Shown here piece by piece: positions 1 through 64,000 of a stretch of DNA of 64,000 bases. The stretch is taken from sequence record PZ445488.1. One strand, given 5' to 3'. How positions within the stretch are numbered: position 1 is the stretch's first letter; each line of letters begins with the position of its first letter. The notes below the pieces were generated by a model. The model made no database searches and was not told the origin of the DNA. It was given only the letters and a program-made list of their open reading frames with translations. This DNA is from a phage. The position numbers and the translations under genes are program-made.

Positions 1-398
1 GCATACGTTGCAATAATCATTGCTTCTTCACGCGTCCAGTAATTAGAGTATTGGTCAATAAAGCCTTGGTCGTCACCACAAACTTGTTGCGAGACTAATT
101 GAGGACCAACTATATCAAGTACTTCAGCCATATCTTTAGAGTAATGACGAACTCCAGGAATAACCAGAGTTCCACCGCTCTTCAATTTAAACCTATTAGC
201 TGCACATACTATAACACGTTGAACTTTTTGGTCATTGTTCCAATAGCACGTTTGCCAACAGATTTCAGGAACTTCATTCATTATATCATCAGCAGAATAA
301 TTATAACCGTATGACTGGAATTTTTCTGCTAGACTTTCAGGAGTCTCACGAGACAAGGCCAAATCTAATAGCTCTAAACGTTCTTTAAATGATTTCAT
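1..398 (-). CDS. hypothetical protein, N-terminal part only (gene runs off the window start)
   Basis: Minus-strand frame open from ATG (398-396) to position 1; ATG overlaps the TGA of the upstream ORF (ATGA coupling). Not in the ORF track because it has no stop in the window. Confidence 0.4.
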
Positions 399-739
399 TT
401 AAACCATTCCTTAATACGTTGCCAAATAGATTTTTGTGCTTGTTTATTTACACCAATCGAACGAATAACCGGTTGTGACTGCTGATATTCTTTATAATCT
501 TCTTTATAGATTTCGTAAGCTGCATCAACAAATGAACTGATCGCTGCCATAAAGTTTTTACGTATACCGCCAGGAGCTACTCCATTAGGGAATTCGGAAT
601 TTTCGCGAATAATTAAATATAACCCAGCTCTAACTTTAACGATAGTTCCAAGATAAGCCCCGTGGTACCAAATATCCCATCCTTCCTGAGTAGGTTCTGC
701 ACATTTACGAAGTTCGTTAATAATATTCAGCTTATTCAT
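395..739 (-). CDS. hypothetical protein (114 aa)
   Basis: Track ORF on operon strand, directly downstream of motA; no motif recognised. Confidence 0.5.
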
Positions 740-749
740 TATGTATTCC

Positions 750-1382
750 TCACAGTACGTTAGTTACAAGGGTAATGATTTCTTTAGACACATTAGGGAA
801 GTCAATGTAAGTATATTTACCACCGATCTTAATCTTAACATCATTTTCAAGAGAAGTAAACAGCTTTGATTCAGTTTCTGACATGTTGTATGCAAAGATT
901 CTAAGAGCGCCATCTCGTCGAATTTCAATTTGGCGAATGCCTAGAACTCGTTTAGCGAATCGAACTTCTAAGTTACTACGGTTTTCACCAATTTCTTTAA
1001 CTTCAACTTTATCTTTAATATTTTCAAAAACAAAGTTTGCTAATTCATGCATTTCAGGAGTAACTCCACGTGCTTTTCTGGTGTTACGTTTCTGAAGAAG
1101 TTCTGGAGCATTTTCTTGAGCAAATAGGTCTGCAGCTTTTTGGATAATATCCATTGCTTCGCCGGTTGCCACAAGTCCATCACCAGATTTTTCGACTAAA
1201 CCTTTCTTAATCAATACACCAATGTTAGAGTTAACAACTGATGCATTGTATTCTGCTTCCAGAGCTTCACGGACATTGGCAGCAGTGGTGAAGTTGTTCT
1301 TAATGATATAAACCATTATTGCAGCAGTTTTTTCATTCAGAGTGTTTTCAGAAGCTTTGATGATGTAAGTAACTTTAGACAT
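750..1382 (-). CDS. motA: MotA, activator of middle transcription
   Basis: 210 aa; N-terminus MSKVTYIIKAS...NSNIGVLIKKGLVEKSGDG...AQENAPELL matches recalled T4 MotA (211 aa); adjacent to gene 52 as in T4. Confidence 0.8.
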   Translation of the reverse strand: MSKVTYIIKASENTLNEKTAAIMVYIIKNNFTTAANVREALEAEYNASVVNSNIGVLIKKGLVEKSGDGLVATGEAMDIIQKAADLFAQENAPELLQKRNTRKARGVTPEMHELANFVFENIKDKVEVKEIGENRSNLEVRFAKRVLGIRQIEIRRDGALRIFAYNMSETESKLFTSLENDVKIKIGGKYTYIDFPNVSKEIITLVTNVL

Positions 1383-1410
1383 TTTATTTCTCCAAATTAG
1401 TATTTTTTTT

Positions 1411-1449
1411 TGATAGGTCTATAATATCATGTTTGAAGCAAAAGTAAAC
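1411..1449 (-). promoter_or_regulatory. early promoter with embedded stem-loop (PeSL-like), upstream of motA
   Basis: Plus strand tgataggtctataatatcatgtttgaagcaaaagtaaac; on minus strand reads GTTTAC(-35)-spacer-TATTAT(-10); near-identical copy at 1733-1770. Confidence 0.55.
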
Positions 1450-1486
1450 TTTATTTTGGGCTCTTTTTCAAAAGCCCTGGTAAAAT

Positions 1487-1702
1487 TTACAAACTCATTT
1501 CTTTAATAAGGCTAATAAGTTTTGCCTTTTTAGAACGAAGCTTTTCTAAATGATACCCGTTTGAACCGCGAACAACTAAAGAATTGATTTCAACTTCTAA
1601 GAAATTTAATTCTTCAACAAGTGCTTTACGGGGAGCATTCATACCAGGTTTAACTTTACCGAAACGAGTAGTTGTGTTTTGGGTTAATTTCATTTTAGAC
1701 AT
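1487..1702 (-). CDS. hypothetical protein (71 aa)
   Basis: Track ORF between 52 and motA; preceded by its own PeSL-like promoter. Confidence 0.45.
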   Translation of the reverse strand: MSKMKLTQNTTTRFGKVKPGMNAPRKALVEELNFLEVEINSLVVRGSNGYHLEKLRSKKAKLISLIKEMSL

Positions 1703-1732
1703 TTTATTTCTCCAATTTGGTTGTTTTGTTTT

Positions 1733-1770
1733 GATAGGTCTATAATATCATGTTTGAAGCACATGTAAAC
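1733..1770 (-). promoter_or_regulatory. early promoter with embedded stem-loop (PeSL-like)
   Basis: gataggtctataatatcatgtttgaagcacatgtaaac; duplicate of the 1411-1449 element. Confidence 0.55.
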
Positions 1771-1782
1771 TGTTTTGTGAGG

Positions 1783-1812
1783 AAAAATGCACAAAAGGGA
1801 GCTTCGGCTCCC
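1783..1812 (-). terminator. intrinsic terminator downstream of gene 52
   Basis: GC stem gggagc/gctccc (1797-1812) with 4-nt loop; minus-strand RNA followed by U-rich run UUUUGUGCAUUUUU. Confidence 0.5.
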
Positions 1813-1888
1813 TAATCATGTTTGTCCAACCAATACAACCAAATCACTAGTGCAGCTATTGCACTGAGAAATCCTAAGGCTAGGGCAC

Positions 1889-3214
1889 TCAAAGTGCCTC
1901 CAAGTCTTTAGTGTACTCTGTCACAACATCAGTAGACTTCCAATACTCATTTTCTTCTTTCTTAGCTTTAGCTTCTTCTGCTAGTTTACGTGCTTCATCG
2001 GAAGTGATATGGAAGATGTTAAGACCTACCAGTTTATCGACATGTTCTTTATACATTTCGATTTGTGCTAGCTCTTCGGTCAAAGCTTTACGAGTCTTGC
2101 CCTGAATCACAATTTCGCCACTGATAACTTTTTTGATGAAGTGTGCCTTAGCAAAAGCAAGTTTAAATGCTTTTTCAGATTCAAGGATTTTGTTGTCAAT
2201 ACGTTTCTGAACGTAAGTCTTACGGACTTCAACAAAATCTTTGATTAAGTCCACTACGTTATCGTAGACTGCTAATTTACCCTTTTCATTAATCACTGTG
2301 ATGTTTTGTGAACGACGTTCGATGAGACTAAAATCTTTCATGATTTTTTCATGACGTAGATCTTCATCATCAGGAAGCGAGTACTCTTTACGGAACTTCA
2401 CCTTAAACCCAAAGCCGTGTTCACCACAATCATCTTCCCATGAGATTAGACCTTTGTCTTCCAACGGGTCAAGAACCTTACTCACATACGTTTCACGGTC
2501 GAATTTATATGGGATTTCAGTTATCTGCATTTGAGTACGAGATGTGAACTTGTATGTTCCGTGAATCTCATAACGCCCATCAACTTCATGCACTTCACCA
2601 CGGAATTCCGGGAATTCAACTTTTGGCTTAGTGACATTTTTACCTTGAAGAGCTTGTAATACAGCCTTTTTGACTGATTTAAAACTATGAGGCAGAATAT
2701 TTGTTGCGTAACCGGTTGCAATACCAGAGACGCCATTCAAAAGAACTGTCGGAATAATAGGAAGATAGAATTTTGGTGGAACGTGTTCTTTATCTTCGTG
2801 AGCTGGAGCATATTCAGTATCTTTATATACGTTATAGAAATTTTTACTTACACGAGCAAAAATATAACGAGATGCTGCAGCTTTTTGGACTGTTCTAGAA
2901 CCAAAGTTGCCTTGGCCATCTAACAGTGGATAATTGTTGTTCCATGTGTTAGCCATTAATGCACCTGCATCTTGTGCAGAAGATTCACCATGGTGATAAC
3001 CTAAATCTGCAACACCGCCTGCAATTGACGCAAGTTTATGAAATTTTTCTTTATTACCACGAGCCAAATCTAATGCACGATGAACCACAAAACGTTGAAC
3101 CGGCTTAAATCCATCAATCATGTTTGGGATTGCACGGTTTTCAACGGTGTACATAGCATATGCTAAGGCTTCGTTATCAATAATACTTTTTAGATTACGA
3201 GAATTCAATTGCAT
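1889..3214 (-). CDS. 52: DNA topoisomerase II medium subunit (GyrA-like)
   Basis: 441 aa (T4 gp52 is 442 aa); GyrA/ParC-like breakage-reunion region; position beside motA. Confidence 0.85.
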   Translation of the reverse strand: MQLNSRNLKSIIDNEALAYAMYTVENRAIPNMIDGFKPVQRFVVHRALDLARGNKEKFHKLASIAGGVADLGYHHGESSAQDAGALMANTWNNNYPLLDGQGNFGSRTVQKAAASRYIFARVSKNFYNVYKDTEYAPAHEDKEHVPPKFYLPIIPTVLLNGVSGIATGYATNILPHSFKSVKKAVLQALQGKNVTKPKVEFPEFRGEVHEVDGRYEIHGTYKFTSRTQMQITEIPYKFDRETYVSKVLDPLEDKGLISWEDDCGEHGFGFKVKFRKEYSLPDDEDLRHEKIMKDFSLIERRSQNITVINEKGKLAVYDNVVDLIKDFVEVRKTYVQKRIDNKILESEKAFKLAFAKAHFIKKVISGEIVIQGKTRKALTEELAQIEMYKEHVDKLVGLNIFHITSDEARKLAEEAKAKKEENEYWKSTDVVTEYTKDLEAL

Positions 3215-3218
3215 ATTT

Positions 3219-3359
3219 TCACCATATTAATGAACGAATAACCATTATAACATCTGAAATGAAAAGCACTACTTGGATTAGTCCAAACATCACACCATAG
3301 TACAGAACCGTAAGCAACAACAAGAGCCCGAAGGCTCCTGCTAAGATTTTCTTAATCAT
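3219..3359 (-). CDS. small hydrophobic peptide (46 aa)
   Basis: Hand-translated MIKKILAGAFGLLLLLTVLYYGV...; start overlaps stop of next small ORF (TAATG); but contains a GAGCC-UUCG-GGCUC hairpin, so could be terminator sequence rather than coding. Confidence 0.3.
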   Translation of the reverse strand: MIKKILAGAFGLLLLLTVLYYGVMFGLIQVVLFISDVIMVIRSLIW

Positions 3360-3505
3360 TACTCGCCTTTTAATACGTTAAGAAGAGCTAAGACCGCTAA
3401 GGTACCTTGTGATACAGCCTGTTGAAATACTGTTGTTTCGCCTGTAACTAAAGTGTTAACGAATAAAAACGACCAACACAGCAATGCAATAATCCATGCT
3501 ACCAT
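3359..3505 (-). CDS. small membrane peptide (48 aa)
   Basis: Hand-translated MVAWIIALLCWSFLFVNTLVTGE...; GAGG Shine-Dalgarno 7 nt upstream; at the T4 ac/stp-equivalent position. Confidence 0.3.
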   Translation of the reverse strand: MVAWIIALLCWSFLFVNTLVTGETTVFQQAVSQGTLAVLALLNVLKGE

Positions 3506-3557
3506 TTTAATTACCTCAAAAATAAATTAAAGGCCTAACTTAATAGGCCTGTATAAA

Positions 3558-4004
3558 TTAGTAACTCTGCAGAATAAATTTGAAATTATCGGCCAGAAGA
3601 CGGTTCATTTCAGTGAGTGTTTGATATTCTGATGTATGGTTGCGAGTGAACGCTAGAGCCAATTGTCCTTTACCATAACCGGTAGTTAGGGGTTTCATGT
3701 TCTTAGCTGAAACAAAGATTACATCATATTCAATATTATTAGTGCCCATGGTACGGGCGAGTTGTGAGCGGCCTTGACGAATGTGAGAAAGAATTGCATC
3801 CAACCCTTGTTTAGAACGTTGACGTCCTACAAAGAATCGTGCTGCTACTTGTCGCCAATCAGATGAACCTTTAACAAAGAAGTAAAAACCTTCACGAGAA
3901 CGAAACTCTTTAGAAACTTCAGAACCGTATTCACCATTACGAACTACTGCAACAACTTCACCGCCAACTGCCAGAAGGTCTTTACGAGTTAAATATTTGG
4001 ACAT
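3558..4004 (-). CDS. ndd: nucleoid disruption protein Ndd-like
   Basis: 148 aa (T4 Ndd 151 aa); C-terminal block [13 protein letters not shown]...[39 protein letters not shown] matches recalled Ndd; between rIIB and 52 as in T4. Confidence 0.55.
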
Positions 4005-4042
4005 GCTAATTTCCTCAATTGATTAATGTTTTTGTAATCCAT

Positions 4043-4078
4043 GAGAGCATTATACTCTGCTCTCAAGAGTTTGTACAA
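4043..4078 (-). promoter_or_regulatory. early promoter upstream of ndd
   Basis: Minus strand TGTACA(-35)-17 nt-TATAAT(-10) (plus attata 4049-4054); same element repeated at 48952-48986. Confidence 0.5.
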
Positions 4079-4080
4079 TT

Positions 4081-4281
4081 TTATTCGGTTATATCAGAAC
4101 GTTCAAAAAGCTCTTCAACAGTTAAACATTCAGTGTCATCCTCAATAAAGAATCGAGTCCAACACGTTGGGGCGATACAGTTATGAGTTTGTCCGGTGAT
4201 AGAAGCTACACGAATAAGCTGCTGACCATTATTCAGAACAAATTTTTCACCAATTTCAACATCTTTAAAAAGCTTAGCCAT
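4081..4281 (-). CDS. hypothetical protein (66 aa)
   Basis: Track ORF with own PeSL-like promoter. Confidence 0.45.
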   Translation of the reverse strand: MAKLFKDVEIGEKFVLNNGQQLIRVASITGQTHNCIAPTCWTRFFIEDDTECLTVEELFERSDITE

Positions 4282-4300
4282 TTTGTGTTCCTCATGTTTT

Positions 4301-4339
4301 GATAGGACTACTATACCATAATCCTATCGTGATGTAAAC
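4301..4339 (-). promoter_or_regulatory. early promoter with embedded stem-loop (PeSL-like)
   Basis: gataggactactataccataatcctatcgtgatgtaaac; stem gatagga/tcctatc; GTTTAC on minus strand. Confidence 0.5.
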
Positions 4340-4531
4340 AATTAAATTACATTAAAATATGTTAAAGCCAGCCATGTTCCAGTGAACGAACATGCAATGT
4401 AAAAACCCGTATCACAAATTGTTCTTAGTACAATAAGAAGTGCATTTTTCATAAGTACCTCAACACAATTGAAAATATTATACAAATCATTGGGATACTA
4501 AGCAACCATATTCCTATCCACATTTTAGAGC

Positions 4532-4795
4532 TCATATCTCAACTTCCGCGAGTTCCATATATCCTTTGTTGATAACCTCTTTAAGGTCTTTAGAAAGAAT
4601 AACACCAAAATGGTCGTTCATATGTCCATTAACTAAACGAGTTATTTCGGCTTCAGATGACATATAAGGCACGTCTGAGTCCCAATGAGATAGACCCAAA
4701 TGGGTATAAATCATCCCTTCGTCATCTGCAGTGTTGTACATTGAAACAAATTCGCCTGTTACTTTATGTTTTGCGTAGAAAAATTTAAATTTCAT
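4532..4795 (-). CDS. hypothetical protein (87 aa)
   Basis: Track ORF with own PeSL-like promoter. Confidence 0.45.
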   Translation of the reverse strand: MKFKFFYAKHKVTGEFVSMYNTADDEGMIYTHLGLSHWDSDVPYMSSEAEITRLVNGHMNDHFGVILSKDLKEVINKGYMELAEVEI

Positions 4796-4812
4796 GATGT
4801 TATCCTCTTTTA

Positions 4813-4851
4813 GATAGGACTACTATATCATAGTCCTACTTAGTTGTAAAC
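4813..4851 (-). promoter_or_regulatory. early promoter with embedded stem-loop (PeSL-like)
   Basis: gataggactactatatcatagtcctacttagttgtaaac; stem aggacta/tagtcct. Confidence 0.5.
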
Positions 4852-4863
4852 ACTTTTGTGAAA

Positions 4864-5484
4864 TTAAAGATGAAGATACCACCCGTTGTAGTTGCTCTTG
4901 CGGACGATTTTCTTTAGGTCTTCATGGTCTCCCACGAACTTTATAGAATAAGAGAAGACGTCAGGTGAGGTTTCTTTGACATCTAATATAATAATGCAAT
5001 CTGCGACTCGATGGTTCAAGAAGGGCCCTATATTGATTCCATTACCACCCGGATAATCACCACTGTATCCTGTGGTAACCGAAATCCATTTCGAATCCAT
5101 CTGATGGGTCTTTACTTCTACGCGTAGACCACAGTACTTAGGATGAGCTAAAACGTCCCATGCATACGTGTACGGGTCTTCTACGTCTTCATTACCTTTA
5201 TTAACATATCCGTCTAGCCAATTTGCTACTACATACTCTGCAAAGACTGCAACCTTACAACGTCGAACAACGTCTTCTTTTATTTGACCTGGATCTTGTT
5301 TCAACGAGTACCGAGCAGTATCAGCGATCTTAACCTTCATTTCGCTAGTCAAAAACTCATTCGACAGGATAAATGTCGGAAGACTCTTCAGCCTCAACAG
5401 TCCCAAGTTCGTCTTTACCATAGATACCTCTAATGTGTAGTTCGCCAAAATAAATGCGGTCACCTTCTTCAAGATATTCTGCAT
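4864..5484 (-). CDS. hypothetical protein at the denB-syntenic position (start uncertain; 159-206 aa)
   Basis: Track ORF; the 5' end overlaps the upstream ORF in another frame, so an internal Met (5421 or 5340) is the likelier start. Identity with endonuclease IV not established. Confidence 0.4.
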   Translation of the reverse strand: MQNILKKVTAFILANYTLEVSMVKTNLGLLRLKSLPTFILSNEFLTSEMKVKIADTARYSLKQDPGQIKEDVVRRCKVAVFAEYVVANWLDGYVNKGNEDVEDPYTYAWDVLAHPKYCGLRVEVKTHQMDSKWISVTTGYSGDYPGGNGINIGPFLNHRVADCIIILDVKETSPDVFSYSIKFVGDHEDLKKIVRKSNYNGWYLHL

Positions 5485-5644
5485 CTACCGGTGGGATTTC
5501 AATAACAACTTCGTCACATTCTAACCAGCCATAGTGTGCATCACCTGGGTGTTTTACCAATTTAGCGCAATACACTGATTTACATTTATGATGGCCACGA
5601 AGATTAGCGATTTTGGATTCTGATACGTCAAATGGATGAATCAT
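5357..5644 (-). CDS. hypothetical protein (95 aa)
   Basis: Track ORF 5357-5683 trimmed to the Met at 5644 because the first 13 codons are the rIIB terminator hairpin. Confidence 0.4.
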   Translation of the reverse strand: MIHPFDVSESKIANLRGHHKCKSVYCAKLVKHPGDAHYGWLECDEVVIEIPPVDAEYLEEGDRIYFGELHIRGIYGKDELGTVEAEESSDIYPVE

Positions 5645-5654
5645 AATTACCCCT

Positions 5655-5681
5655 AAAGAAAAAAAGGGGACCGAAGTCCCC
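5655..5681 (-). terminator. intrinsic terminator downstream of rIIB
   Basis: Minus-strand RNA GGGGAC-UUCG-GUCCCC followed by UUUUUUUCUUU. Confidence 0.65.
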
Positions 5682-5686
5682 AATTA

Positions 5687-6622
5687 TTATTCTGCAAATA
5701 ATTCAGTAACGTCTGAAATTACTTCATAACGACAAGTACGCATCTTAGCATCACCATAGTCAACTGGGATGGATACAACATCACGTGGATGAACTTTAAC
5801 CTTCACAACTTTATCTGAGCTTGAACCAAAGTGGCGAATATAAGATTTAGCACAAACGTGGAGACCGCGAGAACAGGTTTGAGTATCATCGTCGTTAACT
5901 CGAGTACGAGGCATTGAAACAACTTTACCTGGGGAGTTATCAAATGTACCACTATAGCAGTCTAAATAGTCCTTACGAACTACTTTCCACGCATAGAAAT
6001 GACCATCTTCAGTGATTTCAATATCATTTGCAACCAAGAAGTCGAATAAACGTTGTACAGCTTTTTCGCTTGGGTTTTCTAACAGGTTTTCAAGGAACGG
6101 CAGATAGAATTTAAAGTCTTCGCCTTTTTCCATGGAATCAATAATACGATTAACCAAGCCAGAACGAATCTCTATACCTTGATAAAATAAACTACCACCT
6201 TCAATAACAACATTACCGTCAACAAACTTACTAATAGCTTTCTTGATGTTAATAAGTTCGACAGCTTTACTAAGGTTTCCTGCGACCAGATTAGCTTTAA
6301 TTTCTTCAAAATTTGCATGACTTGATGGGGTCGCATTGTATGCTACGCGTCCTTCAATAATTGAAATAAATTTAGATGACGCGTTCCATACTATTTCAGG
6401 ACGATGTCCGCCGATAATAGGTTCATTATTTTCTTGGACCTGTTCTTCGTCTTCAAATTCAGCTGCTTTCTCTTCAGCTTTAAAGTTCTTAACAATCTTA
6501 CGAAGAGTGTCAGTGGAAATATTGAAGTAATCAGCAATTTCCCGACGGGTCCATTGGCCTGATTTAACCAGACCGTAAGCTTCTAACTGTTCTTCTTGAG
6601 ACAAGCATTTAATATTGTACAT
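5687..6622 (-). CDS. rIIB: rIIB rapid-lysis/membrane integrity protein
   Basis: 311 aa (T4 rIIB 312 aa), immediately downstream of rIIA. Confidence 0.75.
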   Translation of the reverse strand: MYNIKCLSQEEQLEAYGLVKSGQWTRREIADYFNISTDTLRKIVKNFKAEEKAAEFEDEEQVQENNEPIIGGHRPEIVWNASSKFISIIEGRVAYNATPSSHANFEEIKANLVAGNLSKAVELINIKKAISKFVDGNVVIEGGSLFYQGIEIRSGLVNRIIDSMEKGEDFKFYLPFLENLLENPSEKAVQRLFDFLVANDIEITEDGHFYAWKVVRKDYLDCYSGTFDNSPGKVVSMPRTRVNDDDTQTCSRGLHVCAKSYIRHFGSSSDKVVKVKVHPRDVVSIPVDYGDAKMRTCRYEVISDVTELFAE

Positions 6623-6631
6623 AATGTTTCC

Positions 6632-8845
6632 TTATTTGGCTGCTTCCACAGCCTTCATGAATTTAACGATTTGAGCGACTTGTTCTTTAGAAAGAGTACC
6701 ACGTCGTCCCATGTAGTCTGACACAATATGATAATTGGTTTCGAATTCAATAACCATTTTATCATCATTATCGTAAGCATTATCTTTAAGCTTATCGAAA
6801 ATTTTAGCACACAATTCTAACTTCTTATTCAGGTCTGTATTAGTAGCACCTGCGAATCGATTCCATCCCCAACGATTATTTACTGTTGAGAGTTTTGCAA
6901 AGTCTTTACTGATTTCTTTGTTCTTAGAGCTAAAATACTTACTAAGGAAGTTAAGCTCTTCATTACGAGTAATATGATTCAAATAAGGCTGTGCTCTACG
7001 ACTTGGTGATACATACTCATCATAATCTACTTTATCGATTAGCGTAATATAGTCATTAATTGATTTTTCGAACAAGCATTCTACTTCACCAAGTTTACGA
7101 ACTTTCTTAGCAATCTGTGGACGAACTACAGTGAACTCTTTAATACCTGACAAATCAGCAATACGGGTCAAGAAATTGGAGTCATAGTTCAACCAACCTT
7201 TATCTGCGTCAAGACATTCAGCATTAGAACGATTACGAACTATAGCATAACCTTGGATTTCATCTGCTTCACTTGCCGGAATAAAGAGGTCTTCTGATAC
7301 CCAAACATCGTTTTCATTCTTAAAGAATCGATGAGCACTTGGGGATTTAGGACGAGGCTCATTAGTCCGTTTCCTGACTTCAATCCATGGCTTAACGATT
7401 TGTAAAAGCTCTGAAGTCTTGTACATGTTAATGTTGTCGCCATCAAAGATAACTTTAAGGCGTTCCAGAAGTTTCATTGCATCTTCGTCTGTAGGGTCAA
7501 CGAATAGTACGCTTTTACCAAAACCGCGTGGAACTTTACCGGTTAATTTAACCTCGTCTTTAGACATTTCAATTGAATTAAGAGCTCGCATTAATGGAAC
7601 GCGTCCCTTAACGTCGTCAATAACAATTTCAACGTTTTTAATGTTAATGCCAATCAGGCTGTTAATTGAAATAGTTGATGATGAGCTACCACTTTCACGA
7701 ATACGACGAAGACGAGGGGATTCAACGATATCGTATACGACGCCAAGATTACACCACTCAGGCCCCATTTTAAAACGTTTGTACAACTCAGAATAAGTTA
7801 GTTGTTCTTTAGAGTATTTCAGTGATTCAATATTAGACCCGGCCTTTTCCATGTATTTACGAGCGGTATAGCCAAGAGAATCAATTTCACGGAACACATG
7901 ACGTGGGTATTTACAATCAATCCATTTCTTAGAATCTTCAGCGAACAATTTAGCATCGATTTCTGCAACGCGTTTATGGATATTTGCTACCGTACGTTTA
8001 TCAAATGACAATGCTTCACGAGACGGAGCTACATCTAGTTCACCCATAGGGAATTTAATATAAGCTGTAGTGCATCGTGTCATCATCCATGTTTGTTCTT
8101 TAATAACACTTCCGATTGGATATACAATACCACCGTAAACAGCCATGATATTACCGCGTTCACCCCATGGAGCTTCCTTGGCCAAATATACATCATCAAA
8201 TTCAGGGAAGTATTTAATATCTTTAACACCACGAACTTCTGCAATATCACCTAGAGGACGCATAACATATGCAATTTCGGATGCGAACTTTTCAAAATCT
8301 TCCGGGTTAACCGGTACGACTACTTCTACACCAGTACGGTCATCAGGACCCATCTTATCTACAAAGGTCGGCTTAATTTGTGGACCCGTATCATCTTGGT
8401 AGATTACGTAACCACGAACTTCGCCGTTGTGATAAGACGTAAGGTTAAACGTATCGGTATATGCTAGCGGAGCTTTAGAGCCGAGTCCGAATCCACCGAT
8501 GAAATCGTTACTCGATGTTTTAGTTGAAGCAAAATATGAGTTATAGATTCCTGGCTCTTCGTCATTACCTCGAATGGTGAAATCGCTCATACCAGGACCA
8601 AAGTCTCGAACTACAAAACGTGGGTCTAAACGACCTGGAGCCTGAACAATAAACTTATCAGTGCAACCGTTAAGAATTTGTCCATCGATACAGTTTGTAA
8701 TTAATTCACGTACACAAGCCAATTCTTTGTTTGTATAAAGGTCATTAGACAAAATCTTATAAACTTTGCTATTGCCTTGAATAGTGAATGCTGTGCTCTT
8801 ACCACCGGAACCAATAATCGTTTCTTTAGCAGTTTCAATAATCAT
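6632..8845 (-). CDS. rIIA: rIIA rapid-lysis/membrane integrity protein
   Basis: 737 aa (T4 rIIA 725 aa); N-terminal ATPase-like region; synteny with rIIB and topoisomerase genes. Confidence 0.8.
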   Translation of the reverse strand: MIIETAKETIIGSGGKSTAFTIQGNSKVYKILSNDLYTNKELACVRELITNCIDGQILNGCTDKFIVQAPGRLDPRFVVRDFGPGMSDFTIRGNDEEPGIYNSYFASTKTSSNDFIGGFGLGSKAPLAYTDTFNLTSYHNGEVRGYVIYQDDTGPQIKPTFVDKMGPDDRTGVEVVVPVNPEDFEKFASEIAYVMRPLGDIAEVRGVKDIKYFPEFDDVYLAKEAPWGERGNIMAVYGGIVYPIGSVIKEQTWMMTRCTTAYIKFPMGELDVAPSREALSFDKRTVANIHKRVAEIDAKLFAEDSKKWIDCKYPRHVFREIDSLGYTARKYMEKAGSNIESLKYSKEQLTYSELYKRFKMGPEWCNLGVVYDIVESPRLRRIRESGSSSSTISINSLIGINIKNVEIVIDDVKGRVPLMRALNSIEMSKDEVKLTGKVPRGFGKSVLFVDPTDEDAMKLLERLKVIFDGDNINMYKTSELLQIVKPWIEVRKRTNEPRPKSPSAHRFFKNENDVWVSEDLFIPASEADEIQGYAIVRNRSNAECLDADKGWLNYDSNFLTRIADLSGIKEFTVVRPQIAKKVRKLGEVECLFEKSINDYITLIDKVDYDEYVSPSRRAQPYLNHITRNEELNFLSKYFSSKNKEISKDFAKLSTVNNRWGWNRFAGATNTDLNKKLELCAKIFDKLKDNAYDNDDKMVIEFETNYHIVSDYMGRRGTLSKEQVAQIVKFMKAVEAAK

Positions 8846-8857
8846 ATTTTTCTCTCA

Positions 8858-9058
8858 TCACAAGTTACGTTTAAAAATTTCTGCTACTTCAAGAAGTTCT
8901 TCTTTAGTAGCTGTATCGGTTTGTATTTTATATCGAATTTCTTTAAAGCGTTCTTTAAAGGACTCTGCTGACTCTATATCAAAAAATCTTTGGATAAGCC
9001 GGAATTCCCGGAGCACTGCTTTATCAAAAAGTTCCAAGTCCACGTTATATGTTCTCAT
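8858..9058 (-). CDS. hypothetical protein (66 aa), rIIA.1-like position
   Basis: Track ORF immediately upstream of rIIA. Confidence 0.45.
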   Translation of the reverse strand: MRTYNVDLELFDKAVLREFRLIQRFFDIESAESFKERFKEIRYKIQTDTATKEELLEVAEIFKRNL

Positions 9059-9150
9059 AATATTCTCTTCAGTAGATTCCTAGGGCACTATTACTAAAGA
9101 CCATATAATCTATCATCTTATGGGTAATAGTGCCTCAGGCGATTCAGGAT

Positions 9151-10251
9151 TTACGCTGTGAAGATTTTATCCCACATCGCAACAACTGCATCTCGGTTAT
9201 ACTTCTTCCATACTGCTTCAGCACGTTTAACTCGAGCTTCGTATGTGTCAGTGAATTCTAATACAGCTTTTGCGTAAAGCGCAACTACTTCTTTCTTAGG
9301 AGTAGAGGAATCAATTTCTACACGCACAGTATCTGGGTCATATTCGAATGTCGCGTGCGGATAATCCTTAAAAACTAACTGAATTACAGGGACACCTTTA
9401 GAGATGGCTTCAATAGAACTATTCTCTACCGTACCCGTGTCAGGACACGTATTGATAAGTGCTTTAGCTGTTTTAAGACGTTCCATGATTTCACTGTGTG
9501 GAGCATCAATAATAACAGGATACTTAGCCGGTGGTGCCCATTTACTAGGACAGTATCCTACACCATTTTCGCCTAGTGCTTTAATCGCTTCAAGAGCAAC
9601 ATCAGTACGACGCATTTTAGTGTCATAACGTTGTGCACTAATAATCAGATCAGTCGCCGGAAGAACTTCAGGTTTATCATTCAAACAAATAACCGGATAA
9701 TCTTCGGCTTCAAACAACGGATTTGCTCGCCAATAATCATAATCAATTTTGTCAGTCAGACCTGAAGTCATATAACAATATTTGCGTTCAAATTCACGGA
9801 AGGCTTTAGTAGGAGCATAACTCTTACCACCGTTCTTATGAATTTGAATAGTCTGGTCCCAAATTTGAACAATGCCACGAGATACCGGTTCAAATGGTGT
9901 TGCCATAAAATTCTTATGAACTTTAGAGAGACCCGCGTCTTTAATTGCCTGAACGGTTAGTTTGGTCGGTTCCATAGTAACAACAAAATCGTATTCATGG
10001 ATGCCGGCTAGTTCAACAATCTTACGAGCCATAGTATAACTCATACCTAGACTGAATTTAGTCAGATGACCAACAGGATGATGATTAACCTTCCAATCAC
10101 CAAATGTGTCATTATCAAAGCCGATATAATCAATATCAGCACCGATAGAAACTAAATATTTCAACACATTTAAATGTACTGCTTCAAGACCACCTTGTAC
10201 ACGTTCTGGGTTAAATGGGACTGCGCGAGATGGGATAAACATAACTTTCAT
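9151..10251 (-). CDS. GT-B fold glycosyltransferase (GT4-like)
   Basis: 366 aa; C-terminal ENSSIEAISKGVPVI fits the GT4 E-x7-E / G-x-P-V-I donor-binding motif; N-terminal MKVMFIPS...GGLE Rossmann start. Confidence 0.6.
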   Translation of the reverse strand: MKVMFIPSRAVPFNPERVQGGLEAVHLNVLKYLVSIGADIDYIGFDNDTFGDWKVNHHPVGHLTKFSLGMSYTMARKIVELAGIHEYDFVVTMEPTKLTVQAIKDAGLSKVHKNFMATPFEPVSRGIVQIWDQTIQIHKNGGKSYAPTKAFREFERKYCYMTSGLTDKIDYDYWRANPLFEAEDYPVICLNDKPEVLPATDLIISAQRYDTKMRRTDVALEAIKALGENGVGYCPSKWAPPAKYPVIIDAPHSEIMERLKTAKALINTCPDTGTVENSSIEAISKGVPVIQLVFKDYPHATFEYDPDTVRVEIDSSTPKKEVVALYAKAVLEFTDTYEARVKRAEAVWKKYNRDAVVAMWDKIFTA

Positions 10252-10260
10252 AATTAAGCC

Positions 10261-10294
10261 TTATTAAAATTAAAATGAAGCTCCCGAAGGAGCT
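10261..10294 (-). terminator. stem-loop terminator downstream of the topoisomerase gene
   Basis: agctcc-cgaa-ggagct hairpin (10279-10294) then U-rich UCAUUUUAAUUUU on the minus-strand RNA. Confidence 0.45.
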
Positions 10295-12129
10295 TAGGAC
10301 ATCCATTCTTTACGAAGTTCTGAATCATCACCCAACAACATTTCAAAGAGTTCTTTCCAATTTTCAGGAAGTTTAACTACGTCGTACACAGGGTTCTGAA
10401 TCATTTCACGATACTCTGACTTTTCAAGGGAGCCCAATCCCTTGATGTATCGAATACTATGCTTAGGCAGCGTATCTTTAACTTCTTCATACTCAGCTAC
10501 AGTATAAAACCATTTTTGAGTTTTGCCAATTTGTGCAATAATTACAGGTGTTTTAACAAAGCGAATACGTCCTTGTTCAAACAATTCAGGCCAATTACTA
10601 AAGAAAGCAAGCAAAGCAGGATAAATACTTCCAAGGCCGTCATGATCGGCATCGGTCATAATTGCAATATTACGATAGTTCGTATTCTCTGCCTTTTCAC
10701 CAAGAATAAGACCTGTGATAGCACAGATATCAAAGAGCTCTTTGTTCTTCATCATATCAGCATATGACATACCCCAGCTATTCATCACCTTACCACGTAA
10801 TGGGAATCCGCCGTGTAGTTCACGGTCACGAACATCAATGAGATAACCAATTGCCGAATCACCTTCTGTTAAGAACAATGTCGTATCTGCATCTTTACCA
10901 CATTGGTTAGCTTTAATATGCTTATGAACCTTAGCTTTAGTTGCCTTTTTAGCTGCTTTAGTTTCTGCGGCCTTTTCTGCTGCCAATTTACGAGCTAATG
11001 CTGCTTCAATTATAGGCATTAAAACTGCTTCAGAATTCAAAATATTTTTTGCCAATTTTTTGGTATCTAATTTAATATGCGTCCGAATTTCGCCATAAGG
11101 ACTTGTTAAACGCTCTTTGGTTTGGGAATCAAAACGAAGGTTCTTCATTCCACGAACGAACATTAAGAGAGTGAGACATTCCTTGATGCGCGCTTTAGTC
11201 ACGTCGATTTTATATTTGCGTTTAATAGCCGGAATTAATTCTTCGCAAATGTCGTCCATCACACATTCAATGTGATGACCGCCATTTTTGGTATGGATGT
11301 TATTAACATAAGTTAAATGACGGAAGCCATCTGGTGACCGACCAATGGCAATAGAGCATCCATCTTGTTCTTGAATGACGGTCTCTTCATCAAATTGTTT
11401 AGCAAACTTCTTAAAGTTACCTTTAATCCTTTTGCCATTAAATTTAAATTCAATACCAGGATAAACGACTGCCAATGTTTGGAGCCGGTCTATAGTAATA
11501 TCTTGGTATATTTTTTCAAATTGATTCATTTCAAAATGAGAGAAATCAGGAATAAACTCGACCTTAGTCCCGTTGTTTTTAGACGGCTTAGATTTCCAAG
11601 AAATATTATCAGCATTATTAGAACAATTAACTGTCAATTCGTTTTTACCATCTGAAGTAGTGCCAACAAAAGAGACAGAAAAAATATTTGTTAATGAAGA
11701 ACCGACACCGTTTTGTCCACCCGTAACACGTTCTTTGTCGTCACCAAAGTTGCCACCAGCTTTTGTACGTGTCCACGCCGCAACTGGTCCTGGAATTTCT
11801 TCTCCTTCAGGAGTAATAACTGTTTCTTGAGGAATACCTCGTCCATTATCTTCAACAGTCACTTTATTAGAATTTAAATCAATACTAACAGAAATTTTAT
11901 TAGCATATTTGAAATTGGTTCGAATAGCTTCATCTACCGAGTTGTCAATAATTTCATCAATTAATTTGAGAACACCTGCAACATATTTAACCTTTTTAAA
12001 TTCACCGAATAGGAAACGTTCTTGTTCTTCATTGGCAACACTTCCAATATACATGCCAGGACGCTTCAAACAATGCTCTTTATCAGATAGCATTTCAATT
12101 TTATTATCAATCATTAGATTTTCTCTCAA
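10294..12129 (-). CDS. 39: DNA topoisomerase II large subunit, GyrB-like ATPase + Toprim (single fused 39/60-type gene)
   Basis: 611 aa continuous ORF with GyrB-like ATPase N-terminus; in T4 this function is split into genes 39 and 60. Confidence 0.85.
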   Translation of the reverse strand: MRENLMIDNKIEMLSDKEHCLKRPGMYIGSVANEEQERFLFGEFKKVKYVAGVLKLIDEIIDNSVDEAIRTNFKYANKISVSIDLNSNKVTVEDNGRGIPQETVITPEGEEIPGPVAAWTRTKAGGNFGDDKERVTGGQNGVGSSLTNIFSVSFVGTTSDGKNELTVNCSNNADNISWKSKPSKNNGTKVEFIPDFSHFEMNQFEKIYQDITIDRLQTLAVVYPGIEFKFNGKRIKGNFKKFAKQFDEETVIQEQDGCSIAIGRSPDGFRHLTYVNNIHTKNGGHHIECVMDDICEELIPAIKRKYKIDVTKARIKECLTLLMFVRGMKNLRFDSQTKERLTSPYGEIRTHIKLDTKKLAKNILNSEAVLMPIIEAALARKLAAEKAAETKAAKKATKAKVHKHIKANQCGKDADTTLFLTEGDSAIGYLIDVRDRELHGGFPLRGKVMNSWGMSYADMMKNKELFDICAITGLILGEKAENTNYRNIAIMTDADHDGLGSIYPALLAFFSNWPELFEQGRIRFVKTPVIIAQIGKTQKWFYTVAEYEEVKDTLPKHSIRYIKGLGSLEKSEYREMIQNPVYDVVKLPENWKELFEMLLGDDSELRKEWMS

Positions 12130-12790
12130 ATTGCATGACTATATTTTTGTATGAACCTTCCGGAAATCCACGTTTAACGCTTTCTTTAGCAAATTTACCG
12201 ACCTTTGGTTTATCCAATTCTAACCATAATTTATATAAAGAAGATTCATATTCCCATACAGGACTTTTACGATTTTTAAGCCCACACTTTATAAGCGCTT
12301 CCTTTGTATGTTTCTTATTATAAAATGGATTGTTTTTGCCACTCATTGCTTTAGAATGTTCAGGGCGCTTAATTCCATACATCGGATTAAGATCGCCTTT
12401 CTTGATAATTGATTGTAGTTCAATAGTTTCTTCAGAGTGATTGTGTCCATAAAATGGATTTAACTCTTTTGAAACATCCATACCAAAGCACCCATCGACT
12501 GTGGCATAAGACATGTTGAAAAATTTTTCAGATTTAACCACATTATGCAATTTCTGGTAATACAACTCACAAAACGTCGCTTCTTCACGTGTATCAAATT
12601 CGCCAATAATACATGAATCAAATAAATGAGGATTATCTTTTATCTCTTTATCATAAATTTGTTTATATTTTTTCGACTTTACCGTACCATGATAGTAACT
12701 GTTTGTATGTTTATCAAGATAAGTAGACCCTATATAAAACGGTGGCAACTTATCGCCTGTGTATATTGTTAAGTATGTTATGTATTTCAT
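12107..12790 (-). CDS. GIY-YIG homing endonuclease (Seg-like) with NUMOD3 repeats
   Basis: 227 aa; YITYLTIYTGDKLPPFYIGST...YHG GIY-YIG core plus three NPxYG..HSEET-type repeats; 3' end overlaps the first 23 nt of gene 39. Confidence 0.75.
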   Translation of the reverse strand: MKYITYLTIYTGDKLPPFYIGSTYLDKHTNSYYHGTVKSKKYKQIYDKEIKDNPHLFDSCIIGEFDTREEATFCELYYQKLHNVVKSEKFFNMSYATVDGCFGMDVSKELNPFYGHNHSEETIELQSIIKKGDLNPMYGIKRPEHSKAMSGKNNPFYNKKHTKEALIKCGLKNRKSPVWEYESSLYKLWLELDKPKVGKFAKESVKRGFPEGSYKNIVMQFERKSND

Positions 12791-12824
12791 AAAGGTATTC
12801 TATCATCCGAAATCTAAAGCAAAA
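12791..12824 (-). promoter_or_regulatory. putative MotA-dependent middle promoter
   Basis: Minus strand TGCTTTA (MotA box) - 12 nt - TAGAAT; the same GCTTTA...CGGATGATAGAAT block recurs upstream of gene 47. Confidence 0.4.
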
Positions 12825-12838
12825 AGGGCCGAAGCCCT
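12811..12838 (-). terminator. stem-loop terminator
   Basis: agggc-cgaa-gccct hairpin then UUUUUGCUUU on the minus-strand RNA. Confidence 0.45.
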
Positions 12839-13260
12839 TATTTAAATTTAATTTTCTGAAGTGCATCAATTGCAGCCAGACGCCCTTGTTCACTTTTAAC
12901 TGTAATGACCACATCACCTGATACGATCACCGAACCATCAACAAATTCTATAGAGCCTTTTTTGAAATCAACTGACGTAGGTTCCGGAACTTCTTCAAAG
13001 AATTTAAATTCTGCACCATAAAGCAGAATATCACCTTGCATACTATGAATAGTTCGGCCATAATCGCCTACGGCTTCTACAGCAATAACCGAAACGCCGT
13101 AACCAATCATCTCTTCCACAATAAAATCTTTGGACAATAAAGTAGTATGCAGATTAGTATTAAGACGTTTACCAGTCGTATTAAGAATTCTCAAGAAATT
13201 ATCTTCTTGTCCTTTGATAATACGATATTTCTTACCAACTTCAAAACCTTTAAAAGCCAT
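12838..13260 (-). CDS. hypothetical protein (140 aa)
   Basis: Track ORF, operon strand. Confidence 0.45.
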   Translation of the reverse strand: MAFKGFEVGKKYRIIKGQEDNFLRILNTTGKRLNTNLHTTLLSKDFIVEEMIGYGVSVIAVEAVGDYGRTIHSMQGDILLYGAEFKFFEEVPEPTSVDFKKGSIEFVDGSVIVSGDVVITVKSEQGRLAAIDALQKIKFK

Positions 13261-13262
13261 AA

Positions 13263-13442
13263 TTAACCCTTTTTAAGTAAGTCGTAAAAACCACCGTTCA
13301 CATGTTTAGGAGCAGAAACCCGACGAGTAGACAGACGATGACATTCAGGGCAAACATCGTTTTCTCGTTCAGAAATTCTTTTAATTTTTTCATATTCATG
13401 GCCGCAATCTTCAGATTGGCATTTATAGTCGTATAACGGCAT
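13263..13442 (-). CDS. small zinc-ribbon protein (FmdB-like CxxC...CxxC), 59 aa
   Basis: Hand-translated MPLYDYKCQSEDCGHEYE...CPEC; below the 60-aa track cut-off. Confidence 0.4.
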   Translation of the reverse strand: MPLYDYKCQSEDCGHEYEKIKRISERENDVCPECHRLSTRRVSAPKHVNGGFYDLLKKG

Positions 13443-13447
13443 TATTA

Positions 13448-13876
13448 TTATTCCTTAAAATGTGCTTTCAACATTTGATACAAAGACCATGCCTGGTCGT
13501 TATTTTTGATAGTAATCGTCATCACCGGAAATTCAGACAATTCGTCAAGTTCACCAGAATCTTGCTCTTCGGACGCTTGATACGGATTTCCAACTTCATC
13601 AAAAAACTCTGCTTCATTCGTGGAGAGCCAGATAAAGTTTTCATCAAGGATATCACCACCTGTCGCGTATCCAACCATGCCAGTAGATGTCACAATTTTA
13701 GTAGGACGACCAAGATGGTCAACATCTAATACTTTAAATGGTTCCATGCCAAGACGTCGTGCATAAATCCCATTATCGGTGTGGTCCTTAATAAACTCTT
13801 CTTGGGCACGTTTATCTTTAAATTGGTACCACGAGTTAACGCGGAATTTATTAGCCATTAGTAAGTTTCCTTCCAA
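13448..13876 (-). CDS. hypothetical protein (142 aa)
   Basis: Track ORF, operon strand. Confidence 0.45.
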
Positions 13877-14130
13877 TAAGTTGTACCGTTTTCAGTGATT
13901 TCACGGAAGATACCGTAGATAGGCATTTCATCACCGAGTTTTTCGTAAACGTAAACCACTTCAGTGTAGCATAAAAATCCGGTCCAGTTTTTCTGTACAA
14001 CAACTAAATCAGGATTAAACAGAACATCTTCAAACTCATCGATGTTTGAATCAGTAGTTACGTTTTTAATGATTTGACGTTTCATAATATTCTCCTCTTG
14101 TTTTGATAGGTCTATAGTATCATAGACCAT
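13858..14130 (-). CDS. hypothetical protein (90 aa)
   Basis: Track ORF with own PeSL-like promoter and GAGGAG RBS. Confidence 0.45.
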
Positions 14131-14144
14131 AGTTGTTGTACATC
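14105..14144 (-). promoter_or_regulatory. early promoter with embedded stem-loop (PeSL-like)
   Basis: gataggtctatagtatcatagaccatagttgttgtacatc; stem ggtctat/atagacc. Confidence 0.5.
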
Positions 14145-14667
14145 ATTTTAGCAAAATAAAATCAACTTGTTCTGCCAATGAACGTCTAAACATTAATTGA
14201 CAACTTCCGAGGATGAAATCAGGTGCTTCATAGACCGCGATGTAGTATCCTTTAGCTTTCAAGAGTTCAACATCCACCTGGTCATCAAACCATGCATAAA
14301 CCGCGTCAACGCTTTCAAATCCAAAATAGAACCCTTGAGCCCAATCTTCACTCAATTCAAATGTGTACTCAATTCTATGGTATCTTAAGATATTTTGTTC
14401 AAGAAGTTTGTCTTCATTTACTGTAGGACGATTAGGGACATTATAGTTGTCGCCGTGATGGTAGAAGTTACCTGAGAGTATTCCATGCTTATCAAGGAAC
14501 TCCCATGTTTCTTCAGAGTTGTCAGTGCCAGACCAACCGTAAGGTGAGCGAGGTTCTTTATTCCAAGAGGTTTCCCAAATTCTGACGGCTTTACCGTCTT
14601 CGATAACAATTCCTGGTAATGATTCACGTTGAGTACAAAAACTACGTTCTACGCGGTAAACTAACAT
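14143..14667 (-). CDS. hypothetical protein (174 aa)
   Basis: Track ORF with own PeSL-like promoter. Confidence 0.45.
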   Translation of the reverse strand: MLVYRVERSFCTQRESLPGIVIEDGKAVRIWETSWNKEPRSPYGWSGTDNSEETWEFLDKHGILSGNFYHHGDNYNVPNRPTVNEDKLLEQNILRYHRIEYTFELSEDWAQGFYFGFESVDAVYAWFDDQVDVELLKAKGYYIAVYEAPDFILGSCQLMFRRSLAEQVDFILLK

Positions 14668-14672
14668 ATTAT

Positions 14673-14722
14673 TCTCCTCTGGTTGATATGGTTATAATAT
14701 CAAAACCAGAGGAGAAGTAAAC
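14673..14722 (-). promoter_or_regulatory. early promoter with embedded stem-loop (PeSL-like)
   Basis: 12-bp stem tctcctctggtt/aaccagaggaga around a loop containing tataat; GTTTAC at 14717-14722 on minus strand; the distal stem arm doubles as the GAGGAG RBS. Confidence 0.55.
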
Positions 14723-14726
14723 AACT

Positions 14727-15146
14727 TTATGCGAAAGCAGCTGGGCTATATTTTTTAATTTGGAATTCAGGAACTACCATGAACTGACCAGCGAAAACGA
14801 TGTTATAAAGCTTAACACCATCTTCTACCCAACGGTCGCTAATAAATCCGGCGATTTGCTTAGTTTTCCATGGCGTTCCATCAGTTGCCGCAGCAATAGT
14901 GAATTCATGGTCTTTTTCAACAGAAACTGATCTGCATAGTCCCCATTTGAACGCTTTTTCTTCTGGCTCAATGAACTGGCTTGAGACGTAGCCAATATTA
15001 CCATTAGCATCACGAACTTTAACTTGGTTACGACCAAAAACCGGATCACTCACAGAAAGAACTTCAACCAACTTCCCGGCAACTTTAGAGCGAGAAGCAA
15101 CAGATACATATACGTAATCACCTGTAGAGAGATTTACAATATTCAT
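14727..15146 (-). CDS. paralog family protein A (139 aa)
   Basis: C-terminal GFISDRWVEDGVKLYNIVF shared with the next two ORFs. Confidence 0.5.
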   Translation of the reverse strand: MNIVNLSTGDYVYVSVASRSKVAGKLVEVLSVSDPVFGRNQVKVRDANGNIGYVSSQFIEPEEKAFKWGLCRSVSVEKDHEFTIAAATDGTPWKTKQIAGFISDRWVEDGVKLYNIVFAGQFMVVPEFQIKKYSPAAFA

Positions 15147-15155
15147 AATAATTCC

Positions 15156-15641
15156 TTAAGCTTTACGAGGAGACACATAGCGAGTGATTTCAGATTCTTT
15201 AACAACTCTGAAGTCACCTAAGAATATGATATTGTATAACTTTTCACCATCTTCAACCCATTGGTCACTAATGAAGCCGCACATAGTATCAGTTTTGCTT
15301 GGATAACCGTATTCATCGATGAAGTCAAATTCTTTATCAGTCTGGAATTCAACGCCTTTGCAAAGGGCCCATTTGAACTGTACATTATGCTCTGTGGATT
15401 CAACTTTTTCTCTTGAAGCAAAAGCACTACTCACAGGCGTTTCCAAGAACTTTGCACGAACATAAGCAAATTTGGTTTCCTGTGTCCCAAAACTAGGAAT
15501 AATACGAACTTTTACCTCAGAATCTTCATCTTTAACGCCTTCTTTAAGTTGAATACTTACAACTTCGACCAATTTTCCTGCGGCTTTAGAACGAGATTTG
15601 TTAGATACGCGAACGATTTCACCAATAATACCAAGATTCAT
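15156..15641 (-). CDS. paralog family protein B (about 162 aa from internal Met)
   Basis: Track ORF 15156-15704 trimmed to MNLGIIGEIV...; shares SRSKAAGKLVEV and GFISDQWVEDGEKLYNIIF with neighbours. Confidence 0.5.
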   Translation of the reverse strand: MNLGIIGEIVRVSNKSRSKAAGKLVEVVSIQLKEGVKDEDSEVKVRIIPSFGTQETKFAYVRAKFLETPVSSAFASREKVESTEHNVQFKWALCKGVEFQTDKEFDFIDEYGYPSKTDTMCGFISDQWVEDGEKLYNIIFLGDFRVVKESEITRYVSPRKA

Positions 15642-15703
15642 AATTTCTCTCTCTTTGTTTAAATTGAATTCATTATACTCCATCCATCCTTGGATATACA
15701 ACA

Positions 15704-16198
15704 TTAATTAAGGATATTAACCACAGCACTACGTGGAACTACACTAAAATCACCTGCATGAACAACGTTCAGAAGTTCAACACCGTCTTCAATCCACTGG
15801 TCAGTTACCCATCCATTTACTGGACCTGCGAACGGGCGTCGAATTGAAACATATTTACACAGCAAATCAGTAGGCTCAATAGGCTTAATCAGAGTACCGT
15901 ACATACAAGCGATATCCATATCAATACAGATGTCTTTAACGGGTTCTACTTCTTCAATCAACAGTTCAAAGTCTGTGCTTGGAAGGGCGGTAGTAGAAAT
16001 TGTACCATATGAATTTTTAATTTCTAAGAATAACCAAGGGCCTTCAGCTTGTTTGATGAAGTTAACAATAGTGAAACTATTGCCTTGAGTGGCACCTAAA
16101 ATTTCACAAAACTTTTCGTAAGCTCGCACTGAAGCACTGTACCAGTTGATTTGTTTTTCGTCTTTCAGGATGTAAGTAGCCGTAGTATTGATATTCAT
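15704..16198 (-). CDS. paralog family protein C (164 aa)
   Basis: C-terminal GWVTDQWIEDGVELLNVV motif. Confidence 0.45.
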   Translation of the reverse strand: MNINTTATYILKDEKQINWYSASVRAYEKFCEILGATQGNSFTIVNFIKQAEGPWLFLEIKNSYGTISTTALPSTDFELLIEEVEPVKDICIDMDIACMYGTLIKPIEPTDLLCKYVSIRRPFAGPVNGWVTDQWIEDGVELLNVVHAGDFSVVPRSAVVNILN

Positions 16199-16228
16199 AA
16201 TGTTTTTCCTGTTTGGTTAAGATAGAAA

Positions 16229-16259
16229 GATTATACTCCAACCATCCTTGGTTGTAAAC
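16229..16259 (-). promoter_or_regulatory. early promoter, hairpin-in-spacer type
   Basis: attatactccaaccatccttggttgtaaac = minus GTTTAC-18 nt-TATAAT; spacer holds the caacca/tggttg hairpin; repeated at 57174 and 58193. Confidence 0.55.
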
Positions 16260-16264
16260 TGGTT

Positions 16265-16942
16265 TTATCGCTGTTTTACACTTATCGGGTCAGGATTCTC
16301 AGGGACATCTTCAAGGCCAAGCGCATAACGCTGAGCATATTTTAACATCAAAATATCTTTAGCACAATCGTGAATACTATCATGGGCAACGAATCCTTTT
16401 AGCGTACCCATCGGTAATGGACACATACTTAATCCTCGTGTCAACGAGTAAGCTTCGATTGCCGTACGAATATCACGTTGAGCCCAGAATTTAACAGGTT
16501 CTAATTTATCGGTATCAATATCTGGTTCAAGAACACCTTCATCACGATAGAGGTCACGAATCAAATCGACCAAGATCGGGAAGTCAAAGCTCATACCACG
16601 GCACCACATCTGTGATTTCCATTGGTCAACTTTATTAGCTCGACAATAATCTAAAAAGATTTTAATGCCTTCAAGCGTAGTGACATCGTCTTCAGACGGA
16701 GCCAGGTTTTTACGTGCTTCTGCTGATTGTTCTTTCCACCATTTCATAGTGGATTTAGCGAAAACTCGCTTCCCTTTTTGAGAAGCTAAATTAAATTTAA
16801 TTCGCTTACCTCGTTGAACAAGTTCTTCAAATGTTTCAACAACTTCAGGGTCGGAATTATATGCAATAACCGCAAGGTCAATAACAGCCGCTTTTGATGT
16901 ATTGCCGAATGTTTCAAAATCTATAATAACATCAGTGCTCAT
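16265..16942 (-). CDS. dexA: exonuclease A (DEDD 3'-5' exonuclease)
   Basis: 225 aa (T4 DexA 227 aa); N-terminal DFETFG exonuclease motif; adjacent to dda. Confidence 0.7.
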   Translation of the reverse strand: MSTDVIIDFETFGNTSKAAVIDLAVIAYNSDPEVVETFEELVQRGKRIKFNLASQKGKRVFAKSTMKWWKEQSAEARKNLAPSEDDVTTLEGIKIFLDYCRANKVDQWKSQMWCRGMSFDFPILVDLIRDLYRDEGVLEPDIDTDKLEPVKFWAQRDIRTAIEAYSLTRGLSMCPLPMGTLKGFVAHDSIHDCAKDILMLKYAQRYALGLEDVPENPDPISVKQR

Positions 16943-16951
16943 AATTTTCTC

Positions 16952-18265
16952 TCAAATAAAATGGACGTCAAAACGACCGCGAGTTGTGCCGACATACAAT
17001 AACTGTTTAGCTAATTCTGAATCAGCATAATGGATACACGGTGTATAAACAAAGGCCGTGTCAACAGACATACCCTGGGCCTTATGGAAGGTTGATACTG
17101 GTAGTGCCTTCACCTTAGTGAACATACGTTTAGCATCCCAGAATTCACTCCATGGAGCTTTACCACCTTTATTCCAGAATTTGTATGTTTCTGCTGTCTT
17201 AGCCAAAAACAAATTGAATTTATAAAGCTCTTCTTCAGAAGAAATAACCTTTATATCCTCGCGGACGTATTCTTCATCATCCACATATGTTTCTACTGTA
17301 AGATTCCAATATCGTATCATATACTCGCCTGAAACACCACGTGCTTTAACGAATGTAGACGTTTCTACAGCATCTCGAATACGAACGAATTGCCCGTTAT
17401 TGAAAAGCATTTCGGTCATATTTTTGCCATCTAGCTTATACGTCTTGGTAAACGGCTCTTGTAGAACAATGACCTCGTCTTTAATAAATGGTTTTTCTGT
17501 TTCGAGAAGTTTTCGGCGAATAATTGAATTCAACTTATCTACTGACTTATTTGTGAATGCCATCATTCGATTTTCGAAAAGGTCTTCAGGAGTTTTAACG
17601 ACGTTAAAATAGTTCATCATATACGATTTAAGGTCTGTATATCCATGAACACCGTGCCCATCAACTACTTTATCGTAAATCCATTTGCCATTACGAATAT
17701 CAGTCGCAACATCAATAATTGGTGCATTGCTACGTTTAACTTCTGTAAGGTTGCATTGCACGAAGTCTTTGTGAGTGAAGAAAGGACTTAGATACGCAGT
17801 TGATTCGCCTGGGTCTACCGGTCGAATTTGACATCGGTCGCCGATTCCAATTACTGTGCACCATTTAGGGATACTAGCTAACATTATTTTAAACAGAGAA
17901 CGGTCACACATTGACGCTTCATCAAATAACAGTACACGACACAAGGCTAAGTCGGGAACCTTTTTCTGTTCAAATAATACGTTTTCTTCGTATGTAGTTG
18001 GGTTGATTTTAAGAATGCTATGAATAGTCGATGCTTCTTGACCTGCAAGTTTGCTTAGAACCTTTTTAGCAGCGTGTGTAGGGGCTGCTAAAATAATACC
18101 TGATTCTCCAGAAGAAATAAGGGCTTCAACGATGAATCTAGTAAGGGTTGTTTTACCTGTACCAGCAGGCCCATTAATAGTTACGTGATGTTTCTTTTCT
18201 TTAATAGCTTTCATAACAACGTTGAAGGCGTTTTTCTGGCCTTCGGTCAAATCGTCAAATGTCAT
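16952..18265 (-). CDS. dda: Dda SF1 DNA helicase
   Basis: 437 aa (T4 Dda 439 aa); Walker A GPAGTGKTT; synteny. Confidence 0.8.
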   Translation of the reverse strand: MTFDDLTEGQKNAFNVVMKAIKEKKHHVTINGPAGTGKTTLTRFIVEALISSGESGIILAAPTHAAKKVLSKLAGQEASTIHSILKINPTTYEENVLFEQKKVPDLALCRVLLFDEASMCDRSLFKIMLASIPKWCTVIGIGDRCQIRPVDPGESTAYLSPFFTHKDFVQCNLTEVKRSNAPIIDVATDIRNGKWIYDKVVDGHGVHGYTDLKSYMMNYFNVVKTPEDLFENRMMAFTNKSVDKLNSIIRRKLLETEKPFIKDEVIVLQEPFTKTYKLDGKNMTEMLFNNGQFVRIRDAVETSTFVKARGVSGEYMIRYWNLTVETYVDDEEYVREDIKVISSEEELYKFNLFLAKTAETYKFWNKGGKAPWSEFWDAKRMFTKVKALPVSTFHKAQGMSVDTAFVYTPCIHYADSELAKQLLYVGTTRGRFDVHFI

Positions 18266-18573
18266 CGTAAAGTCCCTGCAATTGGAATACTAACAATACG
18301 ACCCGTGTCCAGGATTCGTTGATATAATCTTTGCGTCTCCGCATCTAGTTTAACGTGTTTCATTTCAAGCTTATTAAACCAGAACTTACGCGGAGTTTCG
18401 ACCATTCTTAGAACTCCCATTTTTAAATCTGTTTTATACTGTGTTTTCAAAGTATCGAAAACTTTATCTGCAATATCCTTTCTAAAAAATACTGCAGGAC
18501 GATGTTCATCAAGTGGAACCGGGACAGTAAATCCTTCCATATCTCGATAAACTATTGCATATACATAAACCAT
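18262..18573 (-). CDS. hypothetical protein (103 aa), dda.1-like position
   Basis: Track ORF overlapping the dda start by 4 nt. Confidence 0.45.
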   Translation of the reverse strand: MVYVYAIVYRDMEGFTVPVPLDEHRPAVFFRKDIADKVFDTLKTQYKTDLKMGVLRMVETPRKFWFNKLEMKHVKLDAETQRLYQRILDTGRIVSIPIAGTLR

Positions 18574-18575
18574 AA

Positions 18576-19324
18576 TTAACCTTTAATCAGTTGGAATAAT
18601 GATGCGCTAAGTGGTAAGCCACGTTTCAATTTTAATTTACCAATGAAACCAATCTTTTCAAAACGTTGCAGACCTTGGATAACTTTATCATATGTATCGA
18701 AAAGCGATTCAGCGTCAGTTAATTTAGTTTTAGTTTTCCAGTCAGAGCCTTTAAGAAGAACATTGAGTTTAGTAAGTTCATGTCCTTCCGCTTGATGTGA
18801 ACCATTAATGCGTGCTTTCAAAGCAACAATTCTAAGTTTAGATTCGTTAGATAAAGGTTGATTTTTCATCATGTTCGCCATATGCTTAACACGATTTTCA
18901 CGTTTTGCTCGGATTTTTAAAATAGTACCATAAACCTTTTTAATTTGGGCCCATTTCTTCTCGTCGAGATTAAGTTTCTCTACTTTACGGACAGAAGGAT
19001 TAGCGATACGTCTTGCAATGGCATCACGTTTCTCAATAAGTTCTTCTAATGTTAAATCAGAACGAGCCGTGTTATATTTTTTCTTAACTGGGATAACATT
19101 ACCTTTAATGTATCCTATATCGTTATTAAAACGTTCTAAGGATAATTTCTCACCTTCAACAGAGTTATTGAAAGATTCACCTGAGTAAGCGCAGACCTTT
19201 TGATCAAGAATGTTTTTAAGGTAATTAAAGTCTAAGTTAAAATCCTTAGAGCGTCTCTTCGCAGAAGCTCTGGTGTGGTAAAGACGACGATTGATTTTTT
19301 TTTAATTTTATTATTTGATAACAT
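18576..19324 (-). pseudogene. srd: srd-like gene interrupted by a 1-nt frame change in an A9 run (or sequencing error / slippage site)
   Basis: ATG at 19324 with AGGA RBS gives only 30 codons; shifting frame in the A9 tract (plus T9 at 19295-19303) joins a stop-free frame running into track ORF 18576-18881, about 250 aa in total (T4 Srd 247 aa). Confidence 0.45.
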
Positions 19325-19477
19325 AATATTTTCCTCTGTCTTACGGACGTTAAGGTCATTTAGCTGATAAGCTTATAATATCATGCCCTCAGGTAGTGTA
19401 CACTCTTTTTTCATAAAATGCTTTAATTTTTTATGTGTTATAATGGTTTTGAGTTCCATCCGGTTATTCCAATCCAG

Positions 19478-20086
19478 TCAGTAACCGACAATAGACAGAT
19501 TCCAGATTGTATAACGTCCATCTTGAATAATAGAATCTACACGCAGTGTAGTCCCTATAGGGAGCATAAATTCACATTCGTCAGATATAAGTCTAGCATT
19601 AGACCGTCTTGTCGCTTCAGGGAAAGCTCCATTGAACTCACAAGATGGCGCAGCCAGAATCATGTTAAGCATATGTTCACGGAAGTTGAAAGCAAATGGT
19701 GCATCTTTGATGCAGAACATATTAAATGTTCCATAAAAATTATATGAAGCGAAGTTACGTGCTACACCGAACACTGGACTAAAGCTCATTACTCTGTCAA
19801 ATTTAATAATACTACCAATGCCTTTATCAACAAGTGTGGCCATAGTTTTCTTAGAGATTCCACGATACATTGTCTCAGGAACTGAAGACGTCCAATTTCT
19901 ACGAACAATTGCACTTAAATCTTGTTGAATGCTATCAGGCTTGTTTTCCATACACTGCCATAGTACACTTTGTTCAATGTCGCTGAATTGCTCATCGATT
20001 TTGTACTGAAGCATATCTTGATAATCCGGGCATTGAGCACGACGAACCATTTCTTCAATTTCACACTCGTTATACGGCATAAACAT
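19478..20086 (-). CDS. ADP-ribosyltransferase, ModA/ModB-like
   Basis: 202 aa; ordered YRG ... SFS ... E-x-E motifs consistent with the R-S-E ADP-ribosyltransferase triad; at the modA/modB position. Confidence 0.5.
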   Translation of the reverse strand: MFMPYNECEIEEMVRRAQCPDYQDMLQYKIDEQFSDIEQSVLWQCMENKPDSIQQDLSAIVRRNWTSSVPETMYRGISKKTMATLVDKGIGSIIKFDRVMSFSPVFGVARNFASYNFYGTFNMFCIKDAPFAFNFREHMLNMILAAPSCEFNGAFPEATRRSNARLISDECEFMLPIGTTLRVDSIIQDGRYTIWNLSIVGY

Positions 20087-20143
20087 TTAGGTTTCTCCTG
20101 TGGTTGATAAAGGTATAGTATCATCATCGGAAGAGTTTGTACA

Positions 20144-20725
20144 CTAAAAATTCAACATTTTCAAATGAATGATTTTGTATAACCGAGATAAAGGGTCATA
20201 TTCTAAGTCTTCAATTTCTACAATCTCAAATCTAGAGATACCTGAGACCATATATTCTTGTTCAGATTCAATCATATCTAGGACGTCAACACGTTTTTCT
20301 TCCATAACATGCTTAGGGTTCTTTCCGGCGAGTACAATGTTAATCATGTTTTGGTAGTAATCAAAAATGAATGGAGCATTCCTGAGACTAAGAATAGTGT
20401 ACGTCTGATATTCCCAACTCCCAGAGAACTGTCTGGCCGTACCAAAGTCTGTTGTAAACGATGTTACTCGTCCAGGAGACCAATGGCATCCAACAGAAAG
20501 AAGGGAAAGACGTTCTACTTCTTCTGGAGTTACACCACGATAGAGTTCTACTGGTACTGTAGAAGTCATATGCTTACGAACAAGATGGTCTAATTCATAG
20601 TGGAAATCTGGGTCTTCCTTATAATCAGTGCAAGCCCAGAGAATGTTTTGTTCTTGTTTAGTGAATTTATCATCAATTAGTGCTGCGAGATATTCGCGTT
20701 CTTGAAGTTCAGATTGACATGTCAT
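20144..20725 (-). CDS. ADP-ribosyltransferase, ModA/ModB-like paralog
   Basis: 193 aa; LYRG ... SFTT ... ESEQEYMV motifs; tandem to the previous gene. Confidence 0.45.
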   Translation of the reverse strand: MTCQSELQEREYLAALIDDKFTKQEQNILWACTDYKEDPDFHYELDHLVRKHMTSTVPVELYRGVTPEEVERLSLLSVGCHWSPGRVTSFTTDFGTARQFSGSWEYQTYTILSLRNAPFIFDYYQNMINIVLAGKNPKHVMEEKRVDVLDMIESEQEYMVSGISRFEIVEIEDLEYDPLSRLYKIIHLKMLNF

Positions 20726-20743
20726 GATAGACCTCCATTTAAA

Positions 20744-20781
20744 GATAAGCCTATCATAACACGAGAGGAGGGAATGTAAAC
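20744..20781 (-). promoter_or_regulatory. early promoter
   Basis: Minus strand GTTTAC-17 nt-TATGAT upstream of the 193-aa gene. Confidence 0.45.
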
Positions 20782-20941
20782 TACTTTTTAAGCTTTCCTA
20801 CTAAAGGTCCATCAGGGCCAGGTTGTTCTAACATGAATAACGATGCTTTAAAAAGCAATGTCAACCCTTTCACCATTCGATACCATGTCTCAAAGTCTTT
20901 TTCCTTGATTTCTAGTAAGAATTTCTCTTTAAATTTCTCTT

Positions 20942-21130
20942 TCATTTCCAAGGACTCCATGGTGGAGGGTCGTCATAATAAGAGGCAAGGTCTTTCAGGG
21001 CTTCAACAGGTAAACTAAAGCCGTGTCGTTGTATAATACTATCTAGTTCATCGACAAGTTCACTACGATGCACTTTAGGAGCCTTGACTTCAGGCTCATC
21101 AAACATACTCATAAGGTCCATATTATTCAC
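20942..21130 (-). CDS. hypothetical protein (62 aa)
   Basis: Track ORF, operon strand. Confidence 0.4.
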   Translation of the reverse strand: MNNMDLMSMFDEPEVKAPKVHRSELVDELDSIIQRHGFSLPVEALKDLASYYDDPPPWSPWK

Positions 21131-21587
21131 CTAAATAAAAACTAGCAGGTTCAGAGAATGTTTCTAGTGCTACACCTTTTGTCTTAAAAAATTTCCAAAT
21201 AGCTCGTTGCAAATGGATTAAATCTGCTAATGATGTAATAAAGTATTTTTTGGCAAAATATGTATGGTCTCGCTTTTCAAACAGGTCTAAACGCTTTTCA
21301 GGATTCACATAAACAGCATTTTCTGTAGATTCATACCCTAAGTCCTTTATGCCTTCTTCAAGACTAAACGGAGAATTTTTAGAATGAGTAATAGCTCCAA
21401 CTCGCTCTACACGAATTTTGTAACCTTTAGGAATCTGCAATTTGCAGAATTCTTCTACGATATATTGCGGATTATTTAGACTTTTGTTAATGAGAATAGC
21501 TATTTCTAGTGGAGTCTTATCTTCTACTGGTATATGTTTAAATGACTTGGCTTCAAGCAAATACATTTTAAATAACATAGCATCCAT
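21123..21587 (-). CDS. hypothetical protein (154 aa)
   Basis: Track ORF, operon strand. Confidence 0.45.
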   Translation of the reverse strand: MDAMLFKMYLLEAKSFKHIPVEDKTPLEIAILINKSLNNPQYIVEEFCKLQIPKGYKIRVERVGAITHSKNSPFSLEEGIKDLGYESTENAVYVNPEKRLDLFEKRDHTYFAKKYFITSLADLIHLQRAIWKFFKTKGVALETFSEPASFYLGE

Positions 21588-21762
21588 TATAATTTCCTCG
21601 ATGGTTCACCCATATAAAGTTTTACAATACGTTCGCCTTCATCTTCGACGAGCTTTTCTTCATGTTTCTGGAATTCTTTAGCCATATTCTCTTCAAGAAC
21701 ATCCAGCCAATCTTCTGGACCGACACCATCATTCCAGCTTTTAAACCATTTTACTATTCTGT

Positions 21763-21951
21763 TCATTCGCAGCTCCCTGAGTCCGAACTACAATCGGAAT
21801 AACTTGAACCAGAATCTCCAGACCAGGATGATACGTAAGAATGATTATAACTTGAAGAGTTTGAAGCAGACTTAGGACGAATAACTTCTTCCATCATGAC
21901 GTCACCAATATATTCCCAACTTTTTTCATGTGTATCAGGAATAGGCATCAT
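21763..21951 (-). CDS. hypothetical Ser-rich small protein (about 62 aa)
   Basis: Track ORF 21763-22074 trimmed to an internal Met to avoid overlap; C-terminal low-complexity SSWSGDSGSSYSDCSSDSGS. Confidence 0.35.
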   Translation of the reverse strand: MMPIPDTHEKSWEYIGDVMMEEVIRPKSASNSSSYNHSYVSSWSGDSGSSYSDCSSDSGSCE

Positions 21952-21964
21952 ACCTTCGCCTGGT

Positions 21965-22192
21965 TTAACAACAAATAACTTCTTCAGCATCGTAAGCATT
22001 AATTGTTCCTCGAACAAAACGAACACCACCATCATCCCAACGGATTTCGGCATTAAATTTGACGTCTTCACCATCCATCATGAATGAGTGTACGACTACG
22101 TCATCATAATATCCAAGACCGTATTTCAGCGAAACTTCTTGTGCAATCAAAGCGCCTAATGTGTTATTAGGTTTAATCCAACGATTTAACAT
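21965..22192 (-). CDS. hypothetical protein (75 aa)
   Basis: Track ORF with GTTTAC early promoter about 55 nt upstream. Confidence 0.4.
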   Translation of the reverse strand: MLNRWIKPNNTLGALIAQEVSLKYGLGYYDDVVVHSFMMDGEDVKFNAEIRWDDGGVRFVRGTINAYDAEEVICC

Positions 22193-22254
22193 AATGTTCT
22201 CCTCTTGAGTAAGTAAGAATATCTTAACATAGTTTTTAGTGGATGTAAACTCTA

Positions 22255-22285
22255 GAAACGAAAAAAGGAATCCCGAAGGATTCCT
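22255..22285 (-). terminator. intrinsic terminator downstream of soc
   Basis: Minus-strand RNA AGGAAUCC-UUCG-GGAUUCCU followed by UUUUUU. Confidence 0.65.
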
Positions 22286-22293
22286 TAAATTAT

Positions 22294-22530
22294 TTAACCA
22301 CTTACTGGTGTAGGGGTAAACATTGCAGCGTTCTTAGTTTTCCAAGTTGCTGCATCAGAAACGACATCAGAATAAGCTGCCTTTTCTGATGGAAAGATTT
22401 GGTAATGAGAATCTGCAATCCGATGTTCGTTTGAATAAATCTCAAACGGTACAGAAACTTCCATACCTTTAACTTCTTTACCTTCACCCGCAGGATGCGT
22501 AAAGGTTTTGATGTTTACATAACCACCCAT
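22294..22530 (-). CDS. soc: small outer capsid protein Soc
   Basis: 78 aa; GYVNIKTF and HYQIFPSEKAAYS match recalled T4 Soc; TATAAATA late promoter 33 nt upstream. Confidence 0.7.
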   Translation of the reverse strand: MGGYVNIKTFTHPAGEGKEVKGMEVSVPFEIYSNEHRIADSHYQIFPSEKAAYSDVVSDAATWKTKNAAMFTPTPVSG

Positions 22531-22562
22531 AATTAACTCCTTTGTTGTTTAATTACAGGTGT

Positions 22563-22570
22563 ATTTATAA
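22563..22570 (-). promoter_or_regulatory. T4-type late promoter TATAAATA for soc
   Basis: Plus tatttata = minus TATAAATA, about 30 nt upstream of the soc ATG. Confidence 0.65.
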
Positions 22571-22575
22571 CTTAA

Positions 22576-23094
22576 TTAGTAACCATTATCCTGACGTTCA
22601 AAGTTGTGTTGGTTTTTCAAGTAGTAAAGTTTAAAGATTTCTTCAGCCGAAAGACCTAGACCTTGGAACATATTTAGAACGAAATGCAGAATATCAATCA
22701 TTTCAAATTTAATTTCAAGCTGGTCTTCAGGAGACAGTTCATCAATACGACGATTTCGATATTCAGCATGTTGTGCCTTCCACGGCTTCCATACACTGCT
22801 GGCGGCTTTTTCACCATTGCTCATACCACCAAGTGAAGTCAGCAGTTCACGGAATTCATCATCAATATAATCTTTCTGATTACGCAGCCAATCAACAACA
22901 TCACCAGCAGTGGCCAATTCATCAGGATGTTTGTTATGTTCAGGCTTGTCATTTGCCAGACGAACCTGTAAAGATTTTTGCATATCAAGCATTACCTGCA
23001 GTGGGTCTTTATCTTCGTGAATCAGAGCATTAAAATAAGCTTCTTCTGCTTTATCAACACCAGAAATAAGTTGTGAACATTCATTAAAGTGCGC
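22576..23094 (-). CDS. 56: dCTP pyrophosphatase (dCTPase/dUTPase)
   Basis: 172 aa from the second ATG (first ATG lies in the AAAGGAAA RBS); MAHFNEC...DPLQVMLDMQ...ELLTSLG...SPEDQLEIKFE...EEIFKLYYLKN matches recalled T4 gp56. Confidence 0.75.
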   Translation of the reverse strand, partial: AHFNECSQLISGVDKAEEAYFNALIHEDKDPLQVMLDMQKSLQVRLANDKPEHNKHPDELATAGDVVDWLRNQKDYIDDEFRELLTSLGGMSNGEKAASSVWKPWKAQHAEYRNRRIDELSPEDQLEIKFEMIDILHFVLNMFQGLGLSAEEIFKLYYLKNQHNFERQDNGY

Positions 23095-23185
23095 CATTAT
23101 TTTTCCTTTCAATTCAGTATAAGAGAGTTAATTCTAACATTAATTTTATAAAGCGTAATAAATAATAGGTAACCAAGGAGATATT

Positions 23186-23383
23186 ATGTTTAAACTTCCA
23201 TCGTTAATCAACGCTATTAAAGGCAATAAAAAGAAAACTGCTATCGCTGCAATAGTTGTAGGCGGCATTATTTCATGGAACTTCGGGATTGCACCATTGT
23301 TAGTTGCCCATGGTATTATAGTTCCTTCTGTTCCATTGGATACTGTAGTTGATTTGGCCTTTGCTATTATAGGACTTGTTTAA
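23186..23383 (+). CDS. small two-helix membrane protein (65 aa), opposite strand to the operon
   Basis: AAGGAG RBS 7 nt upstream of ATG; hydrophobic AIAAIVVGGIISW...LAFAIIGLV; lies in the 56-61 intergenic gap, convergent with gene 61. Confidence 0.35.
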   Translation: MFKLPSLINAIKGNKKKTAIAAIVVGGIISWNFGIAPLLVAHGIIVPSVPLDTVVDLAFAIIGLV

Positions 23384-24402
23384 ATCTTCGAATAACGAGA
23401 TAATCTCATTTTAGCATGCAACCCACTTGAAATATTCTGTTTCATATATTCTAAAATTTCTTGTGGTGTTGCATTTTCTTTCATTACCATATCATTCACA
23501 TCCTTTGAACTCCATGGAGCTCGGTCCCAGAACATAACACGTTCGCCTGCATCTACTAATCGCTTCATACGAGCTATAGTATCCGGATGCCTAGGTTCAT
23601 TATCCATTACCCATACCCGACGTTCTTTAAATGGTACCACATCTAAATCTATTGAGCCGCCTGTAATAGCGATTGCGTTTGGTATGAATAAACTATCAAT
23701 AGGACCTTCCATTACCCAGACGTCTCCTTCCTTAACACGTTCAACACCATAAATTTTTGTTGCAGACTCAAAAGCTTTAATAGTGATATATTTCTGAGGA
23801 GCATCTTTGCGAAGTGCACGTCCTTGAAATGACTCAGCCTTCCCGTCTTTATTAAAAATAGGAATCACTAAACGCGGTTCTGGAATCTCTTTCTTATACG
23901 TGCCTGGTTGAATCTTGTTGACCAATTTAGGCCATTCTAATGTGAACCATAATCTGTTCCATGATTCTTTAGGAATACACCGGGACTTAACATATTTCAC
24001 AATAGGATGCTCTTCAGGCAACTTGTCCAGACGAGAACAAGACGGCAAAGAATTTATAGTCTTTTTCTCCGGTTCTGGTTTATGTTCAGGAACCTTTTCA
24101 ATCTTTGGTTCCATTCTAGCTTTTTCTTTACGAACTTCCATTAGATATTCACGATAAAGCTCTTCGTCATACTCTTTTAAGTATCCGGAAATTGTATTAT
24201 GATATTGACAGTTATAGCAATGCACATTACCTGGAGTACCGCCATAATACCATCCGCGAGCTTTCATTGCATCTGTCTGGGAGTCGCCACAAACCGGGCA
24301 TCGAAATGTTAATTTAAATGTGCTTGAATTATTGATTTGTCTAAAACGAGGTAGGTGAGAAAACGCACGATAAGCAAATTCATTATCTATCCATTCAGCC
24401 AT
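23380..24402 (-). CDS. 61: DNA primase
   Basis: 340 aa (T4 gp61 342 aa); N-terminal zinc ribbon CPVCGDS...CYNC followed by Toprim-like region. Confidence 0.8.
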   Translation of the reverse strand: MAEWIDNEFAYRAFSHLPRFRQINNSSTFKLTFRCPVCGDSQTDAMKARGWYYGGTPGNVHCYNCQYHNTISGYLKEYDEELYREYLMEVRKEKARMEPKIEKVPEHKPEPEKKTINSLPSCSRLDKLPEEHPIVKYVKSRCIPKESWNRLWFTLEWPKLVNKIQPGTYKKEIPEPRLVIPIFNKDGKAESFQGRALRKDAPQKYITIKAFESATKIYGVERVKEGDVWVMEGPIDSLFIPNAIAITGGSIDLDVVPFKERRVWVMDNEPRHPDTIARMKRLVDAGERVMFWDRAPWSSKDVNDMVMKENATPQEILEYMKQNISSGLHAKMRLSRYSKI

Positions 24403-24441
24403 AGTATTCTCCAGAGGCCTTAAATTAATAAGGCCATCATA

Positions 24442-24936
24442 TCACAACTTATTAATATTTACTTTAATTCGCTTTCTTTTCTTGGAAGGAATTTGTTCTG
24501 GACCTTTATTTACGACTGCACCTGTAGTTGTTCCTGATGCAATAGCTTGAGGACTGCCACCTGAATCACCAGCAACCATATCCTCAAATAAAGGGAGTTC
24601 TTTAAATATTTCTTTCTGTTGTTCTTCAGTAATGTTATAGCGTGAAGCTACAGCACTCCAGGCAGACATCATTGAGGCCATTCCATTAAGACCTGGAACA
24701 GTACTCATCATTCGCTTCATTGAACGAACTGAAGCATGAAAAGGTGTATAAGCCGCTTTCTCTTCGGGAGTAGAAGGACGTTTAAGAACACTTCCACGTT
24801 CGTCGATTATTTTGGCTTCGTACGCTTTCCATTCGGTAAAAGGTTTTTGCATTAGTCGAATAAACTTATATGCGTAAACAGAATCTATTGCAGTGTTAAT
24901 AATACCCATAGGTACCTCCTGAGTATATTTAATCAA
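24442..24936 (-). CDS. hypothetical protein (164 aa)
   Basis: Track ORF in the 61.x-equivalent block. Confidence 0.45.
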   Translation of the reverse strand: MIKYTQEVPMGIINTAIDSVYAYKFIRLMQKPFTEWKAYEAKIIDERGSVLKRPSTPEEKAAYTPFHASVRSMKRMMSTVPGLNGMASMMSAWSAVASRYNITEEQQKEIFKELPLFEDMVAGDSGGSPQAIASGTTTGAVVNKGPEQIPSKKRKRIKVNINKL

Positions 24937-25126
24937 TCACAAAGATCGCTTTATCACCGTTCGCATCTGTGACTTCATATGTAGTGTCTTCATAGTGTGG
25001 AATATTCCAAATTACACCATCATTAGCTTTTACGCTAATATGGTATTGGTGTTTTGAAACAACTTCATAATCTTCAAAACTTGTAAAAACACTAATTTTA
25101 GAACCAGTGCAAATTGCAGTAGTCAT
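24929..25126 (-). CDS. hypothetical protein (65 aa)
   Basis: Track ORF, operon strand. Confidence 0.4.
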   Translation of the reverse strand: MTTAICTGSKISVFTSFEDYEVVSKHQYHISVKANDGVIWNIPHYEDTTYEVTDANGDKAIFVID

Positions 25127-25127
25127 T

Positions 25128-25787
25128 TTAACCTCGATTCATAAATGCATTAAATATTTGGTCATCAACAGAAATTTCTAATTCGACTTCAATTGTTTCA
25201 GCCTTTTCTTCAGGTGGTAATTCGTATCCACACACTACAATTTTTTCATCGATATCAAAATATACAGAAGCAATACGATTAATGTTACTTTCAGTTAAGT
25301 CTAAATCAACATCAACATCTTTTTGACCTACACTTAAAGGATAACTAATACGAGTTATTTTATTATCTTTAACAAAGAGTCCACCAACATACTCTGTACT
25401 ACGTTTGAAGTTTACACGTTTCCGAATTGAAAGATATGATACATCTTTACCGTGAGCTCGGCTCATAGGACATAATGAATAACTAGAATAAGAGATGTCA
25501 AATCCTACGCCTTCAACATGTGCTAGAGTATCATGAGTAAACCAATTATAGTCGTATGCCAAATCCATTAAATTATAATATGTGAAAGGCACTGGATTAA
25601 CATCATATGTTGTACCTTTAAAATCTGCCCAGGCAACGATTTCGTTATCTTTAACAATTACAAAAATTACACCAATATGGTATCCGTTATTATTTTCATT
25701 CGGCGTTATATTATAACATTGTGCATTAGGAAATTTACCATATTTAAATGGCGCGTTTTTGTGCATGTAATAAATCATATTATTCAC
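25128..25787 (-). CDS. hypothetical protein (219 aa)
   Basis: Track ORF in the 61.2-equivalent position. Confidence 0.45.
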   Translation of the reverse strand: MNNMIYYMHKNAPFKYGKFPNAQCYNITPNENNNGYHIGVIFVIVKDNEIVAWADFKGTTYDVNPVPFTYYNLMDLAYDYNWFTHDTLAHVEGVGFDISYSSYSLCPMSRAHGKDVSYLSIRKRVNFKRSTEYVGGLFVKDNKITRISYPLSVGQKDVDVDLDLTESNINRIASVYFDIDEKIVVCGYELPPEEKAETIEVELEISVDDQIFNAFMNRG

Positions 25788-26073
25788 CTGTGATTTCGGT
25801 TACGATATCTTTGTTATCGAAATTAGGGTCACAATACAAAACATAGTTGTACTGCATGATACCGCCAGACTTAAGTTGTTCAACAACTTTATTAACCATA
25901 TTAGGACGGTCTCGTTTAGTGATGTTCATGATATCAGAGAAGATTTGTTGTTCAACATCTTCTTGATTTGCAGTCATTGACCACTCACAGAGGTCTTTAT
26001 CATAACCTGCTGTAACTGGAGCTGGTGCACATGATACTGCAAGTAAGATTGCTGCCAATGATAACTTTTTCAT
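25780..26073 (-). CDS. sp: Spackle-like periplasmic protein (lysozyme inhibitor / superinfection exclusion)
   Basis: 97 aa with signal peptide MKKLSLAAILLAVSCAPAPVTA; GYDKDLCEWSM...GGIMQYNYVLYCD matches recalled T4 Sp (97 aa); between 61 and 41 as in T4. Confidence 0.6.
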   Translation of the reverse strand: MKKLSLAAILLAVSCAPAPVTAGYDKDLCEWSMTANQEDVEQQIFSDIMNITKRDRPNMVNKVVEQLKSGGIMQYNYVLYCDPNFDNKDIVTEITGE

Positions 26074-26093
26074 TTTAACTCCTTAGTTGATTT

Positions 26094-26132
26094 GATAGGA
26101 CTACTATACTATAGTCCATCTATAATGTAAAC
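26094..26132 (-). promoter_or_regulatory. early promoter with embedded stem-loop (PeSL-like)
   Basis: gataggactactatactatagtccatctataatgtaaac. Confidence 0.5.
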
Positions 26133-26136
26133 AAGT

Positions 26137-26385
26137 TTATTCTTTTTCGCGAATAATAATTACTTGTTGAGGCTGCTGAGCAGATTTCTTTTCGGCAACG
26201 ATAGACCAAATTAAAGTTCCAATCCAACCAATCATCGTCCAGTTAAAGAGTAAAGATACAAAGAAGATTGCTGTTGTGCTTTTTGTGCCACGAATAAGTG
26301 CGATTACCCAAGGCAACATGTAAATGATGATTGAACCAATACCTGCGATTAAAACTGCTACTGAACTAGCTACGAATAATTCCAT
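26137..26385 (-). CDS. small two-helix inner-membrane protein (82 aa), possible immunity-type
   Basis: Two hydrophobic segments (SSVAVLIAGIGSIIIYML / LLFNWTMIGWIGTLIWSIV); own promoter and AGAGGAAA RBS. Confidence 0.5.
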   Translation of the reverse strand: MELFVASSVAVLIAGIGSIIIYMLPWVIALIRGTKSTTAIFFVSLLFNWTMIGWIGTLIWSIVAEKKSAQQPQQVIIIREKE

Positions 26386-26410
26386 GTTAATTTCCTCTTG
26401 ATTTGTTATG

Positions 26411-26443
26411 TTTATAGTATCTTATTTTAACTTTGGTGTAAAC
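26411..26443 (-). promoter_or_regulatory. early promoter
   Basis: Minus strand GTTTAC-18 nt-TACTAT. Confidence 0.45.
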
Positions 26444-26446
26444 CGA

Positions 26447-26815
26447 TTAATTAAATTTGTTTAAACGTTCAATACACTGGACATAGTTATTCGCGATTTG
26501 TTTCTGGGAAGGCTCTTTACCAGTTGTTTCAACATAGCGAATGAATGCGATTTCAGTAGCCTGTAGACAATGTTCTTTAACGCGTTGTTCTTTTGACAAT
26601 GCTACAGTATCAGAATCACGATAACGTTGAGCATGAGCATCAGCTTTAATCATTCGATTACCTACAGTAACCGGGTCTTCCACTTCAACTTTAGGTTGGT
26701 CATACTGTTTAACATTCGGATTGTAAATCAATTGGCCAACGTTATTAGGGATAAAGCCATGAGCACCACATCCGGTTAATCCAAATACCATTGCTAAAGT
26801 GATTAATTTTTTCAT
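26447..26815 (-). CDS. predicted lipoprotein (122 aa)
   Basis: Signal peptide ending in lipobox LTGC (MKKLITLAMVFGLTGC). Confidence 0.55.
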   Translation of the reverse strand: MKKLITLAMVFGLTGCGAHGFIPNNVGQLIYNPNVKQYDQPKVEVEDPVTVGNRMIKADAHAQRYRDSDTVALSKEQRVKEHCLQATEIAFIRYVETTGKEPSQKQIANNYVQCIERLNKFN

Positions 26816-26834
26816 TTCAATTTCCTCTGTAGTT

Positions 26835-26873
26835 GATAGAAAGATAGTAACGCAGTATGTGGTGCTTGTAAAC
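26835..26873 (-). promoter_or_regulatory. early promoter
   Basis: gatagaaagatagtaacgcagtatgtggtgcttgtaaac; GTTTAC on minus strand. Confidence 0.45.
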
Positions 26874-26885
26874 AGTTATTTAAAA

Positions 26886-27074
26886 TTATTGAAAATCTGC
26901 TTCGAAAACTTTCTCGTCATTAACAAATGCTTTAACTAATGCGTTGTTCACTTCGGCAAGTTGTACCGTAACCCACTCGATTTCTTCGCGATCACCTGAT
27001 AACATGATATCTTTAGTGAACATCTCACCGCTTTTAAACCAACCGATAAAAGTAACTTTAGTTAATTTGCCCAT
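26886..27074 (-). CDS. dmd: Dmd-like antitoxin (discriminator of mRNA degradation)
   Basis: About 62 aa from the second Met; VTFIGWFKSGEMFTKDIML...AEVNNALVKAFVNDEKV resembles recalled T4 Dmd (60 aa); adjacent to gene 41 as in T4. Confidence 0.5.
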   Translation of the reverse strand: MGKLTKVTFIGWFKSGEMFTKDIMLSGDREEIEWVTVQLAEVNNALVKAFVNDEKVFEADFQ

Positions 27075-27388
27075 ATTTCCTCGCAAAATGCCCATTCAGC
27101 GTGATAAACTGTAGCACCTTTAGTATCATTCATTTGAACTACGTCTACTGGAGAAATTACTCGATAGAGACGTGGTTCACCTCCATAAGAGCGTGCTGCT
27201 CGTCCTGCATAAATCTTTGCTAAACCGATATCTTCAGTAAAGAATACACGATTCAAGTTTTTCTTACGTCCAGTTTCAGACAGAACTCCTGTTTCTTCAG
27301 GAGGACAAAGCATGTTTTCGATGTTAGCTGAACTACTTGAACCGTGATAAAAAATCTTAAATTCTGCTTTGCAATCGATGGTTTCCAT
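27062..27388 (-). CDS. hypothetical protein (108 aa)
   Basis: Track ORF with own early promoter (27410-27448). Confidence 0.45.
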   Translation of the reverse strand: METIDCKAEFKIFYHGSSSSANIENMLCPPEETGVLSETGRKKNLNRVFFTEDIGLAKIYAGRAARSYGGEPRLYRVISPVDVVQMNDTKGATVYHAEWAFCEEIWAN

Positions 27389-27409
27389 TTTGTTCTCCTC
27401 TTGGTTGGT

Positions 27410-27448
27410 GTAAGTACATCATATCATGCCTAGAGGAAGATGTAAACC
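27410..27448 (-). promoter_or_regulatory. early promoter
   Basis: Minus strand GTTTAC-18 nt-TATGAT. Confidence 0.45.
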
Positions 27449-27454
27449 CCGAAA

Positions 27455-27478
27455 GGAGACCGAAGTCTCCTTTTTATT
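27455..27478 (-). terminator. stem-loop at the 3' end of gene 41
   Basis: ggagac-cgaa-gtctcc perfect hairpin; the T5 run lies on the plus-strand side, so polarity is ambiguous. Confidence 0.4.
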
Positions 27479-28919
27479 AAAATTTTAACTCATTGGCTAA
27501 GCTATCTAGGTCAGCACGTGTTGCTTTGGCTTTACCTACGCGTTCCGTACGATTCACCTCTGCCTGACGCATCTGAGCACCTGCGTTTTCATTTACTGTG
27601 TTAGGTGTGTTCATGCCTTCTTGCTCAATCTCAATCCATTTCTGGTTGCCTTTACGTACACCCATCAAGAACTTGTTCCACTTATTCTTATCACCGTATC
27701 GTGATTTGATTTGTTTGATAAGTTGTTGTTCAGCTTGTGCAAGTTCTTCGGTTTCAATTACGGCCAACATGAAATCTGCCGTTGCTGGTAAACCTGCTGA
27801 TTCTGCGATATCACTCATGTTCATGTCTGAAGCATCCCATGCTGCACGTCCTACTTGGGCTGCAGTCCATAGAACTGTTTCAGATTCTACTGCTAATGCA
27901 CGAAGTTCTTCTGCGATAGCTTTAACTAATGTGTAGCTATTTTCAGTGTAAACTCTGATACGACAAGACCCACAAATACCTAAGTAATCAACCATGATTA
28001 CAGATGGCACAAAGTTCTTCTTAAGTTTTAACTCATTAAGCAATGCACGGAATGTATTAGCATTAGCTCCACCAGTAGGATACTGTTTAACTACTAAACG
28101 TCCTAATGTGGATTTTGAACGCCATTTTTCCATCTTGGCTTTATATTCAGCATAAGATACGTTACCATCATCGATATCATCGAGCGATACGTCAAGCATA
28201 TTTGCATCTATACGCTTAGCACAAACTTCTTCAGCCATTTCCATGGAAATATAAAGAACATTATGTCCTGTTTGAAGATAATCTGCAGCAAGTGAACAAA
28301 GGCCTAAAGATTTACCAACGTTAACACCGGCCATTAAAACGTTCAGTGTACCTGTTTCTGCGCCACCTTTGGTGATTTTATTAAGAATGTTTAATTTGAA
28401 CGGGACCTTACGTGCTTTATTTAGATAAGAAAGCCAGCGTGCTTCATAGTCTTCCATCCAGTCATGTCCAACATAACTATCAAACGAAATTGAAAGTGCT
28501 TGACGCATAATATCAGGAATAGCTCCTACGTCAGGCATTTTCTTGTTACGTTGTTCTGGAGGTAGTTCAGCATTAGACTGAATCTCAATGATTTTGGATG
28601 TAGCATTATACATCGCTTTTTGCTGGACATATTTCTCAGTTTCTTTAACCAACCATTCGTGGTCTTCAGGAGTATCAGCCAATTTTTCAATTAGGTCTGA
28701 AGTTCCTTTATATTCGGCTTCAGTTAAAGAACTGTTATCTAAAGCCACCTTTAACGCATTGATAGATGGCATTGCATTATATTCGTTAACGTGGCTCTTT
28801 ATAATTTTAAAGACGTTTTTTGCCGGTCCACGCTCAAAATACTCAGAATCCATATAAGGCCAGACCTTAGAAAAATAAGCCTGGTCATATACTAGATGAG
28901 ACAAAATAATTTCTACCAC
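27477..28919 (-). CDS. 41: replicative DNA helicase (DnaB-like)
   Basis: 480 aa (T4 gp41 475 aa); Walker A GVNVGKS; synteny with 61 and uvsX. Confidence 0.85.
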   Translation of the reverse strand: MVEIILSHLVYDQAYFSKVWPYMDSEYFERGPAKNVFKIIKSHVNEYNAMPSINALKVALDNSSLTEAEYKGTSDLIEKLADTPEDHEWLVKETEKYVQQKAMYNATSKIIEIQSNAELPPEQRNKKMPDVGAIPDIMRQALSISFDSYVGHDWMEDYEARWLSYLNKARKVPFKLNILNKITKGGAETGTLNVLMAGVNVGKSLGLCSLAADYLQTGHNVLYISMEMAEEVCAKRIDANMLDVSLDDIDDGNVSYAEYKAKMEKWRSKSTLGRLVVKQYPTGGANANTFRALLNELKLKKNFVPSVIMVDYLGICGSCRIRVYTENSYTLVKAIAEELRALAVESETVLWTAAQVGRAAWDASDMNMSDIAESAGLPATADFMLAVIETEELAQAEQQLIKQIKSRYGDKNKWNKFLMGVRKGNQKWIEIEQEGMNTPNTVNENAGAQMRQAEVNRTERVGKAKATRADLDSLANELKF

Positions 28920-28928
28920 GATAACTCC

Positions 28929-29270
28929 TTAAAAGAATTTAAATTTTTTCTTGGTTCGTTCATTAAAAGCTTGTTGTACTTGCATTGTAACACATTTTTC
29001 AACATGTGGTGCAAGTTCTGCTTTTCTGTCCTGGTCAAGAACTGCAAAGTCCATTACGATTTTACCATCAACCCAGTCTAGTTTTGTAATATAGACTATA
29101 TGATGAGAACCATCTTCAAGTGTAATCAGAATCTCTTGAATGACATTTTCCATTGCTGAACGGATAATTTTAAGAGATTCATTAAACACTCGTTCTTTGC
29201 GAATGTCTTCCCCTTCCGAAGAAGGGGATTCATCAACGATTTCTAGATTTAAATCATCGAGATTATTCAT
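28929..29270 (-). CDS. 40: gp40-like protein (114 aa)
   Basis: Track ORF 28929-29414 trimmed to Met 29270 to remove the overlap with uvsX; length and position match T4 gp40. Confidence 0.45.
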   Translation of the reverse strand: MNNLDDLNLEIVDESPSSEGEDIRKERVFNESLKIIRSAMENVIQEILITLEDGSHHIVYITKLDWVDGKIVMDFAVLDQDRKAELAPHVEKCVTMQVQQAFNERTKKKFKFF

Positions 29271-30435
29271 CGAAATCTTCCATTTCGTCAAGGTCGTTTT
29301 CAATATCTGCTGCAGACGGAGCATCAGAAGCTTTAACAGGAACTTTAGTTGTTGCTTTGCAATTAATAAGGTCGTTAACAGCGTCATCAACTTCTTTAAT
29401 AGAAGAGATAGCACCTAGTTTATATTTAGTTTCAATTGCATCTCGGAAAGGTTTGTGTTTAAACAACGGTCCCCAGAATTCTACACAATCAGTAGCTTTA
29501 GCACGCCACGATTTCTCTTCACGAATCATTTCACCTGTTTCTTCGTCAAGGAATTCACGAGCATACCAACCAGCTTTAGGCTTAACAACAAATCCAATTT
29601 CAGTTGCCATTTCTAACAAGCCACTGAATGGATCAATACCGCCATCAAAATTAACCGTGATTGGGAAAGTAGATTTCTCTTTAACTGTACGAGATTTTTC
29701 TGCTTTCAACGTGAAGTCATAACCGGTCAATTCTGTACCTTCTTTAACCTGACGTTTAGAGATAAAGAATACAGTGTTAGCAGAGTAAAGAATACCTGTA
29801 CCACCACCCATAATCTCTTTAGGATATAGTCCGCCGATTTCCATTGCTGTATGGTTGATTGCAACACACGGAATATCTTTAATAGTCAGATAAGGAGTCA
29901 CAATGCGGAACAGAGATTTAAGTGCCTTAGCACGAGACATATCACCTACAACTTTCTCGTTCAATGCATCTTCGGTTTCTTTCTTAGATGCAGTATTACC
30001 GATTGAATCGATAAAGATAATAACTTTATCACCGCGTTCAATAGCATCAAGCTGATTAGTCATATCGACTTTAAGTTGTTCGACAGACTGAATTGGTGTA
30101 TGAACTACGCGGTCCAAATCAACACCCATTGAACGAAAATAAGATTCTGAAGCACCAAATTCAGAATCATAGAACAAACAAATTGCATCTTTATATTTCT
30201 TCATATACGCTGCAACCATAGTTAGTCCAAACAGCGTTTTAAAGTGTTTAGAAGGAGCAGCAAAAATAGTTAAGCCTGATTGCAATCCTGCATTCAGAGA
30301 ACCACCTAGTGCGATATTCAACATCGGAATACGAGTAGGGACTTCATCACGATTATTAAACAGCTTAGACTTAGTCAAGTCTGCAGTCATTTTAGAAGTA
30401 GAAGCTTTAATCAGACGAGATTTTAAATCAGACAT
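29263..30435 (-). CDS. uvsX: UvsX recombinase (RecA-like)
   Basis: 390 aa; MSDLKSRLIKASTSK...GWYAREFLDEETGEMIREEKSWRAK matches recalled T4 UvsX over most of its length. Confidence 0.9.
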   Translation of the reverse strand: MSDLKSRLIKASTSKMTADLTKSKLFNNRDEVPTRIPMLNIALGGSLNAGLQSGLTIFAAPSKHFKTLFGLTMVAAYMKKYKDAICLFYDSEFGASESYFRSMGVDLDRVVHTPIQSVEQLKVDMTNQLDAIERGDKVIIFIDSIGNTASKKETEDALNEKVVGDMSRAKALKSLFRIVTPYLTIKDIPCVAINHTAMEIGGLYPKEIMGGGTGILYSANTVFFISKRQVKEGTELTGYDFTLKAEKSRTVKEKSTFPITVNFDGGIDPFSGLLEMATEIGFVVKPKAGWYAREFLDEETGEMIREEKSWRAKATDCVEFWGPLFKHKPFRDAIETKYKLGAISSIKEVDDAVNDLINCKATTKVPVKASDAPSAADIENDLDEMEDFDE

Positions 30436-30533
30436 TGTATTTTTCCATAGGCATCATTATATTTTACTCATGTTTAAAAGATAAGATGATTATATACTAA
30501 GGGTTATACAGCATTTAAAACTTTAAATGGCTC

Positions 30534-31082
30534 TTAACGAGCCCATTTGATGATTTCTGTAATCAAACCATTACGTTCGCTTGCATTAAATCCTATAACT
30601 TTGTTAGCACCATCATGATTAAGTAATTGATATGTTTGGATTTTGTTATGAATTGCAAACTCTTCAAAATGTGAAATGACTGTATTAAAACCGAATGAAG
30701 ACAAAGTAATAAGGTCGTCTTCAAAACTTTCAGTCATTTCGTTACGTGTTAAAATAATTGTGAACACATCATGGTTTTGGCAAAGACGAACATAATCCTG
30801 CTCATAAACATCAAGAACAGAGTCCGCATCTTGACGAATACGTCCATAAACCCAGTTACTAATATATCCACGGTCTAACAGATAAATCTTAGTAGGGTCT
30901 AAATAATTCAACATCGTTTCGAAACAGCCAACTTCATTTCGAGACTTAACATCGAAACGTCCATCAACTGTTCGTTTAGGGAAATCAATCTTTACATATC
31001 TTTCACTAATTTCCATTATGTCATTAATGAAAGTTGTTTTACCGGCATTATCCGGGCCATCTACTAAAATAATTTTAGCCAT
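30534..31082 (-). CDS. P-loop nucleotide kinase, thymidylate-kinase-like
   Basis: 182 aa; Walker A DGPDNAGKTT and DRGYIS (DRY-type) motif; start overlaps stop of the upstream gene. Confidence 0.5.
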   Translation of the reverse strand: MAKIILVDGPDNAGKTTFINDIMEISERYVKIDFPKRTVDGRFDVKSRNEVGCFETMLNYLDPTKIYLLDRGYISNWVYGRIRQDADSVLDVYEQDYVRLCQNHDVFTIILTRNEMTESFEDDLITLSSFGFNTVISHFEEFAIHNKIQTYQLLNHDGANKVIGFNASERNGLITEIIKWAR

Positions 31083-31083
31083 T

Positions 31084-31983
31084 TTATTCCTCGATTACGA
31101 CATCTTCGTATTTAGGTATATTATACGGCGAAGAAATTAAAGCGTTAAAGTAGATGAACTCACCAAGACCTGGATGGAATACTTCTTCAGGATTTTCGAA
31201 ATATTGAATCTTCGGGCGTCCTTTAAGAATTTTATAGTACTCAGTTTTAGTTGGTTTAAAAATTCGAATCAGCGCTTCTTCAGGATACTTATTTCTGTCG
31301 AAGCTATTATTTGGATCGGTTATATAAAGCGGTTGGCCTAATTGAATTGCACATTCAACCACTTGTTCAAAACGATAGCACGGGTCACTAATTCGAAATG
31401 GATGAAAAATACCATCTAGATGAATAGGAGCCAAATCACCTACAAGACGCTGCATGATGGAAGGACGTATAACTTTCTGAGTTACGATAATCTTATTACC
31501 ATCTGCACCGGCGTTAACCAGCACTTCTTTTTGACGTTCATTCAACACAGTAGTTTGAAGTGAACGATTAACCGACAACATATCGGTTTTTAAGAATTCG
31601 TCAATATAAAAACGTGGTTTATTAGGGTCTGCCGTGATATTGAAATTGAATTCTACATCAAAAGCGCCGTCATATCCAGTGATATCTGTTATTAGAAAAT
31701 CACAATCATAATAAGCAATTAATGAATCAACCACAAATTCATTTTCAGACCAGAAATATTTACGAGTGTTATACGCGTTATCTTTATACCATAATGGAAC
31801 AAACTTAAATTCCGGGAAAAGACGTTCACATTCTTTAATATCAGATGCATTACGTGGATATGTAATCACATCACCTGGATTAGCACGGTGCAAATGAAGT
31901 TGGAAGTTGCCATCCTTAAGGATAGCATACTGTCCAGTTTCATAAGACCGCATACTCAAGATTGGTACGCGGAAAATAGCCAT
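31084..31983 (-). CDS. hypothetical protein (299 aa), candidate hmC sugar transferase
   Basis: Sits where T4 carries beta-gt; its ATG overlaps the stop of gene 42 (ATGA). No catalytic motif recognised; the functional call is by position only. Confidence 0.4.
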   Translation of the reverse strand: MAIFRVPILSMRSYETGQYAILKDGNFQLHLHRANPGDVITYPRNASDIKECERLFPEFKFVPLWYKDNAYNTRKYFWSENEFVVDSLIAYYDCDFLITDITGYDGAFDVEFNFNITADPNKPRFYIDEFLKTDMLSVNRSLQTTVLNERQKEVLVNAGADGNKIIVTQKVIRPSIMQRLVGDLAPIHLDGIFHPFRISDPCYRFEQVVECAIQLGQPLYITDPNNSFDRNKYPEEALIRIFKPTKTEYYKILKGRPKIQYFENPEEVFHPGLGEFIYFNALISSPYNIPKYEDVVIEE

Positions 31984-32699
31984 TAGTCAAGGAATCCTTT
32001 AACATAATCAAAATCACGTTCAAACACATGGGCACTTACCATGGTATGAGTATAATCACCAACTTCTACACCGCATTCGTTAGCGATATAATGAAGTAAT
32101 TTTCCTTGGAGATAAAAATCCAACTGCATAACAACAGCACAGTTCTGAGAACGCATATGACAGTGGGTATAAAGCTTACCATCACGAATATAATAAGTTA
32201 CTGAGTCAGTACATGGATATTCAAGTGTTTCGTCCGAATCAAGCAAAGCCTGATCAGAACTTTCTAGAATTTGGAACACAACTCTTCGAGAGTTAGGTTT
32301 TTCTTTAAGTTCTTTTAGAAGAGTTGGTAATTGGGCCGCAATGCGAGGACCATAGAAAGTGTTGAAGTTCGCCGGCAAAACATCTGATTTTGGTTTAGAA
32401 ATAAATTTAGCGACATTAGGATATGCCTTAAACGCTTCTTCTGCGTTGGTACCACCAGAAATCATAAACTTCCAGAAGTCTTCGGCATATTCATAAGAGA
32501 TGCGGTTAATACGTGGGTCGGTCATTTTGAATGATGATGGAGTGTCAACAACTACTGTCATAGACCCAATTTCATTACAACGTCCAATACGAGAATCAGT
32601 TACGAATTCCGGGTTTTCTAAAATTTCACGATTGACTGCTTTAAATGCGGTTTGAAAATCTGCGGCTTTGATATATTTCATTGTGTTATGTTTTCCCAT
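31983..32699 (-). CDS. 42: dCMP hydroxymethylase (thymidylate-synthase fold)
   Basis: 238 aa (T4 gp42 246 aa); NSRR and YPCTD motifs at the positions of the recalled T4 gp42 blocks; synteny. Confidence 0.8.
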   Translation of the reverse strand: MGKHNTMKYIKAADFQTAFKAVNREILENPEFVTDSRIGRCNEIGSMTVVVDTPSSFKMTDPRINRISYEYAEDFWKFMISGGTNAEEAFKAYPNVAKFISKPKSDVLPANFNTFYGPRIAAQLPTLLKELKEKPNSRRVVFQILESSDQALLDSDETLEYPCTDSVTYYIRDGKLYTHCHMRSQNCAVVMQLDFYLQGKLLHYIANECGVEVGDYTHTMVSAHVFERDFDYVKGFLD

Positions 32700-32741
32700 G
32701 TTTACCTCAATACAATTTATTATATACTCAATTCATAAAGC

Positions 32742-32981
32742 TTATTTGAATTTCTTGGCAATGTTGATATAACGTAAAGCTTCAGAATCTATACTTCCAA
32801 GAACACTATGAAGAAATGCATCAGCGTAGTATTCCAATTGAACAGGTTCTTTAATCACTTTAGCCGCTTTGGTTTCAAACAGGCCCATCAGGGCCTTTTT
32901 AAGAATTTGTTCGTTAGTGTTCAGTTTCATAGTCAAAATCTCTTCGTTAAGTTTATAATTAAAACTTTTTCTAGAAATCAT
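32742..32981 (-). CDS. hypothetical protein (79 aa)
   Basis: Track ORF overlapping the stop of the 386-aa gene. Confidence 0.4.
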   Translation of the reverse strand: MISRKSFNYKLNEEILTMKLNTNEQILKKALMGLFETKAAKVIKEPVQLEYYADAFLHSVLGSIDSEALRYINIAKKFK

Positions 32982-34138
32982 TCCGGGTACCTCAAAGCGT
33001 CATCAGAGCTAGTTATATCAATAATAGATATGGAGTTTTCTGCTAACCCGTTTTTAGATAATTGACGTTTATAATATCTTTCACAATATGTACACGTCGT
33101 CCCGCAGATTTCATTAGCACAATCGAAATCTGGATGTCTGAACCACCTTTTTTCTAAAAAGCCATCTAACAAAGAGGTTTCAATATTTACTGTATGTGAA
33201 AACTCAGTTTCGTTTTCAAGAGTGAAAATAGTCTCTAAAGGCTTCCACAGTTCTAACAAATTACCTTCAAACTTTTCAGAAGCGTATGCTTCAAGAACTT
33301 TCAAAATGTAGTCTGTGCTACCTGTACGTCCTGAAACTTTGAATTGAGTGATACCAATATCATTATAAAGTTTCAAATCTTGAGGACGAACAAAACGAGT
33401 TCTCAGCCAGTTAAATGGGTCTGTATCACGAGCTTTAATACAGTGTTGCATTGGATATCCATTTAAGGATTTAGCATCATCAGCGGTAACATCAGTACTA
33501 TGGAAAATATAGCAAGAGTCACGATAGCTACAATGTGTTGTATACCCTTTACCAGCATTAGAACAGAACTCATTTACAAGAACTTCAAATATTATATTGT
33601 TCTTATTGCAAAACTCTGCTGCACGCTTCAGGAAAGAAACTGAACGGTTCTTATGAATTCCGCAGCAGACCTTTTTGATATTATATTGGTCATGCAAGTA
33701 TTTGATTTGAGTTACAGCATCGACATGTAGAATTGTTGAAACTTCAATCTCAATATCTTTATTGACTTCACGAACAATTTCCATAACAACAGGGTTAGCG
33801 ATAGTAATACGCCATACGCCTATTGACCAAAGATACTGAACATAATCCTGAATAGCTTTCTTCTTCCACTCAACTAGTTCTCTTTTTGAACCAGGATTTA
33901 TCGTGTTGAGTGTATAGTTAAAGCAAATACCTAATTCGTTACAACGTTTAACGTAATCTTCTAACATCTTTTTGTCAACGTCAGGAAGCCTAAAATCAGG
34001 TCTGGCTGCTACAAAAGCCATTTCTCTTGTAGAGCCGTATACTTCGTTTATCAAGCTATTAGGATAAGTTTTATTGAGCTCTACGATTTTATCAAGAAGA
34101 GCTAAATCAAAATTCGTTCCGATTTTAAAAGTATTCAT
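32978..34138 (-). CDS. hypothetical Cys-rich protein (386 aa), possible Fe-S / U32-like enzyme
   Basis: Cys clusters EFCSNAGKGYTTHCSYRDSCYIFHS and C-terminal CANEICGTTCTYC (Cx4Cx3Cx2C); not the radical-SAM CxxxCxxC layout; fold unassigned. Confidence 0.4.
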   Translation of the reverse strand: MNTFKIGTNFDLALLDKIVELNKTYPNSLINEVYGSTREMAFVAARPDFRLPDVDKKMLEDYVKRCNELGICFNYTLNTINPGSKRELVEWKKKAIQDYVQYLWSIGVWRITIANPVVMEIVREVNKDIEIEVSTILHVDAVTQIKYLHDQYNIKKVCCGIHKNRSVSFLKRAAEFCNKNNIIFEVLVNEFCSNAGKGYTTHCSYRDSCYIFHSTDVTADDAKSLNGYPMQHCIKARDTDPFNWLRTRFVRPQDLKLYNDIGITQFKVSGRTGSTDYILKVLEAYASEKFEGNLLELWKPLETIFTLENETEFSHTVNIETSLLDGFLEKRWFRHPDFDCANEICGTTCTYCERYYKRQLSKNGLAENSISIIDITSSDDALRYPE

Positions 34139-34195
34139 TTTTTTTGCATCTCACGTTAATTGATGCGATGGTTTTTGCAGGTCTTACTTAAATTA

Positions 34196-34597
34196 TTATA
34201 GATTAGGTTTATATGATTTAAATGTTTCGAATTCGCCTTTATTCATAAGAGCTTTGAATTCGTCAGGACGCATAGCTTTGTCGTCGATAATCCAATCATA
34301 TACTGGTTTATGTGTTAGCAAATTATGGTACTTCAAGCCAATGTTTGCCAAGTTCTGAATCAGACTTGGGAGAATGTCAATTGCTATACGACCAGGACCT
34401 ACTGACTTCATACCACGAGCCGTGTAAAGCGTTATGGTATGCCCTGCATCATACAGGGCATTAATGGCAGACACCATTTCGACGTCTGGTTTGAAGTTCA
34501 CGTAATCACGATTGTTATTCCATTCCGTGATGCAATCATCGATATCAAAACAAAGATTAAGCATGTTTTCTACATGGTGCATTAGATTCGTTCCCAT
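34196..34597 (-). CDS. HAD-like phosphatase (small)
   Basis: Ordered motifs FDIDDCIT (I), ITLYTARG (II), THKP (III), DWIIDD (IV); likely starts at Met 34582, overlapping the upstream stop. Confidence 0.45.
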   Translation of the reverse strand: MGTNLMHHVENMLNLCFDIDDCITEWNNNRDYVNFKPDVEMVSAINALYDAGHTITLYTARGMKSVGPGRIAIDILPSLIQNLANIGLKYHNLLTHKPVYDWIIDDKAMRPDEFKALMNKGEFETFKSYKPNL

Positions 34598-36270
34598 TGA
34601 TGAGTGATATCGCCACCGATTGGACGATAGGAAACACCAGTTTCTTTATCAGTTAGTACCCATTTACCAGGATTTTTTGTAATCAGAGTAGCCGTTACAG
34701 GTTCTGCTACGTCATAACTAATAGAGCCGTCTTGAAGTACACGGCCCATGTTATGTAATTGCTTAGTCAGAAGTTCCATACCTTTATAATATGCGGCCAC
34801 CGCTTTAAGTGGATTATTCTTGAAATAACCACCTAATGCAATCCAGATAATTGCTACTGCCAAATGATGATACTCATTAAACGAACTCATCTTTCCATAT
34901 TTGTAAACTAATGGATTGATGTTAATAGTCACATTACAAGTTGTTTCATCAATAGTAAACTGACCCCAGGTCGGATTAGCATTGAATTCATCATAACCTG
35001 AAACAGCATAAAGCACTTTAGCTTCATCGTACAATTTTGGCCCGTAAATCTTGGTTTCACCAAAATATCCACGAGGGTCGATAAACTTGACTTCACCATT
35101 ATCAGTAATCATAGTATTACTGAAGTTCGGGTCGCCGTGAATAACAGAGTACTGTCCCTGAGAACGGTTATGATAACGAATAAGATGTTCTAAAGCTTGT
35201 TTCAACATTGGCTTCAGACGTCCAATCTTAGTGTAGTTCACGTGTGTGATTTTACCAAATGAATCAATCAATGGCTGAATGCTTTCACAACGATCAATAA
35301 CTTTCGTATAGAACTCTTTAGTGAAATCACGGCGAACAGTTTCAGGACTTACAAAATAAGTGTCTGTGCTGAATTTCAGTGCATCTAAAATTGCATCAAC
35401 AATTTGTGGACGAGCAAGACTTGATTTGGATTTAATATATTCAAATGCCGGCTTACCTTTAATGCGTTCCATAATAAAGTGGCCGCCAGGATGATAACTT
35501 ACAATCCGTGGAACTGAATCTGATTTAACTTTCTTATACCAATTGACTTCATCTTTTTGAAGTGCAACGCCCTGTTCTGTTAAAGCAATCTTTGTTACCG
35601 TTTCTTCGCCAATTTCAACTGCATTAAAACTACGATTAAGTTCACGAACTTCATGAGCTTTTTCAAGTTTAGGCATATCACCTAAATCAATTAGATTCAT
35701 AAGCTCTGATTTATTGAATGCACTACCGTAAAGGAATTCTACGAAATCACGTCCTTTGCAGTATTCGTGAATTTCCTCATCAGTAGAACCCATGTAGAAT
35801 TCCCAGTCTTTGAACTGATAAATTCCTACAACATTACCACCTGTTGAACCTACGTTAGTGATATTTTCACCATCGAAATTATATCGACATTCATCACCCT
35901 TAACATAGATTGCGTTAACATTCCAAGACCATGAACCAAAGTCAGGAATAATATCACACCAGTTAACAATTACGTTATGGCCATCTAAATCTTTGTATAA
36001 TTTAGCAAGAGCATAAGCAGAACCATACGCTTCATCAACTGTACGAATAGTCACATTGAACCCTTCTTGCTCGCAATAAGCTCGAACAGTTTCAGCAAAT
36101 TTTGAATGAACTACTACAATAATTTCATCTGCGCCAAGGTCAGAATAAATTGTATACAAATTGCTCAGAATAGTGTCTTGTTTATAGTTAACAAGCACCT
36201 TAGGAATATGGTGCGTTATTGGATACAAACGAGTTGCCAGTCCAGCACCAAGAATAACAGCTTTTTTCAT
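34582..36270 (-). CDS. bifunctional sugar-1-phosphate nucleotidyltransferase (RmlA/GlmU-like) + anomeric sugar kinase (APH/choline-kinase fold)
   Basis: 562 aa; N-terminus AVILGAGLATRLYPIT (G-x-G-T-R-L-x-P-x-T); C-terminal half has HGDPNFSN (Brenner HGDxxxxN) and FIDPRG (DFG-like). Confidence 0.7.
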   Translation of the reverse strand: MKKAVILGAGLATRLYPITHHIPKVLVNYKQDTILSNLYTIYSDLGADEIIVVVHSKFAETVRAYCEQEGFNVTIRTVDEAYGSAYALAKLYKDLDGHNVIVNWCDIIPDFGSWSWNVNAIYVKGDECRYNFDGENITNVGSTGGNVVGIYQFKDWEFYMGSTDEEIHEYCKGRDFVEFLYGSAFNKSELMNLIDLGDMPKLEKAHEVRELNRSFNAVEIGEETVTKIALTEQGVALQKDEVNWYKKVKSDSVPRIVSYHPGGHFIMERIKGKPAFEYIKSKSSLARPQIVDAILDALKFSTDTYFVSPETVRRDFTKEFYTKVIDRCESIQPLIDSFGKITHVNYTKIGRLKPMLKQALEHLIRYHNRSQGQYSVIHGDPNFSNTMITDNGEVKFIDPRGYFGETKIYGPKLYDEAKVLYAVSGYDEFNANPTWGQFTIDETTCNVTININPLVYKYGKMSSFNEYHHLAVAIIWIALGGYFKNNPLKAVAAYYKGMELLTKQLHNMGRVLQDGSISYDVAEPVTATLITKNPGKWVLTDKETGVSYRPIGGDITHQWERI

Positions 36271-36308
36271 GTTGTGGTCCTCATTGGTAAGTAGGTGTAT
36301 TGTACACT

Positions 36309-36455
36309 ATTCTAGTTAAAGCATTCATACTTTGCTTGTAGTCCAATCATAATCCATCCGATTATAAGAGTCGGAATCATTACTGGAGCCGTTAAGCTCC
36401 AGTAGATAGTCATGACAAGCATCAATAGTAAAAGTCCTATTGTTATTGCTTTCAT
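36309..36455 (-). CDS. small membrane peptide (48 aa)
   Basis: Hand-translated MKAITIGLLLLMLVMTIYWSLTAPVMIPTLIIGWIM...; ATG overlaps the TGA of the isomerase gene. Confidence 0.3.
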
Positions 36456-37087
36456 TGTTCGCCTCGTAACATGGCACCTAGTGCACCACCAGGGTGGAAC
36501 TTAAGGAAGTCATTAGAGGTAAATCCGCGTTCAGACGAAAGGTTGATAGCGAACGTATCGATAAGCGCTAACAACAATGTAGTGGACATTGTAGGAGCCA
36601 GAGAATTCTCATCAACCTCTACCGCGATACCGGTACAGAATGTATAATCAAAAAGAGCTTCGTATTCTTGTGGAATGTCCGGGTTACAATGCAACAGAAT
36701 CTGTTTGACATTTGGACGAATCATTTTAAGATGCTTAGCCACGCCTATCATTTCTTCAGTCTTACCAGAACGACTAATATGAATCAACACATCATTAGGC
36801 GCAATGAATCCTGCATCACCGTGAGAATAATGCCCAGTGTTCAAGTACATACTCGGGATACCGAGCGAAGCAAATGTCTCAGAAGCTTTAGTTGCAATAT
36901 TAGCATTCTTACCAACACCTGTAATAATTACTCGGCTTTCATAATTACTAAGTCCAGGGCGTCGAAGAGTTTCTAGAATAGCATTATAACGAGCAGGGTT
37001 TTGACTAATTACTTTGGCCATAGCGGCCAAAGAAGAAGCTTGTTTTATGATTGCGTCAATAGCGATAGTAATAGGAGTAGTTTTCAT
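36452..37087 (-). CDS. SIS-domain sugar-phosphate isomerase, KdsD/GutQ-like arabinose-5-phosphate isomerase (no CBS domains)
   Basis: 211 aa; TGVGKNANIATKASETFASLGIPS...HGDAGF...ISRSGKTEE...LAPTMSTT...RGFT.NDF..HPGGALG aligns block-for-block with recalled E. coli KdsD SIS domain. Confidence 0.7.
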   Translation of the reverse strand: MKTTPITIAIDAIIKQASSLAAMAKVISQNPARYNAILETLRRPGLSNYESRVIITGVGKNANIATKASETFASLGIPSMYLNTGHYSHGDAGFIAPNDVLIHISRSGKTEEMIGVAKHLKMIRPNVKQILLHCNPDIPQEYEALFDYTFCTGIAVEVDENSLAPTMSTTLLLALIDTFAINLSSERGFTSNDFLKFHPGGALGAMLRGEQ

Positions 37088-37127
37088 ATTTCTCTCATTT
37101 AATTAGTTTACCGTCCATGACATTATA

Positions 37128-39839
37128 TCAAAAATCGAACATATCGAACAGAGATGCTTTCTTCTCGTAATCGAGTTTCGCTGCTGATGTGAATCCTTCA
37201 AGTGGTTTAATAAATGTCTTCTCAAGGAGAACAGTGTAGTCCATCCAATGAAGTACGTCGTCTTTAATTAAATCTGTGATTTCAGTACCAGAAGGCCATG
37301 CGATACATTTATCACCGAATGGGTTTCCATCACGTAAAGGCAGAACGTATACCTTTTCGCCTTCTACAACTTGTGGAGCATCAATATTACCTTTGATAGC
37401 TCTGTTATATGTCAGAATTCCACGAATATGGAACGGGCATTTAGGACCAGGGAATCCACCAACGTCATATTTAGCAATGTTATTCGCAGAAGATACCGAC
37501 GCGATGCTAATATAATTCAATTGACGGAATTCTTTTTCAAACTCTTTAAAATATTCTTGTAATGATTCTTCACCTTCTTGAAGCATACGACGAATACATT
37601 CTTTAAGAGCTTTCTGTACTGCTTTAGGGGTCGAAGATTTCTGTGTTTCGAGACCCATGATTTTGAGTTTAGGCTCAGCGTATCTGGTTCCTTCCATATC
37701 CCACACGTTTAATGCATAACGTTTCTTACCAGTCCAGAATCCACCAATACCTTTAGAACCGAGTGGAGGACCAGCAATAGCTTCTCGGTCCATGAACATC
37801 AAATGTTGCTTATTATTCATGTATTCACACATTTCACGGAAACCTCTATCAATAGCCGGTTCCATACGTTCACGAGCAAACTTATCTAAGAAGTCTACCC
37901 AATGGTTGGTATCACGGAATTTAGATTCACCAACCTTATCGATAATTTTATCAGCAGATACGTAAATAGAGTCTGTATCACCATAAAGAACGAAAGCTTC
38001 ACCTTCTGTACCACAAACTTCATTCAGATATTCATTAACTTTACGTTCAATCCACTGTAAAGCCATTTGCCCGAATGTTGTGATTGCAGTAGCATTACGC
38101 AAATCATAATAACGGAACCAAACGTTACCAAGTGCACCATAAAGCGAGTTGATGAGCAATTTACGGTTAATTTGTGCAGTCATACCTGCAACTTCAGTAC
38201 GTTGAGCTCTAAACAACATTTCATTAAGAGATTTAGCAGACAACTTTTTAATCTTTTCTTTAATCTCGTCAGTGAAGTCGAAACGATAATCAACATCTAA
38301 TGGTTCGTCAACAGAAAGATTAGGATTATGTAACGCCTCTTTAATTATTTCACCATTACGTTGAGCCGCAAGCATATAACCTTTATGTTCTTTACGTTGA
38401 TTAAAGACCTTAGTGATTTCAGTTGGAACTACACCATCACGGTCTTTATAATACATCATGCCGTTAGGAGAGCAACTGTACACATCTGAAGGACGTTCAG
38501 CGATTGCGTTAATATAATCATGCAATGGAGCTACTTTAAACGTTCCTGCTATTGTTTCTGGGCTAATATTCACTTGGCGAATAATACTTGGATACAGAGA
38601 TGTAAGGTCGAAACTCATTACATATTTGTATCGATTTGGAATAGGTTCCTTAACAAAAGCGCCAGGATAAGGTTGAACCGGGTGAGAACGACCTTGTGGA
38701 ATCACCTTGTTCTGCTCTTTAAGGCTATTAAAAATAATAGCATCCCATGTTTTAATTGGGCTGAACACAGATTGAATCTGTATCTTAGCATAATAACCCA
38801 TGTCCAAACTCAAGTTGATGAACTGGCGCTTAGCATCAATTTGCAATACACGATACACGTCGATAATGTTATAAGAAATATATCGTTGGTGATTGCTTTC
38901 ACGAAGCTTAGAAATAGGGCCGTCATATTTCAGTTTACCGACATTCAATTCAAATTCTGAAATGTAATCCAGAGAATACGACGGTTGGTTTGTGAAAGAG
39001 AATTTTTTGTAAAGGTCAATGTAATCAAGAACAGAAATACCGAACAATGTAATGATTTCACGAGAACCATACATGTTTTCGATAACTTTAACACGAGTTT
39101 TACGATGTGGTGATAAACGTTTCGCAGTAGATTCGCCAAAAATATTCTTGATTCGGTTATACACATATGGAATATCAAATGACTCAACGTTCCATCCGGT
39201 TAAAATGACAGGAGTTTTCTGTTGCCAGAAGTTGAGATATTCCATCAACAATTCTTTTTCGTTATCGAACGGCATATAAATGATTTTATCGATAATTTCG
39301 GATGGAACTTCATCACCACCTTGTTCTTGAAGCTTAGCCGCAATTTCGATAGACCATTCTTCTACATTACCATATGGAGAATTCAAAAGGTCGAATACGT
39401 AGAACCTGTCGTCAATTGAGTCATAATGGGTGATAGCATCAATCGGATGTTTTGCTTGTGACGGCTCAGGGAACCCATCCGGAGATGTTACTTCGATATC
39501 GAAGTTAGCCACACGAATTTTTGTATGGTCGTATTTGATTTCATAGTTATAAGTGTCAGACAAATACGACAATTTGAAATCGTCCATACCTAATGCTTCA
39601 AGACCGATATCTTCCATGCGTTTAATCCATTGGGAGGCATCACGCATATTAGCGAACAACTTACGAGTACACGGCTTACCGTAGATATCGAAATATTTCG
39701 TAGCCTGACTTTCTGGACAATGAGCAAACAATGATGGTTTATATTCTACTTCACGAGTACGTTCACGGCCATTAGAATCGATGTAACGTTCAAAAATTGA
39801 ATCACCAATCTGTTCAACCGTTAAGTAAAATTCTTTCAT
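37128..39839 (-). CDS. 43: DNA polymerase (family B) with 3'-5' exonuclease
   Basis: 903 aa (T4 gp43 898 aa); YGDTDS polymerase motif C and SLYPS motif A; uninterrupted. Confidence 0.9.
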   Translation of the reverse strand: MKEFYLTVEQIGDSIFERYIDSNGRERTREVEYKPSLFAHCPESQATKYFDIYGKPCTRKLFANMRDASQWIKRMEDIGLEALGMDDFKLSYLSDTYNYEIKYDHTKIRVANFDIEVTSPDGFPEPSQAKHPIDAITHYDSIDDRFYVFDLLNSPYGNVEEWSIEIAAKLQEQGGDEVPSEIIDKIIYMPFDNEKELLMEYLNFWQQKTPVILTGWNVESFDIPYVYNRIKNIFGESTAKRLSPHRKTRVKVIENMYGSREIITLFGISVLDYIDLYKKFSFTNQPSYSLDYISEFELNVGKLKYDGPISKLRESNHQRYISYNIIDVYRVLQIDAKRQFINLSLDMGYYAKIQIQSVFSPIKTWDAIIFNSLKEQNKVIPQGRSHPVQPYPGAFVKEPIPNRYKYVMSFDLTSLYPSIIRQVNISPETIAGTFKVAPLHDYINAIAERPSDVYSCSPNGMMYYKDRDGVVPTEITKVFNQRKEHKGYMLAAQRNGEIIKEALHNPNLSVDEPLDVDYRFDFTDEIKEKIKKLSAKSLNEMLFRAQRTEVAGMTAQINRKLLINSLYGALGNVWFRYYDLRNATAITTFGQMALQWIERKVNEYLNEVCGTEGEAFVLYGDTDSIYVSADKIIDKVGESKFRDTNHWVDFLDKFARERMEPAIDRGFREMCEYMNNKQHLMFMDREAIAGPPLGSKGIGGFWTGKKRYALNVWDMEGTRYAEPKLKIMGLETQKSSTPKAVQKALKECIRRMLQEGEESLQEYFKEFEKEFRQLNYISIASVSSANNIAKYDVGGFPGPKCPFHIRGILTYNRAIKGNIDAPQVVEGEKVYVLPLRDGNPFGDKCIAWPSGTEITDLIKDDVLHWMDYTVLLEKTFIKPLEGFTSAAKLDYEKKASLFDMFDF

Positions 39840-39886
39840 TATTTTTCCTTTAGACGAGTTATTGTCTTTTGTTTGTTGATGAACTT

Positions 39887-39915
39887 ATTATACTCCAAAT
39901 GGGACCGAAGTCCCA
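39887..39915 (-). promoter_or_regulatory. regA-43 intergenic stem-loop with adjacent -10-like box
   Basis: tgggac-cgaa-gtccca hairpin 5 nt after the regA stop; minus-strand TATAAT immediately downstream, about 50 nt before the gene 43 ATG. Confidence 0.4.
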
Positions 39916-39920
39916 TTGCT

Positions 39921-40298
39921 TTAATTACCAATTGTATATTTTGCTTTCAAAGTCCAGTCATCTTTCTGTTTAAAAGAGATAACACGGAAGTTATTAGTCA
40001 GGCCAAACAGATCTTCACGAGCAGAGTCTTCAATAACAATCAAGCCCCAGTCTTCAAGCAACTGAGCAATCGAATCACGACGCTGATAGTCTTCACCATC
40101 AATATCAACCTGACGTCCATCCATACGCAACATTTCTTTAAAGTGGACAATATAGTACTTACCTTGCTTTTGGAGGATATGACAAGACTGGTAAAGGACT
40201 TTATCTTTGTTATTAGCGATGCCCATACGGGTTAGAGTCTCTTTGACTTTCAGAAAATCTTCAGGGTTCTTCAATTTAATTTCAATCATTTTTACCAT
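39921..40298 (-). CDS. regA: RegA translational repressor
   Basis: 125 aa; [28 protein letters not shown]...[15 protein letters not shown]...[11 protein letters not shown] matches recalled T4 RegA. Confidence 0.8.
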
Positions 40299-40855
40299 TC
40301 CAATGCTAATTTTTTAAATTGTTTTTGTTCTTTTACGTTTTTAGTAACTTCTTTGAGAAATTCATCAGTGACCATGGCCTTCAGTTCTTTAAGGACTATT
40401 GGCAACTTGTTATTTTTTTCAAGGAGCCGCTTATACTCGGTAGCATCATTCATGTTGATTGTGTAATGTTTCATCAACAGTTTGATAACTAGTAACTCTG
40501 AAGTGTCTTCGACTAGTTTAGCCCATTTAGAGAATCGACGACCACGCGGAATTGCCGCCATCATATAGTTGAAGTGCGCTTCATCACTTAATTCAGAACC
40601 GACTAAGTTCATCATGTAAACGGCTGGCATACATTCTGGAAACTGTGATAATGAGTTCTCAACCATAAATTTTGAGTAGTCGACCTGAGCAATTGACATA
40701 GATTTCTTTTCATTAATAGCATTAATGATTTTAAAGAATTCATTCTCAGGTTTTTCTTTAAACATATCAGCACATTTTTGAATCGCATCAGCGTCATTAG
40801 ACTTCCATGCAATTTGGTGCTCGTTAAGCTGGACGTCATCATCGAATAAGTTCAT
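40292..40855 (-). CDS. 62: clamp loader small subunit
   Basis: 187 aa (T4 gp62 187 aa); between regA and 44. Confidence 0.75.
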
Positions 40856-40856
40856 A

Positions 40857-41819
40857 TTATTTCCAAGTCAGTTCGCAGGTCAGTTGAAGAAGCATATACA
40901 TAACATGTAATTCAATATTACATGCTAGTCCATGAAACTTATTATTTTCGCCTGCAATTTCGTAAAGCGAAATAATACTTTTACCGGGTGCAACTTGGTC
41001 ATAACATTCTGAAACTAATTTATCGATGAACCATGAATAATCTGCAGCATATTTTGGAGCTAATGCACGAAGCTGTTTGATATCTTTGTTCTTCATTGCT
41101 TCGATAACATCAGAGACTGTGCCACGGTCATTAGTTACGATAGACAGAATACCTGCATCAAGAACACCTTTAGACGAGTACTGGTCTAATTGGCCAATTG
41201 TGCGACGAAAGTCTGGGAAGTTCTTTTTAACCAGAGCTGCAACAACTTTCATATCAGCGATTTCGATATTTTCGTTCTTACAGATTTCAACCATACGATG
41301 AATCATTTTCTTCATCATCGAGATTTTATCTTCTTCAGTCGGACGACCGAATTCGATAACTCGACAACGACTACGTAATGGTTCAATAATTCCATCAATA
41401 TTGTTAGCAGTGATAATAATAGAGCAGTTACTAGAGAATTCTTCCATAAACGTACGAAGGTGACGTTGTGATTCGGCAAGGCCACTACGGTCAAATTCGT
41501 CAATAACAATAACTTTAGGCTTGCCTTCCATTGAGACTGAACGAGCGAATGCAGTTAACGGACCACGCACAAAATCAATCTTACAATCAGAACCGTTGAC
41601 GAACATCATTTCGGCATTGATATCATTACATAATGCTTTTGCTACGGTTGTTTTACCTGTACCAGGAGAAGGAGAGTGCAAAATAATATGAGGAAGTTTT
41701 CCTTTAGATACTAAAGACTTGAATATTTCATGGTCATACGCAGGCAGAATACATTCGTCAATGGAAGAAGGACGATATTTCTGTTCTAGAATGTGTTCTT
41801 TGGAATTGATAGTAATCAT
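40857..41819 (-). CDS. 44: clamp loader large subunit (AAA+)
   Basis: 320 aa; Walker [11 protein letters not shown], Walker B VIVIDEFD. Confidence 0.85.
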
Positions 41820-41894
41820 GTAATTTTCCTCATTATCATTAAACTGGAGGATTTCTCCTCCATAATCGTACTACATTAAACGTAAAGCTTTGAC

Positions 41895-42581
41895 TTAGAA
41901 GTCGTGAGTAGAATCGGCTTCCATTGCAATAACATAACTTACTTGAGAGCTTTCAAACTTGGCTGCAACTTTATCACCAGCTCCCCACAACATTACTTTA
42001 TAGTTACCTGGCTGGATTTTCATATTAGCCATGTTGATTACGAAGTTAAAGTTGTTAGAACCATCATAATCGGTAAGAGTCAAAGAATACTTAGGACGAG
42101 TCAAGCCAGAATCTTCAACTTTATTGTAACCATTGATAACAATTTTACCATCTTTATTTGTAATAGCAATTGTATCAATCTGAAGACCACGTGAAACTCG
42201 AAGCAATTGTTGAAGGTCTTCGGCTTTAATTTCAGTAATCACAGAAGCCACTGGGAATTGAATTGGCTTATTAGGAAAAACAATGGTGCTCTTGTCGGCA
42301 GCAGGCCAATAAACTGTGGAACGTGTATCTGCAATTTTAATATTGCCATCAGTGTGCATTGAAATTTCAGCATCATCAGACACTAGACTCAAAATGCTTA
42401 AGAAGCTATTCAAATCATAAAGTGCTACGTCAAAATCAATTTCATCAGAGATATTTGCTTCTGCATAAGTGGTGCCATTAACTGCACGAGTCATAATAAA
42501 TTTACCTTGACTCAGCAGAATACCGGAGTTAATAGAGGCAAAGTTTTTCAGAATAGCGATAGTATCTTTAGACAGTTTCAT
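41895..42581 (-). CDS. 45: sliding clamp
   Basis: Track ORF 41895-42596 trimmed to MKLSKDT...; 228 aa; matches recalled T4 gp45 along its length. Confidence 0.85.
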   Translation of the reverse strand: MKLSKDTIAILKNFASINSGILLSQGKFIMTRAVNGTTYAEANISDEIDFDVALYDLNSFLSILSLVSDDAEISMHTDGNIKIADTRSTVYWPAADKSTIVFPNKPIQFPVASVITEIKAEDLQQLLRVSRGLQIDTIAITNKDGKIVINGYNKVEDSGLTRPKYSLTLTDYDGSNNFNFVINMANMKIQPGNYKVMLWGAGDKVAAKFESSQVSYVIAMEADSTHDF

Positions 42582-42623
42582 TTTATTTCCTTTCAAGACA
42601 ATTCAAAGTTTATAACAAATTTA

Positions 42624-43040
42624 TTATGCATCAACCATCTGCTTTTTAATAGCTTCAGGCAGTGATTCAATATATTCTGGAATTTTAGAAGCAACAATTT
42701 CGCCAGCTGCAATTAATTGTTCGTCTGCATCAACACAGTAGAAATCTTCCAGACGCTCAGAACCGTCTTTATCAAGAACGATTTTTCCACCGGCTTCAAT
42801 AGAATCTTTATAGTGCTTACGCATCAGATGAATCCACATATCAGATACATCGTTATCAATAAAACCATAAATCATAAAACGAGTTTCTTGTGGCAAAGAT
42901 TGAAGCTTTTTAGCACTTGCGTCATCACAATGCAGGACCCATGCTTTACGAACACGATTATGGTTATGCGGGTTAGCGTCAGTACGGATAGAAGTAACTT
43001 TCAGATCAGCAGCAGTGAAACCTTTAGCAGTAGTAAACAT
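42624..43040 (-). CDS. rpbA: RNA polymerase binding protein RpbA-like
   Basis: 138 aa at the rpbA position between 45 and 46; assignment by synteny. Confidence 0.45.
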   Translation of the reverse strand: MFTTAKGFTAADLKVTSIRTDANPHNHNRVRKAWVLHCDDASAKKLQSLPQETRFMIYGFIDNDVSDMWIHLMRKHYKDSIEAGGKIVLDKDGSERLEDFYCVDADEQLIAAGEIVASKIPEYIESLPEAIKKQMVDA

Positions 43041-43052
43041 ATTATTTCTCTC

Positions 43053-43253
43053 TTATTCGTAGAAGTCAGTAACTGTCCATGCGGAATTGCGATTAGACAT
43101 TATTTTATTATACTCATCTTTAAAAGCAGATTTGAGCATTTGTTCAGTAACAATATGTTCTTCACCTGAAAACGTATTGGTCAAAACATATTTTTTAATT
43201 TCAGGGACAACGAGAAGATGTTGTCCGGTTGAATACTCCATGTTGTTCTCCAT
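43053..43253 (-). CDS. hypothetical protein (66 aa)
   Basis: Track ORF between 46 and rpbA. Confidence 0.4.
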   Translation of the reverse strand: MENNMEYSTGQHLLVVPEIKKYVLTNTFSGEEHIVTEQMLKSAFKDEYNKIMSNRNSAWTVTDFYE

Positions 43254-43295
43254 TTAATTTGATGTGGTCATTATAACCACATCGTGTTAAAGCGT

Positions 43296-44984
43296 TTATG
43301 AAACAGTCATTACCGTAAATCGTCCAACTTTGCTCATCTGAAGATGTTGTCCATAACGTTGAGGGTCATGGTCTCGATGAGAGATAATGAACACATTAGT
43401 ATTTTGTAAACTTCCAAGAATGGTATCTATAGCCTTAACAGCCTCAGAATCGACAGCACCATCAAAAACCTCATCAAGAATCAGAGTGTTGATTTTAACG
43501 CCAGAGACCTTTTCAGCAATATCTCGCCATGTAAACAACAATGCGATATCGATACGTGCCTTTTCACCTTGACTAAATGAAGCATAACTGAACTCTTCAC
43601 GGCCACGTGATTTTATAGATTCATTGAATTCTTCGTCAATAGAAAACACGTAATCAGCTTCCATGATTTTAAGATAGTGGTTAATCTGCTTGTTGAACAG
43701 AGGCACATATTTTTTAATGATAGCACCTTTAATACCAGAATCTTTTAACATATCTGTGATAATACCACGATGGTATTTTTCAAGAACGATATCCGATTTT
43801 GTTTTAATGATTTTATCAAGTTCTTTTTGAAGCAAAGCTATCTCATCGGCGTGGTCGATAAATTCCGCCGAGGCTTGCTCTATTGCAGCTTTAACTTTCT
43901 TAGCTTTATCAATAGTGGCAATCATTGCTTGTTTCTTGGTACGGATATCGGATGCAAGGTCCTGTTTAGTCTTAACATTAGCTCGATATTCGTCCACTAG
44001 GACACTCAGATTATCTCTGTGGCAGGTAAGTTGCTCGAATGAGTGATTACATTCATGAAGCTTATCGGTAATCTTAGAGACAATAGGGTCACCCTGGTGC
44101 AACTGTGATGCGCAAGTAGGACATGTACCGCCATCATGATACATCTTAATAACTTTGTTATATGAGTCAATTTTAGATTTAATCAAGAATGCTTCTTGTC
44201 CGATCTTGTTGAATGCCTCAGTAGGGTCTTCGTCAAGAACGATATTAAGTAGACGCTCGTTAGCTTCTTCAATTTCTGCTTTTAATGAACGAGCTTCTTT
44301 GGCTAGGTCGTCATACATATTCTGTAGACGCGCTACATTATCGCCAGATAATTTCTTTTGACGTTCGATATTCTCGTTATAAATCTTAATTTGTTGGATA
44401 ATACCATCTTTCTTGGCATCGAGAACTTGTCCCTGGGAATTAAGTTCTCGAACTTGAGACTTATTGATTTTATCCATTTCAGCTAGTGTTCCAACTTCTA
44501 ATAAGTCTTCAACAAGCTTTCTGCGAGCAGGGGTGCTAAGAGCCATGAAAGGGGTATACCCTGCCGTCCCAAGCACAACGATCTGTTTAAAAGACGCGTA
44601 TGACATTCTGATGCTACGTTCAAATTCTTCTTGGAAGTCACGACTGCTGGCAGATTCATCAAGACGAACACCGTCAACGGAGATTTCGAAAATATTAGGC
44701 TTTTGGCCTCGTTTAATGAAGTATTTTTTATCATCGAATTCCATCCAAAGCTCAACTAAGAGCTCTTTCTTGTTCGTGCTATTAATGATTTGTCCTTTCT
44801 TAACATCACGAAATGGTTTACCGAAAAGTCCGAAAGTAATGGCTTCTAACATCGTAGATTTACCACCGCCATTTTTACCAGTGATTAATGTCTTTTGGAC
44901 TTTATCTAATTGGATATCAATAGGATTCCCACCTACCGACATGATGTTTTGATAACGAACACGATTTAATTTAAATGATTTCAT
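43296..44984 (-). CDS. 46: recombination endonuclease subunit (SbcC/Rad50-like)
   Basis: 562 aa (T4 gp46 560 aa); Walker A GKNGGGKST, coiled-coil middle, C-terminal LILDEVFD Walker B. Confidence 0.85.
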   Translation of the reverse strand: MKSFKLNRVRYQNIMSVGGNPIDIQLDKVQKTLITGKNGGGKSTMLEAITFGLFGKPFRDVKKGQIINSTNKKELLVELWMEFDDKKYFIKRGQKPNIFEISVDGVRLDESASSRDFQEEFERSIRMSYASFKQIVVLGTAGYTPFMALSTPARRKLVEDLLEVGTLAEMDKINKSQVRELNSQGQVLDAKKDGIIQQIKIYNENIERQKKLSGDNVARLQNMYDDLAKEARSLKAEIEEANERLLNIVLDEDPTEAFNKIGQEAFLIKSKIDSYNKVIKMYHDGGTCPTCASQLHQGDPIVSKITDKLHECNHSFEQLTCHRDNLSVLVDEYRANVKTKQDLASDIRTKKQAMIATIDKAKKVKAAIEQASAEFIDHADEIALLQKELDKIIKTKSDIVLEKYHRGIITDMLKDSGIKGAIIKKYVPLFNKQINHYLKIMEADYVFSIDEEFNESIKSRGREEFSYASFSQGEKARIDIALLFTWRDIAEKVSGVKINTLILDEVFDGAVDSEAVKAIDTILGSLQNTNVFIISHRDHDPQRYGQHLQMSKVGRFTVMTVS

Positions 44985-45235
44985 ATGTATTCTCTTCGAA
45001 TGAAGTCCTCTACATATTTTAACATGTCATCCCTATCAGCAAAATATTCATCTAGTTCTGCATACATAACAACACCTGGGGCGTACTCACAGGTAACATA
45101 CATTGTTCCAAAGAAACGAGGAGTTGATTCCTCGTAATTCTCAGTCCATTCAACTATACCAATATAACCGTCACCAACACTAAATTCATGACGATGGATT
45201 TCATAATCAGTCTTCGTCATTATACGCATCCTCAA
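44981..45235 (-). CDS. hypothetical protein (84 aa)
   Basis: Track ORF between 47 and 46. Confidence 0.4.
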   Translation of the reverse strand: MRMRIMTKTDYEIHRHEFSVGDGYIGIVEWTENYEESTPRFFGTMYVTCEYAPGVVMYAELDEYFADRDDMLKYVEDFIRREYI

Positions 45236-45464
45236 TACACGCTTCAGCCATTTTAAGAATAGAGCCAGGAGTATCGTTGTCCATTATATTAAAGCTAAAT
45301 TCAATAGCCCAGTCGGTACAGACATGAACGGCTTTAACTTCATTGCCTTCAACGCGTAATGGCTCAATCCAATACTTGATAGTGTTCTCGAATCCATCAT
45401 CATCTTTAACGTCTATTTCAACTTCAAGCCCGAGCCCAGCATTGTTAAATTCATCTAAAGTCAT
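45207..45464 (-). CDS. hypothetical protein (85 aa)
   Basis: Track ORF between 47 and 46. Confidence 0.4.
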   Translation of the reverse strand: MTLDEFNNAGLGLEVEIDVKDDDGFENTIKYWIEPLRVEGNEVKAVHVCTDWAIEFSFNIMDNDTPGSILKMAEACIEDAYNDED

Positions 45465-46480
45465 TGTGTTGCCTCAATATAAAGTTCGTTGGAATATTTG
45501 ACCAGCGCTTCTCTGTCTTCGTCTGAGATATCTGGAATCGCGTCAATATATTCTTTAATGATATCTTGAAGTGATTTAATCTCGATTTCCTGGTCGTCAT
45601 CAGATTCAACACTGTTATCAACTTTAGAAACCATACGAAGAGAGTGAACTACTTTTTCAAGTTCAGATTCAAACTTAGTCAACTCTGAATCAATTTCTGA
45701 TACTATAACACGTACGGCTAGATTAGTATAATCAGAATAATTAATTTTGCCTTTAAACGGATAAGTGATTCGTCGATGCCATGTTGTTTCATTAGGAATA
45801 AATTCCATACGTTCAACATCAGTGTCAAATACCCAGAATCCGCGCGGATCGTTCTCATCACCTGCAGTAAGGGTCCATGGTGTCCCAATATATTTGACGT
45901 TAGCAGCTTCAGAGATTGTGTGGAAGTGGCCAGACCAGACTTGTTTATAGGTCTTTAAGAAATCAGGTTCAAGCCCATGAGACTTCATTCCTTTATAGAA
46001 ATAAAAACCGTTCAGTTCCCAGTGACCAACACAATACGCAGCAGAAGAAGTCTTGATGTGCTCTAAGATTTCACCTGTATTTTCTTCACACATCCACGGA
46101 ACGATATCGATCAGACATCCGTCAAAATCTACAGTAGTTGGATGTTCGTAAATAGTAAAGTTTTCAAATTGAGTTAACAATTCAGAAACAGTGTTAGGTG
46201 TTATTGTATTCTTAAACGCCATGTCATGGTTTCCTATCGTGACATGAACGTGAATGCCTGCCTTAGAAATCATATCAACGATTTCACGATTGAATTCCAT
46301 TGTACGATGTGTTATTGCTTTACGGACGTCGAACCAATCACCGTACTGAATCCAAGTTTTAATCCCGTGTTTCTTAGAGTATTCAATTGCTTGACGAATA
46401 CCATCGCGTTGAATATCTTGAACCCATGGGTCGTCTTGTTTGACTCCAATATGGAAGTCGCCTAAGTGCAAAATTTTCAT
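45461..46480 (-). CDS. 47: recombination endonuclease subunit (SbcD/Mre11-like phosphoesterase)
   Basis: 339 aa (T4 gp47 339 aa); N-terminal MKILHLGDFH metallophosphatase motif. Confidence 0.85.
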   Translation of the reverse strand: MKILHLGDFHIGVKQDDPWVQDIQRDGIRQAIEYSKKHGIKTWIQYGDWFDVRKAITHRTMEFNREIVDMISKAGIHVHVTIGNHDMAFKNTITPNTVSELLTQFENFTIYEHPTTVDFDGCLIDIVPWMCEENTGEILEHIKTSSAAYCVGHWELNGFYFYKGMKSHGLEPDFLKTYKQVWSGHFHTISEAANVKYIGTPWTLTAGDENDPRGFWVFDTDVERMEFIPNETTWHRRITYPFKGKINYSDYTNLAVRVIVSEIDSELTKFESELEKVVHSLRMVSKVDNSVESDDDQEIEIKSLQDIIKEYIDAIPDISDEDREALVKYSNELYIEATQ

Positions 46481-46497
46481 ATTATTTCCTCATTAGT

Positions 46498-46530
46498 TAA
46501 TTCATTCTATCATCCGTTTATAAAGCAAAA
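46498..46530 (-). promoter_or_regulatory. putative MotA-dependent middle promoter for 47/46
   Basis: Minus strand TGCTTTA - 12 nt - TAGAAT, 22 nt upstream of the gene 47 ATG with GAGGAAA RBS. Confidence 0.5.
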
Positions 46531-46550
46531 AAGGAACTCCGAAGAGTTCC
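46519..46550 (-). terminator. intrinsic terminator
   Basis: Minus-strand RNA AGGAACUC-UUCG-GAGUUCCU followed by UUUUUUGCUUU. Confidence 0.6.
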
Positions 46551-46762
46551 TATCCACATAGTACACCATACAGAGGCTCATTTGAACTTTTAAATCGAAT
46601 GGGCTTGTATGTAATAGTTCCTTCGGCTTTAGCTTTATCATAAGACTCTTTAAAACGTCTCATTCTTTCTGCTTTGCCTTTACGGATTTTATCGAAATTT
46701 TCAGAAGTCGGGATGTTCGTCATGCATAATCACCTCTCAGAAAATACCTAAATCGATTTCTC

Positions 46763-46984
46763 TCATCGTTTCCACCATTTCTTAACTTGAAATGAATCAA
46801 CCCACACGAGTTGTTTTGGGTCTGCCTTTACAATAGGCGGACAAATTTCTGTAATAGAACCGTCGTGATATTCCTTTTCAGAAATTTTAACACAAAGAGG
46901 ACCTCCCAATTTAAGGGTGAACCCTGCATTCAGCTTCAGACGTTTAAACTTTGTTTGAACTAGCGCCATTAATGATGTCCTCAA
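46763..46984 (-). CDS. hypothetical protein (73 aa)
   Basis: Track ORF in the interval where T4 carries alpha-gt. Confidence 0.4.
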   Translation of the reverse strand: MRTSLMALVQTKFKRLKLNAGFTLKLGGPLCVKISEKEYHDGSITEICPPIVKADPKQLVWVDSFQVKKWWKR

Positions 46985-47267
46985 TAGCCTGACGAGTAGT
47001 AACCCACTGGATTTTAATTAACTTGTCATTATATGGTTGTCGTAGAATATCCCGAGATTTCTTAATAGCATATTCGTAAGCTTCGAAGTTGTTTTGAATT
47101 GCTGCTTCTTGAGCATGAGCATAAAGACGGTTTAGTTCAAAACGATTCTTTTTAAGAATCTTTTCGGATTTTTTACGTGCTTCAGCTTCATTTTTCTTTT
47201 GGATTTCTTGTAGCATTTTAGCTACTGCATCTTCTGCTTCTTTATTTTCAATAATCTCGGTAGTCAT
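46944..47267 (-). CDS. hypothetical protein (107 aa)
   Basis: Track ORF, operon strand. Confidence 0.4.
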   Translation of the reverse strand: MTTEIIENKEAEDAVAKMLQEIQKKNEAEARKKSEKILKKNRFELNRLYAHAQEAAIQNNFEAYEYAIKKSRDILRQPYNDKLIKIQWVTTRQAIEDIINGASSNKV

Positions 47268-47268
47268 A

Positions 47269-47478
47269 TTATCTCATTAAATTAAAATAAAAACGTCCAT
47301 CCTCTTCAATACAGAACTCATACTCAACCGGAGTCCCATTTATCGAAAATGACACGTCATGTGGGTTCAAAGGGTCGATGTCAAAATTAATTTTAAATTC
47401 ACGACCCAACAGTTTTACCAAATAAGGGATTGCTTCGTCAAAAGGTTCTTCTAAGTAGTTAGAGATGTCAATTGTCAT
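47269..47478 (-). CDS. hypothetical protein (about 69 aa)
   Basis: Track ORF 47269-47562 trimmed to an internal Met to limit overlap with gene 55. Confidence 0.35.
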
Positions 47479-48025
47479 CCTCATATAAAAAATCCAAACT
47501 AGGCGAATCGCTAACAACTTCCTTCTTTTCAGCCCCAGGAGCTTTATAAGCGGATTCTTCATAATGCGTCATTTTATCGTAGATGTCTTGAATAAACGTT
47601 TCATCTACCAACGCTACCATATCATCGTCATGACTGTCGTAGACATTATGAACGAAGTAACTATATTTCTTTGCAACTTCCTTACGTTCTTTTTTGATAC
47701 GTTGGACAAAAGCATTAAAACAAGCTCGAGTTATGTATGCATGTGGGTTATTGTACTTAGTTTCGTCGAAATTATGAAGTCCCTTAATAGAGGCTTCAAT
47801 CCCATCTGCAATCATCTCCTGCTTCCAAGACTGGGTATATCCTGAAAAGTTGAAACGTTTGGACAGGCCTTCGGCAATAAGCATAATTGCTAAACCGATG
47901 GTATCATTCTGACGAATAATTTTGTTTGGGTCTTTATTATTTAAGAGCTCCTTTTTCCACTCGATTATAGCGGCGAGAAGCTCTTTATTATTCACATAGT
48001 TATTTTTAGGTTTTTGTTCAGTCAT
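47468..48025 (-). CDS. 55: late-transcription sigma factor
   Basis: 185 aa from [17 protein letters not shown]...; [59 protein letters not shown] matches recalled T4 gp55. Confidence 0.85.
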
Positions 48026-48046
48026 AAGTACCTCTTGGCTCAATTC

Positions 48047-48090
48047 ATAGGTCTATTATATCATAATATTTAGAGACCTATCTTAAAGCA
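48047..48090 (-). promoter_or_regulatory. stem-loop element with MotA-box-like motif upstream of gene 55
   Basis: ataggtct...agacctat hairpin (PeSL type-1 core) and minus-strand TGCTTTA. Confidence 0.35.
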
Positions 48091-48097
48091 CGAGATA

Positions 48098-48367
48098 CTA
48101 TCGGAGCAAACAATAAGCCTGAAACACTTTTTCCATTAAACGTTTGAACTCATGTATATCAATATAAAGCTCAGTAAGACCGGCATTATAAAGAAAATCT
48201 AAAAAGTTCTCATGTGTTTCGTTATAGTCGCCTTCATTTAATTGAGATACATGAGTTTCCCAAAAACCAACACCTTTAACGAATGGAAAATACGTGACTT
48301 TCATGTATTCGTCAACATAAAATTCGCCCAGCTTTTCTTCAGTTATACTGATTCGAGTTAATTTCAT
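48098..48367 (-). CDS. hypothetical protein (89 aa)
   Basis: Track ORF, operon strand. Confidence 0.4.
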   Translation of the reverse strand: MKLTRISITEEKLGEFYVDEYMKVTYFPFVKGVGFWETHVSQLNEGDYNETHENFLDFLYNAGLTELYIDIHEFKRLMEKVFQAYCLLR

Positions 48368-48591
48368 TCTAGTTCCTTTGCTGCTTCAAGAGCAGCATCA
48401 AGCGAATCAAATTGGTCAACGAAATCAATATTCAACGCATCGTCAACCGTAGCATATAGCCACCATTGTTTAAATTCATATTCTAGAATAAATCCAGGAC
48501 CTTCGATCTGAGGAAGACCTAGACTATTTGTACCAACTTCGTAACCAGCTAGACGCAGATCATTAATCAAAGTTTCTGTTAGTACGCTCAT
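48364..48591 (-). CDS. hypothetical protein (75 aa)
   Basis: Track ORF with 4-nt overlap to neighbour. Confidence 0.4.
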   Translation of the reverse strand: MSVLTETLINDLRLAGYEVGTNSLGLPQIEGPGFILEYEFKQWWLYATVDDALNIDFVDQFDSLDAALEAAKELE

Positions 48592-48920
48592 TTTACCGCC
48601 TTAACAATTTTCAAGTCAGCGAATTTTTTCTTACGTTGATTTTTCATACGACGGATAGTTTTTTCAGAGATTTCATGTTTCTGATAAGCTTTAGATTCAA
48701 CACCAAATGCAGCAACGTCAAATTCAGAAAGAATATATTGTACTAGAATTTCGCGAATAGAATTACGTCCAATTTTCTGGTCGTGTTTTTGCATGATTTC
48801 ATAAAGACGGAATTCCCACGCGTCAAGAACTTGAGGAGTAACAATACCACCTTTTTCTAGAAGACTAACAACTTTATCGAAAGCGAAAGAGTTCACTACG
48901 TTTTTGATTTTAGTAGACAT
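48588..48920 (-). CDS. hypothetical protein (about 110 aa)
   Basis: Track ORF 48588-48959 trimmed to Met 48920 (AGAGGAAAA RBS) because the first ATG lies inside the promoter -10. Confidence 0.4.
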   Translation of the reverse strand: MSTKIKNVVNSFAFDKVVSLLEKGGIVTPQVLDAWEFRLYEIMQKHDQKIGRNSIREILVQYILSEFDVAAFGVESKAYQKHEISEKTIRRMKNQRKKKFADLKIVKAVK

Positions 48921-48951
48921 ATTATTTTCCTCTGTTATTTTATTATCCAAC

Positions 48952-48986
48952 GAGAGCATTATACTCTGCTCTCAAGAGTTTGTGCG
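48952..48986 (-). promoter_or_regulatory. early promoter (copy of the ndd promoter)
   Basis: gagagcattatactctgctctcaagagtttgtgcg, near-identical to 4043-4078. Confidence 0.45.
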
Positions 48987-49226
48987 TTATTTCGTGATAA
49001 GATAATGTAAATAGTTTGCTTGACGAACACTGATATCAACACCCATATCAAAGATACCTTTATAGAACGGGTATTTGTTTTCAGTAGAATCTAGACTAAA
49101 AGCCTTTCCGCCACAACTAACGGTAATAGCATCAGTTAAAGTGTCATATGCAAACTTAATAGTTGAGCCGTTCACTACGACTTCAAGACGTTTTTTCGAT
49201 GTAATAATGTCTAATTCTTGTTCCAT
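48987..49226 (-). CDS. hypothetical protein (79 aa)
   Basis: Track ORF, operon strand. Confidence 0.4.
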   Translation of the reverse strand: MEQELDIITSKKRLEVVVNGSTIKFAYDTLTDAITVSCGGKAFSLDSTENKYPFYKGIFDMGVDISVRQANYLHYLITK

Positions 49227-49286
49227 GATATTTTCCTCATTTTAAGACGATAGGAAGATAACACTTCTTCCTACCATCGTAAACTA

Positions 49287-49499
49287 TTAACCGAACTTTT
49301 TAGCGCCTTTCCAGCCTTCGTACATAATTGCGCAAGTCAATAGCACAGCATGTTGGCATTCTTTGTATTTGTAAATCCAGAACCAGCGTAAAAAGTCTTC
49401 ATCCTCAACACCGTTGAGTTTCATATTGGCAAAGAATTCGGCACGTTCTTCACGAAGTTGCCATGACACAATATTTTCAGGATTCATTTTGTGTTCCAC
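49287..49499 (-). CDS. hypothetical protein (70 aa)
   Basis: Track ORF, operon strand. Confidence 0.4.
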   Translation of the reverse strand: MEHKMNPENIVSWQLREERAEFFANMKLNGVEDEDFLRWFWIYKYKECQHAVLLTCAIMYEGWKGAKKFG

Positions 49500-49711
49500 G
49501 CCCCATTTTCATCGATGAACTTAATCCAGTCATTTACAGACCATTTAGTTGTATCACCCTTTGGATTAACATTTAAAGTATATAATCCCTGCTTAAAAAG
49601 CATTCGTTTGATATTCATAATTTCCTCAACTGTAACGATAACATTCGTTAGCTTTACGTTTGGCTTCAGTATGAGAAGTATTATAATCATACTCTTCTTT
49701 ACTGTAAACAT
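49484..49711 (-). CDS. hypothetical protein (up to 75 aa; start uncertain)
   Basis: Track ORF; 5' part overlaps the upstream ORF in another frame. Confidence 0.3.
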   Translation of the reverse strand: MFTVKKSMIIILLILKPNVKLTNVIVTVEEIMNIKRMLFKQGLYTLNVNPKGDTTKWSVNDWIKFIDENGAWNTK

Positions 49712-49949
49712 CTTTTTTCAACTTACGAACCTCTTTGCGGAGTTGTCGATTCATTTCATTCTTGACTTCAGAATCAACACCTTTCATACGTTTCCATTTA
49801 TCTGAGCGGAAGATGTTTTCAACCATGTCTTTGTGGCTAACACCGTCAGGAGCTTTACGCTTACCAAAATAGTCGTAATCGCGAACTTTCAAATCTTTAC
49901 GACGATATGTTTTACCCATAAGTACCTCAGAGGTTGATTGATACGACAC
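49626..49949 (-). CDS. hypothetical basic protein (107 aa)
   Basis: Track ORF, Lys/Arg-rich. Confidence 0.4.
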   Translation of the reverse strand: MSYQSTSEVLMGKTYRRKDLKVRDYDYFGKRKAPDGVSHKDMVENIFRSDKWKRMKGVDSEVKNEMNRQLRKEVRKLKKDVYSKEEYDYNTSHTEAKRKANECYRYS

Positions 49950-50175
49950 GTTTGATAAAATTCACTTCACTTACTGAAAGGTCTTTGAGACCGATTGATT
50001 CTAAACGCTGAGTAAGCGTCAACATCGGGATATAATCCCATTGTGTTTTAGTCGTTTGATAAGTACGGACGCCATTAGCAATTTCAACATGTAAATCGGA
50101 AATGGTAATGAATACCAGTCGCTCGTCATTAACTTTAAGGGTTAGAACAACTTTCTTTGAATCTAAACTAATCAT
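49927..50175 (-). CDS. hypothetical protein (82 aa)
   Basis: Track ORF, operon strand. Confidence 0.4.
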   Translation of the reverse strand: MISLDSKKVVLTLKVNDERLVFITISDLHVEIANGVRTYQTTKTQWDYIPMLTLTQRLESIGLKDLSVSEVNFIKRVVSINL

Positions 50176-50474
50176 GGCTTAATTTCCTTCGCAATTGAAC
50201 AGAAGATACCACGGTCACAAAGCATTTCACCAATTTCTGGATATTTGATTGAACGGTACCAAACATCCAGGCTTGAAACTCTGGTTATCTGTACTGCATT
50301 ACCGTTGACAGAATAATACTGGTCAACCTTAATTTCTTTATCTTCAATTGTCATTTTATTTTCCTCTATAGTAGATGGTTTAATCTTAACACATCTATTG
50401 AGGATGTAAACTGTTTTATGAAAATATTTTTGATTTGAGAGGGGCACAAGGAGATAGTGAAGTGAGGATTCCAA
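50172..50474 (-). CDS. hypothetical protein (100 aa)
   Basis: Track ORF, operon strand. Confidence 0.4.
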   Translation of the reverse strand: MESSLHYLLVPLSNQKYFHKTVYILNRCVKIKPSTIEENKMTIEDKEIKVDQYYSVNGNAVQITRVSSLDVWYRSIKYPEIGEMLCDRGIFCSIAKEIKP

Positions 50475-50489
50475 TAGATTATATTAGAA

Positions 50490-50521
50490 ATGGGATAAAG
50501 AAGACCAGGCGGCACCTGGTC
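50490..50521 (-). terminator. stem-loop terminator downstream of the nrdH-like gene
   Basis: gaccagg-cggca-cctggtc hairpin followed by UUCUUUAUCCC on the minus-strand RNA. Confidence 0.4.
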
Positions 50522-50843
50522 AATCTTCTATGATATCAGAGTCGTATCCTAATGAAATCAAGGACTTTTTAAACTCTGCAATATTCTTTTGTTTCTTATC
50601 ATTTAAAAATATGACAGGATAACGAATATTAAGTGAAGTGAATCCTGCACGTTTAGCAAGAGATACGATTAAAGGACGATCATATTCAATCTTACCATTA
50701 TTAGTGAGGACTTTATAAAATGTATAAGGAGCATTGAGCTCCTTTAAAAGTTTTGTAACAGTATAACATCCTGGACAACGACCTACTTCTTCAGGGATGC
50801 CATAAATTTCAATCTTGTTCTTTAAGTTCGAGTTTTGTTCCAC
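50520..50843 (-). CDS. nrdH: glutaredoxin-like protein (NrdH-like)
   Basis: CPGC redox motif; likely GTG start at 50843 with AAGGAA RBS (about 107 aa); the longer track ORF 50520-50972 overlaps the upstream gene. Confidence 0.5.
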   Translation of the reverse strand: MEQNSNLKNKIEIYGIPEEVGRCPGCYTVTKLLKELNAPYTFYKVLTNNGKIEYDRPLIVSLAKRAGFTSLNIRYPVIFLNDKKQKNIAEFKKSLISLGYDSDIIED

Positions 50844-51126
50844 GAGAAATAATTCCTTGATAAGCCCAATAAGGAGGATTAACAGAATCATCACCAGAGT
50901 TTTCTTCAGGAAAATAAACCTGGATAACAAATCCAGATGCATCAAATGTAAAATAAACTGTAGGCAGTTCACCTAACAATTCGACACGAGCATTAATTTC
51001 TTCGAGATCTCGTTCGCGTTCAGCCCAAAAACTAGGATTTAGATTACATTCGTAAAAATAATAGTCATTACCGAACATATCAAACCCATTCCAACTCTCT
51101 ACCACGTACCGCTCAAAACTAATCAT
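50809..51126 (-). CDS. hypothetical protein (105 aa)
   Basis: Track ORF, operon strand. Confidence 0.4.
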   Translation of the reverse strand: MISFERYVVESWNGFDMFGNDYYFYECNLNPSFWAERERDLEEINARVELLGELPTVYFTFDASGFVIQVYFPEENSGDDSVNPPYWAYQGIISRGTKLELKEQD

Positions 51127-51128
51127 AA

Positions 51129-51344
51129 TTAAGCCTTTTTATCAAGAACAGAATTCAGTCTGTTAGTAATTTTATCCAGACGCTCATTGAACTCATTAGA
51201 AGATAAGCCCTTTTCTGGAGAAATTAAACTAATCACGAAAAATACACCAGTAAAAGGAATAAGAAAAATAGCTCCAACTGCCATAAACAAAAAGAACGTT
51301 ACAGTTGTAAGAAAATCAGCTAAACCTTTACGAAATTTATACAT
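51129..51344 (-). CDS. small membrane protein (71 aa)
   Basis: One long hydrophobic segment TTVTFFLFMAVGAIFLIPFTGVFFVISLI. Confidence 0.4.
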   Translation of the reverse strand: MYKFRKGLADFLTTVTFFLFMAVGAIFLIPFTGVFFVISLISPEKGLSSNEFNERLDKITNRLNSVLDKKA

Positions 51345-51458
51345 ATTTACCCTTAATTAATTAACCAAGCATTGATAAGCACTAAACCATATTGCGAATA
51401 AAATTCTGGACCAAAATGAAAAATCATATCATTTATAGTATCCATAATGTAATTCAAT

Positions 51459-51929
51459 TTAATCATGTTTCCACACCCCATCGGTATTTGACCAAAGTCG
51501 CTGATTATCTGATCCTCGCCACAGCTTTTTGGTCGGAAGATTTTTCTCATACTTCCCATCAATAATAACATCAACATATTTAAGCATTTCTAGCTGTTTA
51601 ATATCTTCAAACTTATATCCTGTCCACAACCAAATGCTTTTATTGGGATAAAGATTTTTTACTGTTTGAACAATGTAATGAATAACATCTCGGTTATCAG
51701 GATAGAGAGGGTCTCCTCCGGTTATAGTTAATCCTTCTATATAATCATTATTCAAACATTCAATTAATTGTTCTAGTGTTTCACCAGTGAATGGAATACC
51801 ATTTCTAGCGTTCCATGTTGATTTATTATAACACCCTTCGCATTTATGCAAACAACCTGTAACGAAAAGAACGACCCTACAACCAGGGCCATTCACAAAA
51901 TCGCAAGGATAAAATCTATCATAATTCAT
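51459..51929 (-). CDS. nrdG: anaerobic ribonucleotide reductase activating protein (radical SAM)
   Basis: 156 aa (T4 NrdG 156 aa); CLHKCEGC = CxxxCxxC cluster. Confidence 0.8.
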   Translation of the reverse strand: MNYDRFYPCDFVNGPGCRVVLFVTGCLHKCEGCYNKSTWNARNGIPFTGETLEQLIECLNNDYIEGLTITGGDPLYPDNRDVIHYIVQTVKNLYPNKSIWLWTGYKFEDIKQLEMLKYVDVIIDGKYEKNLPTKKLWRGSDNQRLWSNTDGVWKHD

Positions 51930-53743
51930 TGGTGTTTAACCCTATGCATGATTTCTTTATTTTTACCGAGATTAAATCCGCGTTCGTTCGGATTTCCAAG
52001 ATAACCGCATGTTCTTCTTATGGTGTTCATCTTTTTAGGATCAGTTTCTCCACAAACTGAACAAACAAATCCGTTTTCAGTAGGAGTCATTTCATGGGTA
52101 CTTCCACACGTAAAACATTTATCTACTGGCATATTAACACCAAAATAATCTAAATGTTGTGCAGCATAATCCCACACAGCCTCAAGACCTTTTAGGTTAT
52201 TTTTCATATCAGGAAGTTCAACATAAGAAATGTGACCACCTGTCGCAATGAAATGATATGGCGCTTCACGAGAAATCTTTTCAAACGGAGTAATATTTTC
52301 TTCTACTGAAACATGGAAACTATTAGTGTACCAGCCTTTATCAGTGACATCCTTTACACTTCCATATTTTTCTGTATCAAGTTTACAGAAACGATAACAC
52401 AAGTTTTCAGCAGGAGTAGAATATAAACTAAAAGCAAATCCAGTTCTTTCAGTCCACTGTTTAAGATGAGCATTCATTTTAGTTAAAATTTCTTGTCCAA
52501 TATCACGACCAACAAGAATATTCAATTCATGAATACCAATATATCCTAAAGACACTGAACTTCTACCGTTTTTAAATAACTCAATTATATCATCGTCGGG
52601 TTTAAGACGAACACCAAATGCACCTTCTTGGTAAAGAATAGGAGCAACAGTAGCTTTAACTCCTTTTAAGGAACTAATTCTACACATCAAGGCTTCAAAG
52701 CACAGATCCATTCGTTCATTAAATAACTCAACAAATTTCTGTTCATTGAACTGTGTTCCAATATAAGAATCTAACGCGATGCGAGGAAGATTCAGTGTTA
52801 CAACACCGAGATTATTACGTCCATCAAGAATTTCATTACCAGTCGAATCTTTCCATACACTCAAGAAACTACGGCAGCCCATTGGAGAAACAGGAATAGA
52901 TGAGCCGGTGATAGCTTTATTATTCTTAACAGAAATAATGTCAGGATACATTCTTTTGCTTGCACACTCTAGAGCGAGTTGCTTAATATCATAGTTCGGA
53001 TCGTCTTTATAAAGATTAACACCCTCTTCGACAAACATAACAAGTTTAGGGAAAATAGGAGTTATTCCATCACGACCAAGACCTTTAATCCGATTTTTCA
53101 GAATTGCTTTCTGAATCATTCGTTCGGTCCAATCAGTTCCAGTACCAAATGTAATTGTTACAAAAGGCGTTTGCCCGTTTGAACTAAAAAGAGTATTTAC
53201 CTCATACTCATAAGCTTGAAATGCGTCATATACATCTTTTTCTGTTTTAGATTGAGCATAATTCAGAATGTCTGGTATTTGCCATTTTTCTGCATCTTCA
53301 ACATGTTTAGCGTATGTACGTTTAACATAAGGAGAAAGAACTTTATCGACATTCGCAAATGTAGTTCCGCCGTACTGATGTGAAGCAACTTGTGCAGTAA
53401 TTTGTGCCATAATTGCAGTAGCAACACCAATCGATTTAGGCGTTTCAATTTGAGCATTGCCCAATTTAAATCCGTTCTCAAGCATCCCCTTTAAATCGAC
53501 TAAACAGCAATTGGTAAACGGAAGAGCAGGAGAATAATCAATATCATGCATGTGGATAATTCCACTTTCATGCGCATTCATAATAAAAGACGGGACCATA
53601 TTTTTGGCAATGTGCTTAGACACAATACCAGCCATAAGGTCCCGTTGAGTTGGAAAAACACGAGAATCTTTATTAGCATTCTCGTTCAAAAGATCTTTAT
53701 TAGTTTTATAAATTAATCCTTCAATTTCTTTTTCAATTTTCAT
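51926..53743 (-). CDS. nrdD: anaerobic ribonucleoside-triphosphate reductase
   Basis: 605 aa, uninterrupted; C-terminal glycyl-radical motif RRTCGYLG and CxxC zinc site. Confidence 0.85.
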   Translation of the reverse strand: MKIEKEIEGLIYKTNKDLLNENANKDSRVFPTQRDLMAGIVSKHIAKNMVPSFIMNAHESGIIHMHDIDYSPALPFTNCCLVDLKGMLENGFKLGNAQIETPKSIGVATAIMAQITAQVASHQYGGTTFANVDKVLSPYVKRTYAKHVEDAEKWQIPDILNYAQSKTEKDVYDAFQAYEYEVNTLFSSNGQTPFVTITFGTGTDWTERMIQKAILKNRIKGLGRDGITPIFPKLVMFVEEGVNLYKDDPNYDIKQLALECASKRMYPDIISVKNNKAITGSSIPVSPMGCRSFLSVWKDSTGNEILDGRNNLGVVTLNLPRIALDSYIGTQFNEQKFVELFNERMDLCFEALMCRISSLKGVKATVAPILYQEGAFGVRLKPDDDIIELFKNGRSSVSLGYIGIHELNILVGRDIGQEILTKMNAHLKQWTERTGFAFSLYSTPAENLCYRFCKLDTEKYGSVKDVTDKGWYTNSFHVSVEENITPFEKISREAPYHFIATGGHISYVELPDMKNNLKGLEAVWDYAAQHLDYFGVNMPVDKCFTCGSTHEMTPTENGFVCSVCGETDPKKMNTIRRTCGYLGNPNERGFNLGKNKEIMHRVKHQ

Positions 53744-54213
53744 TTTAAACTCTTTCTAAGCTGCTTTTTGAATGAAGCTATTAATTGTGTTTTAGTATCA
53801 GATTCATTATATTCAAATCCTCTTTGAAGCATCTCAGTCATCATTTCCTCTTTACCTAGTCTTGAGAACTCTTTAGTTTTGTCTGGAACAAAATTAGGAT
53901 GGATATTATTATCAGAATAATCTTGTTTCAAATAAGCAAGAAGAGCTTCAAGCCATTCGAGGTAGTCGACATCACGACCTTTAAGACCAGAACGGTTGAA
54001 CTTATGCTTCATTTGGCCTTCTGCTGCGTTGCACAGATTACAGAGTAATCCACGAACTCTACCGGCTTTTGGCCCGTTTAACTCGTGGTCGTGGTCAAGA
54101 TGGTTACCTTGAACATCAGGGTCTAATTCACGGTGGCAAATAGGACACTTACCGTTCTGTGCATCATAAAATTTTTGTTTTTCTTCTTTATATTTTGCGC
54201 CTGATAATAACAT
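53740..54213 (-). CDS. 49: endonuclease VII (Holliday junction resolvase)
   Basis: 157 aa (T4 EndoVII 157 aa); CPICHREL...HLDHDH His-Me finger; TATAAATA late promoter 30 nt upstream. Confidence 0.8.
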   Translation of the reverse strand: MLLSGAKYKEEKQKFYDAQNGKCPICHRELDPDVQGNHLDHDHELNGPKAGRVRGLLCNLCNAAEGQMKHKFNRSGLKGRDVDYLEWLEALLAYLKQDYSDNNIHPNFVPDKTKEFSRLGKEEMMTEMLQRGFEYNESDTKTQLIASFKKQLRKSLK

Positions 54214-54242
54214 GATAAACCCTTACCTTAAATAGATAAGGG

Positions 54243-54250
54243 TATTTATA
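54243..54250 (-). promoter_or_regulatory. T4-type late promoter TATAAATA for gene 49
   Basis: Plus tatttata = minus TATAAATA, 30 nt upstream of the ATG. Confidence 0.6.
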
Positions 54251-54252
54251 AT

Positions 54253-54450
54253 TTAGTAAATGTTATAAAAGTTACGATGAGAACGTTTAGCTTTGCGAAG
54301 CTGACGTTTAGTAGGACGAACTGTAAATGGTTGTCCAGAGAAAAAATTCGGATCGGTTTTAATAAGCAAATACCAATCACGCTTGCCATTTTTTAATAAA
54401 CGGTACAATAATTTAACTTGCATAATAATCTCTTCCCATTTCCATATCAA
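54253..54450 (-). CDS. hypothetical protein (65 aa)
   Basis: Track ORF, operon strand. Confidence 0.35.
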   Translation of the reverse strand: MIWKWEEIIMQVKLLYRLLKNGKRDWYLLIKTDPNFFSGQPFTVRPTKRQLRKAKRSHRNFYNIY

Positions 54451-54551
54451 TTAATTCATTTATTGAAGGTTCATCATAACATGGTTCTTCGTCGTTGTAA
54501 ACCGTTTCGACGTCTGGCTCGACAGTCTCCCATCGAGCCGAATACCATGGT

Positions 54552-54908
54552 TTAACCCCGGAGTTTATTGAGCTCTTCATAATCAATCCAGGATTCTAGC
54601 CCTGATGGCAGGTCACATTCAATGTTCCACAGAAGCTCTTCAATGGCTTGCAGGCGATTATATTCTTCAACGGTAATGGTAACCATTGGTGCAACCGGTT
54701 CTGCCTTTTTAACCATCATGTCGTTCATCAGGACGTAAAGGTCATCACGAACGACAGTGTCGTTCCAACCCCATGATTTGGCTTCGTAAGCTAATGATGA
54801 AGGGAGCACATTTAAAACTTCAATAATAGTTGGAGCATCAGGACCAAGTTCATTGGCACAAACTTCGTATACATCTTGGAAATCTTTAAGATTTAATGAA
54901 TATGTCAT
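54552..54908 (-). CDS. hypothetical protein (118 aa)
   Basis: Track ORF, operon strand. Confidence 0.4.
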   Translation of the reverse strand: MTYSLNLKDFQDVYEVCANELGPDAPTIIEVLNVLPSSLAYEAKSWGWNDTVVRDDLYVLMNDMMVKKAEPVAPMVTITVEEYNRLQAIEELLWNIECDLPSGLESWIDYEELNKLRG

Positions 54909-54926
54909 TTAAAATATTCTCGCAGT

Positions 54927-55223
54927 TTATTGTTCTACCCAGGCACAGGAAACTTCGAAATCAGGACCACCGTATTCCCAGTGATATTCACCAACAGGAA
55001 TCCAGTCACCGTGCTCGTTTTCTTCATAGTCCTCAGCCTCAAGGCCAACGAATCGCCATTGGACACCGATGATTCGATTACCCATTAATATATGAAATTC
55101 ACCCCATGGATTATCGATAGCATATTGGATATCGTTCTTAGCACGAGAACACATTTCTTGATATAACAAAGCTTCTAATTCGCCCTGATCATAAGGGCCC
55201 GGGAAAGTTAAATCAATACTCAT
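54927..55223 (-). CDS. hypothetical protein (98 aa)
   Basis: Track ORF, operon strand. Confidence 0.4.
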   Translation of the reverse strand: MSIDLTFPGPYDQGELEALLYQEMCSRAKNDIQYAIDNPWGEFHILMGNRIIGVQWRFVGLEAEDYEENEHGDWIPVGEYHWEYGGPDFEVSCAWVEQ

Positions 55224-55483
55224 TTAAAATATTCTCGTAGTTGGTCAAATCCACCAATATGACTTCCATCAGGAGCAAATACTTGAGGCATAGTCAATCC
55301 AACTTGTGATTCACGTCCAAGCTTAACCAGAAGCTCAGCAATTTTCTCATCATCAAAAACACCTTTTTCTGGCATAACATTAATGAATTCGAATGGCTGT
55401 TTCTTAACAGTCAGCAATCGTTTCGCATTATCACAATAAATGCATTTATGAATAGTAGAGTCATACCCGTACACTTTAAACAT
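55220..55483 (-). CDS. nrdC: thioredoxin/glutaredoxin NrdC
   Basis: 87 aa from MFKVYGYDS...; CIYC redox motif; matches recalled T4 NrdC. Confidence 0.7.
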   Translation of the reverse strand: MFKVYGYDSTIHKCIYCDNAKRLLTVKKQPFEFINVMPEKGVFDDEKIAELLVKLGRESQVGLTMPQVFAPDGSHIGGFDQLREYFK

Positions 55484-55889
55484 TATTTTTCCTTTCATCG
55501 ATTAAATATGCAATGCCAAATACAATACATGTAATAAAACCTGTGATACAGATAGAAACCAACAACACTGTACCAAAGAACCAAATCAAGTTATTTTTAG
55601 TAGTTTGTTTGATATCCATCTCACGAATTTCTATAGCTATCGTATCACCTTTATTCAGAAGCGTATAAAACGACGGTGATACACGCCTGTCAAAAACTCG
55701 TCCTTGCTCATCTTTATAGACTGCAATAAATTCTAATTTAGAATATTTTCCTGTAGATTGGCCTGAGATTAATTCCACTACCTCCACAGGAATTACTTTA
55801 GTTTCCATGTAAGTATTCTGACTGTTCCAAATGAATGGAATAATGGCAAAAACTAAAGCTGCGATAAAACAACGAAGGCTATATCTCAT
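55476..55889 (-). CDS. membrane protein (137 aa)
   Basis: N- and C-terminal hydrophobic helices. Confidence 0.4.
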   Translation of the reverse strand: MRYSLRCFIAALVFAIIPFIWNSQNTYMETKVIPVEVVELISGQSTGKYSKLEFIAVYKDEQGRVFDRRVSPSFYTLLNKGDTIAIEIREMDIKQTTKNNLIWFFGTVLLVSICITGFITCIVFGIAYLIDERKNNV

Positions 55890-56194
55890 TATAATATTCT
55901 CTCAAATTTGTGGAAGCATTTACGGCATTTCAATTTCAAGTTATCAGTGGTCCAGTTAACCAGTTGGACTTGGATAGTTCCACATTCCGGGCATGGATGT
56001 TTTGCTGCTGATTTGGCAGCATTTTCACGTCGTTCAACCATTTTCATTATTTCGTTCCATGCCGGAGGAACGAACTCTTCTTCACCGTGGATTTTATCTC
56101 GCTGAACAAATTCAATCTTTGAACTATCGTCAATAAACTTAACCAAGCAGTGGTTAGTGTTCATATCAATATCCTCTAAAAGACGTAGTTTCAT
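55889..56194 (-). CDS. zinc-ribbon protein (101 aa)
   Basis: C-terminal CPECG...CRKC. Confidence 0.4.
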   Translation of the reverse strand: MKLRLLEDIDMNTNHCLVKFIDDSSKIEFVQRDKIHGEEEFVPPAWNEIMKMVERRENAAKSAAKHPCPECGTIQVQLVNWTTDNLKLKCRKCFHKFERIL

Positions 56195-57144
56195 TATAAC
56201 ACCTCAATGGCATTTCGTAAACCATCCGCTTTTGCATTCAGAGCTTTTAATGATTTAGTTTGTTCTGCAATCTGGGCTTCGACTTCTTTCAGACGTGATT
56301 TGAGGTATTCACGTTCTTCGCTCAGGTTATCAACCTTTTCTGCTTTAGGTTCTTTAATAGGCTTAGACTTAAACACATTAGGATTCTTCAGCTTAATTCG
56401 GGTGCGAGAACTATATAACATTGAACCGTTATCTTCGGATTCGTCGAACGTTTCAACAACATCCATAGTCTCTAACAATGTAATAAGTTTATAAGACAAT
56501 GAACGAACGGTTTTGTTATGCTTATTAATTTCTTCAGCTTTCATGGTACCGAGATTACGTGAGTAGTAATAAGGAACCTGGATATCAATTGATAATGATG
56601 CGTTACCATTACCGGTTGGTTTGAATACTGCAGTAACCCAATCTTTAACATGAACTTTATTTGTACGGCCATCACCGCCAGTGAATAATTTACGAGAATG
56701 TTTAAAAAGCATATTCACTTGGTTATTGAATTCACAAGCAAATTTATCAGCAAATTTAGTTTCAGGAATGGTAGATAACCAATCAGCCAAATGAGTCTTT
56801 TTAACATCATTAACAATAGTGAATTCAACCAAATCGGTTTTAGATGTCACAGATTTAATAAAGCTCGGCTTCATAAAGTTTTTAATGTTATCGCGAGCTA
56901 CAGTAGAAGATAATAAACGAGAACGTTTGAACCATTGAAGCAGTGTCCCTAATGAATGAGAATACGCATTCTGAGTATCTTTACAGATATGATTTTCTTG
57001 ACCTGTGTATGTACCAAAATCGCGAAGAATACCACTTACTACATCTCGGTGTGGAACATCAAATCCTAGTGCACCAACAGCGCGCTTGGCATGAACGTTA
57101 GCGATAAGACCGGCAAAGTATTCAATGTAATGTGAACGTGTCAT
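56194..57144 (-). CDS. hypothetical protein with C-terminal coiled coil (316 aa)
   Basis: Heptad-like C-terminus LSEEREYLKSRLKEVEAQIAEQTKSLKALNAK; own hairpin-in-spacer promoter. Confidence 0.45.
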   Translation of the reverse strand: MTRSHYIEYFAGLIANVHAKRAVGALGFDVPHRDVVSGILRDFGTYTGQENHICKDTQNAYSHSLGTLLQWFKRSRLLSSTVARDNIKNFMKPSFIKSVTSKTDLVEFTIVNDVKKTHLADWLSTIPETKFADKFACEFNNQVNMLFKHSRKLFTGGDGRTNKVHVKDWVTAVFKPTGNGNASLSIDIQVPYYYSRNLGTMKAEEINKHNKTVRSLSYKLITLLETMDVVETFDESEDNGSMLYSSRTRIKLKNPNVFKSKPIKEPKAEKVDNLSEEREYLKSRLKEVEAQIAEQTKSLKALNAKADGLRNAIEVL

Positions 57145-57173
57145 AATATTTTCCTCTCGTTAAGATAGATTCA

Positions 57174-57203
57174 TTATACTCCAACCATCCTTGGTTGTAA
57201 ACC
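57174..57203 (-). promoter_or_regulatory. early promoter, hairpin-in-spacer type
   Basis: attatactccaaccatccttggttgtaaac, exact copy of 16229-16259. Confidence 0.55.
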
Positions 57204-57206
57204 GTT

Positions 57207-58166
57207 TTATGATTTTAATGCATTCATTGCATTAAAAAGTTTAGAATACTGCAACTGGAGATTCGTTACAACACTTTGAGCATCACGAAGCTTAGCTTGT
57301 GCTTTGTCAAGTTCAACGGACAGTTGGTCCATAGTGGCCTTGATTTGATTGTAATGGTAATCTTCGACCGGAAGAAGGTCATTAGAAACATTTAGTTTTA
57401 CTGCAGACAGTTTGCACACATTTGGCAAACCTTTAAACATTGATTTACCCGAAGTAGAATATGAACCTAGAACTTCAGCATTACCAATTGGGGTTGCAGT
57501 AATTGACGCTTCAAATGTTGCATTTTCCTTTTTAAGATTTTGATAGTATTCAGAGTCTTTGTGCCACCATGGCGCAGGAACCTTTTTACCAATAGATACA
57601 CGAGCCTGGATAGCGATATGGCCCTTATTCTTGATAGGGTCGATAATATTAAGCTCACGAGAATAAATTGCTTTAATCTGGTGGATATTATCACCTAAAA
57701 CTTCCAACGCTTGGTGGAATACACGAGCAACGTTATCATTCTTAGGTTTATACGTAAGAGTGAACTCGTTCTCACTGATAACCATGATTTCCAACTTATC
57801 GTAAGTATATTTCAAATGTTTCATGTTAATTGCTTGAGGACGAATACGAGAAGCAATGGCCATCAGATTGTTAAGGTTATTCCGGAACTGCTTAGCGAAA
57901 TATTGTCCTTCACCGCCAATACAAAAATTACGAAGTTTCTGTTTGGCTAATAAACGGCTGAACTCACCATTTTTAATGAACTCTTTAACGGGCGTGTTAG
58001 TAACACATTCAAATTGAGTAAACATACGAGAAGTAATCCCATAATACGAACAGACTTCCTCAATCTCTTCAGGAGTTTTTACAGGCATACGGATAGGATT
58101 AGGTCCTGGAGTATATGCGTTCGAGGTAAATTCTTTGATAAGTTCTCTACGTGTAATAAAAGCCAT
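57207..58166 (-). CDS. hypothetical protein with C-terminal coiled coil (319 aa)
   Basis: C-terminal MDQLSVELDKAQAKLRDAQSVVTNLQLQYSKL; own hairpin-in-spacer promoter. Confidence 0.45.
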   Translation of the reverse strand: MAFITRRELIKEFTSNAYTPGPNPIRMPVKTPEEIEEVCSYYGITSRMFTQFECVTNTPVKEFIKNGEFSRLLAKQKLRNFCIGGEGQYFAKQFRNNLNNLMAIASRIRPQAINMKHLKYTYDKLEIMVISENEFTLTYKPKNDNVARVFHQALEVLGDNIHQIKAIYSRELNIIDPIKNKGHIAIQARVSIGKKVPAPWWHKDSEYYQNLKKENATFEASITATPIGNAEVLGSYSTSGKSMFKGLPNVCKLSAVKLNVSNDLLPVEDYHYNQIKATMDQLSVELDKAQAKLRDAQSVVTNLQLQYSKLFNAMNALKS

Positions 58167-58192
58167 TTTATATTCCTCATGTTGAAAAATTT

Positions 58193-58223
58193 ATTATACT
58201 CCAACCATCCTTGGTTGTACATC
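58193..58223 (-). promoter_or_regulatory. early promoter, hairpin-in-spacer type (variant -35)
   Basis: attatactccaaccatccttggttgtacatc. Confidence 0.5.
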
Positions 58224-59217
58224 ATTCCTTAAGAAGTTTTACTACTTGAATAAGATTAGCTCGTTCTGTTTTATTTTTACCATTTAAGCCTGCTAATCGT
58301 GAGATTTCATCGTCAGTCTGTTGAATAGTTACATTAAGTTCGTTAATCAAAGCTTCAAAGTATTTGATTTGCTCAGCATGTTTTGATTCAAATTTCTGAA
58401 CCGGAATAACGTCTTGGTTCAGTTCATCAATAAGGTCTTTAAGAGCATCTTCTTGGTTGATATCATATTCAACTTCTTTTATTTCTTCAACGAGCTCGTC
58501 TTTATATCTAACGTCTTTTAGTCCTGGAGCTGGTCCTGAAATCTCTTCTTTAAGAGTACAAACATACCCAATACGGTATCCAATGCCGTCTCGCTTGATA
58601 TCAACTTCGTCGATAAATCCACAATGTTTAAGACCAGAGCCGATTATGTCAAAATATCCTTGACGTCGTCCTTCAAACGTTACACGAACTACTAAGACAG
58701 TTTTACCACCAACCTTTTGAAGCTCACATTTATAAAAGTCTGTTGAACCTGAATAACGTGGATGAGTTTTAAAGTTCATCTGACGATCTAGGCCCATTTG
58801 TAAACGTGCTGTTACGGCCATAAAACGTGTTTGGTTCTCGTTAAGATGAGCAACAATCCATTTCAAAGGCATTTTACACTGTTCACGACCGAACAAATCA
58901 GTACGTCCTAGATTACGCAGGATATTGTTAGAGTTAATCATCGACAGAACGTTAAGTTTATTCAGCGCGCTGAAGATTCCATCAGCCATTGATTTTCCAT
59001 AACCTTTACACGCTTTAATAAGTGCTCGCGGCAGATTAGTATAGATTTCAGACGGCATATGAAAATCAAATTTACTAGTCAGTAATTGATGAACTTGGAT
59101 AGCAATTTGCTCATAATTAAGTGCTCTGCGATCGTTATGGTCTTTAAACCACACTTTAATCTGTGAAGCACATAAACCGTTAATTTCATGTTTTACCGCA
59201 TCAGATGTAATACTCAT
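58222..59217 (-). CDS. hypothetical protein with C-terminal coiled coil (331 aa)
   Basis: C-terminal EQIKYFEALINELNVTIQQTDDEISRLAG. Confidence 0.45.
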   Translation of the reverse strand: MSITSDAVKHEINGLCASQIKVWFKDHNDRRALNYEQIAIQVHQLLTSKFDFHMPSEIYTNLPRALIKACKGYGKSMADGIFSALNKLNVLSMINSNNILRNLGRTDLFGREQCKMPLKWIVAHLNENQTRFMAVTARLQMGLDRQMNFKTHPRYSGSTDFYKCELQKVGGKTVLVVRVTFEGRRQGYFDIIGSGLKHCGFIDEVDIKRDGIGYRIGYVCTLKEEISGPAPGLKDVRYKDELVEEIKEVEYDINQEDALKDLIDELNQDVIPVQKFESKHAEQIKYFEALINELNVTIQQTDDEISRLAGLNGKNKTERANLIQVVKLLKE

Positions 59218-59279
59218 AACTATTTCCTCAGATTGAATTGGAACTCAAAACCATTATAACCCGTCCTTGGGTAAAGCGT

Positions 59280-59807
59280 TTATGCGTGAACCGTCTTTAA
59301 ACGTTCTTCAAATTTCCGAAGAGTACTAATACGTTCTGCTTTCTGTTTTGTATAGTTTGCAATACGTTCTGAAGTGAGAGCGTATCGTTCGTTTACTGTT
59401 TCTTTCATGAAGTCAGGGATTTCACGAGAAGCTTTAATTTCATCAAACTTGTCGAGTACTGCCTGGTCTTCAGCGATTAAATTTTCATACATCTCGATAT
59501 CTTTCTTGATAAACTCGATATCTTCCTGAGTTACTTTGGATAAACGAGATGCTTTATCCTTTTTGTACTGCTCGTTAGTTTCACGAGACCAGAATAATGT
59601 ACGTTTTTTGTTAGTGTTTTTGTAGACTTCCACAATTCCAACTGAATCGATGATAACAATCCAATTCCAGCGAGATTTGAAAATCTGACCTCCATCCACG
59701 GTAATCTCGTTACCATAAGCAACGTCATTAAAGAACTTGCTCTGTGCTTCAGATTTAAATTTACCGTCGTTATAATTTACCAGGTTGAAAATATCTTTAG
59801 CGTTCAT
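59280..59807 (-). CDS. hypothetical protein (175 aa)
   Basis: Track ORF with PeSL-like promoter. Confidence 0.45.
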   Translation of the reverse strand: MNAKDIFNLVNYNDGKFKSEAQSKFFNDVAYGNEITVDGGQIFKSRWNWIVIIDSVGIVEVYKNTNKKRTLFWSRETNEQYKKDKASRLSKVTQEDIEFIKKDIEMYENLIAEDQAVLDKFDEIKASREIPDFMKETVNERYALTSERIANYTKQKAERISTLRKFEERLKTVHA

Positions 59808-59825
59808 GTTTTACCTCCAGTAGTT

Positions 59826-59863
59826 GATAGGTCTATAATAACATAACCATAGACCTTGTAAAC
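59826..59863 (-). promoter_or_regulatory. early promoter with embedded stem-loop (PeSL-like)
   Basis: gataggtctataataacataaccatagaccttgtaaac. Confidence 0.55.
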
Positions 59864-59865
59864 AA

Positions 59866-60153
59866 CTAAAAGAAACTTTTTTCGGTATTTTTTCCACTGA
59901 ACCAAACAGACTTCGGGATTTTTTGTAATTTTTCAGATTTAAGTTTCTCTTCCTGTTCTTTCTTATATACACTCTTGTCGTACTGGAGCATCTCTATGGC
60001 ATTCTTTTGCAAATGATCTAAGGTAATTAAGGCTTTAGTTTTTCCTTTCAAGGAAGAGTCCTGGCGAACTTCCTCGCTATATTGCATCGTAGAACTAACC
60101 ATACGATGTGCATAGAGTTCGACTGCGGCTTTAATTTTTTGCATAAAATCCAT
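59866..60153 (-). CDS. hypothetical protein (95 aa)
   Basis: Track ORF, operon strand. Confidence 0.4.
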   Translation of the reverse strand: MDFMQKIKAAVELYAHRMVSSTMQYSEEVRQDSSLKGKTKALITLDHLQKNAIEMLQYDKSVYKKEQEEKLKSEKLQKIPKSVWFSGKNTEKSFF

Positions 60154-60290
60154 AACATATCCTCTTTGATTTGTACATCATTATTTTAAATATTTCTATG
60201 CCCTCAGTAGGTTCCTGGTGTCCTTCTTTGAGGTAAGCCATATGATTATTCATCTTTATGGCTTTTGTTACCTCAGGACTTCCTGTAAGC

Positions 60291-61292
60291 TTATTTCAGT
60301 AAAGTTACTTCAGAGATTTCCTCCCAACCATCTTTATCAGTTGAAATAAAATCTGCTACATAAAGAGCCGTACGTAATGATACATTGCGAAGACGAGATA
60401 CGTTAGCCTTCATCCAGGACAATGCTTTGTACGTTTCAGCATCAGTCAAGCCACGTTTCTGCATCATGTCAGTAGATAATATTACATCTTCAACTCGAAC
60501 CATAATCTCTTCATTAGAGTGTACTCCAAGGTCCAAATACACTGAACGAGATACTAAAGCTTGAAGGTGTGGAGCAAGTTTCGAACCGCGTTCTAACTCT
60601 TTATCAATATCAACGTTTGTAATGAAAACGATAGTACCTTCAAACTCAAATTCTTTATCGATACCCTTATCCTCGAGATAAGATGACGCAGTGCTCCAAC
60701 AAACTTTGCGTTTATCTCCGGTATCTAATGCTGCTTTAAGAAGGTTCAGGATGTCCATATCTGAGAATACGTCAACGTCATCGATTAAGAGAACGCTGTC
60801 TTCATCACGGTTGAGCCAAAGTTGTTCGTAAAGGCCAATACCGGAGATTTTACCATTAATGCTTTTGTATTTGATGAAACCATTATCATTAGCATTATTA
60901 AGTGCTTTATCCAGAGAATACGTCTTACCAATACCAGCTGCACCTGAAATAATGAGTGAACGAATTTTGCCATCAATAATGCCATTCGTCATCATGTTCA
61001 TTACTTTAAAGCGTTTGTTGATACGAGTTTTCATATCTTCAGTGCTTTCAACAACTGCAACTGGTGACGTCTCAACTCCTTCCATTACGATGTCTGATTT
61101 GAAGACCCATACTCCACGTTCAGAACCATCAATCATAACGAAAATTTTACCGTCACCTAAGTGGGAACATTCAGGATTAAGCTTTGCCGGGAACCATGTC
61201 TTTGTGGCAACATAAGAACCAGAGATTTCGTTATTACGATAGATACCTTTTTTGATTTGAACGTTGAACATTTTATTCTCCAATTTACTCAT
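60291..61292 (-). CDS. P-loop NTPase (AAA-like) of unknown function (333 aa)
   Basis: Walker A SGAAGIGKTY and Walker B VLLIDDVD after a roughly 110-aa N-terminal domain. Confidence 0.5.
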   Translation of the reverse strand: MSKLENKMFNVQIKKGIYRNNEISGSYVATKTWFPAKLNPECSHLGDGKIFVMIDGSERGVWVFKSDIVMEGVETSPVAVVESTEDMKTRINKRFKVMNMMTNGIIDGKIRSLIISGAAGIGKTYSLDKALNNANDNGFIKYKSINGKISGIGLYEQLWLNRDEDSVLLIDDVDVFSDMDILNLLKAALDTGDKRKVCWSTASSYLEDKGIDKEFEFEGTIVFITNVDIDKELERGSKLAPHLQALVSRSVYLDLGVHSNEEIMVRVEDVILSTDMMQKRGLTDAETYKALSWMKANVSRLRNVSLRTALYVADFISTDKDGWEEISEVTLLK

Positions 61293-61300
61293 TTCGTTTC

Positions 61301-61338
61301 GATAGGTCTATAGTATCATATCCTAAAAGCATGTACAC
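61301..61338 (-). promoter_or_regulatory. early promoter with embedded stem-loop (PeSL-like)
   Basis: gataggtctatagtatcatatcctaaaagcatgtacac. Confidence 0.45.
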
Positions 61339-61344
61339 TACTTT

Positions 61345-61385
61345 TTAAAAATATTTTAACCCCCTAAGGGGACCCGAAGGTCCCC
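61345..61385 (-). terminator. stem-loop terminator
   Basis: ggggacc-cgaa-ggtcccc hairpin right after the stop of the 88-aa gene, followed by a U-rich stretch. Confidence 0.45.
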
Positions 61386-61389
61386 ACAT

Positions 61390-61656
61390 TTACTTATCAC
61401 ACTTAGCAACATAATTAGGCATATCACAGAATACAGAGCGAGTAACTACTCGTCCCTTTGACCATGCTTCAGTTGCTTGTCCGGCCGTGCTATTAATATA
61501 GCTTGATTTAATGTTCTCAATACCCTGAGAATGTGATGCATTTACCGAACCGTTAGAAGGCGCAGGAGCCGGTGGTAACCAGTCTCCTGCGCCCGTGGTA
61601 GCACCAACAGAGAATGCCATCATTACTGCGAATAAACCAATTACTAATTTTTTCAT
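61390..61656 (-). CDS. secreted/periplasmic small protein (88 aa)
   Basis: Signal peptide MKKLVIGLFAVMMAFSVGA; TATAAATA late promoter 29 nt upstream. Confidence 0.5.
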   Translation of the reverse strand: MKKLVIGLFAVMMAFSVGATTGAGDWLPPAPAPSNGSVNASHSQGIENIKSSYINSTAGQATEAWSKGRVVTRSVFCDMPNYVAKCDK

Positions 61657-61683
61657 ATTTACCTCAAGTTAATGGTTATTTAT

Positions 61684-62673
61684 CTATTTATAGTAAGAAT
61701 TATGATTTTCGAGATAGACTTGCTCAAGGAAATCATCCCAGAAACTCATATCTACTTTTTGTTGCATACCATTCTTGGCAGCTTGTTCTGACGCATGTTC
61801 AACTTGGTCAACGATATCTTCTAGGAATTCTTGTACAGTTTTAAACGTATGTTTACCAAGCTTAACATCGAGAATAAATGGAGCATCTTGAAGTGGGTAA
61901 ACCAGGTCGCCGGTTTTGTAAATTTCCAATAATTGAAGTCCACCACGACATGCATGACTCAATGCTTTCCAGTCAATACCTTCGTTAGCTTCTGCCTTAC
62001 GAGCACGTTCACCATAGTTCTCTTCCAGTTTAACCAGGATGGCATTGAACTCTTTATTGGTTAACGTGTCTTGGAATTTACGGTCTAACAGATTATAGAA
62101 TGTTTGCTTACCTGTTTTCTCGTTTTCGGTTTCAACCCACGAAGCAAATTCACCTACAGGCAGAACATTCTTCATATGTGATAAACGAATTACTGCACCA
62201 TTATCAAAGTATTGTCCCCATTCATTAGAACGTTTAAGGGCTTGACGAAGAACAGCCAGTCGAGAACCCTTGACACCGTATTTAGAAGCTTGCTTACGGA
62301 CATACCCTAAATAAGATTTCATGTTAGTGGTATAGAAACGAGACCTGTTATCTTGAATATACTTCCATACATCAGGCAAATCAGATTTAACTACTAGACT
62401 TGGTGGAGTGTGAAGCATATCTAATGCGACGGTTTCACCATCCGCAGCTAGTTTAAAGAAATATTTGAGACTATACAACTCATGGTCTACGTCGTCTTTT
62501 GTGTTCTTAGAAGATGTGTTATTCGTGTTCTTGCTCATGTGTTCTTTAACGTTACCGGTCAAGATATCACGAGCATGAGGGACATAAATTTCTTTAAAAT
62601 CGACGTCAGATTCAGGAGTAGACGTTCCATAAAGGTGGCTACCAAAGTAGCTTTTCATAATTGTTTTCATCAT
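61684..62673 (-). CDS. Pol-beta-type nucleotidyltransferase-fold protein (329 aa)
   Basis: N-terminal FGSHLYGTSTPESDVDF = G-S-x9-D-x-D minimal NTase signature. Confidence 0.5.
   Translation of the reverse strand: MMKTIMKSYFGSHLYGTSTPESDVDFKEIYVPHARDILTGNVKEHMSKNTNNTSSKNTKDDVDHELYSLKYFFKLAADGETVALDMLHTPPSLVVKSDLPDVWKYIQDNRSRFYTTNMKSYLGYVRKQASKYGVKGSRLAVLRQALKRSNEWGQYFDNGAVIRLSHMKNVLPVGEFASWVETENEKTGKQTFYNLLDRKFQDTLTNKEFNAILVKLEENYGERARKAEANEGIDWKALSHACRGGLQLLEIYKTGDLVYPLQDAPFILDVKLGKHTFKTVQEFLEDIVDQVEHASEQAAKNGMQQKVDMSFWDDFLEQVYLENHNSYYK
61685..61692 (-). promoter_or_regulatory. T4-type late promoter TATAAATA
   Basis: Plus tatttata = minus TATAAATA; overlaps the stop codon of the upstream gene. 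Confidence 0.55.
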
Positions 62674-63143
62674 TTAGCCTTATATTCAAGAGTAGGACAG
62701 ACTTTTTCTTTACGAGCTTTAAGGTATTCACCTATTAATGATTTCTTACGTTCAATAGGCTCAAGTCCATTTTTAATTCGTTCTTGGTTTTGCGCAATGA
62801 GCTCAATTTCTTTATAATATTTTCTGTCGTTATATTTGTCTAACAACCAAGACGGACCAATTACCAACCCGGTAGCAATAAAAGCCATGACTGCTACAAT
62901 TAAAATGCCTACACCAATTGAGGCTGGAACTAATGTCCATAGACTGCTAAAAACAAAGAATTTAGTTAAAATTTCCTGGCCAATGATTGTGACTGCTGCT
63001 AAAATCGCAAATCCAATAATTGAAACAGCCAATACCGGGATTAACGTTTTCCAAAAATAAGCACATAATGTTTTCGGACGATTCCACGTACTATTGAACG
63101 CGGCATAAATTTTAAAGTGCCAAGAGTTTTCATTGATAATCAT
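62670..63143 (-). CDS. membrane protein (157 aa)
   Basis: Several hydrophobic helices (LIPVLAVSIIGFAILAAVTII; LVPASIGVGILIVAVMAFIATGLVI). Confidence 0.45.
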   Translation of the reverse strand: MIINENSWHFKIYAAFNSTWNRPKTLCAYFWKTLIPVLAVSIIGFAILAAVTIIGQEILTKFFVFSSLWTLVPASIGVGILIVAVMAFIATGLVIGPSWLLDKYNDRKYYKEIELIAQNQERIKNGLEPIERKKSLIGEYLKARKEKVCPTLEYKAK

Positions 63144-63152
63144 AATAATTCC

Positions 63153-63695
63153 TTATTTCAAAGTCGGGATAATAGAATCGAGATAAGCTTTAAGAGCAAC
63201 TGCTTCATCTTTGTCTAATGTAACGATATGTTGACGAAGGTCATCAATTTGGCGAATAACTACGACATCACCGTCTTCATAAGAAGGATTAACGCCTAGG
63301 ACCGTTGTATAGTCAGGGCGGTCCTGATTTGTAATAAAAGCATTACGGCATTTAGCCCATTGAAGTTTGGCTTTTTTGACTGTTTCAGATTCCATGAATT
63401 CTTTCACCTTAGTGACAAATGTTTTCCAATTATTAATAGAAAAACATTTGTCTTCAGTTTCGATATTAACCCCACTATAAAGTCCGTGATAAAAACGAAC
63501 TTGAAGGTCTTCATCAATGTTAATTACAGATGCATGGCCGGGTGGATTGAGTTTCAAAATCTTGTCCAGTTCCATAGGAAGAATAGTAACAGCATCATCT
63601 TCTTGTGTCAGAACGTAAGCATAACCACGTTTTTCGATACATAAATCACCAAACAACTCGGTTGTTTCAATTACAATTTTCATATTATTCACCAA
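63153..63695 (-). CDS. hypothetical protein (about 176-180 aa)
   Basis: Track ORF begins with TTG; the ATG four codons in (63683) is the likelier start. Confidence 0.4.
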   Translation of the reverse strand: MVNNMKIVIETTELFGDLCIEKRGYAYVLTQEDDAVTILPMELDKILKLNPPGHASVINIDEDLQVRFYHGLYSGVNIETEDKCFSINNWKTFVTKVKEFMESETVKKAKLQWAKCRNAFITNQDRPDYTTVLGVNPSYEDGDVVVIRQIDDLRQHIVTLDKDEAVALKAYLDSIIPTLK

Positions 63696-63864
63696 TTAAA
63701 GTTTCAACAAAATTCACCAAAGCATTCTGGCACGCATCAACCTGATTTTCATAAAAGTCTCCGTTATCATTTACCGCGTGATAAGCTACATCATTCAAAT
63801 CTGAATCGGCTTCACGTAGGTCACGGATAAGGCCCATCAATTTATTAGCTTGTTCACGGGTCAT
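63685..63864 (-). CDS. hypothetical small protein (59 aa)
   Basis: Hand-translated MTREQANKLMGLIRDLREADSDLN...; below the track cut-off. Confidence 0.3.
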   Translation of the reverse strand: MTREQANKLMGLIRDLREADSDLNDVAYHAVNDNGDFYENQVDACQNALVNFVETLIGE

Positions 63865-64000
63865 TTTACCATACTCGTTTCAATAAGATTCACTATGCCG
63901 TTTACCATGTTATAAGTAAACATCGGATAATTGTATTGTACTACAACATAAGCGATAAGCAAAAGTTTCATTTTGTTCTCCGTTCATTTTGGTAGGACTA

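Follow-up and report, generated by a model that had tools for sequence, protein, structure and literature searches.

A GT-B glycosyltransferase gene between rIIA.1 and the topoisomerase gene of a Mosigvirus and its probable role in the second arabinosylation of phage DNA

The DNA of phage RB69 contains mono- and di-arabinosyl-5-hydroxycytosine, not glycosylated 5-hydroxymethylcytosine (hmC) (PMC13326640); its di-form is beta-D-Araf-(1->3)-alpha-D-Araf-O5-cytosine (PMC13326640; PMC13390438). The DNA of Mosigvirus NP carries the same mono- and di-arabinosyl forms (PMC13390438). Bas46 and Bas47 show double arabinosylation of their DNA. The DNA of phage DLP3 is tri-arabinosylated and that of phage Thanatos mono-arabinosylated, the latter having one arabinosyltransferase, which is syntenic with RB69 gp46:47 (PMC13326640). 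In the presence of UDP-Araf, DLP3 gp76 and gp77 attach a third arabinose to the DNA of RB69 in vitro; each protein alone is inactive and the pair is required (PMC13326640). For RB69, it has been proposed that gp3 forms the beta-D-Araf linkage and the first glycosyltransferase (GT1, gp46:47) the alpha linkage (PMC13326640). RB69 ORF003c, which codes for gp3, was proposed to be an arabinosyltransferase in 2018 (PMC6024577). In 2026, gp3 was proposed as the second arabinosyltransferase and listed as 'beta-arabinosyltransferase 2' (PMC13326640); this role is termed a proposal or hypothesis (PMC13326640; PMC13390438). The same second-sugar logic, with a mixture of mono- and di-forms, is known from the beta-glucosyl-HMC-alpha-glucosyltransferase of T2 and T6 (gentiobiosyl DNA; in part after PMC13390438).

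The stretch of phage DNA analysed here (64,000 nucleotides, sequence record PZ445488.1; in the following, the window) stems from a Mosigvirus and is 100% identical to CEV1 fragments. In an earlier note, a glycosyltransferase gene, here called GT2, had been placed between rIIA and the topoisomerase gene; its coordinates and flanking genes were confirmed (Table 1). The genes rIIA.1, GT2 and the fused 39+60 follow each other on one strand, which is the typical Mosigvirus order. With 98.9% amino acid identity to RB69 ORF003c/gp3 (NP_861693.1) and the same locus, GT2 is the ortholog of this gene. The two proteins agree in length (366 aa), and both phages have the gene between rIIA.1 and gene 60plus39 and possess the arabinosylation cluster. 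The proteins differ by the four conservative substitutions E16D, D192E, V231A and A327I, none of which affects a family-invariant residue. Upstream of the topoisomerase gene, the window phage additionally has a NUMOD3 homing-endonuclease gene, which RB69 lacks.

GT2 matches PHROG 8302 over positions 1-366 of 366 (E 1.7e-222) and is intact in approximately 155 Mosigvirus genomes at 95-100% amino acid identity. Codon comparison yielded 23 synonymous and 4 non-synonymous differences to the RB69 copy, and 62 synonymous and 11 non-synonymous differences to one metagenomic copy. Judged by these sequence comparisons, GT2 is a genuine gene under purifying selection. Its GC3 value of 0.275 equals that of the neighbouring genes; a recent horizontal transfer was therefore ruled out. 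GT2 is a previously described gene in a new isolate, and its occurrence in the window is scientifically nothing new.

Table 1. Features of the GT2 locus and of the arabinosylation cluster in the window.
Feature	Position	Strand	Basis or remark
rIIA, further downstream of GT2	6632..8845		
rIIA.1, downstream neighbour of GT2	8858..9058	-	Pfam T4_RIIA1, E 2e-30; 100% identical to RB69 rIIA.1
Perfect 11-bp inverted repeat GGCACTATTAC / GTAATAGTGCC, 29-nt loop	9084..9134	-	GT2-rIIA.1 spacer
GT2 glycosyltransferase gene	9151..10251	-	366 aa, ATG start; ORF list
Shine-Dalgarno AAGG of GT2	10259..10262	-	7 nt 5' of ATG; sequence reading
Hairpin AAGCTCC-TTCG-GGAGCTT then CATTTTAATTTT	10278..10295	-	Overlaps topoisomerase stop codon; terminator scan
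Topoisomerase II large subunit, fused gp39+60, upstream neighbour of GT2	10294..12129	-	ORF and annotation of relatives
Nucleotide-kinase-like gene (RB69 gp45)	30534..31082	-	98.9% to RB69 ORF045c; function as proposed in PMC13326640
GT1, first glycosyltransferase, 299 aa (RB69 gp46:47)	31084..31983	-	99% to RB69 ORF046c+047c
Thymidylate-synthase homolog, 5-hydroxy-dCMP synthase (RB69 gp48)	31983..32699	-	Pfam Thymidylat_synt; 98.7% to ORF048c
Peptidase-U32-like gene (RB69 gp50)	32978..34138	-	Pfam Peptidase_U32; 98.5% to ORF050c
HAD-type phosphatase (RB69 gp51; AfhF-like)	34196..34597	-	95.5% to ORF051c
Bifunctional sugar kinase and UDP-arabinose pyrophosphorylase (RB69 gp52:53; AfhE-like)	34582..36270	-	Pfam NTP_transferase at N-terminus
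SIS-domain arabinose-5-phosphate isomerase (RB69 gp55)	36452..37087	-	Pfam SIS; 99.1% to ORF055c

In T4, the region from rIIA to the topoisomerase gene contains rIIA.1 (approximately 67 aa), followed by just 54 nt before gene 60. The earlier description of the T4 locus as one that holds small ORFs only is thus no more than roughly right, and given the short T4 gap, GT2 represents a net insertion. At the same site, JS98 possesses 588 nt with two small ORFs, and other genera carry different cargo. No remnant of GT2 was found in the 588-nt gap of JS98; the two small ORFs present there instead are unrelated to it.

A terminator hairpin had been noticed directly upstream of GT2, and separate regulation of the gene had been deduced from it. 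The hairpin is indeed present and consists of a 7-bp stem and a UUCG loop with a T-rich tail (-10.5 kcal/mol, RNA fold); the annotations of NBG1 and SA79RD also give this element as a terminator. Its distance to the ATG of GT2 is 26 nt, an interval in which neither sigma-70-like nor MotA-box (middle) nor TATAAATA (late) promoters were found. T4, RB3 and JS98, all of which lack GT2, likewise have a hairpin directly 3' of the topoisomerase stop codon. The hairpin of the window is therefore to be assigned to the topoisomerase gene 39+60, at whose 3' end it resembles an intrinsic terminator or a hairpin that stabilises the RNA. Both the short promoterless gap and the presence of a hairpin at this position in phages without GT2 argue against separate regulation. 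Most likely, GT2 would be transcribed by read-through past this hairpin as part of an early/middle leftward unit.

The sugar pathway that had been surmised elsewhere in the window is real: the window holds the whole arabinosylation cluster (30534..37087), whose genes are 95-99% identical to those of RB69. For RB69 gp48, 5-hydroxy-dCMP synthase activity was shown, and the GT1 homolog is the proposed alpha-arabinosyltransferase acting on 5-hydroxycytosine (PMC13326640). According to the same work (PMC13326640), gp51 and AfhF-type enzymes convert Araf-1,5-P2 to Araf-1-P; the function of gp52:53 and AfhE-type enzymes is likewise taken from there. The gp52:53 equivalent is a single intact ORF in the window. 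The modified base was not correctly predicted in the earlier note, which had assumed hmC: the thymidylate-synthase homolog of RB69, whose enzymes are 98-99% identical to those of the window, produces 5-hydroxy-dCMP, and RB69 DNA contains arabinosylated 5-hydroxycytosine. Sequence similarity between GT1 and GT2 is undetectable. This lack of similarity and the distance of approximately 21 kb between the two genes are neutral with respect to complex formation.

GT2 is a glycosyltransferase of the GT-B fold, as had been suspected from the sequence; this fold is characterised by two Rossmann-like domains, the active site lying in the cleft that separates them. The assignment rests on a solved structure and on fold comparison. 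Over its full length, GT2 is 98% identical to the glycosyltransferase of phage HY126, another Mosigvirus isolate, and the two are in essence one protein. Its crystal structures (PDB 9IQZ, apo, and 9IR0, with UDP; released 2025-07-16, several chains per entry) establish UDP binding by an ortholog of GT2 and are presumably those described by He et al. 2026. An AlphaFold2 model of GT2, which was based on a 6-sequence alignment (mean pLDDT 60, residues 116-188 disordered), was used for a Foldseek search only, and its residue geometry was left uninterpreted. Among the 50 matches listed, the HY126 crystal structures ranked top, and all others belong to the GT-B superfamily (probability 1.0, E ~1e-8, TM ~0.5). 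Nearly all of these are glycosyltransferases that use UDP- or GDP-sugars, for instance BshA, PimA, WaaG and MshA; one is the E. coli UDP-GlcNAc 2-epimerase.

The designation GT4-like, which had also been given to the enzyme, finds no support at the level of sequence. The Pfam scan of GT2 gave no family at E <= 1, the NCBIfam scan gave no match, and scanning GT2 together with 10 relatives revealed no usable family in either database. Solely PF20706 'GT4-conflict' matched weakly in 2 of the 11 relatives scanned (best E 0.003), and the GT4 models (CAZy GT4; Pfam Glycos_transf_1 and Glyco_trans_4) do not recognise GT2. When the PDB was searched with a sequence profile built from the 11-member alignment, the search retrieved the HY126 entry only and reached no GT4 structure. 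The likeness to GT4 is visible only through fold comparison or HHpred. GT4-type enzymes possess an EX7E motif, i.e. two Glu residues eight positions apart. If the second Glu corresponds to E281 of GT2, the residue eight positions before is Gly273; an invariant Glu at residue 276 results in the spacing EX4E.

Residue 276 is also the start of the motif ENSSIEAISKGVPVI (residues 276-290). Throughout the GT2 family, little or no variation is seen at Gly20/Gly21, Arg208 and Glu281; E281 (inside TGTVENSSIEAISKGVPV), R208 and R214 do not vary among 11 family members of 36-43% identity. With these residues, GT2 conforms to the nucleotide site of GT-B enzymes, in which a conserved Glu and a nucleotide-binding helix belong to the C-terminal domain, the Glu contacting the ribose and a basic residue serving the diphosphate. 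Thomas et al. aligned Gly-20, Arg-207 and Glu-281 of ORF003c to UDP-contacting residues of T4 alpha-GT, E281 being the counterpart of E311 (PMC6024577). Their Arg-207 is Arg208 in the numbering used here. The T4 alpha- and beta-glucosyltransferases (1XV5 is alpha-GT) resemble GT2 in the GT-B fold and, judging by its proposed function, in the UDP-sugar donor and in DNA as acceptor. T4 alpha-GT and ORF003c are approximately 10% identical and can be related by profile-profile methods only (PMC6024577); in the Pfam scan of GT2, the T4 alpha-GT and beta-GT families remained unmatched, and no homology to them was seen in sequence. The T4 enzymes act on a hydroxyl of the base, whereas GT2 would most likely act on a hydroxyl of a sugar. 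The T2/T6 enzyme, which is likened to GT2 by reaction, differs in the sugar (glucose versus D-arabinofuranose), in the base (5-hydroxymethylcytosine versus 5-hydroxycytosine) and in the linkage.

There are 349 phage records with GT1, among them Klebsiella, Serratia, Dhakavirus and Shewanella Thanatos phages, and the gene is present in each arabinosylating lineage found. GT2 occurs in 212 records, which are exclusively Mosigvirus or Acinetobacter phages; all GT2 lineages also carry GT1, and Thanatos has GT1 and no GT2. Mosigvirus possesses one GT2 copy and the Acinetobacter phages two, which lie inside their arabinosylation cluster. The tandem paralogs gp76 and gp77 of DLP3 (Lazarusvirus) belong to the same family (40% and 43% identity to the GT2 of the window, full length), share its motifs and use UDP-Araf for chain extension on 5-hydroxycytosine DNA. 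They differ from GT2, a single gene near rIIA, in being a tandem pair within the cluster, both members of which are needed for the third arabinose. Mosigvirus GT2 branches outside the gp76/gp77 duplication, which is limited to the Acinetobacter-phage lineage; it is co-orthologous to both and not a strict ortholog of gp77. An exhaustive HMMER search yielded 11 family representatives, and word-indexed searches yielded 5 and 6 clusters. The 7 GT2 loci in the IMG/VR scan all belong to Mosigvirus or Acinetobacter phages. A further, distant member of metagenomic origin, P0010 (34-36% identity), lies beside DNA ligase and DsbA genes on a T4-like fragment of 4.5 kb, which is too short to tell the presence of an arabinosylation cluster from its absence. 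'Tegunavirus sp. BRC001' was rejected as a third lineage, as it is a misnamed Acinetobacter-phage-like genome.

The extra arabinoses track the GT2 copy number, both being 0, 1 and 2. This rule, by which 0, 1 or 2 copies predict 1, 2 or 3 arabinoses, fits the four phages of known chemistry and constitutes a working sequence-based predictor of the DNA modification state. Arabinosylation of their DNA serves phages as a counter-defence that has been worked out recently, and the number of arabinoses per cytosine alters the susceptibility to restriction enzymes, glycosylases and CRISPR systems. If the proposed function is true, GT2 is the mono-/di-arabinosyl switch of RB69-like phages. Collections for phage therapy and biocontrol make wide use of such phages; CEV1, for example, is a biocontrol phage against O157:H7. 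In GenBank, GT2 is a 'hypothetical protein' in nearly all records, and neither Pfam nor NCBIfam has a model for it; the gain is one of annotation.

We consider it likely that GT2 is a soluble GT-B enzyme that adds the second arabinose to arabinosyl-5-hydroxycytosine of the phage's own DNA. In the proposed sequence of reactions, 5-hydroxycytosine would replace cytosine, with 5-hydroxy-dCMP being supplied by the synthase, and GT1 would attach alpha-D-arabinofuranose to the 5-hydroxyl. The genes at 34.2-37.1 kb would provide UDP-D-arabinofuranose. GT2 would then join a second arabinose by a beta-(1->3) linkage to the first one, which leads to the di-arabinosylated cytosine of RB69-type DNA. In the major groove, the extra sugar may thicken the shield that protects the DNA from restriction enzymes, DNA glycosylases and CRISPR nucleases. 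Experiments have established the DNA chemistry of RB69 and NP as well as the chain extension on DNA by the Acinetobacter-phage paralogs; that GT2 itself performs the second addition, with this linkage and this benefit, we infer from the combined analysis.

According to the original proposal of Thomas et al. 2018, made when ORF003c was the sole glycosyltransferase recognised in the RB69 genome (PMC6024577), GT2 would instead be the first, base-proximal arabinosyltransferase, and GT1 would have another job. The publications consulted contain no direct assay of RB69 gp3 or of the GT2 of the window. GT2 is missing from Thanatos, Serratia LC53, Klebsiella phages and Dhakavirus, all of which have GT1 beside the 5-hydroxy-dCMP synthase, and the only transferase of the mono-arabinosylated Thanatos is the one syntenic with gp46:47 (PMC13326640). 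As the extra arabinoses also follow the copy number of GT2, a role in the first transfer is very improbable. The earlier note had left open whether the enzyme adds a first or a second sugar to DNA; the copy numbers support the second and speak against the first. An acceptor different from DNA might be considered, for instance a nucleotide precursor, a protein of the phage or of its host, or glycans of the host envelope, since the structural neighbours use lipids, small molecules and LPS, and published experiments leave unsettled whether the first arabinosylation takes place on the mononucleotide or on DNA (PMC13326640). It is nevertheless hardly credible: the DLP3 paralogs accept DNA in vitro (PMC13326640), the family is confined to phages with the arabinosyl-5-hydroxycytosine pathway, its Acinetobacter-phage copies lie inside the cluster of this pathway, and GT2-bearing phages chemically carry the second arabinose on their DNA.

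Because gp76 and gp77 of DLP3 are active on RB69 DNA only as a pair (PMC13326640), GT2 might also require a partner, and the several chains in the HY126 crystal entries are compatible with an oligomer. GT2 would in this case extend the chain only within a complex, GT1 or another phage protein being the obligate partner. Mosigvirus phages form di-arabinosyl DNA with a single copy of GT2, which makes an obligate complex of this kind improbable. As the second arabinosyltransferase, GT2 would not act on every site, since RB69 and NP DNA retain a mono-arabinosyl fraction. A selectivity of the enzyme, imposed by sequence context or by an amount limited through the leaky upstream terminator, is conceivable, albeit rather doubtful. 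GT1 and GT2 are proposed to form alpha and beta linkages, respectively, from the same UDP-D-Araf; if the donor is the alpha anomer, GT2 would work by inversion on a scaffold resembling that of retaining GT4 enzymes.

The 92-nt spacer between GT2 and rIIA.1, in which the inverted repeat is located, has a fold energy of -28.5 kcal/mol according to RNA folding.

GT2, the glycosyltransferase gene between rIIA.1 and the topoisomerase gene (ortholog of RB69 ORF003c/gp3), is an ordinary member of a known, recently described system. Publications already cover the gene and its position as well as the fold and the role proposed for it, and the PDB contains the crystal structure of an ortholog with 98% identity. 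Thomas et al. (2018) reported that RB69 DNA carries arabinose and suggested that ORF003c, with a GT-B fold, is the arabinosyltransferase (PMC6024577). Lee et al. (2026) corrected the chemistry: The base is 5-hydroxycytosine, the thymidylate-synthase homolog gp48 of RB69 makes 5-hydroxy-dCMP, and RB69 DNA is mono- and di-arabinosylated, the di form being beta-D-Araf-(1->3)-alpha-D-Araf-O5-dC. There, gp46:47 appears as arabinosyltransferase 1, and the name 'beta-arabinosyltransferase 2' is given to gp3; both roles are proposals (PMC13326640). The same mono- and di-arabinosyl forms occur in the Mosigvirus NP, a close relative of Bas47, and the 2026 AEM paper on NP already states the finding made here for GT2 (PMC13390438).

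The distribution of the two transferases was determined by means of tblastn against 50,697 phage records. The first glycosyltransferase of the arabinosylation cluster (GT1) was found in 349 records from many lineages, namely Mosigvirus, Dhakavirus (JS98), Acinetobacter phages, Shewanella phage Thanatos, and phages of Klebsiella, Enterobacter, Serratia (LC53), Yersinia, Proteus, Providencia, Pectobacterium and Edwardsiella. GT2 was found in only 212 records, with one copy in each Mosigvirus and two places in each Acinetobacter phage. Similarity between GT1 and GT2 was not detectable in a sequence comparison. The Acinetobacter phage DLP3 carries its two copies in tandem (gp76 and gp77) inside the cluster, beside the kinase gene and GT1. 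Their products are 40% and 43% identical to GT2 and 58% to each other, and Mosigvirus GT2 branches outside this duplication in a neighbour-joining tree. With UDP-Araf, DLP3 gp76 and gp77 together add a third arabinose onto RB69 DNA in vitro, each being inactive alone; both extra linkages in DLP3 are beta, whereas the base-proximal linkage is alpha (PMC13326640). This fits one mechanism per transferase family.

The copy number of the GT2 family tracks the published number of arabinoses per cytosine: Thanatos has no copy and one arabinose, RB69 and NP have one copy and two arabinoses, and DLP3 has two copies and three arabinoses. The earlier note had proposed that GT2 adds a first or second sugar to hmC-DNA. 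The distribution of GT1 and GT2 and the copy numbers speak strongly against the 2018 view of ORF003c as the first transferase, and the same pattern argues against a non-DNA acceptor. The addition of a second sugar to DNA, as proposed in the literature, is therefore the better alternative, and in this respect the note was largely right. Its chemistry has to be corrected: The sugar handled by the GT2 system is D-arabinofuranose. The Mosigviruses Bas46 and Bas47 are both described as doubly arabinosylated, and deletion of an arabinosyltransferase, 'Aat', reportedly sensitised Bas46 to a defence system. The base, too, is not hmC but 5-hydroxycytosine (PMC13326640). The one Tegunavirus record among the GT2 matches, OZ038340.1 ('Tegunavirus sp. 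BRC001'), contains two GT2-family copies with 83.7% DNA identity to DLP3 gp77, which is why the taxon under which it is filed looks wrong; the genome resembles AbTZA1-type Acinetobacter phages.

Pfam and NCBIfam scans of the GT2 protein gave no match; PHROG 8302 ('unknown function') matches over the full length. The family has very few members: From 1.84 billion cluster representatives, 11 proteins were retrieved in an exhaustive HMMER profile search, word-indexed searches yielded 5-6 clusters, and a scan of IMG/VR returned Mosigvirus and Acinetobacter-phage loci only. A profile search of PDB sequences matched a single entry pair (E 1e-195), which according to Foldseek comprises 'phage HY126 glycosyltransferase' (9IQZ) and the same 'with UDP' (9IR0), released 2025-07-16; this protein is 98% identical to GT2. 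The Foldseek query was a low-confidence predicted model (pLDDT 60), and the fold call therefore rests on the HY126 crystal structure. The remaining structures among the 50 Foldseek matches listed all share the fold of the GT-B superfamily; almost all of them are GT-B glycosyltransferases for UDP- or GDP-sugars (BshA, PimA, WaaG, MshA, PglA, tetrahydrobiopterin glucosyltransferase), and one named non-transferase is E. coli UDP-GlcNAc 2-epimerase. GT2 is thus a GT-B enzyme, as had been claimed. The label 'GT4-like' is fair at the fold level, but membership at the sequence level fails in the Pfam scans.

Among the 11 family members (36-43% identity), R208, R214, E276, E281, H299 and E303 are invariant, among others, and the conservation of Gly20 and Gly21 is 90% or higher. 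In the alignment of Thomas et al., Gly20, R208 (numbered Arg-207 there) and Glu281 correspond to residues of T4 alpha-glucosyltransferase that contact UDP (PMC6024577). The most distant clear relative is P0010 (394 aa, 34-36% identity), encoded at 3040..4224 of the JGI metagenome contig Ga0489998_000752, a T4-like fragment, where it is preceded by a DNA ligase gene, six small ORFs and a DsbA-like gene. It is a third genomic location for the family and another variable site in a T4-like contig.

GT2 is clearly a functional gene. No copy examined contains an internal stop, and codon differences are predominantly synonymous by a wide margin (23 synonymous versus 4 non-synonymous compared to RB69, 62 versus 11 compared to the most divergent copy fetched). 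The ORF boundaries agree exactly with those of the earlier note, a Shine-Dalgarno sequence (AAGG) lies 7 nt 5' of the ATG, and the quoted motif ENSSIEAISKGVPVI corresponds to residues 276-290. GC3 is 0.275, and the base composition is like that of neighbouring genes. The DNA of the window matches a deposited fragment of Escherichia phage CEV1 with 100% identity and about 150 Mosigvirus genomes with 98-99% identity, for example RB69, Shf125875, SHSML-52-1 and NBG1. In these records, GT2 is the third complement-strand ORF and is nearly always labelled 'hypothetical protein'. Shigella phage JK45 (MK962757.1), filed as Tequatrovirus albeit with a Mosigvirus-like glycosyltransferase locus, contains a partial second copy (2694..3104) right after the intact one, in which residues 237-366 of the glycosyltransferase follow in frame on the five initial codons of rIIA.1 (MRTYN). 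Either a tandem duplication or an assembly artefact accounts for this copy.

Coordinates of the features in the window
Feature	Position	Strand	Remarks
rIIA	6632..8845	minus	downstream of GT2, as is rIIB on the same strand
rIIA.1	8858..9058	minus	downstream of GT2; Pfam T4_RIIA1
Inverted repeat	9084..9134		GT2/rIIA.1 spacer
GT2	9151..10251	minus	366 aa; ATG start
Hairpin	10278..10295	minus	upstream of GT2
Topoisomerase large subunit gp39+60, fused	10294..12129	minus	upstream of GT2
ORF with NUMOD3 motifs	12107..12790	minus	227 aa
Kinase-like gene	30534..31082		
GT1	31084..31983	minus	299 aa; no Pfam matches
Thymidylate-synthase homolog	31983..32699	minus	
U32-like gene	32978..34138		
Small HAD-type gene	34196..34597		
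NTP-transferase fusion	34582..36270	minus	562 aa
SIS-domain isomerase	36452..37087		

The sugar pathway that had been noticed elsewhere in the window is indeed present: Its gene cluster occupies 30.5-37.1 kb, with uvsX on one side and DNA polymerase on the other. Five of its genes are 95.5-99.1% identical to RB69 ORFs 045c, 048c, 050c, 051c and 055c (global alignment), GT1 is 99% identical to ORF046c+047c (tblastn), and the NTP-transferase fusion stands at the position of ORF052c+053c. Both pairs are split in the RB69 record, which has been attributed to sequencing errors (PMC13326640); the single intact ORFs in the window support this view. For the thymidylate-synthase homolog, one possible register pairs Asn185 with Asp169 and Asp193 with Asn177 of E. 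coli ThyA, which would match the 'D169N' signature published for 5-hydroxy-dCMP synthases. Since the automatic local alignment settled on a register two residues away, this mapping is tentative.

In T4, rIIA and rIIA.1 are followed directly by gene 60, whereas GT2 lies in between in the window; in T4 and RB3 only a 54-nt spacer separates rIIA.1 from the topoisomerase gene. The small genes 60.1 and mobA of T4 are located inside its split topoisomerase gene. The 1.2-kb GT2 cassette, bordered by the hairpin on one side and a 92-nt spacer on the other, is a net insertion at a site with differing cargo across genera. The site is a variable cargo slot in T4-like genomes. In phage JS98 (NC_010105.1), 588 nt without an annotated gene (2437..3024) separate rIIA.1 from gene 39; they contain two hairpins and two unrelated but plausible small ORFs with ribosome-binding sites (~59 and ~100 aa). 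The GT2/rIIA.1 spacer folds at about -28 kcal/mol with no T-tract after it, and contains an inverted repeat of 11 bp without mismatches (GGCACTATTAC ... GTAATAGTGCC), whose loop is 29 nt long. This element could act in RNA processing or RNA stability, or be a scar left by the insertion.

The hairpin reported upstream of GT2 (AAGCTCC-TTCG-GGAGCTT, followed by CATTTTAATTTT) exists, folds at -10.5 kcal/mol, and is labelled terminator by other annotators too. It overlaps the topoisomerase stop codon and leaves only 26 nt to the ATG of GT2, in which no sigma-70-like, MotA-box or late-promoter motif was found. The suggestion that GT2 is regulated separately is therefore unsupported. Because a hairpin also follows the topoisomerase stop directly in T4, RB3 and JS98, it is a conserved 3'-end feature of the topoisomerase gene that did not arrive with the glycosyltransferase. 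GT2 is probably expressed via read-through, and its expression may be reduced as a result.

The 227-aa ORF immediately upstream of the topoisomerase gene overlaps the start of that gene by 23 nt. Its product contains three NUMOD3 motifs (Pfam E 5e-11), has an N-terminus of the YIGS type, and is most likely a Seg-like homing endonuclease. RB69 has no gene at this position, ORF005c coming directly after the topoisomerase gene. The T4 topoisomerase gene also carries a homing-endonuclease remnant (mobA).

Follow-up and report, generated by a model that had tools for sequence, protein, structure and literature searches.

The locus and its genes

The window analysed here, a 64,000-nt stretch of phage DNA, is Mosigvirus (T4-like, CEV1/HX01 type). 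On its minus strand, a 227-aa ORF lies between a 39.1-like gene and gene 39; it is free-standing, in neither an intron nor an intein. The features of the locus, in order along that strand, are:

12815..12839, minus strand: intrinsic terminator of the upstream gene, a UUCG-loop hairpin AAGGGCTTCGGCCCTT plus T-run (hairpin and T-run at 12839..12824)
12797..12823, minus strand: resident T4-type middle promoter of gene 39 (Mot box TTTGCTTTA at 12823-12815, 12-nt spacer, -10 TAGAAT at 12802-12797)
12115..12791, minus strand: 677-nt insert relative to endonuclease-free Mosigviruses (from the alignment and junctions against Mizar)
12107..12790, minus strand: putative homing endonuclease ORF, 227 aa (ATG 12790-12788, TGA 12109-12107; from ORF calling and sequence)
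12491..12790, minus strand: GIY-YIG nuclease domain, approximately aa 1-100 (ITY6 ... Y19IG ... E75 ... N92)
12281..12466, minus strand: linker with three NUMOD3 repeats, aa 109-170 (Pfam PF07460, E 4.8e-11, three stretches; profile match to 1i3j, the DNA-binding region of I-TevI)
12110..12268, minus strand: C-terminal helical (helix-turn-helix-like) DNA-binding domain, aa 175-227
12122..12127, minus strand: GAGAGA, probable gene 39 Shine-Dalgarno sequence, in the 3'-terminal part of the endonuclease ORF and 7 nt before the gene 39 ATG
12107..12114, minus strand: 8-nt overlap ATGATTGA, shared by the start codon of gene 39 and the stop codon of the endonuclease ORF (from the sequence)
10294..12114, minus strand: gene 39, a topoisomerase II large subunit of the fused 39+60 type, 606 aa, the presumed target
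11010..12114, minus strand: foreign, putatively co-converted tract covering gene 39 nt 1-1105 (from the identity profile and informative sites)

The 227-aa protein has the layout of the I-TevI/SegA type: an N-terminal GIY-YIG domain, three NUMOD3 repeats and a C-terminal helical DNA-binding domain. An earlier note on this DNA had described a Seg-like GIY-YIG/NUMOD3 ORF at 12107..12790, and this description held up: the coordinates are exact, Pfam finds the three NUMOD3 repeats, and the family profile aligns to T4 SegA. Its statement that the ORF ends 23 nt inside gene 39 needs correcting, since the overlap is 8 nt given the gene 39 ATG at 12114; 23 nt is true only for an upstream in-frame TTG at 12129. 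Translation from the ATG at 12114 yields the conserved N-terminal sequence MI(D/K)N...; HX01 and G2285 are annotated with this start, and GAGAGA lies 7 nt upstream of it. The same 8-nt overlap arrangement is seen in HX01, G2285, Bp7, IME281 and TG1, and of six further orthologues whose 3' ends run over the gene 39 ATG, five have a conserved GAGAG or GAAAG (TG1 has GTAAGG). Both within and between genera dN/dS of the endonuclease ORF is 0.13-0.23, and it is low across the whole ORF including the nuclease domain; the gene is intact and constrained, under purifying selection. AV118 carries a frameshift in the nuclease domain, with the 3' part of the ORF intact.

Family assignment of the nuclease

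When the family profile was compared with T4 SegA, which itself passes Pfam GIY-YIG, hhalign gave a probability of 94.9% (E 4.2e-8) over 175 columns, with both domains covered. An AF2 model of the 227-aa protein (pLDDT 89.3) predicts a beta-beta-alpha-alpha-beta-alpha core, a three-stranded sheet with flanking helices, and the best structural matches of this model are GIY-YIG nucleases. Across an alignment of 121 homologues the motif reads K-Y-I-T-Y6 ... F-Y19-I-G-S, and its two tyrosines fall on strands 1 and 2. All 117 ungapped homologues have Y6, all 121 have Y19 and E75, and G21 and N92 each occur in 120 of 121. E75 and N92 stand opposite E75 and N90 of I-TevI in an hhalign alignment to the single I-TevI sequence, a weak match (probability 7.7%, E 0.0045) that served for the Glu/Asn register only. 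The earlier note had held that catalytic residues missing on alignment would count against its reading; Tyr/Tyr/Glu/Asn are all present, and conserved in the 121 homologues.

The GIY-YIG superfamily has a conserved arginine in helix 1 (R27 in I-TevI). No invariant Arg was found among the 121 homologues: 84 have K at position 27, 20 have R and 12 have N (K/R in 104/121), and this position lies 8 residues past the YIG tyrosine, versus 10 for the canonical arginine. T4 SegA, an active enzyme, likewise shows no obvious Arg at position 27 in the alignment. Pfam PF01541 (GIY-YIG) did not match the 227-aa protein even at E <= 1, nor does it occur among the domains precomputed for 120 homologues; a paralogue whose nuclease domain is 65-69% identical reached 21.4 bits on this model, whose cut-off is 22.6. 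The missing PF01541 match says little, because T4 SegF, an accepted GIY-YIG member, also lacks a Pfam match. The TIGR01453 match was 21 bits, below its cut-off of 56. A phmmer search of PDB sequences with the 227-aa protein found nothing, and the family profile found there only the I-TevI DNA-binding region 1i3j (E 0.072). Fold and motifs support reading the ORF, which abuts gene 39, as the gene of a free-standing GIY-YIG/NUMOD3 endonuclease of the Seg type.

RefSeq labels the orthologues 'HNH endonuclease' (NC_018855, NC_019500, NC_028820 and others), and PHROG 10820 carries the same description. That the protein is an HNH endonuclease, as these product names say, is in our view almost inconceivable. 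Neither Pfam nor NCBIfam returned an HNH family match; the fold of the model is the beta-beta-alpha-alpha-beta-alpha one of GIY-YIG enzymes, with nucleases of that superfamily as its top structural matches; homology of the family profile extends to SegA, which Pfam confirms as GIY-YIG; and several GenBank submitters (TG1, Mexia, Nispero, KMI12) had already named their orthologues GIY-YIG. An HNH identity is ruled out by fold and sequence, there being no HNH family and no His-Asn-His beta-beta-alpha-metal fold. As judged from the predicted structure and the alignments, the RefSeq label is wrong, and a widespread annotation is hereby corrected.

Distribution, empty sites and the foreign tract in gene 39

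The endonuclease gene is present in nine phages (ten records) of the collection, and most relatives are without it. With a 3-kb query spanning the gene, 9 of 453 matching phage records covered at least 80%, and CEV1 is represented by a further, partial record; those listed next cover 74% of the query in two pieces and lack the endonuclease gene. Orthologues of 65-77% aa identity occur at the same locus in at least seven genera, and every orthologue found abuts gene 39, always at this single locus. The insert stands in place of a 17-nt gene 39 leader, CATAACGAGGAGACAAC, of endonuclease-free Mosigviruses; in the endonuclease-free relatives examined, the 17-nt leader contains a Shine-Dalgarno sequence. 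Empty sites are likewise found in Dhakavirus and Jiaodavirus. Conservation of the ORF in all relatives, which the earlier note had named as an argument against mobility, is not what we see: endonuclease-free alleles are the large majority.

Downstream of the insert, the tract at 11010..12114 is ~72% (66-81%) identical to endonuclease-free Mosigviruses and its flanks are ~98% identical; in the comparison of the window with Mizar, these positions are at 66-81% and the sequence elsewhere at ~98%. What sets endonuclease-free relatives apart is thus limited to the insert and this tract. The foreign tract comprises the first ~1130 nt of gene 39 when Bp7 is compared with QL01, and the first ~620 nt when Mexia is compared with KPN6. 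A one-sided tract running from the endonuclease gene into gene 39 is therefore common to Mosigvirus, Dhakavirus and Jiaodavirus, the other flanks being 97-100% identical. The suggestion of a recombination hotspot made in the earlier note is borne out by this sharply bounded 1105-nt tract adjoining the endonuclease gene, and by the same signature occurring independently in Dhakavirus and Jiaodavirus. Because of the foreign tract, gene 39 phylogenies of the three genera conflict with the genome over the first 0.6-1.1 kb. With three natural phage pairs with and without the gene and their exchange tracts mapped, marker-exclusion and target-site experiments are straightforward.

Within the tract, endonuclease status decides how gp39 groups (window/Bp7 85% aa identity, window/Mizar 71%), and beyond it the genus does (98% and 80%). 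The foreign tracts of different genera are about as diverged from one another as the genera are. Within Mosigvirus, a single tract boundary is common to all five endonuclease-carrying phages compared, which points to one acquisition followed by descent in the genus rather than to repeated homing. No donor of the tract was found in the collection, where the best non-Mosigvirus match is 79% (Bp7/FB), and neither was an endonuclease-free Mosigvirus with the gene 39 type of the window; every match of at least 95% carries the endonuclease. Phage FB (Dhakavirus) has an endonuclease-type gene 39 without the endonuclease, the junction lying exactly at the ATG.

Comparison with insert-free relatives, which the earlier note had recommended for defining the cleavage site, mapped the empty site and the tract but reduced the cleavage site to candidates only. 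Among these are the differences between the allele classes at gene 39 nt 7-19, 54-57, 136-140 and 400-402, and they are candidates because the fixed differences were drawn from 3 sequences versus 4. In Biddle, the first 30 nt of gene 39 are not of the endonuclease-linked type, which contradicts the most obvious target candidate. Elsewhere in the profile, a further divergent patch was seen at ~15300-15600, with no nuclease gene in it.

Expression signals upstream of the endonuclease gene

The earlier note had also counted a terminator and a middle-promoter motif before the ORF as belonging to the mobile arrangement. Both signals are real, but they are not part of the mobile gene. T4-type middle promoters, which are MotA-dependent, combine a Mot box, (a/t)(a/t)TGCTT(t/c)A, with a TAnnnT -10 element ~12 nt further downstream. 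The pattern TGCTTYA-N11-13-TANNNT occurs 12 times in the 64,000-nt window versus 1.9 expected, and 12 was reached in 0 of 100 shuffles. The promoter sequence is identical in endonuclease-free Mizar, with the same layout upstream of T4 gene 39, and the terminator is also found in Mizar, QL01, FB, Bp7, IME281 and Biddle. Since they are common to endonuclease-free Mizar and laid out alike in T4, terminator and middle promoter are best read as resident gene 39 signals, present in endonuclease-free phages too. Together they form a stem-loop/Mot-box unit ('PmSL'), in line with the PmSL concept, under which stem-loop/promoter units have been proposed to mediate exchange in T4-like phages (PMC4122927). 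A sigma-70 promoter scan of the region gave 4 matches, fewer than in shuffled sequence (7.4), and was for that reason set aside, apart from the terminator.

The endonuclease ATG comes 6 nt after the -10 box and has no Shine-Dalgarno sequence; a -10 hexamer 6-7 nt ahead of the endonuclease ATG, again with no Shine-Dalgarno sequence, is seen in six of eight lineages. As the ATG falls at the predicted +1 and lacks a Shine-Dalgarno sequence, the endonuclease is probably made at a low level from a leaderless message. Leaderless expression would not be universal, because two lineages, IME281 and PM2, have a normal endonuclease Shine-Dalgarno sequence. The promoter-to-AUG spacing suggests testable leaderless expression in a T4-like phage. 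For I-TevI and segB, an RNA hairpin hides the start. A hairpin hiding the endonuclease start was considered here and rejected, as only a 5-bp AU stem could be formed (fold z-score -1.45). T4 seg/mob genes are known to have weak translation signals (PMC2988022).

Proposed homing with co-conversion of gene 39, and alternatives

We think it likely that the ORF is a SegA-like free-standing GIY-YIG homing endonuclease that spreads by homing with gene 39 co-conversion. When a phage carrying the gene and an endonuclease-free relative infect the same cell, the enzyme would cut the naive gene 39 allele within its first ~600 nt, and the break would be resected and then repaired from the endonuclease-carrying genome. 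Along with the endonuclease gene, repair would bring in a donor segment of 5' gene 39 of variable length, and by receiving that segment the new host would acquire a cleavage-resistant allele. Co-conversion from distant cut sites is known for T4 seg/mob genes (PMC2988022). From the alignments, the upstream crossover is placed in the conserved stem-loop/Mot-box/-10 unit and the downstream crossover inside gene 39. The 677-nt cassette fills the position of the gene 39 mRNA leader, from the resident middle promoter to the gene 39 ATG; gene 39 would thus be transcribed through the endonuclease gene, with its Shine-Dalgarno sequence embedded in the endonuclease 3' end. The view of the earlier note, a mobile endonuclease beside a conserved gene, is strengthened by the sporadic presence of the gene and by the foreign tract. 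A one-sided foreign tract of this kind recurs in two further genera, so homing with co-conversion is well supported; cleavage and a target site in gene 39 are inferred.

More tentatively, the cassette may be a 'leader-replacement' homing element, consisting of the ORF alone and slotted in from the +1 of the gene 39 middle promoter up to the AUG of that gene. In that case the endonuclease would be translated from a leaderless mRNA starting at its own AUG, the conserved stem-loop/Mot-box promoter unit would act as the upstream homology arm, and endonuclease drive would keep apart, across genera, two long-established classes of gp39 ATPase-domain alleles (MIDNKIEM...RPGMYIGSV versus MIKNEIKV...RSGMYIGSS).

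Ordinary modular recombination at promoter/stem-loop units (PeSL/PmSL shuffling) and within gene 39 could also have produced such junctions, with the endonuclease as a passenger instead of the initiator, one that may be inactive today or never have been a gene 39 cutter. The upstream junction does lie in a conserved stem-loop/Mot-box/-10 unit of the type proposed for exchange (PMC4122927), Mosigvirus has one tract boundary, and a nuclease-free divergent patch lies nearby (~15300-15600). We nevertheless consider this unlikely: a one-sided tract leads from the endonuclease gene into gene 39 in three genera, with differing end points, the orthologue is always at one locus, and the ORF is under purifying selection with its catalytic residues intact. 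The gene 39 of FB, joined at the ATG with no endonuclease beside it, would suit shuffling but equally fits co-conversion without gene acquisition, or later gene loss. It may also be that long-standing gene 39 allelic classes were reshuffled by ordinary recombination, in keeping with foreign tracts that are as diverged between genera as the genera themselves.

That the gene is instead a domesticated or dual-function factor, not actively spreading and kept mainly since gene 39 expression depends on it, strikes us as very improbable; such a factor might be a DNA-binding regulator of the gene 39 promoter, or a weapon against co-infecting phages. The insert took away the gene 39 leader and Shine-Dalgarno sequence and supplies a new one, so clean deletion of the endonuclease would be costly, and a frameshifted nuclease domain is tolerated in AV118, where the 3' part is intact. 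I-TevI is moreover an autorepressor, and promoters inside seg genes favour retention (PMC2988022). Against domestication speak the conservation of the catalytic residues across the 121 homologues and the low dN/dS over the whole ORF, nuclease domain included, and there is no evidence of an operator-like copy of a target site. A regulatory role would in any case complement homing rather than exclude it.

Relation to known homing endonucleases

The locus is a clear but ordinary example of selfish genes reshuffling T4-like phage genomes. It gives the T4 set of homing endonucleases a further, uncharacterised SegA-like member for which the empty site is defined. No description of an endonuclease upstream of gene 39 turned up in literature searches; the bioRxiv study of gene 39/60 deals with MobA alone (10.1101/2022.08.31.505936).

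T4 SegA is homologous to the 227-aa protein over the nuclease, NUMOD3 and C-terminal domains (hhalign), the C-terminal part being found by plain BLASTP as well (27% identity). It is of similar size (221 aa versus 227 aa), and its gene too is free-standing next to a DNA-metabolism gene. However, the segA locus has another neighbour gene, lying between uvsX and beta-gt; T4 is not among the matches listed in a tblastn search with the nuclease domain, indicating a distant relationship; and SegA passes Pfam GIY-YIG, which the 227-aa protein does not. SegA activity has been shown experimentally (reference 34 of PMC2988022); that of the 227-aa protein is predicted.

The behaviour proposed for the endonuclease matches that of T4 SegF and SegG, whose free-standing GIY-YIG genes also stand beside a conserved gene (56 and 32, respectively) and which cleave inside the neighbouring gene away from the insertion, with co-conversion of the intervening sequence (PMC2988022). 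Both are examples of marker exclusion and of homing that co-converts an essential neighbour gene. segF overlaps gene 56, as the endonuclease ORF overlaps gene 39. In contrast to SegF and SegG, the endonuclease here is upstream of its presumed target, in place of the target's leader, and hhalign detected no sequence relationship to SegF. I-TevI differs in being encoded by the T4 td intron and in having a zinc finger in its linker, which the 227-aa protein lacks; its Arg27 has no invariant equivalent here, and similarity is below family thresholds (TIGR01453, 21 versus 56 bits).

Besides MobA, this would be the second selfish nuclease acting on the topoisomerase gene. MobA also carries a protective sequence (10.1101/2022.08.31.505936), but it belongs to the HNH family, and its site is at codons ~466-473, not at the 5' end. 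Its cassette splits T4 gene 39/60 and brings translational bypass, whereas gene 39 of the window is unsplit, at 606 aa.

Insertion next to gene 39 and proposed conversion of its 5' part

The window is that of a T4-like Mosigvirus, and the 3 kb around the endonuclease ORF are 100% identical to Escherichia phage CEV1 (a partial record) and 97% identical to HX01, G2285, JM10 and AV109-118. All genes of the stretch are coded on the minus strand, in the order cef, a goF-like gene, the 39.2 zinc-ribbon gene, an ORF at the 39.1 position, the endonuclease ORF and gene 39. The features used below are:

12838..13260, minus strand: ORF at the 39.1 position, 140 aa (ORF call)
12839..12824, minus strand: terminator, UUCG-loop hairpin and T-run (terminator scan)
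12823..12797, minus strand: middle promoter motif, TTTGCTTTA, 12 nt, TAGAAT (Mot-box/-10 pattern)
12115..12791, minus strand: insert relative to Mizar, 677 nt, in place of the 17-nt leader CATAACGAGGAGACAAC
12107..12790, minus strand: endonuclease ORF, 227 aa (ORF call)
11010..12114, minus strand: divergent tract, first 1105 nt of gene 39, 66-81% identical to Mizar
10294..12114, minus strand: gene 39, topoisomerase II large subunit, 606 aa, unsplit 39+60 form

The sequence bears out the ORF at 12107-12790. The 23-nt overlap with gene 39 proposed in the earlier note shrinks to 8 nt (ATGATTGA) when gene 39 starts at ATG 12114; the larger figure corresponds to the earliest possible start, TTG 12129. 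We prefer ATG 12114 because the N-terminus is conserved, a GAGAGA lies 7 nt upstream, and HX01 and G2285 are annotated in this way.

Comparison with relatives lacking the gene, suggested as a check, was run against Mizar and delimited both insert and tract; such relatives do exist, so the gene is not universal at this position. Window and Mizar are about 98% identical over kilobases on both sides. Identity breaks at 12791/12792, right after the -10 box, and restarts at the gene 39 ATG; the leader replaced in between bears Mizar's gene 39 Shine-Dalgarno sequence. Past the tract, identity returns abruptly to 97-100%. All gene 39 matches at 95% or above come from endonuclease carriers, the next best being 83%. 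Tracts of this kind are seen independently in Dhakavirus (Bp7 versus QL01, about 1130 nt) and Jiaodavirus (Mexia versus KPN6, about 620 nt). Within the tract, gp39 sequences sort according to whether the endonuclease is present (window/Bp7 85% aa versus window/Mizar 71%), and beyond it according to genus (98% versus 80%).

Sporadic carriers, a clean 677-nt insert and one-sided tracts in three genera thus uphold the idea of a mobile endonuclease at a conserved gene. The pattern is the footprint expected of a homing endonuclease that would cut inside its neighbour and spread with co-conversion. For T4 SegF and SegG this behaviour was demonstrated in experiments (PMC2988022); here we infer it by comparison of sequences, and the comparative evidence is unusually clean. 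The tract end is identical in all five Mosigvirus carriers compared, which suggests a single acquisition in that genus. A donor of the tract was not found in the collection, where the best match outside Mosigvirus reached 79%. Dhakavirus FB has a gene 39 of the endonuclease type without the endonuclease gene: the gene could have been lost, or conversion could have occurred without its acquisition, and plain recombination also fits. FB (L011, 2361-2440) retains a promoter, leader and Shine-Dalgarno sequence of the ancestral form, the switch of type falls exactly at the ATG, and gene 39 is 97-100% identical to that of Bp7.

Differences fixed between the gene 39 allele classes are concentrated at nt 7-19, 54-57, 136-140 and 400-402. 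Klebsiella phage Biddle gp39 has an endonuclease-free-type start (GTG-IKNEIQIL) followed by the endonuclease-linked RPSMYIGSV; this hybrid beginning argues against the first 30 nt as target and leaves nt 50-80, around which our best guess for the candidate target lies. In the Biddle_MM4 record (L018, about 975-1060) gene 39 appears to begin at a GTG that overlaps the stop codon of the endonuclease (GTGATTAA), and the N-terminal sequence joins IKNEIQILSDV of endonuclease-free alleles to the RPSMYIGSV of endonuclease-linked ones; the annotated start is a later ATG.

Two further observations concern the comparison genomes. In place of the Mexia endonuclease gene, KPN6 (L012, 2023-2388) carries an unrelated 121-aa ORF (PHROG 7749, function not assigned), and the Jiaodavirus site therefore holds alternative cargo and is not simply empty. 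At about 15300-15600 of the window, within ORF 15156..15704 in a MotB-like region, a short patch is 65-75% identical to Mizar between flanks otherwise at 95-99%; no nuclease gene adjoins it.

Identity of the endonuclease

Pfam finds three NUMOD3 repeats and nothing else in the 227-aa protein, NCBIfam matches it to group I intron endonucleases below threshold, and in PHROGs residues 1-123 belong to a family described as 'HNH endonuclease'; a plain sequence search of the PDB gave no match. We gathered 120 homologues and aligned 36 of these. In the predicted structure (pLDDT 89.3), aa 1-100 form the beta-beta-alpha-alpha-beta-alpha GIY-YIG nuclease unit, with the catalytic domain of I-TevI (prob 0.97) and the GIY-YIG domain of UvrC as top Foldseek matches in the PDB, and the last 50 residues form a four-helix, homeodomain-like module. 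T4 SegA, which Pfam recognises as GIY-YIG, aligns with the family profile over 175 columns that take in the C-terminal domain (94.9% probability, E 4.2e-8). One paralogue, whose nuclease domain is 65-69% identical, falls slightly below the Pfam threshold.

The catalytic residues Y6, Y19, E75 and N92 are present and, like G21, invariant in 121 sequences; E75 and N92 align with E75 and N90 of I-TevI. The canonical arginine, for which the best candidate is position 27 (Lys/Arg in only 104/121), appears to be the single gap in the GIY-YIG assignment. Fold, SegA alignment and NUMOD3 repeats together support the Seg-like GIY-YIG/NUMOD3 identity first proposed. Because of the predicted fold and SegA relationship, the RefSeq label 'HNH' is wrong and some submitters' 'GIY-YIG homing endonuclease' right; 'HNH endonuclease' is the uniform RefSeq name of the orthologues (NC_018855, NC_019500, NC_028820, NC_055727, NC_055740), and PHROG 10820 is described in the same way. 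The ORF is under purifying selection (dN/dS 0.13-0.23).

Altogether, the earlier note's observation is confirmed, apart from one small correction, and its interpretation is supported. Judged from sequence, this is a new, uncharacterised, putative SegA-like GIY-YIG homing endonuclease, of a known kind that behaves as expected; the gene 39 locus is not among the T4 elements listed in PMC2988022. Only the leaderless arrangement and the leader-replacement geometry go beyond the textbook.

Promoter context and expression

The middle-promoter-like motif and terminator noted 5' of the ORF are both present, but they lie outside the insert and are identical in Mizar. Where 1.9 matches to the Mot-box/-10 pattern would be expected, the window has 12, a count that 0/100 shuffles reach. 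T4 has the same hairpin/Mot-box/-10 unit 5' of its gene 39, with a leader of 27 nt after it. For T4-like genomes, such units of stem-loop and promoter are proposed exchange points (PMC4122927), and that of gene 39 is the upstream junction of the insert.

The endonuclease ATG lies 6 nt past TAGAAT, at the predicted +1, and lacks a Shine-Dalgarno sequence. In 6/8 lineages examined the -10 hexamer is 6-7 nt 5' of the ATG without a Shine-Dalgarno sequence; the two lineages of IME281 and PM2 have a normal one before the gene. No hairpin masking the endonuclease start was predicted. We infer that the endonuclease is probably made at low level from a leaderless message; if true, T4 seg/mob genes, which are typically down-regulated (PMC2988022), would have a new way of achieving this. 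Gene 39 would be read from a bicistronic transcript, via the GAGAGA inside the endonuclease ORF. About 35 nt into that ORF (12744-12757, minus strand) is a weak terminator-like hairpin, GGCGATAAGTTGCC, then ACCGTTTTAT; it may reduce read-through into gene 39, or be there by chance. A further Mot-box promoter-like site, TGCTTTATAAACGGATGATAGAAT (46504-46527, minus strand), has the 13-nt CGGATGATAGAAT in common with the gene 39 promoter (12797-12809).

Distribution and paralogues

Only ten records, from nine phages, contain a full-length copy with at least 95% aa identity, and the next-best relatives of the 3-kb region lack the gene. Orthologues of 65-77% identity occupy the same position in Mosig-, Dhaka-, Jiaoda-, Teguna-, Karam- and Bragavirus and in Providencia phages. 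The AV118 orthologue (L006, 2608-3291) has a frameshift in the first ~40 codons, with a 408-nt remnant annotated and tblastn coverage in two pieces; it is either a decaying gene or a sequencing error.

The same nuclease domain is also present elsewhere, joined to different C-terminal domains, for instance directly 5' of gene 47 in many Tequatroviruses. There a 207-aa paralogue (L004, phage TadeuszReichstein, 2495-3118; nuclease domain 65-69% identical, C-terminus different) lies between 47.1 and gene 47, overlapping the gene 47 start by 23 nt; T4 lacks it.

AV109, AV114, AV115, AV116 and AV118 have a second endonuclease gene right after gene 39, and so nuclease genes on both sides:

L008 (AV114) 1-792; L006 (AV118) 442-792: second endonuclease gene 3' of gene 39

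Nuclease genes on either side of a gene make up what PMC10448857 describes as an 'HEG island'. Separately from this bracketing, a second tblastn match is seen in these genomes, and the 267-aa P0031 of AV109 is homologous to the window protein, with 39% identity over 95%. In the window, the place 3' of gene 39 is taken by an ORF of 369 aa (about 9150-10260).

Follow-up and report, generated by a model that had tools for sequence, protein, structure and literature searches.

The middle-promoter block at positions 12791-12824 of the 64,000-nt stretch of phage DNA analysed here (the window) is, judged by its counterparts in related phages, the ancestral promoter of the topoisomerase gene 39. In this phage, a gene for a free-standing homing endonuclease lies between the two, and its ATG occupies the position at which transcription is predicted to start. 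We favour an explanation in which the endonuclease gene has captured the gene-39 promoter, the middle-mode transcript starts at the endonuclease AUG and the protein is made by the leaderless route; for this explanation as a whole we estimate a probability of about 65%.

By sequence comparison, the window derives from an RB69-like T-even phage of the genus Mosigvirus, and for both regions discussed below, partial records of Escherichia phage CEV1 match at 100% identity, and HX01, RB69 and relatives at 96-98%. An earlier note on this DNA had described the same MotA-box plus -10 block at 12791-12824 (site 1) and at 46498-46530 (site 2), and both the coordinates and the motif proved correct on the minus strand, which is the coding strand for all genes around the two sites. 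On this strand, the arrangement TTTTTGCTTTA-N(12/11)-TAGAAT is present at 12797-12825 and 46504-46532, and a terminator hairpin with a UUCG loop precedes the promoter at both sites (Table 1). The two sites have in common an exact 13-mer, CGGATGATAGAAT, which is found nowhere else in the window (~0.003 random occurrences expected per window).

Table 1. Features at and around the two promoter blocks and their basis; positions are those of the window, and all features are on the minus strand
Feature	Position	Basis
motA	750..1382	Pfam MotA_activ 2.3e-39, MotCF 2.2e-08
Gene 39 (fused 60+39 topoisomerase II large subunit)	10294..12114	alignment to RB69, Shf125875 and Bp7 gene 39
Foreign 5' part of gene 39 (likely)	10975..12114	identity drop vs endonuclease-free Mosigvirus
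Free-standing homing endonuclease, 227 aa, GIY-YIG-like N-terminal domain and three NUMOD3	12107..12790	Pfam, PHROG, AF2 fold match
Predicted transcription start, A of endonuclease ATG, T at -1	12790	inferred from T4 7th-nt rule
Site 1: endonuclease ATG	A at 12790	sequence
Site 1: ACCTTT	12796-12791	sequence
Site 1: TAGAAT (-10)	12802-12797	sequence
Site 1: extended -10 TGA-TAGAAT, 12 bp past MotA box	12797-12805	sequence and 12 +/- 1 spacing rule
Site 1: 12-nt spacer GATTTCGGATGA	12814-12803	sequence
Site 1: GCTTTA	12820-12815	sequence
Site 1: predicted MotA box TTTTTGCTTTA, gene-39 middle promoter, T4 P39 orthologue	12815-12825	sequence, consensus (PMC2988021), RB69 Pm:5538
Site 1: TTTTT	12825-12821	sequence
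Site 1: hairpin GGGCTTCGGCCC	12837-12826	sequence
Site 1: terminator-like hairpin AAGGGCTTCGGCCCTT, UUCG tetraloop, T-run into MotA box	12824..12839	terminator scan; fold -6.3 kcal/mol, z = -2.5
Site 1: TAA stop of upstream ORF	12840-12838	sequence
Upstream ORF, RB69 ORF005c homologue; stop abuts hairpin	12838..13260	ORF list, relatives' annotation
Gene 47 (SbcD/Mre11-like)	45461..46480	ORF list; RB69 annotation, 97% identity
Site 2: gene 47 ATG	46480	sequence
Site 2: 23 nt including GAGG, between -10 and gene 47 ATG		sequence
Site 2: TAGAAT (-10)	46509-46504	sequence
Site 2: 11-nt spacer TAAACGGATGA		sequence
Site 2: GCTTTA	46526-46521	sequence
Site 2: predicted MotA box TTTTTTGCTTTA	46521-46532	sequence
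Site 2: predicted gene-47 middle promoter, TTTTTTGCTTTA, 11-bp spacer, TGA-TAGAAT; positional counterpart of T4 P47 and PmobB	46504-46532	sequence, RB69 Pm:40046, T4 comparison
Site 2: TTTTTT, between hairpin and GCTTTA		sequence
Site 2: hairpin GGAACTCTTCGGAGTTCC, after a-gt.2 stop	46550-46533	sequence
Site 2: terminator-like hairpin AGGAACTCTTCGGAGTTCCT, UUCG loop, then T-run	46532..46551	terminator scan; fold -9.6 kcal/mol, z = -3.25
a-gt.2 homologue, ORF upstream of site 2	46550..46723	ORF list, RB69 annotation

Both sites are very probably MotA-dependent middle promoters, as had been proposed; consensus, spacing, the presence of motA, which encodes the activator that promoters of this class require, and the counterparts in T4 and RB69 all point this way. 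The T4 middle-promoter consensus is (a/t)(a/t)(a/t)TGCTTtA, 12 +/- 1 bp, TAtaaT (PMC2988021). The boxes TTTTTGCTTTA and TTTTTTGCTTTA fit this consensus, TAGAAT follows the box after 12 bp at site 1 and 11 bp at site 2, and TGA stands directly before each -10. A scan with the sigma-70 -35/-10 consensus returned no conventional promoter at either site, as expected since promoters of the MotA type lack a -35 element, and no late promoter (TATAAATA) was found within ~600 nt upstream of the endonuclease or of gene 47. The presence of asiA has been reported for RB69 (PMC1524935). Searching the window for GCTTTA-N11-13-TANAAT, we observed 10 sites where 0.29 are expected, nine of the 10 on the coding strand; the middle-promoter class is clearly real in this phage genome.

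As promoters, the two sites are already known: they correspond, in RB69-type form, to T4 P39 and P47, whose starts have been mapped to 5349 and 36576, respectively (tabulated by Hinton 2010, PMC2988021 Table 1, after Guild 1988 and Hsu & Karam 1990). Like cassettes stand at the same gene borders in T4, where the sequence reads AAGGCCTTCGGGCCTT-TA-GCTTTA-12 nt-TATAAT upstream of 39 and AGGGCTTCGGCCCT-TTA-GCTTTA-12 nt-TATAAT upstream of 47.1/47; sites 1 and 2 have with them in common the UUCG hairpin, GCTTTA, a distance of 11-12 bp and a -10 often with TGn. There are differences at both borders: T4 P39 is followed by a 21-nt SD-containing leader and then gene 39, whereas in the window the endonuclease ORF starts at the position of the T4 transcript start, and T4 P47 is parted from a-gt.2 by mobB, a-gt and 47.1, all three of which are absent here. 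In RB69, middle promoters were predicted in 2006 between ORF005c and gene 39 (Pm:5538) and between a-gt.2 and gene 47 (Pm:40046, score 22) (Nolan et al., PMC1524935). Pm:5538 equals site 1 base for base up to the ATG, and Pm:40046 differs from site 2 by one base of the -10 in the stretch compared. RB69 does not contain the endonuclease, so Pm:5538 serves gene 39 directly.

That site 1 belongs to gene 39 follows from the distribution of the endonuclease among related phages. The 227-codon ORF is present in 10 of the 166 related phage records that match the region, and the 156 records without it match only upstream from ~12789-12792. In two phages of the latter kind, Shf125875 and RB69, the cassette is identical through TAGAATACCTT and then continues with CATAACGAGGAGACAAC-ATG, i.e. 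the SD sequence and start codon of gene 39 (the segment between cassette and gene-39 ATG reads ACCTTCATAACGAGGAGACAAC). Since relatives without the endonuclease carry the identical cassette in front of the gene-39 SD, the ORF has, by this comparison, replaced the gene-39 leader. The earlier note had taken the block for a promoter of the endonuclease; it is instead a pre-existing gene-39 promoter. In the window, the ATG of gene 39 (12114-12112) lies within the end of the endonuclease ORF (8-nt overlap), and the SD sequence is GAGAG, 8 nt upstream, compared with a strong GAGGAG in the endonuclease-free relatives. Compared with endonuclease-free Mosigvirus, gene 39 shows an identity of only 65-80% over its first ~1140 nt but of 97-100% over the remaining ~680 nt; this foreign stretch of ~1.1 kb is likely to be a co-conversion tract which arrived together with the endonuclease. 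The TTG start at 12129 given for gene 39 in the mechanical ORF list is an artefact of calling the first possible start codon, and annotators should be aware that ORF callers of this kind provide gene 39 with a spurious upstream TTG. Site 2, on the other hand, is an ordinary gene-47 promoter: from the predicted start near 46497-46498 gene 47 has a normal leader of ~17 nt which contains an SD sequence (GAGG, 46491-46488).

The inserted ORF is identified by its fold and by conserved motif residues as a homing endonuclease of the GIY-YIG type. NUMOD3 is recognized in three stretches (Pfam, 4.8e-11), and the protein matches PHROG homing endonuclease families. For the catalytic domain, the sequence profiles remain below their curated cut-offs (Pfam GIY-YIG, E = 0.19; SegE_GIY-YIG, E = 0.04), so that a comparison of folds was needed for its assignment. 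Sequence searches of the PDB with the endonuclease gave no informative match; a weak match to TenA looks spurious. The AlphaFold2 model (pLDDT 92, built on 78 homologues) has as its best PDB matches in Foldseek the catalytic domain of I-TevI (1MK0 and 1LN0; probability 0.99 and 0.97, target TM 0.64 and 0.60), followed by the GIY-YIG domain of UvrC; the Foldseek E-values are modest (0.04). Invariant in the 78 homologues are Y10, Y19-I20-(G21), E75 and N92. Several public records label the protein as 'HNH endonuclease' or 'hypothetical protein'. Comparison with homologues yields dN/dS values of 0.1-0.28, i.e. purifying selection, which implies a functional protein that must be translated. In Dhakavirus (Bp7, IME281), in Bragavirus (PM2) and in many Klebsiella phages, homologues take up the same place ahead of the topoisomerase gene, and a paralogue with a 65% identical N-terminal domain is found between 47.1 and 47 in many Tequatroviruses. 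In its sporadic occurrence at a precise intergenic site and in its co-converted flank the gene resembles the free-standing homing endonucleases of the Seg type. We found no description of an endonuclease at the 5' end of gene 39, or of its capture of the start site, in the literature searched.

The earlier note had placed the -10 about 8 nt from the endonuclease ATG, implying a transcript with nearly no leader. The actual gap at site 1 is 6 nt, the A of the ATG being the 7th nucleotide; the other part stands, as transcription from this promoter would yield an RNA practically devoid of a leader and lacking an SD sequence. Examining the 27 mapped T4 middle promoters in the first 50 kb of that genome, we found that the start is the 7th nucleotide past the -10 in 23 of them, including P39, and the start nucleotide is usually a purine. 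By this rule the middle-mode mRNA probably begins at the endonuclease's own AUG, which makes a leaderless endonuclease message plausible. There is no SD sequence in the 25 nt upstream of the ATG (AGATTTCGGATGATAGAATACCTTT-ATG), and the computed fold of the predicted mRNA shows no structure over its first ~30 nt. The prediction is sensitive to the exact start: a shift of only 1-2 nt would change the outcome for endonuclease expression, and if the start were downstream of the A, the promoter-proximal transcript could not encode the endonuclease.

A similar geometry is found in other members of the family. The Bp7 homologue reads TGtTATAAT-ACATATT-ATG (-10, 7 nt, ATG) and that of Klebsiella phage Mexia TATAAT-AGCTGT-ATG (-10, 6 nt, ATG), both without SD sequence and both behind promoters that differ from site 1. 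In the Klebsiella group the gene is absent from 130 of 141 relatives, and the sequence shared with these endonuclease-free relatives extends no closer to the ATG than 29 nt upstream; the -10 therefore falls within the variable cassette. Another phage, Roth16, has a different ORF with its own leader in the equivalent slot. The homologues of IME281 and PM2 (same locus, N-terminus MFIVYLT), however, have ordinary leaders with strong SD sequences (AAGGAGG or GGAG), and leaderless expression is thus not obligatory for this endonuclease family. The spacing kept in three lineages could also reflect inheritance of one ancestral junction rather than selection.

A parallel with a mapped start is T4 mobB, which is likewise a free-standing endonuclease gene with its ATG 8 nt past the -10 of a promoter composed of hairpin and MotA box, and which sits directly downstream of a-gt.2, the position of the site-2 promoter in the window. 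Its start is mapped at 38682 and its ATG at 38679, which leaves a leader of 3 nt without SD sequence; among the 27 T4 middle promoters PmobB is the only one with a leader below 11 nt. The parallel is incomplete, as mobB belongs to the HNH family, has another locus and has a 3-nt leader compared with the predicted 0-nt leader here, and mobB is not discussed as leaderless in PMC2988022. We found no description that links 'leaderless' to the homing endonucleases of T4 in the literature searched. A general rule that all endonuclease-specific middle promoters of T4 are leaderless was ruled out, since the leaders measure 225 nt for PsegA, 206 nt for PmobC and 181 nt for PmobD.

Two further systems are of interest for comparison. 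For I-TevI, as here, it is only the transcripts starting just upstream of the ORF that are proposed to be translatable: on long transcripts an RNA hairpin hides the SD sequence, and late-promoter-proximal transcripts are translated (PMC2988022). Unlike in I-TevI, there is no SD sequence here and no conserved sequestering structure was found in the folds. In the read-through RNA of the window, the promoter region folds into a helix with codons 17-25, but z is only -1.8 and nothing equivalent is seen in the folds of Bp7 and Mexia; a structure hiding the AUG on long transcripts was therefore rejected. The second system comprises lambda cI transcribed from PRM and other leaderless mRNAs of E. coli, in which the 5'-terminal AUG acts as ribosome-binding signal; in E. 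coli, such AUGs are bound by 70S ribosomes and support translation, in some cases at the level of lambda cI (PMC4965119). Unlike for lambda cI, leaderless translation of the endonuclease mRNA is a prediction. A low nuclease dose, as suggested in the earlier note, is a possible rationale for this arrangement. A 5'-terminal AUG can be translated with reasonable efficiency in E. coli (PMC4965119), and control of timing through the translatability of promoter-proximal transcripts would fit the data equally well.

An internal AUG without SD sequence is normally a very poor start, and yet the endonuclease is under clear purifying selection. This is difficult to reconcile with an alternative that we regard as unlikely, namely that the protein is translated mainly from transcripts reading through the terminator, by inefficient SD-independent initiation, the proximity of -10 and ATG being a by-product of the landing site. 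Read-through as such is likely, as the hairpin (12826-12837) is short, with four G-C pairs and -6.3 kcal/mol; moreover, half of the free-standing endonuclease genes of T4 lack a recognizable translation initiation region, and weak expression is assumed for them (PMC2988022), and the normal SD leaders of the IME281 and PM2 homologues also agree with this alternative. Nevertheless, it leaves aside that the ATG is located 6-7 nt past the -10 in three lineages with different promoters, that the Klebsiella -10 lies inside the segment absent from endonuclease-free relatives, and that a 3-nt leader has been mapped for T4 mobB. A more far-reaching possibility would be a design built into the family, consisting of -10, 6-7 nt and AUG without SD sequence, by which only transcripts starting at the AUG would be translated and read-through transcripts would stay silent, in an endonuclease family whose target is the T-even topoisomerase gene at its 5' end. 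We put this forward tentatively, its chances being in our view somewhat worse than even.

The resemblance between the two promoters has to be explained as well. Their identical run of 13 nt, anchored at the -10, is the longest among the nine consensus sites of the window, the next-best pair (59277 and 43293) having 9 nt in common plus CATAAACGCTTTA; mapped T4 middle promoters, compared in 351 pairs, have at most 10 nt in common in such a -10-anchored run. Part of this identity is forced by the consensus (MotA box, TGn extended -10 and -10): TGn is present in 13 of 27 T4 middle promoters, about half of them, and thus TGA-TAnAAT is largely consensus. The gene-47 site of RB69 reads TAAAAT, which reduces the match to the 13-mer to 12/13. 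The unexplained excess is essentially CGG(A) and the common G in TAGAAT; it is real but modest (roughly p = 0.01-0.05 allowing for all pairs, extrapolated). We consider the resemblance of sites 1 and 2 to be made up of the consensus and a small common CGGA.

The earlier note had read the blocks as one module shared within the phage, and in its strongest form such a reading would make them copies of a single mobile cassette, recently duplicated or gene-converted, perhaps via recombination driven by the endonuclease. The runs of 13 and 11 identical nucleotides, which are longer than in any of the 351 T4 pairs, agree with it, as do the indel boundaries at both sites (the endonuclease here; T4 mobB-agt-47.1 at gene 47), the paralogous endonuclease adjoining gene 47 in many Tequatroviruses and the proposal that PeSL/PmSL cassettes mediate such shuffling (PMC2839356, PMC4122927). 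However, each block has a conserved counterpart at the corresponding locus of distant genera. The spacer is CCGGAG in T4 P39 and ACGGAG in T4 P47; SP18 P47 has CGGGATGATAAAATGAA and reads GCTTTATATTCGGGATGATAAAATGAA, and PG7 P39 reads GCTTTAAGATTTGAATGTTAGAAT, while in SP18 and PG7 P39 and P47 are dissimilar to each other. Each spacer is thus old and locus-specific, which argues against recent duplication or homogenization, and the per-locus conservation in SP18 and PG7 led us to reject concerted evolution of the cassettes too; indeed, comparison across four genera suggests that P39 and P47 cassettes group by locus rather than by genome, without any sign of homogenization. As the two blocks also differ in hairpin, spacer length (12 vs 11) and downstream sequence, and the RB69 gene-47 site departs from the common -10, we judge a mobile cassette to be improbable. 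Slightly more improbable still is that CGGA(T/G) in the spacer has a function of its own in some middle promoters, e.g. as a contact for the remodelled RNA polymerase or another factor, which would account for the likeness of P39 and P47. T4 and this phage both have CGGA in the spacers of P39 and P47, and T4 has it in PnrdG as well (3 of 29 T4 promoters, with an estimated ~0.5 expected), and several middle-promoter spacers in the window are G/C-rich for a genome of 37% G+C; but the pattern was noticed post hoc, its position relative to the -10 differs among T4 P39, T4 P47 and this phage, neither P39 of SP18 and PG7 nor most mapped T4 promoters contain it, and the only middle-promoter elements listed in PMC2988021 are MotA box, TGn and -10.

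Both blocks are composites of the PmSL type, i.e. a terminator stem-loop with a MotA-box middle promoter; PmSL, a term of Comeau et al. 2014, denotes the Mot-box version of PeSL (PMC4122927), and PeSL cassettes sit at indel boundaries in T4-like genomes (Arbiol 2010, PMC2839356; Comeau 2014, PMC4122927). The likeness extends to the stem-loop terminator directly upstream of the promoter and to the location of both sites at indel boundaries between related genomes: the endonuclease is present or absent among relatives at site 1, and mobB-agt-47.1 is present in T4 but absent here at site 2. Klebsiella phages carry alternative cassettes at the gene-39 slot. The published PmSL/PeSL come from RB49/phi1, PST and nt-1, where they mostly contain early promoters and lie in hyperplastic regions; unlike these, the cassettes in the window flank core genes and have stems that differ from each other. 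A hairpin is present at only two of the nine consensus middle promoters of the window, with differing stems; that of site 1 is identical in HX01, Shf125875 and RB69, and its core is the same in Bp7 and IME281. As a separate observation, the gene-47 promoter of the window resembles a fusion of T4 PmobB (TGCTTTATAAA...) with T4 P47 (...CGGAG..TGATATAAT), an appearance that fits loss or gain of mobB-agt-47.1 by recombination between two cassettes.

Returning to the captured gene-39 promoter as our preferred explanation, we propose the following course of events. A GIY-YIG-type endonuclease gene, together with ~1.1 kb of donor gene-39 5' sequence, would have replaced the gene-39 leader and thereby brought its ATG to the transcription-start position. 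Transcripts from upstream would largely end at the UUCG-loop hairpin, and RNA polymerase with MotA/AsiA-remodelled sigma-70 would restart transcription ~30 bp further on, giving a bicistronic endonuclease-39 mRNA with its 5' end at the endonuclease AUG or no more than ~1 nt away. This middle-mode transcript would allow leaderless translation of the endonuclease from its 5'-terminal AUG; on read-through transcripts the same AUG would be internal, without SD sequence, and poorly translated. Gene 39 would be expressed as the second cistron, by means of the weak SD GAGAG in the 3' end of the endonuclease gene and/or coupling across the 8-nt overlap.

A selfish endonuclease gene would thus have wedged itself between an essential gene and its promoter and taken over the transcription start, with gene 39 forced into expression as a second cistron from a weaker ribosome-binding site. 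If confirmed, this would hinder loss of the endonuclease gene, since any deletion has to re-create a functional leader for gene 39. If the built-in design is true, it would provide a means of timing and limiting a nuclease that needs neither SD sequence nor RNA structure, which T4 mobB may share, and would represent a third mode of homing-endonuclease control beside sequestration of the ribosome-binding site and translational coupling. Confirmed together with T4 mobB, start-site capture would amount to a simple rule for the expression of some free-standing homing endonucleases.

In many Tequatroviruses, the interval between genes 47.1 and 47 contains the gene for a 207-aa paralogue of the homing endonuclease (e.g. 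Escherichia phage vB_EcoM_G2540-3, L007 2495-3118), with its ATG overlapping the 47.1 stop codon and its 3' end overlapping the start of gene 47. Compared with the window endonuclease, the N-terminal domain is 65% identical, whereas the C-terminus is different. The presence of this paralogue indicates that both loci with the flagged middle promoters, i.e. gene 39/endonuclease and gene 47, are insertion sites of one endonuclease family in different phages. In public records the window endonuclease is labelled 'HNH endonuclease' or 'hypothetical protein'; its fold, however, is GIY-YIG-like.

The close resemblance of the two flagged promoter sites is not peculiar to them, since a second middle-promoter-like pair on the minus strand of the window (59253-59289 and 43270-43305) is also similar beyond the consensus, with CATAAACGCTTTA and GGTTATAATG identical between its two sites. 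On the plus strand, only one match to the promoter pattern in the window adjoins a hairpin, lying directly 3' of the sequence complementary to a terminator hairpin of the minus strand (GGGACCGAAGTCCC); this match is probably fortuitous.

Among the 27 mapped T4 middle promoters examined, PmobB is the only near-leaderless case: its start was mapped at 38682, leaving a leader of 3 nt (AAA) before the mobB ATG, and no SD sequence is present (38679-38700). A 2010 review of mobile elements in T4 does not discuss mobB as leaderless. The mapped transcript of P55 (40180) has an AUG at its 5' end, ATGAATTGA, and this 5'-terminal uORF comprises two codons and is located 23 nt upstream of the gene 55 start codon. 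At P47, the annotated ATG of 47.1 (36584) falls within the -10 hexamer and upstream of the mapped start at 36576 (region T4 36576-36589, corresponding to L005 2577-2590); thus, translation of 47.1 from its annotated start is not possible on P47 transcripts.

Terminator-like hairpin and plus-strand promoter-pattern match in the window
Feature	Window position	Strand	Location or basis
Terminator-like hairpin GGCGATAAGTTGCC, then ACCGTTTTAT	12744-12757	-	Inside endonuclease ORF, 35-50 nt in
GCTTTA-N11/13-TATATT/TATTTT match	39918-39942	+ (non-coding)	Motif match

The hairpin inside the endonuclease ORF resembles the internal terminator reported for mobE; it is weak (5 pairs), and the sequence there is under protein constraint.

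Gene 39 itself is a mosaic with an abrupt junction: identity to endonuclease-free Mosigviruses is only 65-80% in the 5' ~1140 nt (window 10975-12114, minus strand) but reaches 97-100% in the 3' ~680 nt. Such a pattern is consistent with co-conversion of the 5' tract from a donor that resembles Bp7 (77-85% identity) more than RB69. By homology with RB69 and Bp7, gene 39 begins with the ATG at 12114; mechanical ORF calling lengthens the gene to an upstream TTG, 12129 (ORF 10294-12129, minus strand).

Upstream of the topoisomerase gene, the Klebsiella phages Mexia (L008 1160-1201) and Roth16 (L019 855-917) share a hairpin plus TTAGTTGTTTAC, after which different cassettes follow: the endonuclease cassette in Mexia, and in Roth16 a different ORF, beginning MIIGMTTAQRRAKRH..., which has a -10-like hexamer (TATTAT) and an SD sequence of its own. 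Alternative cassettes are exchanged in the slot that separates the terminator from the topoisomerase gene.
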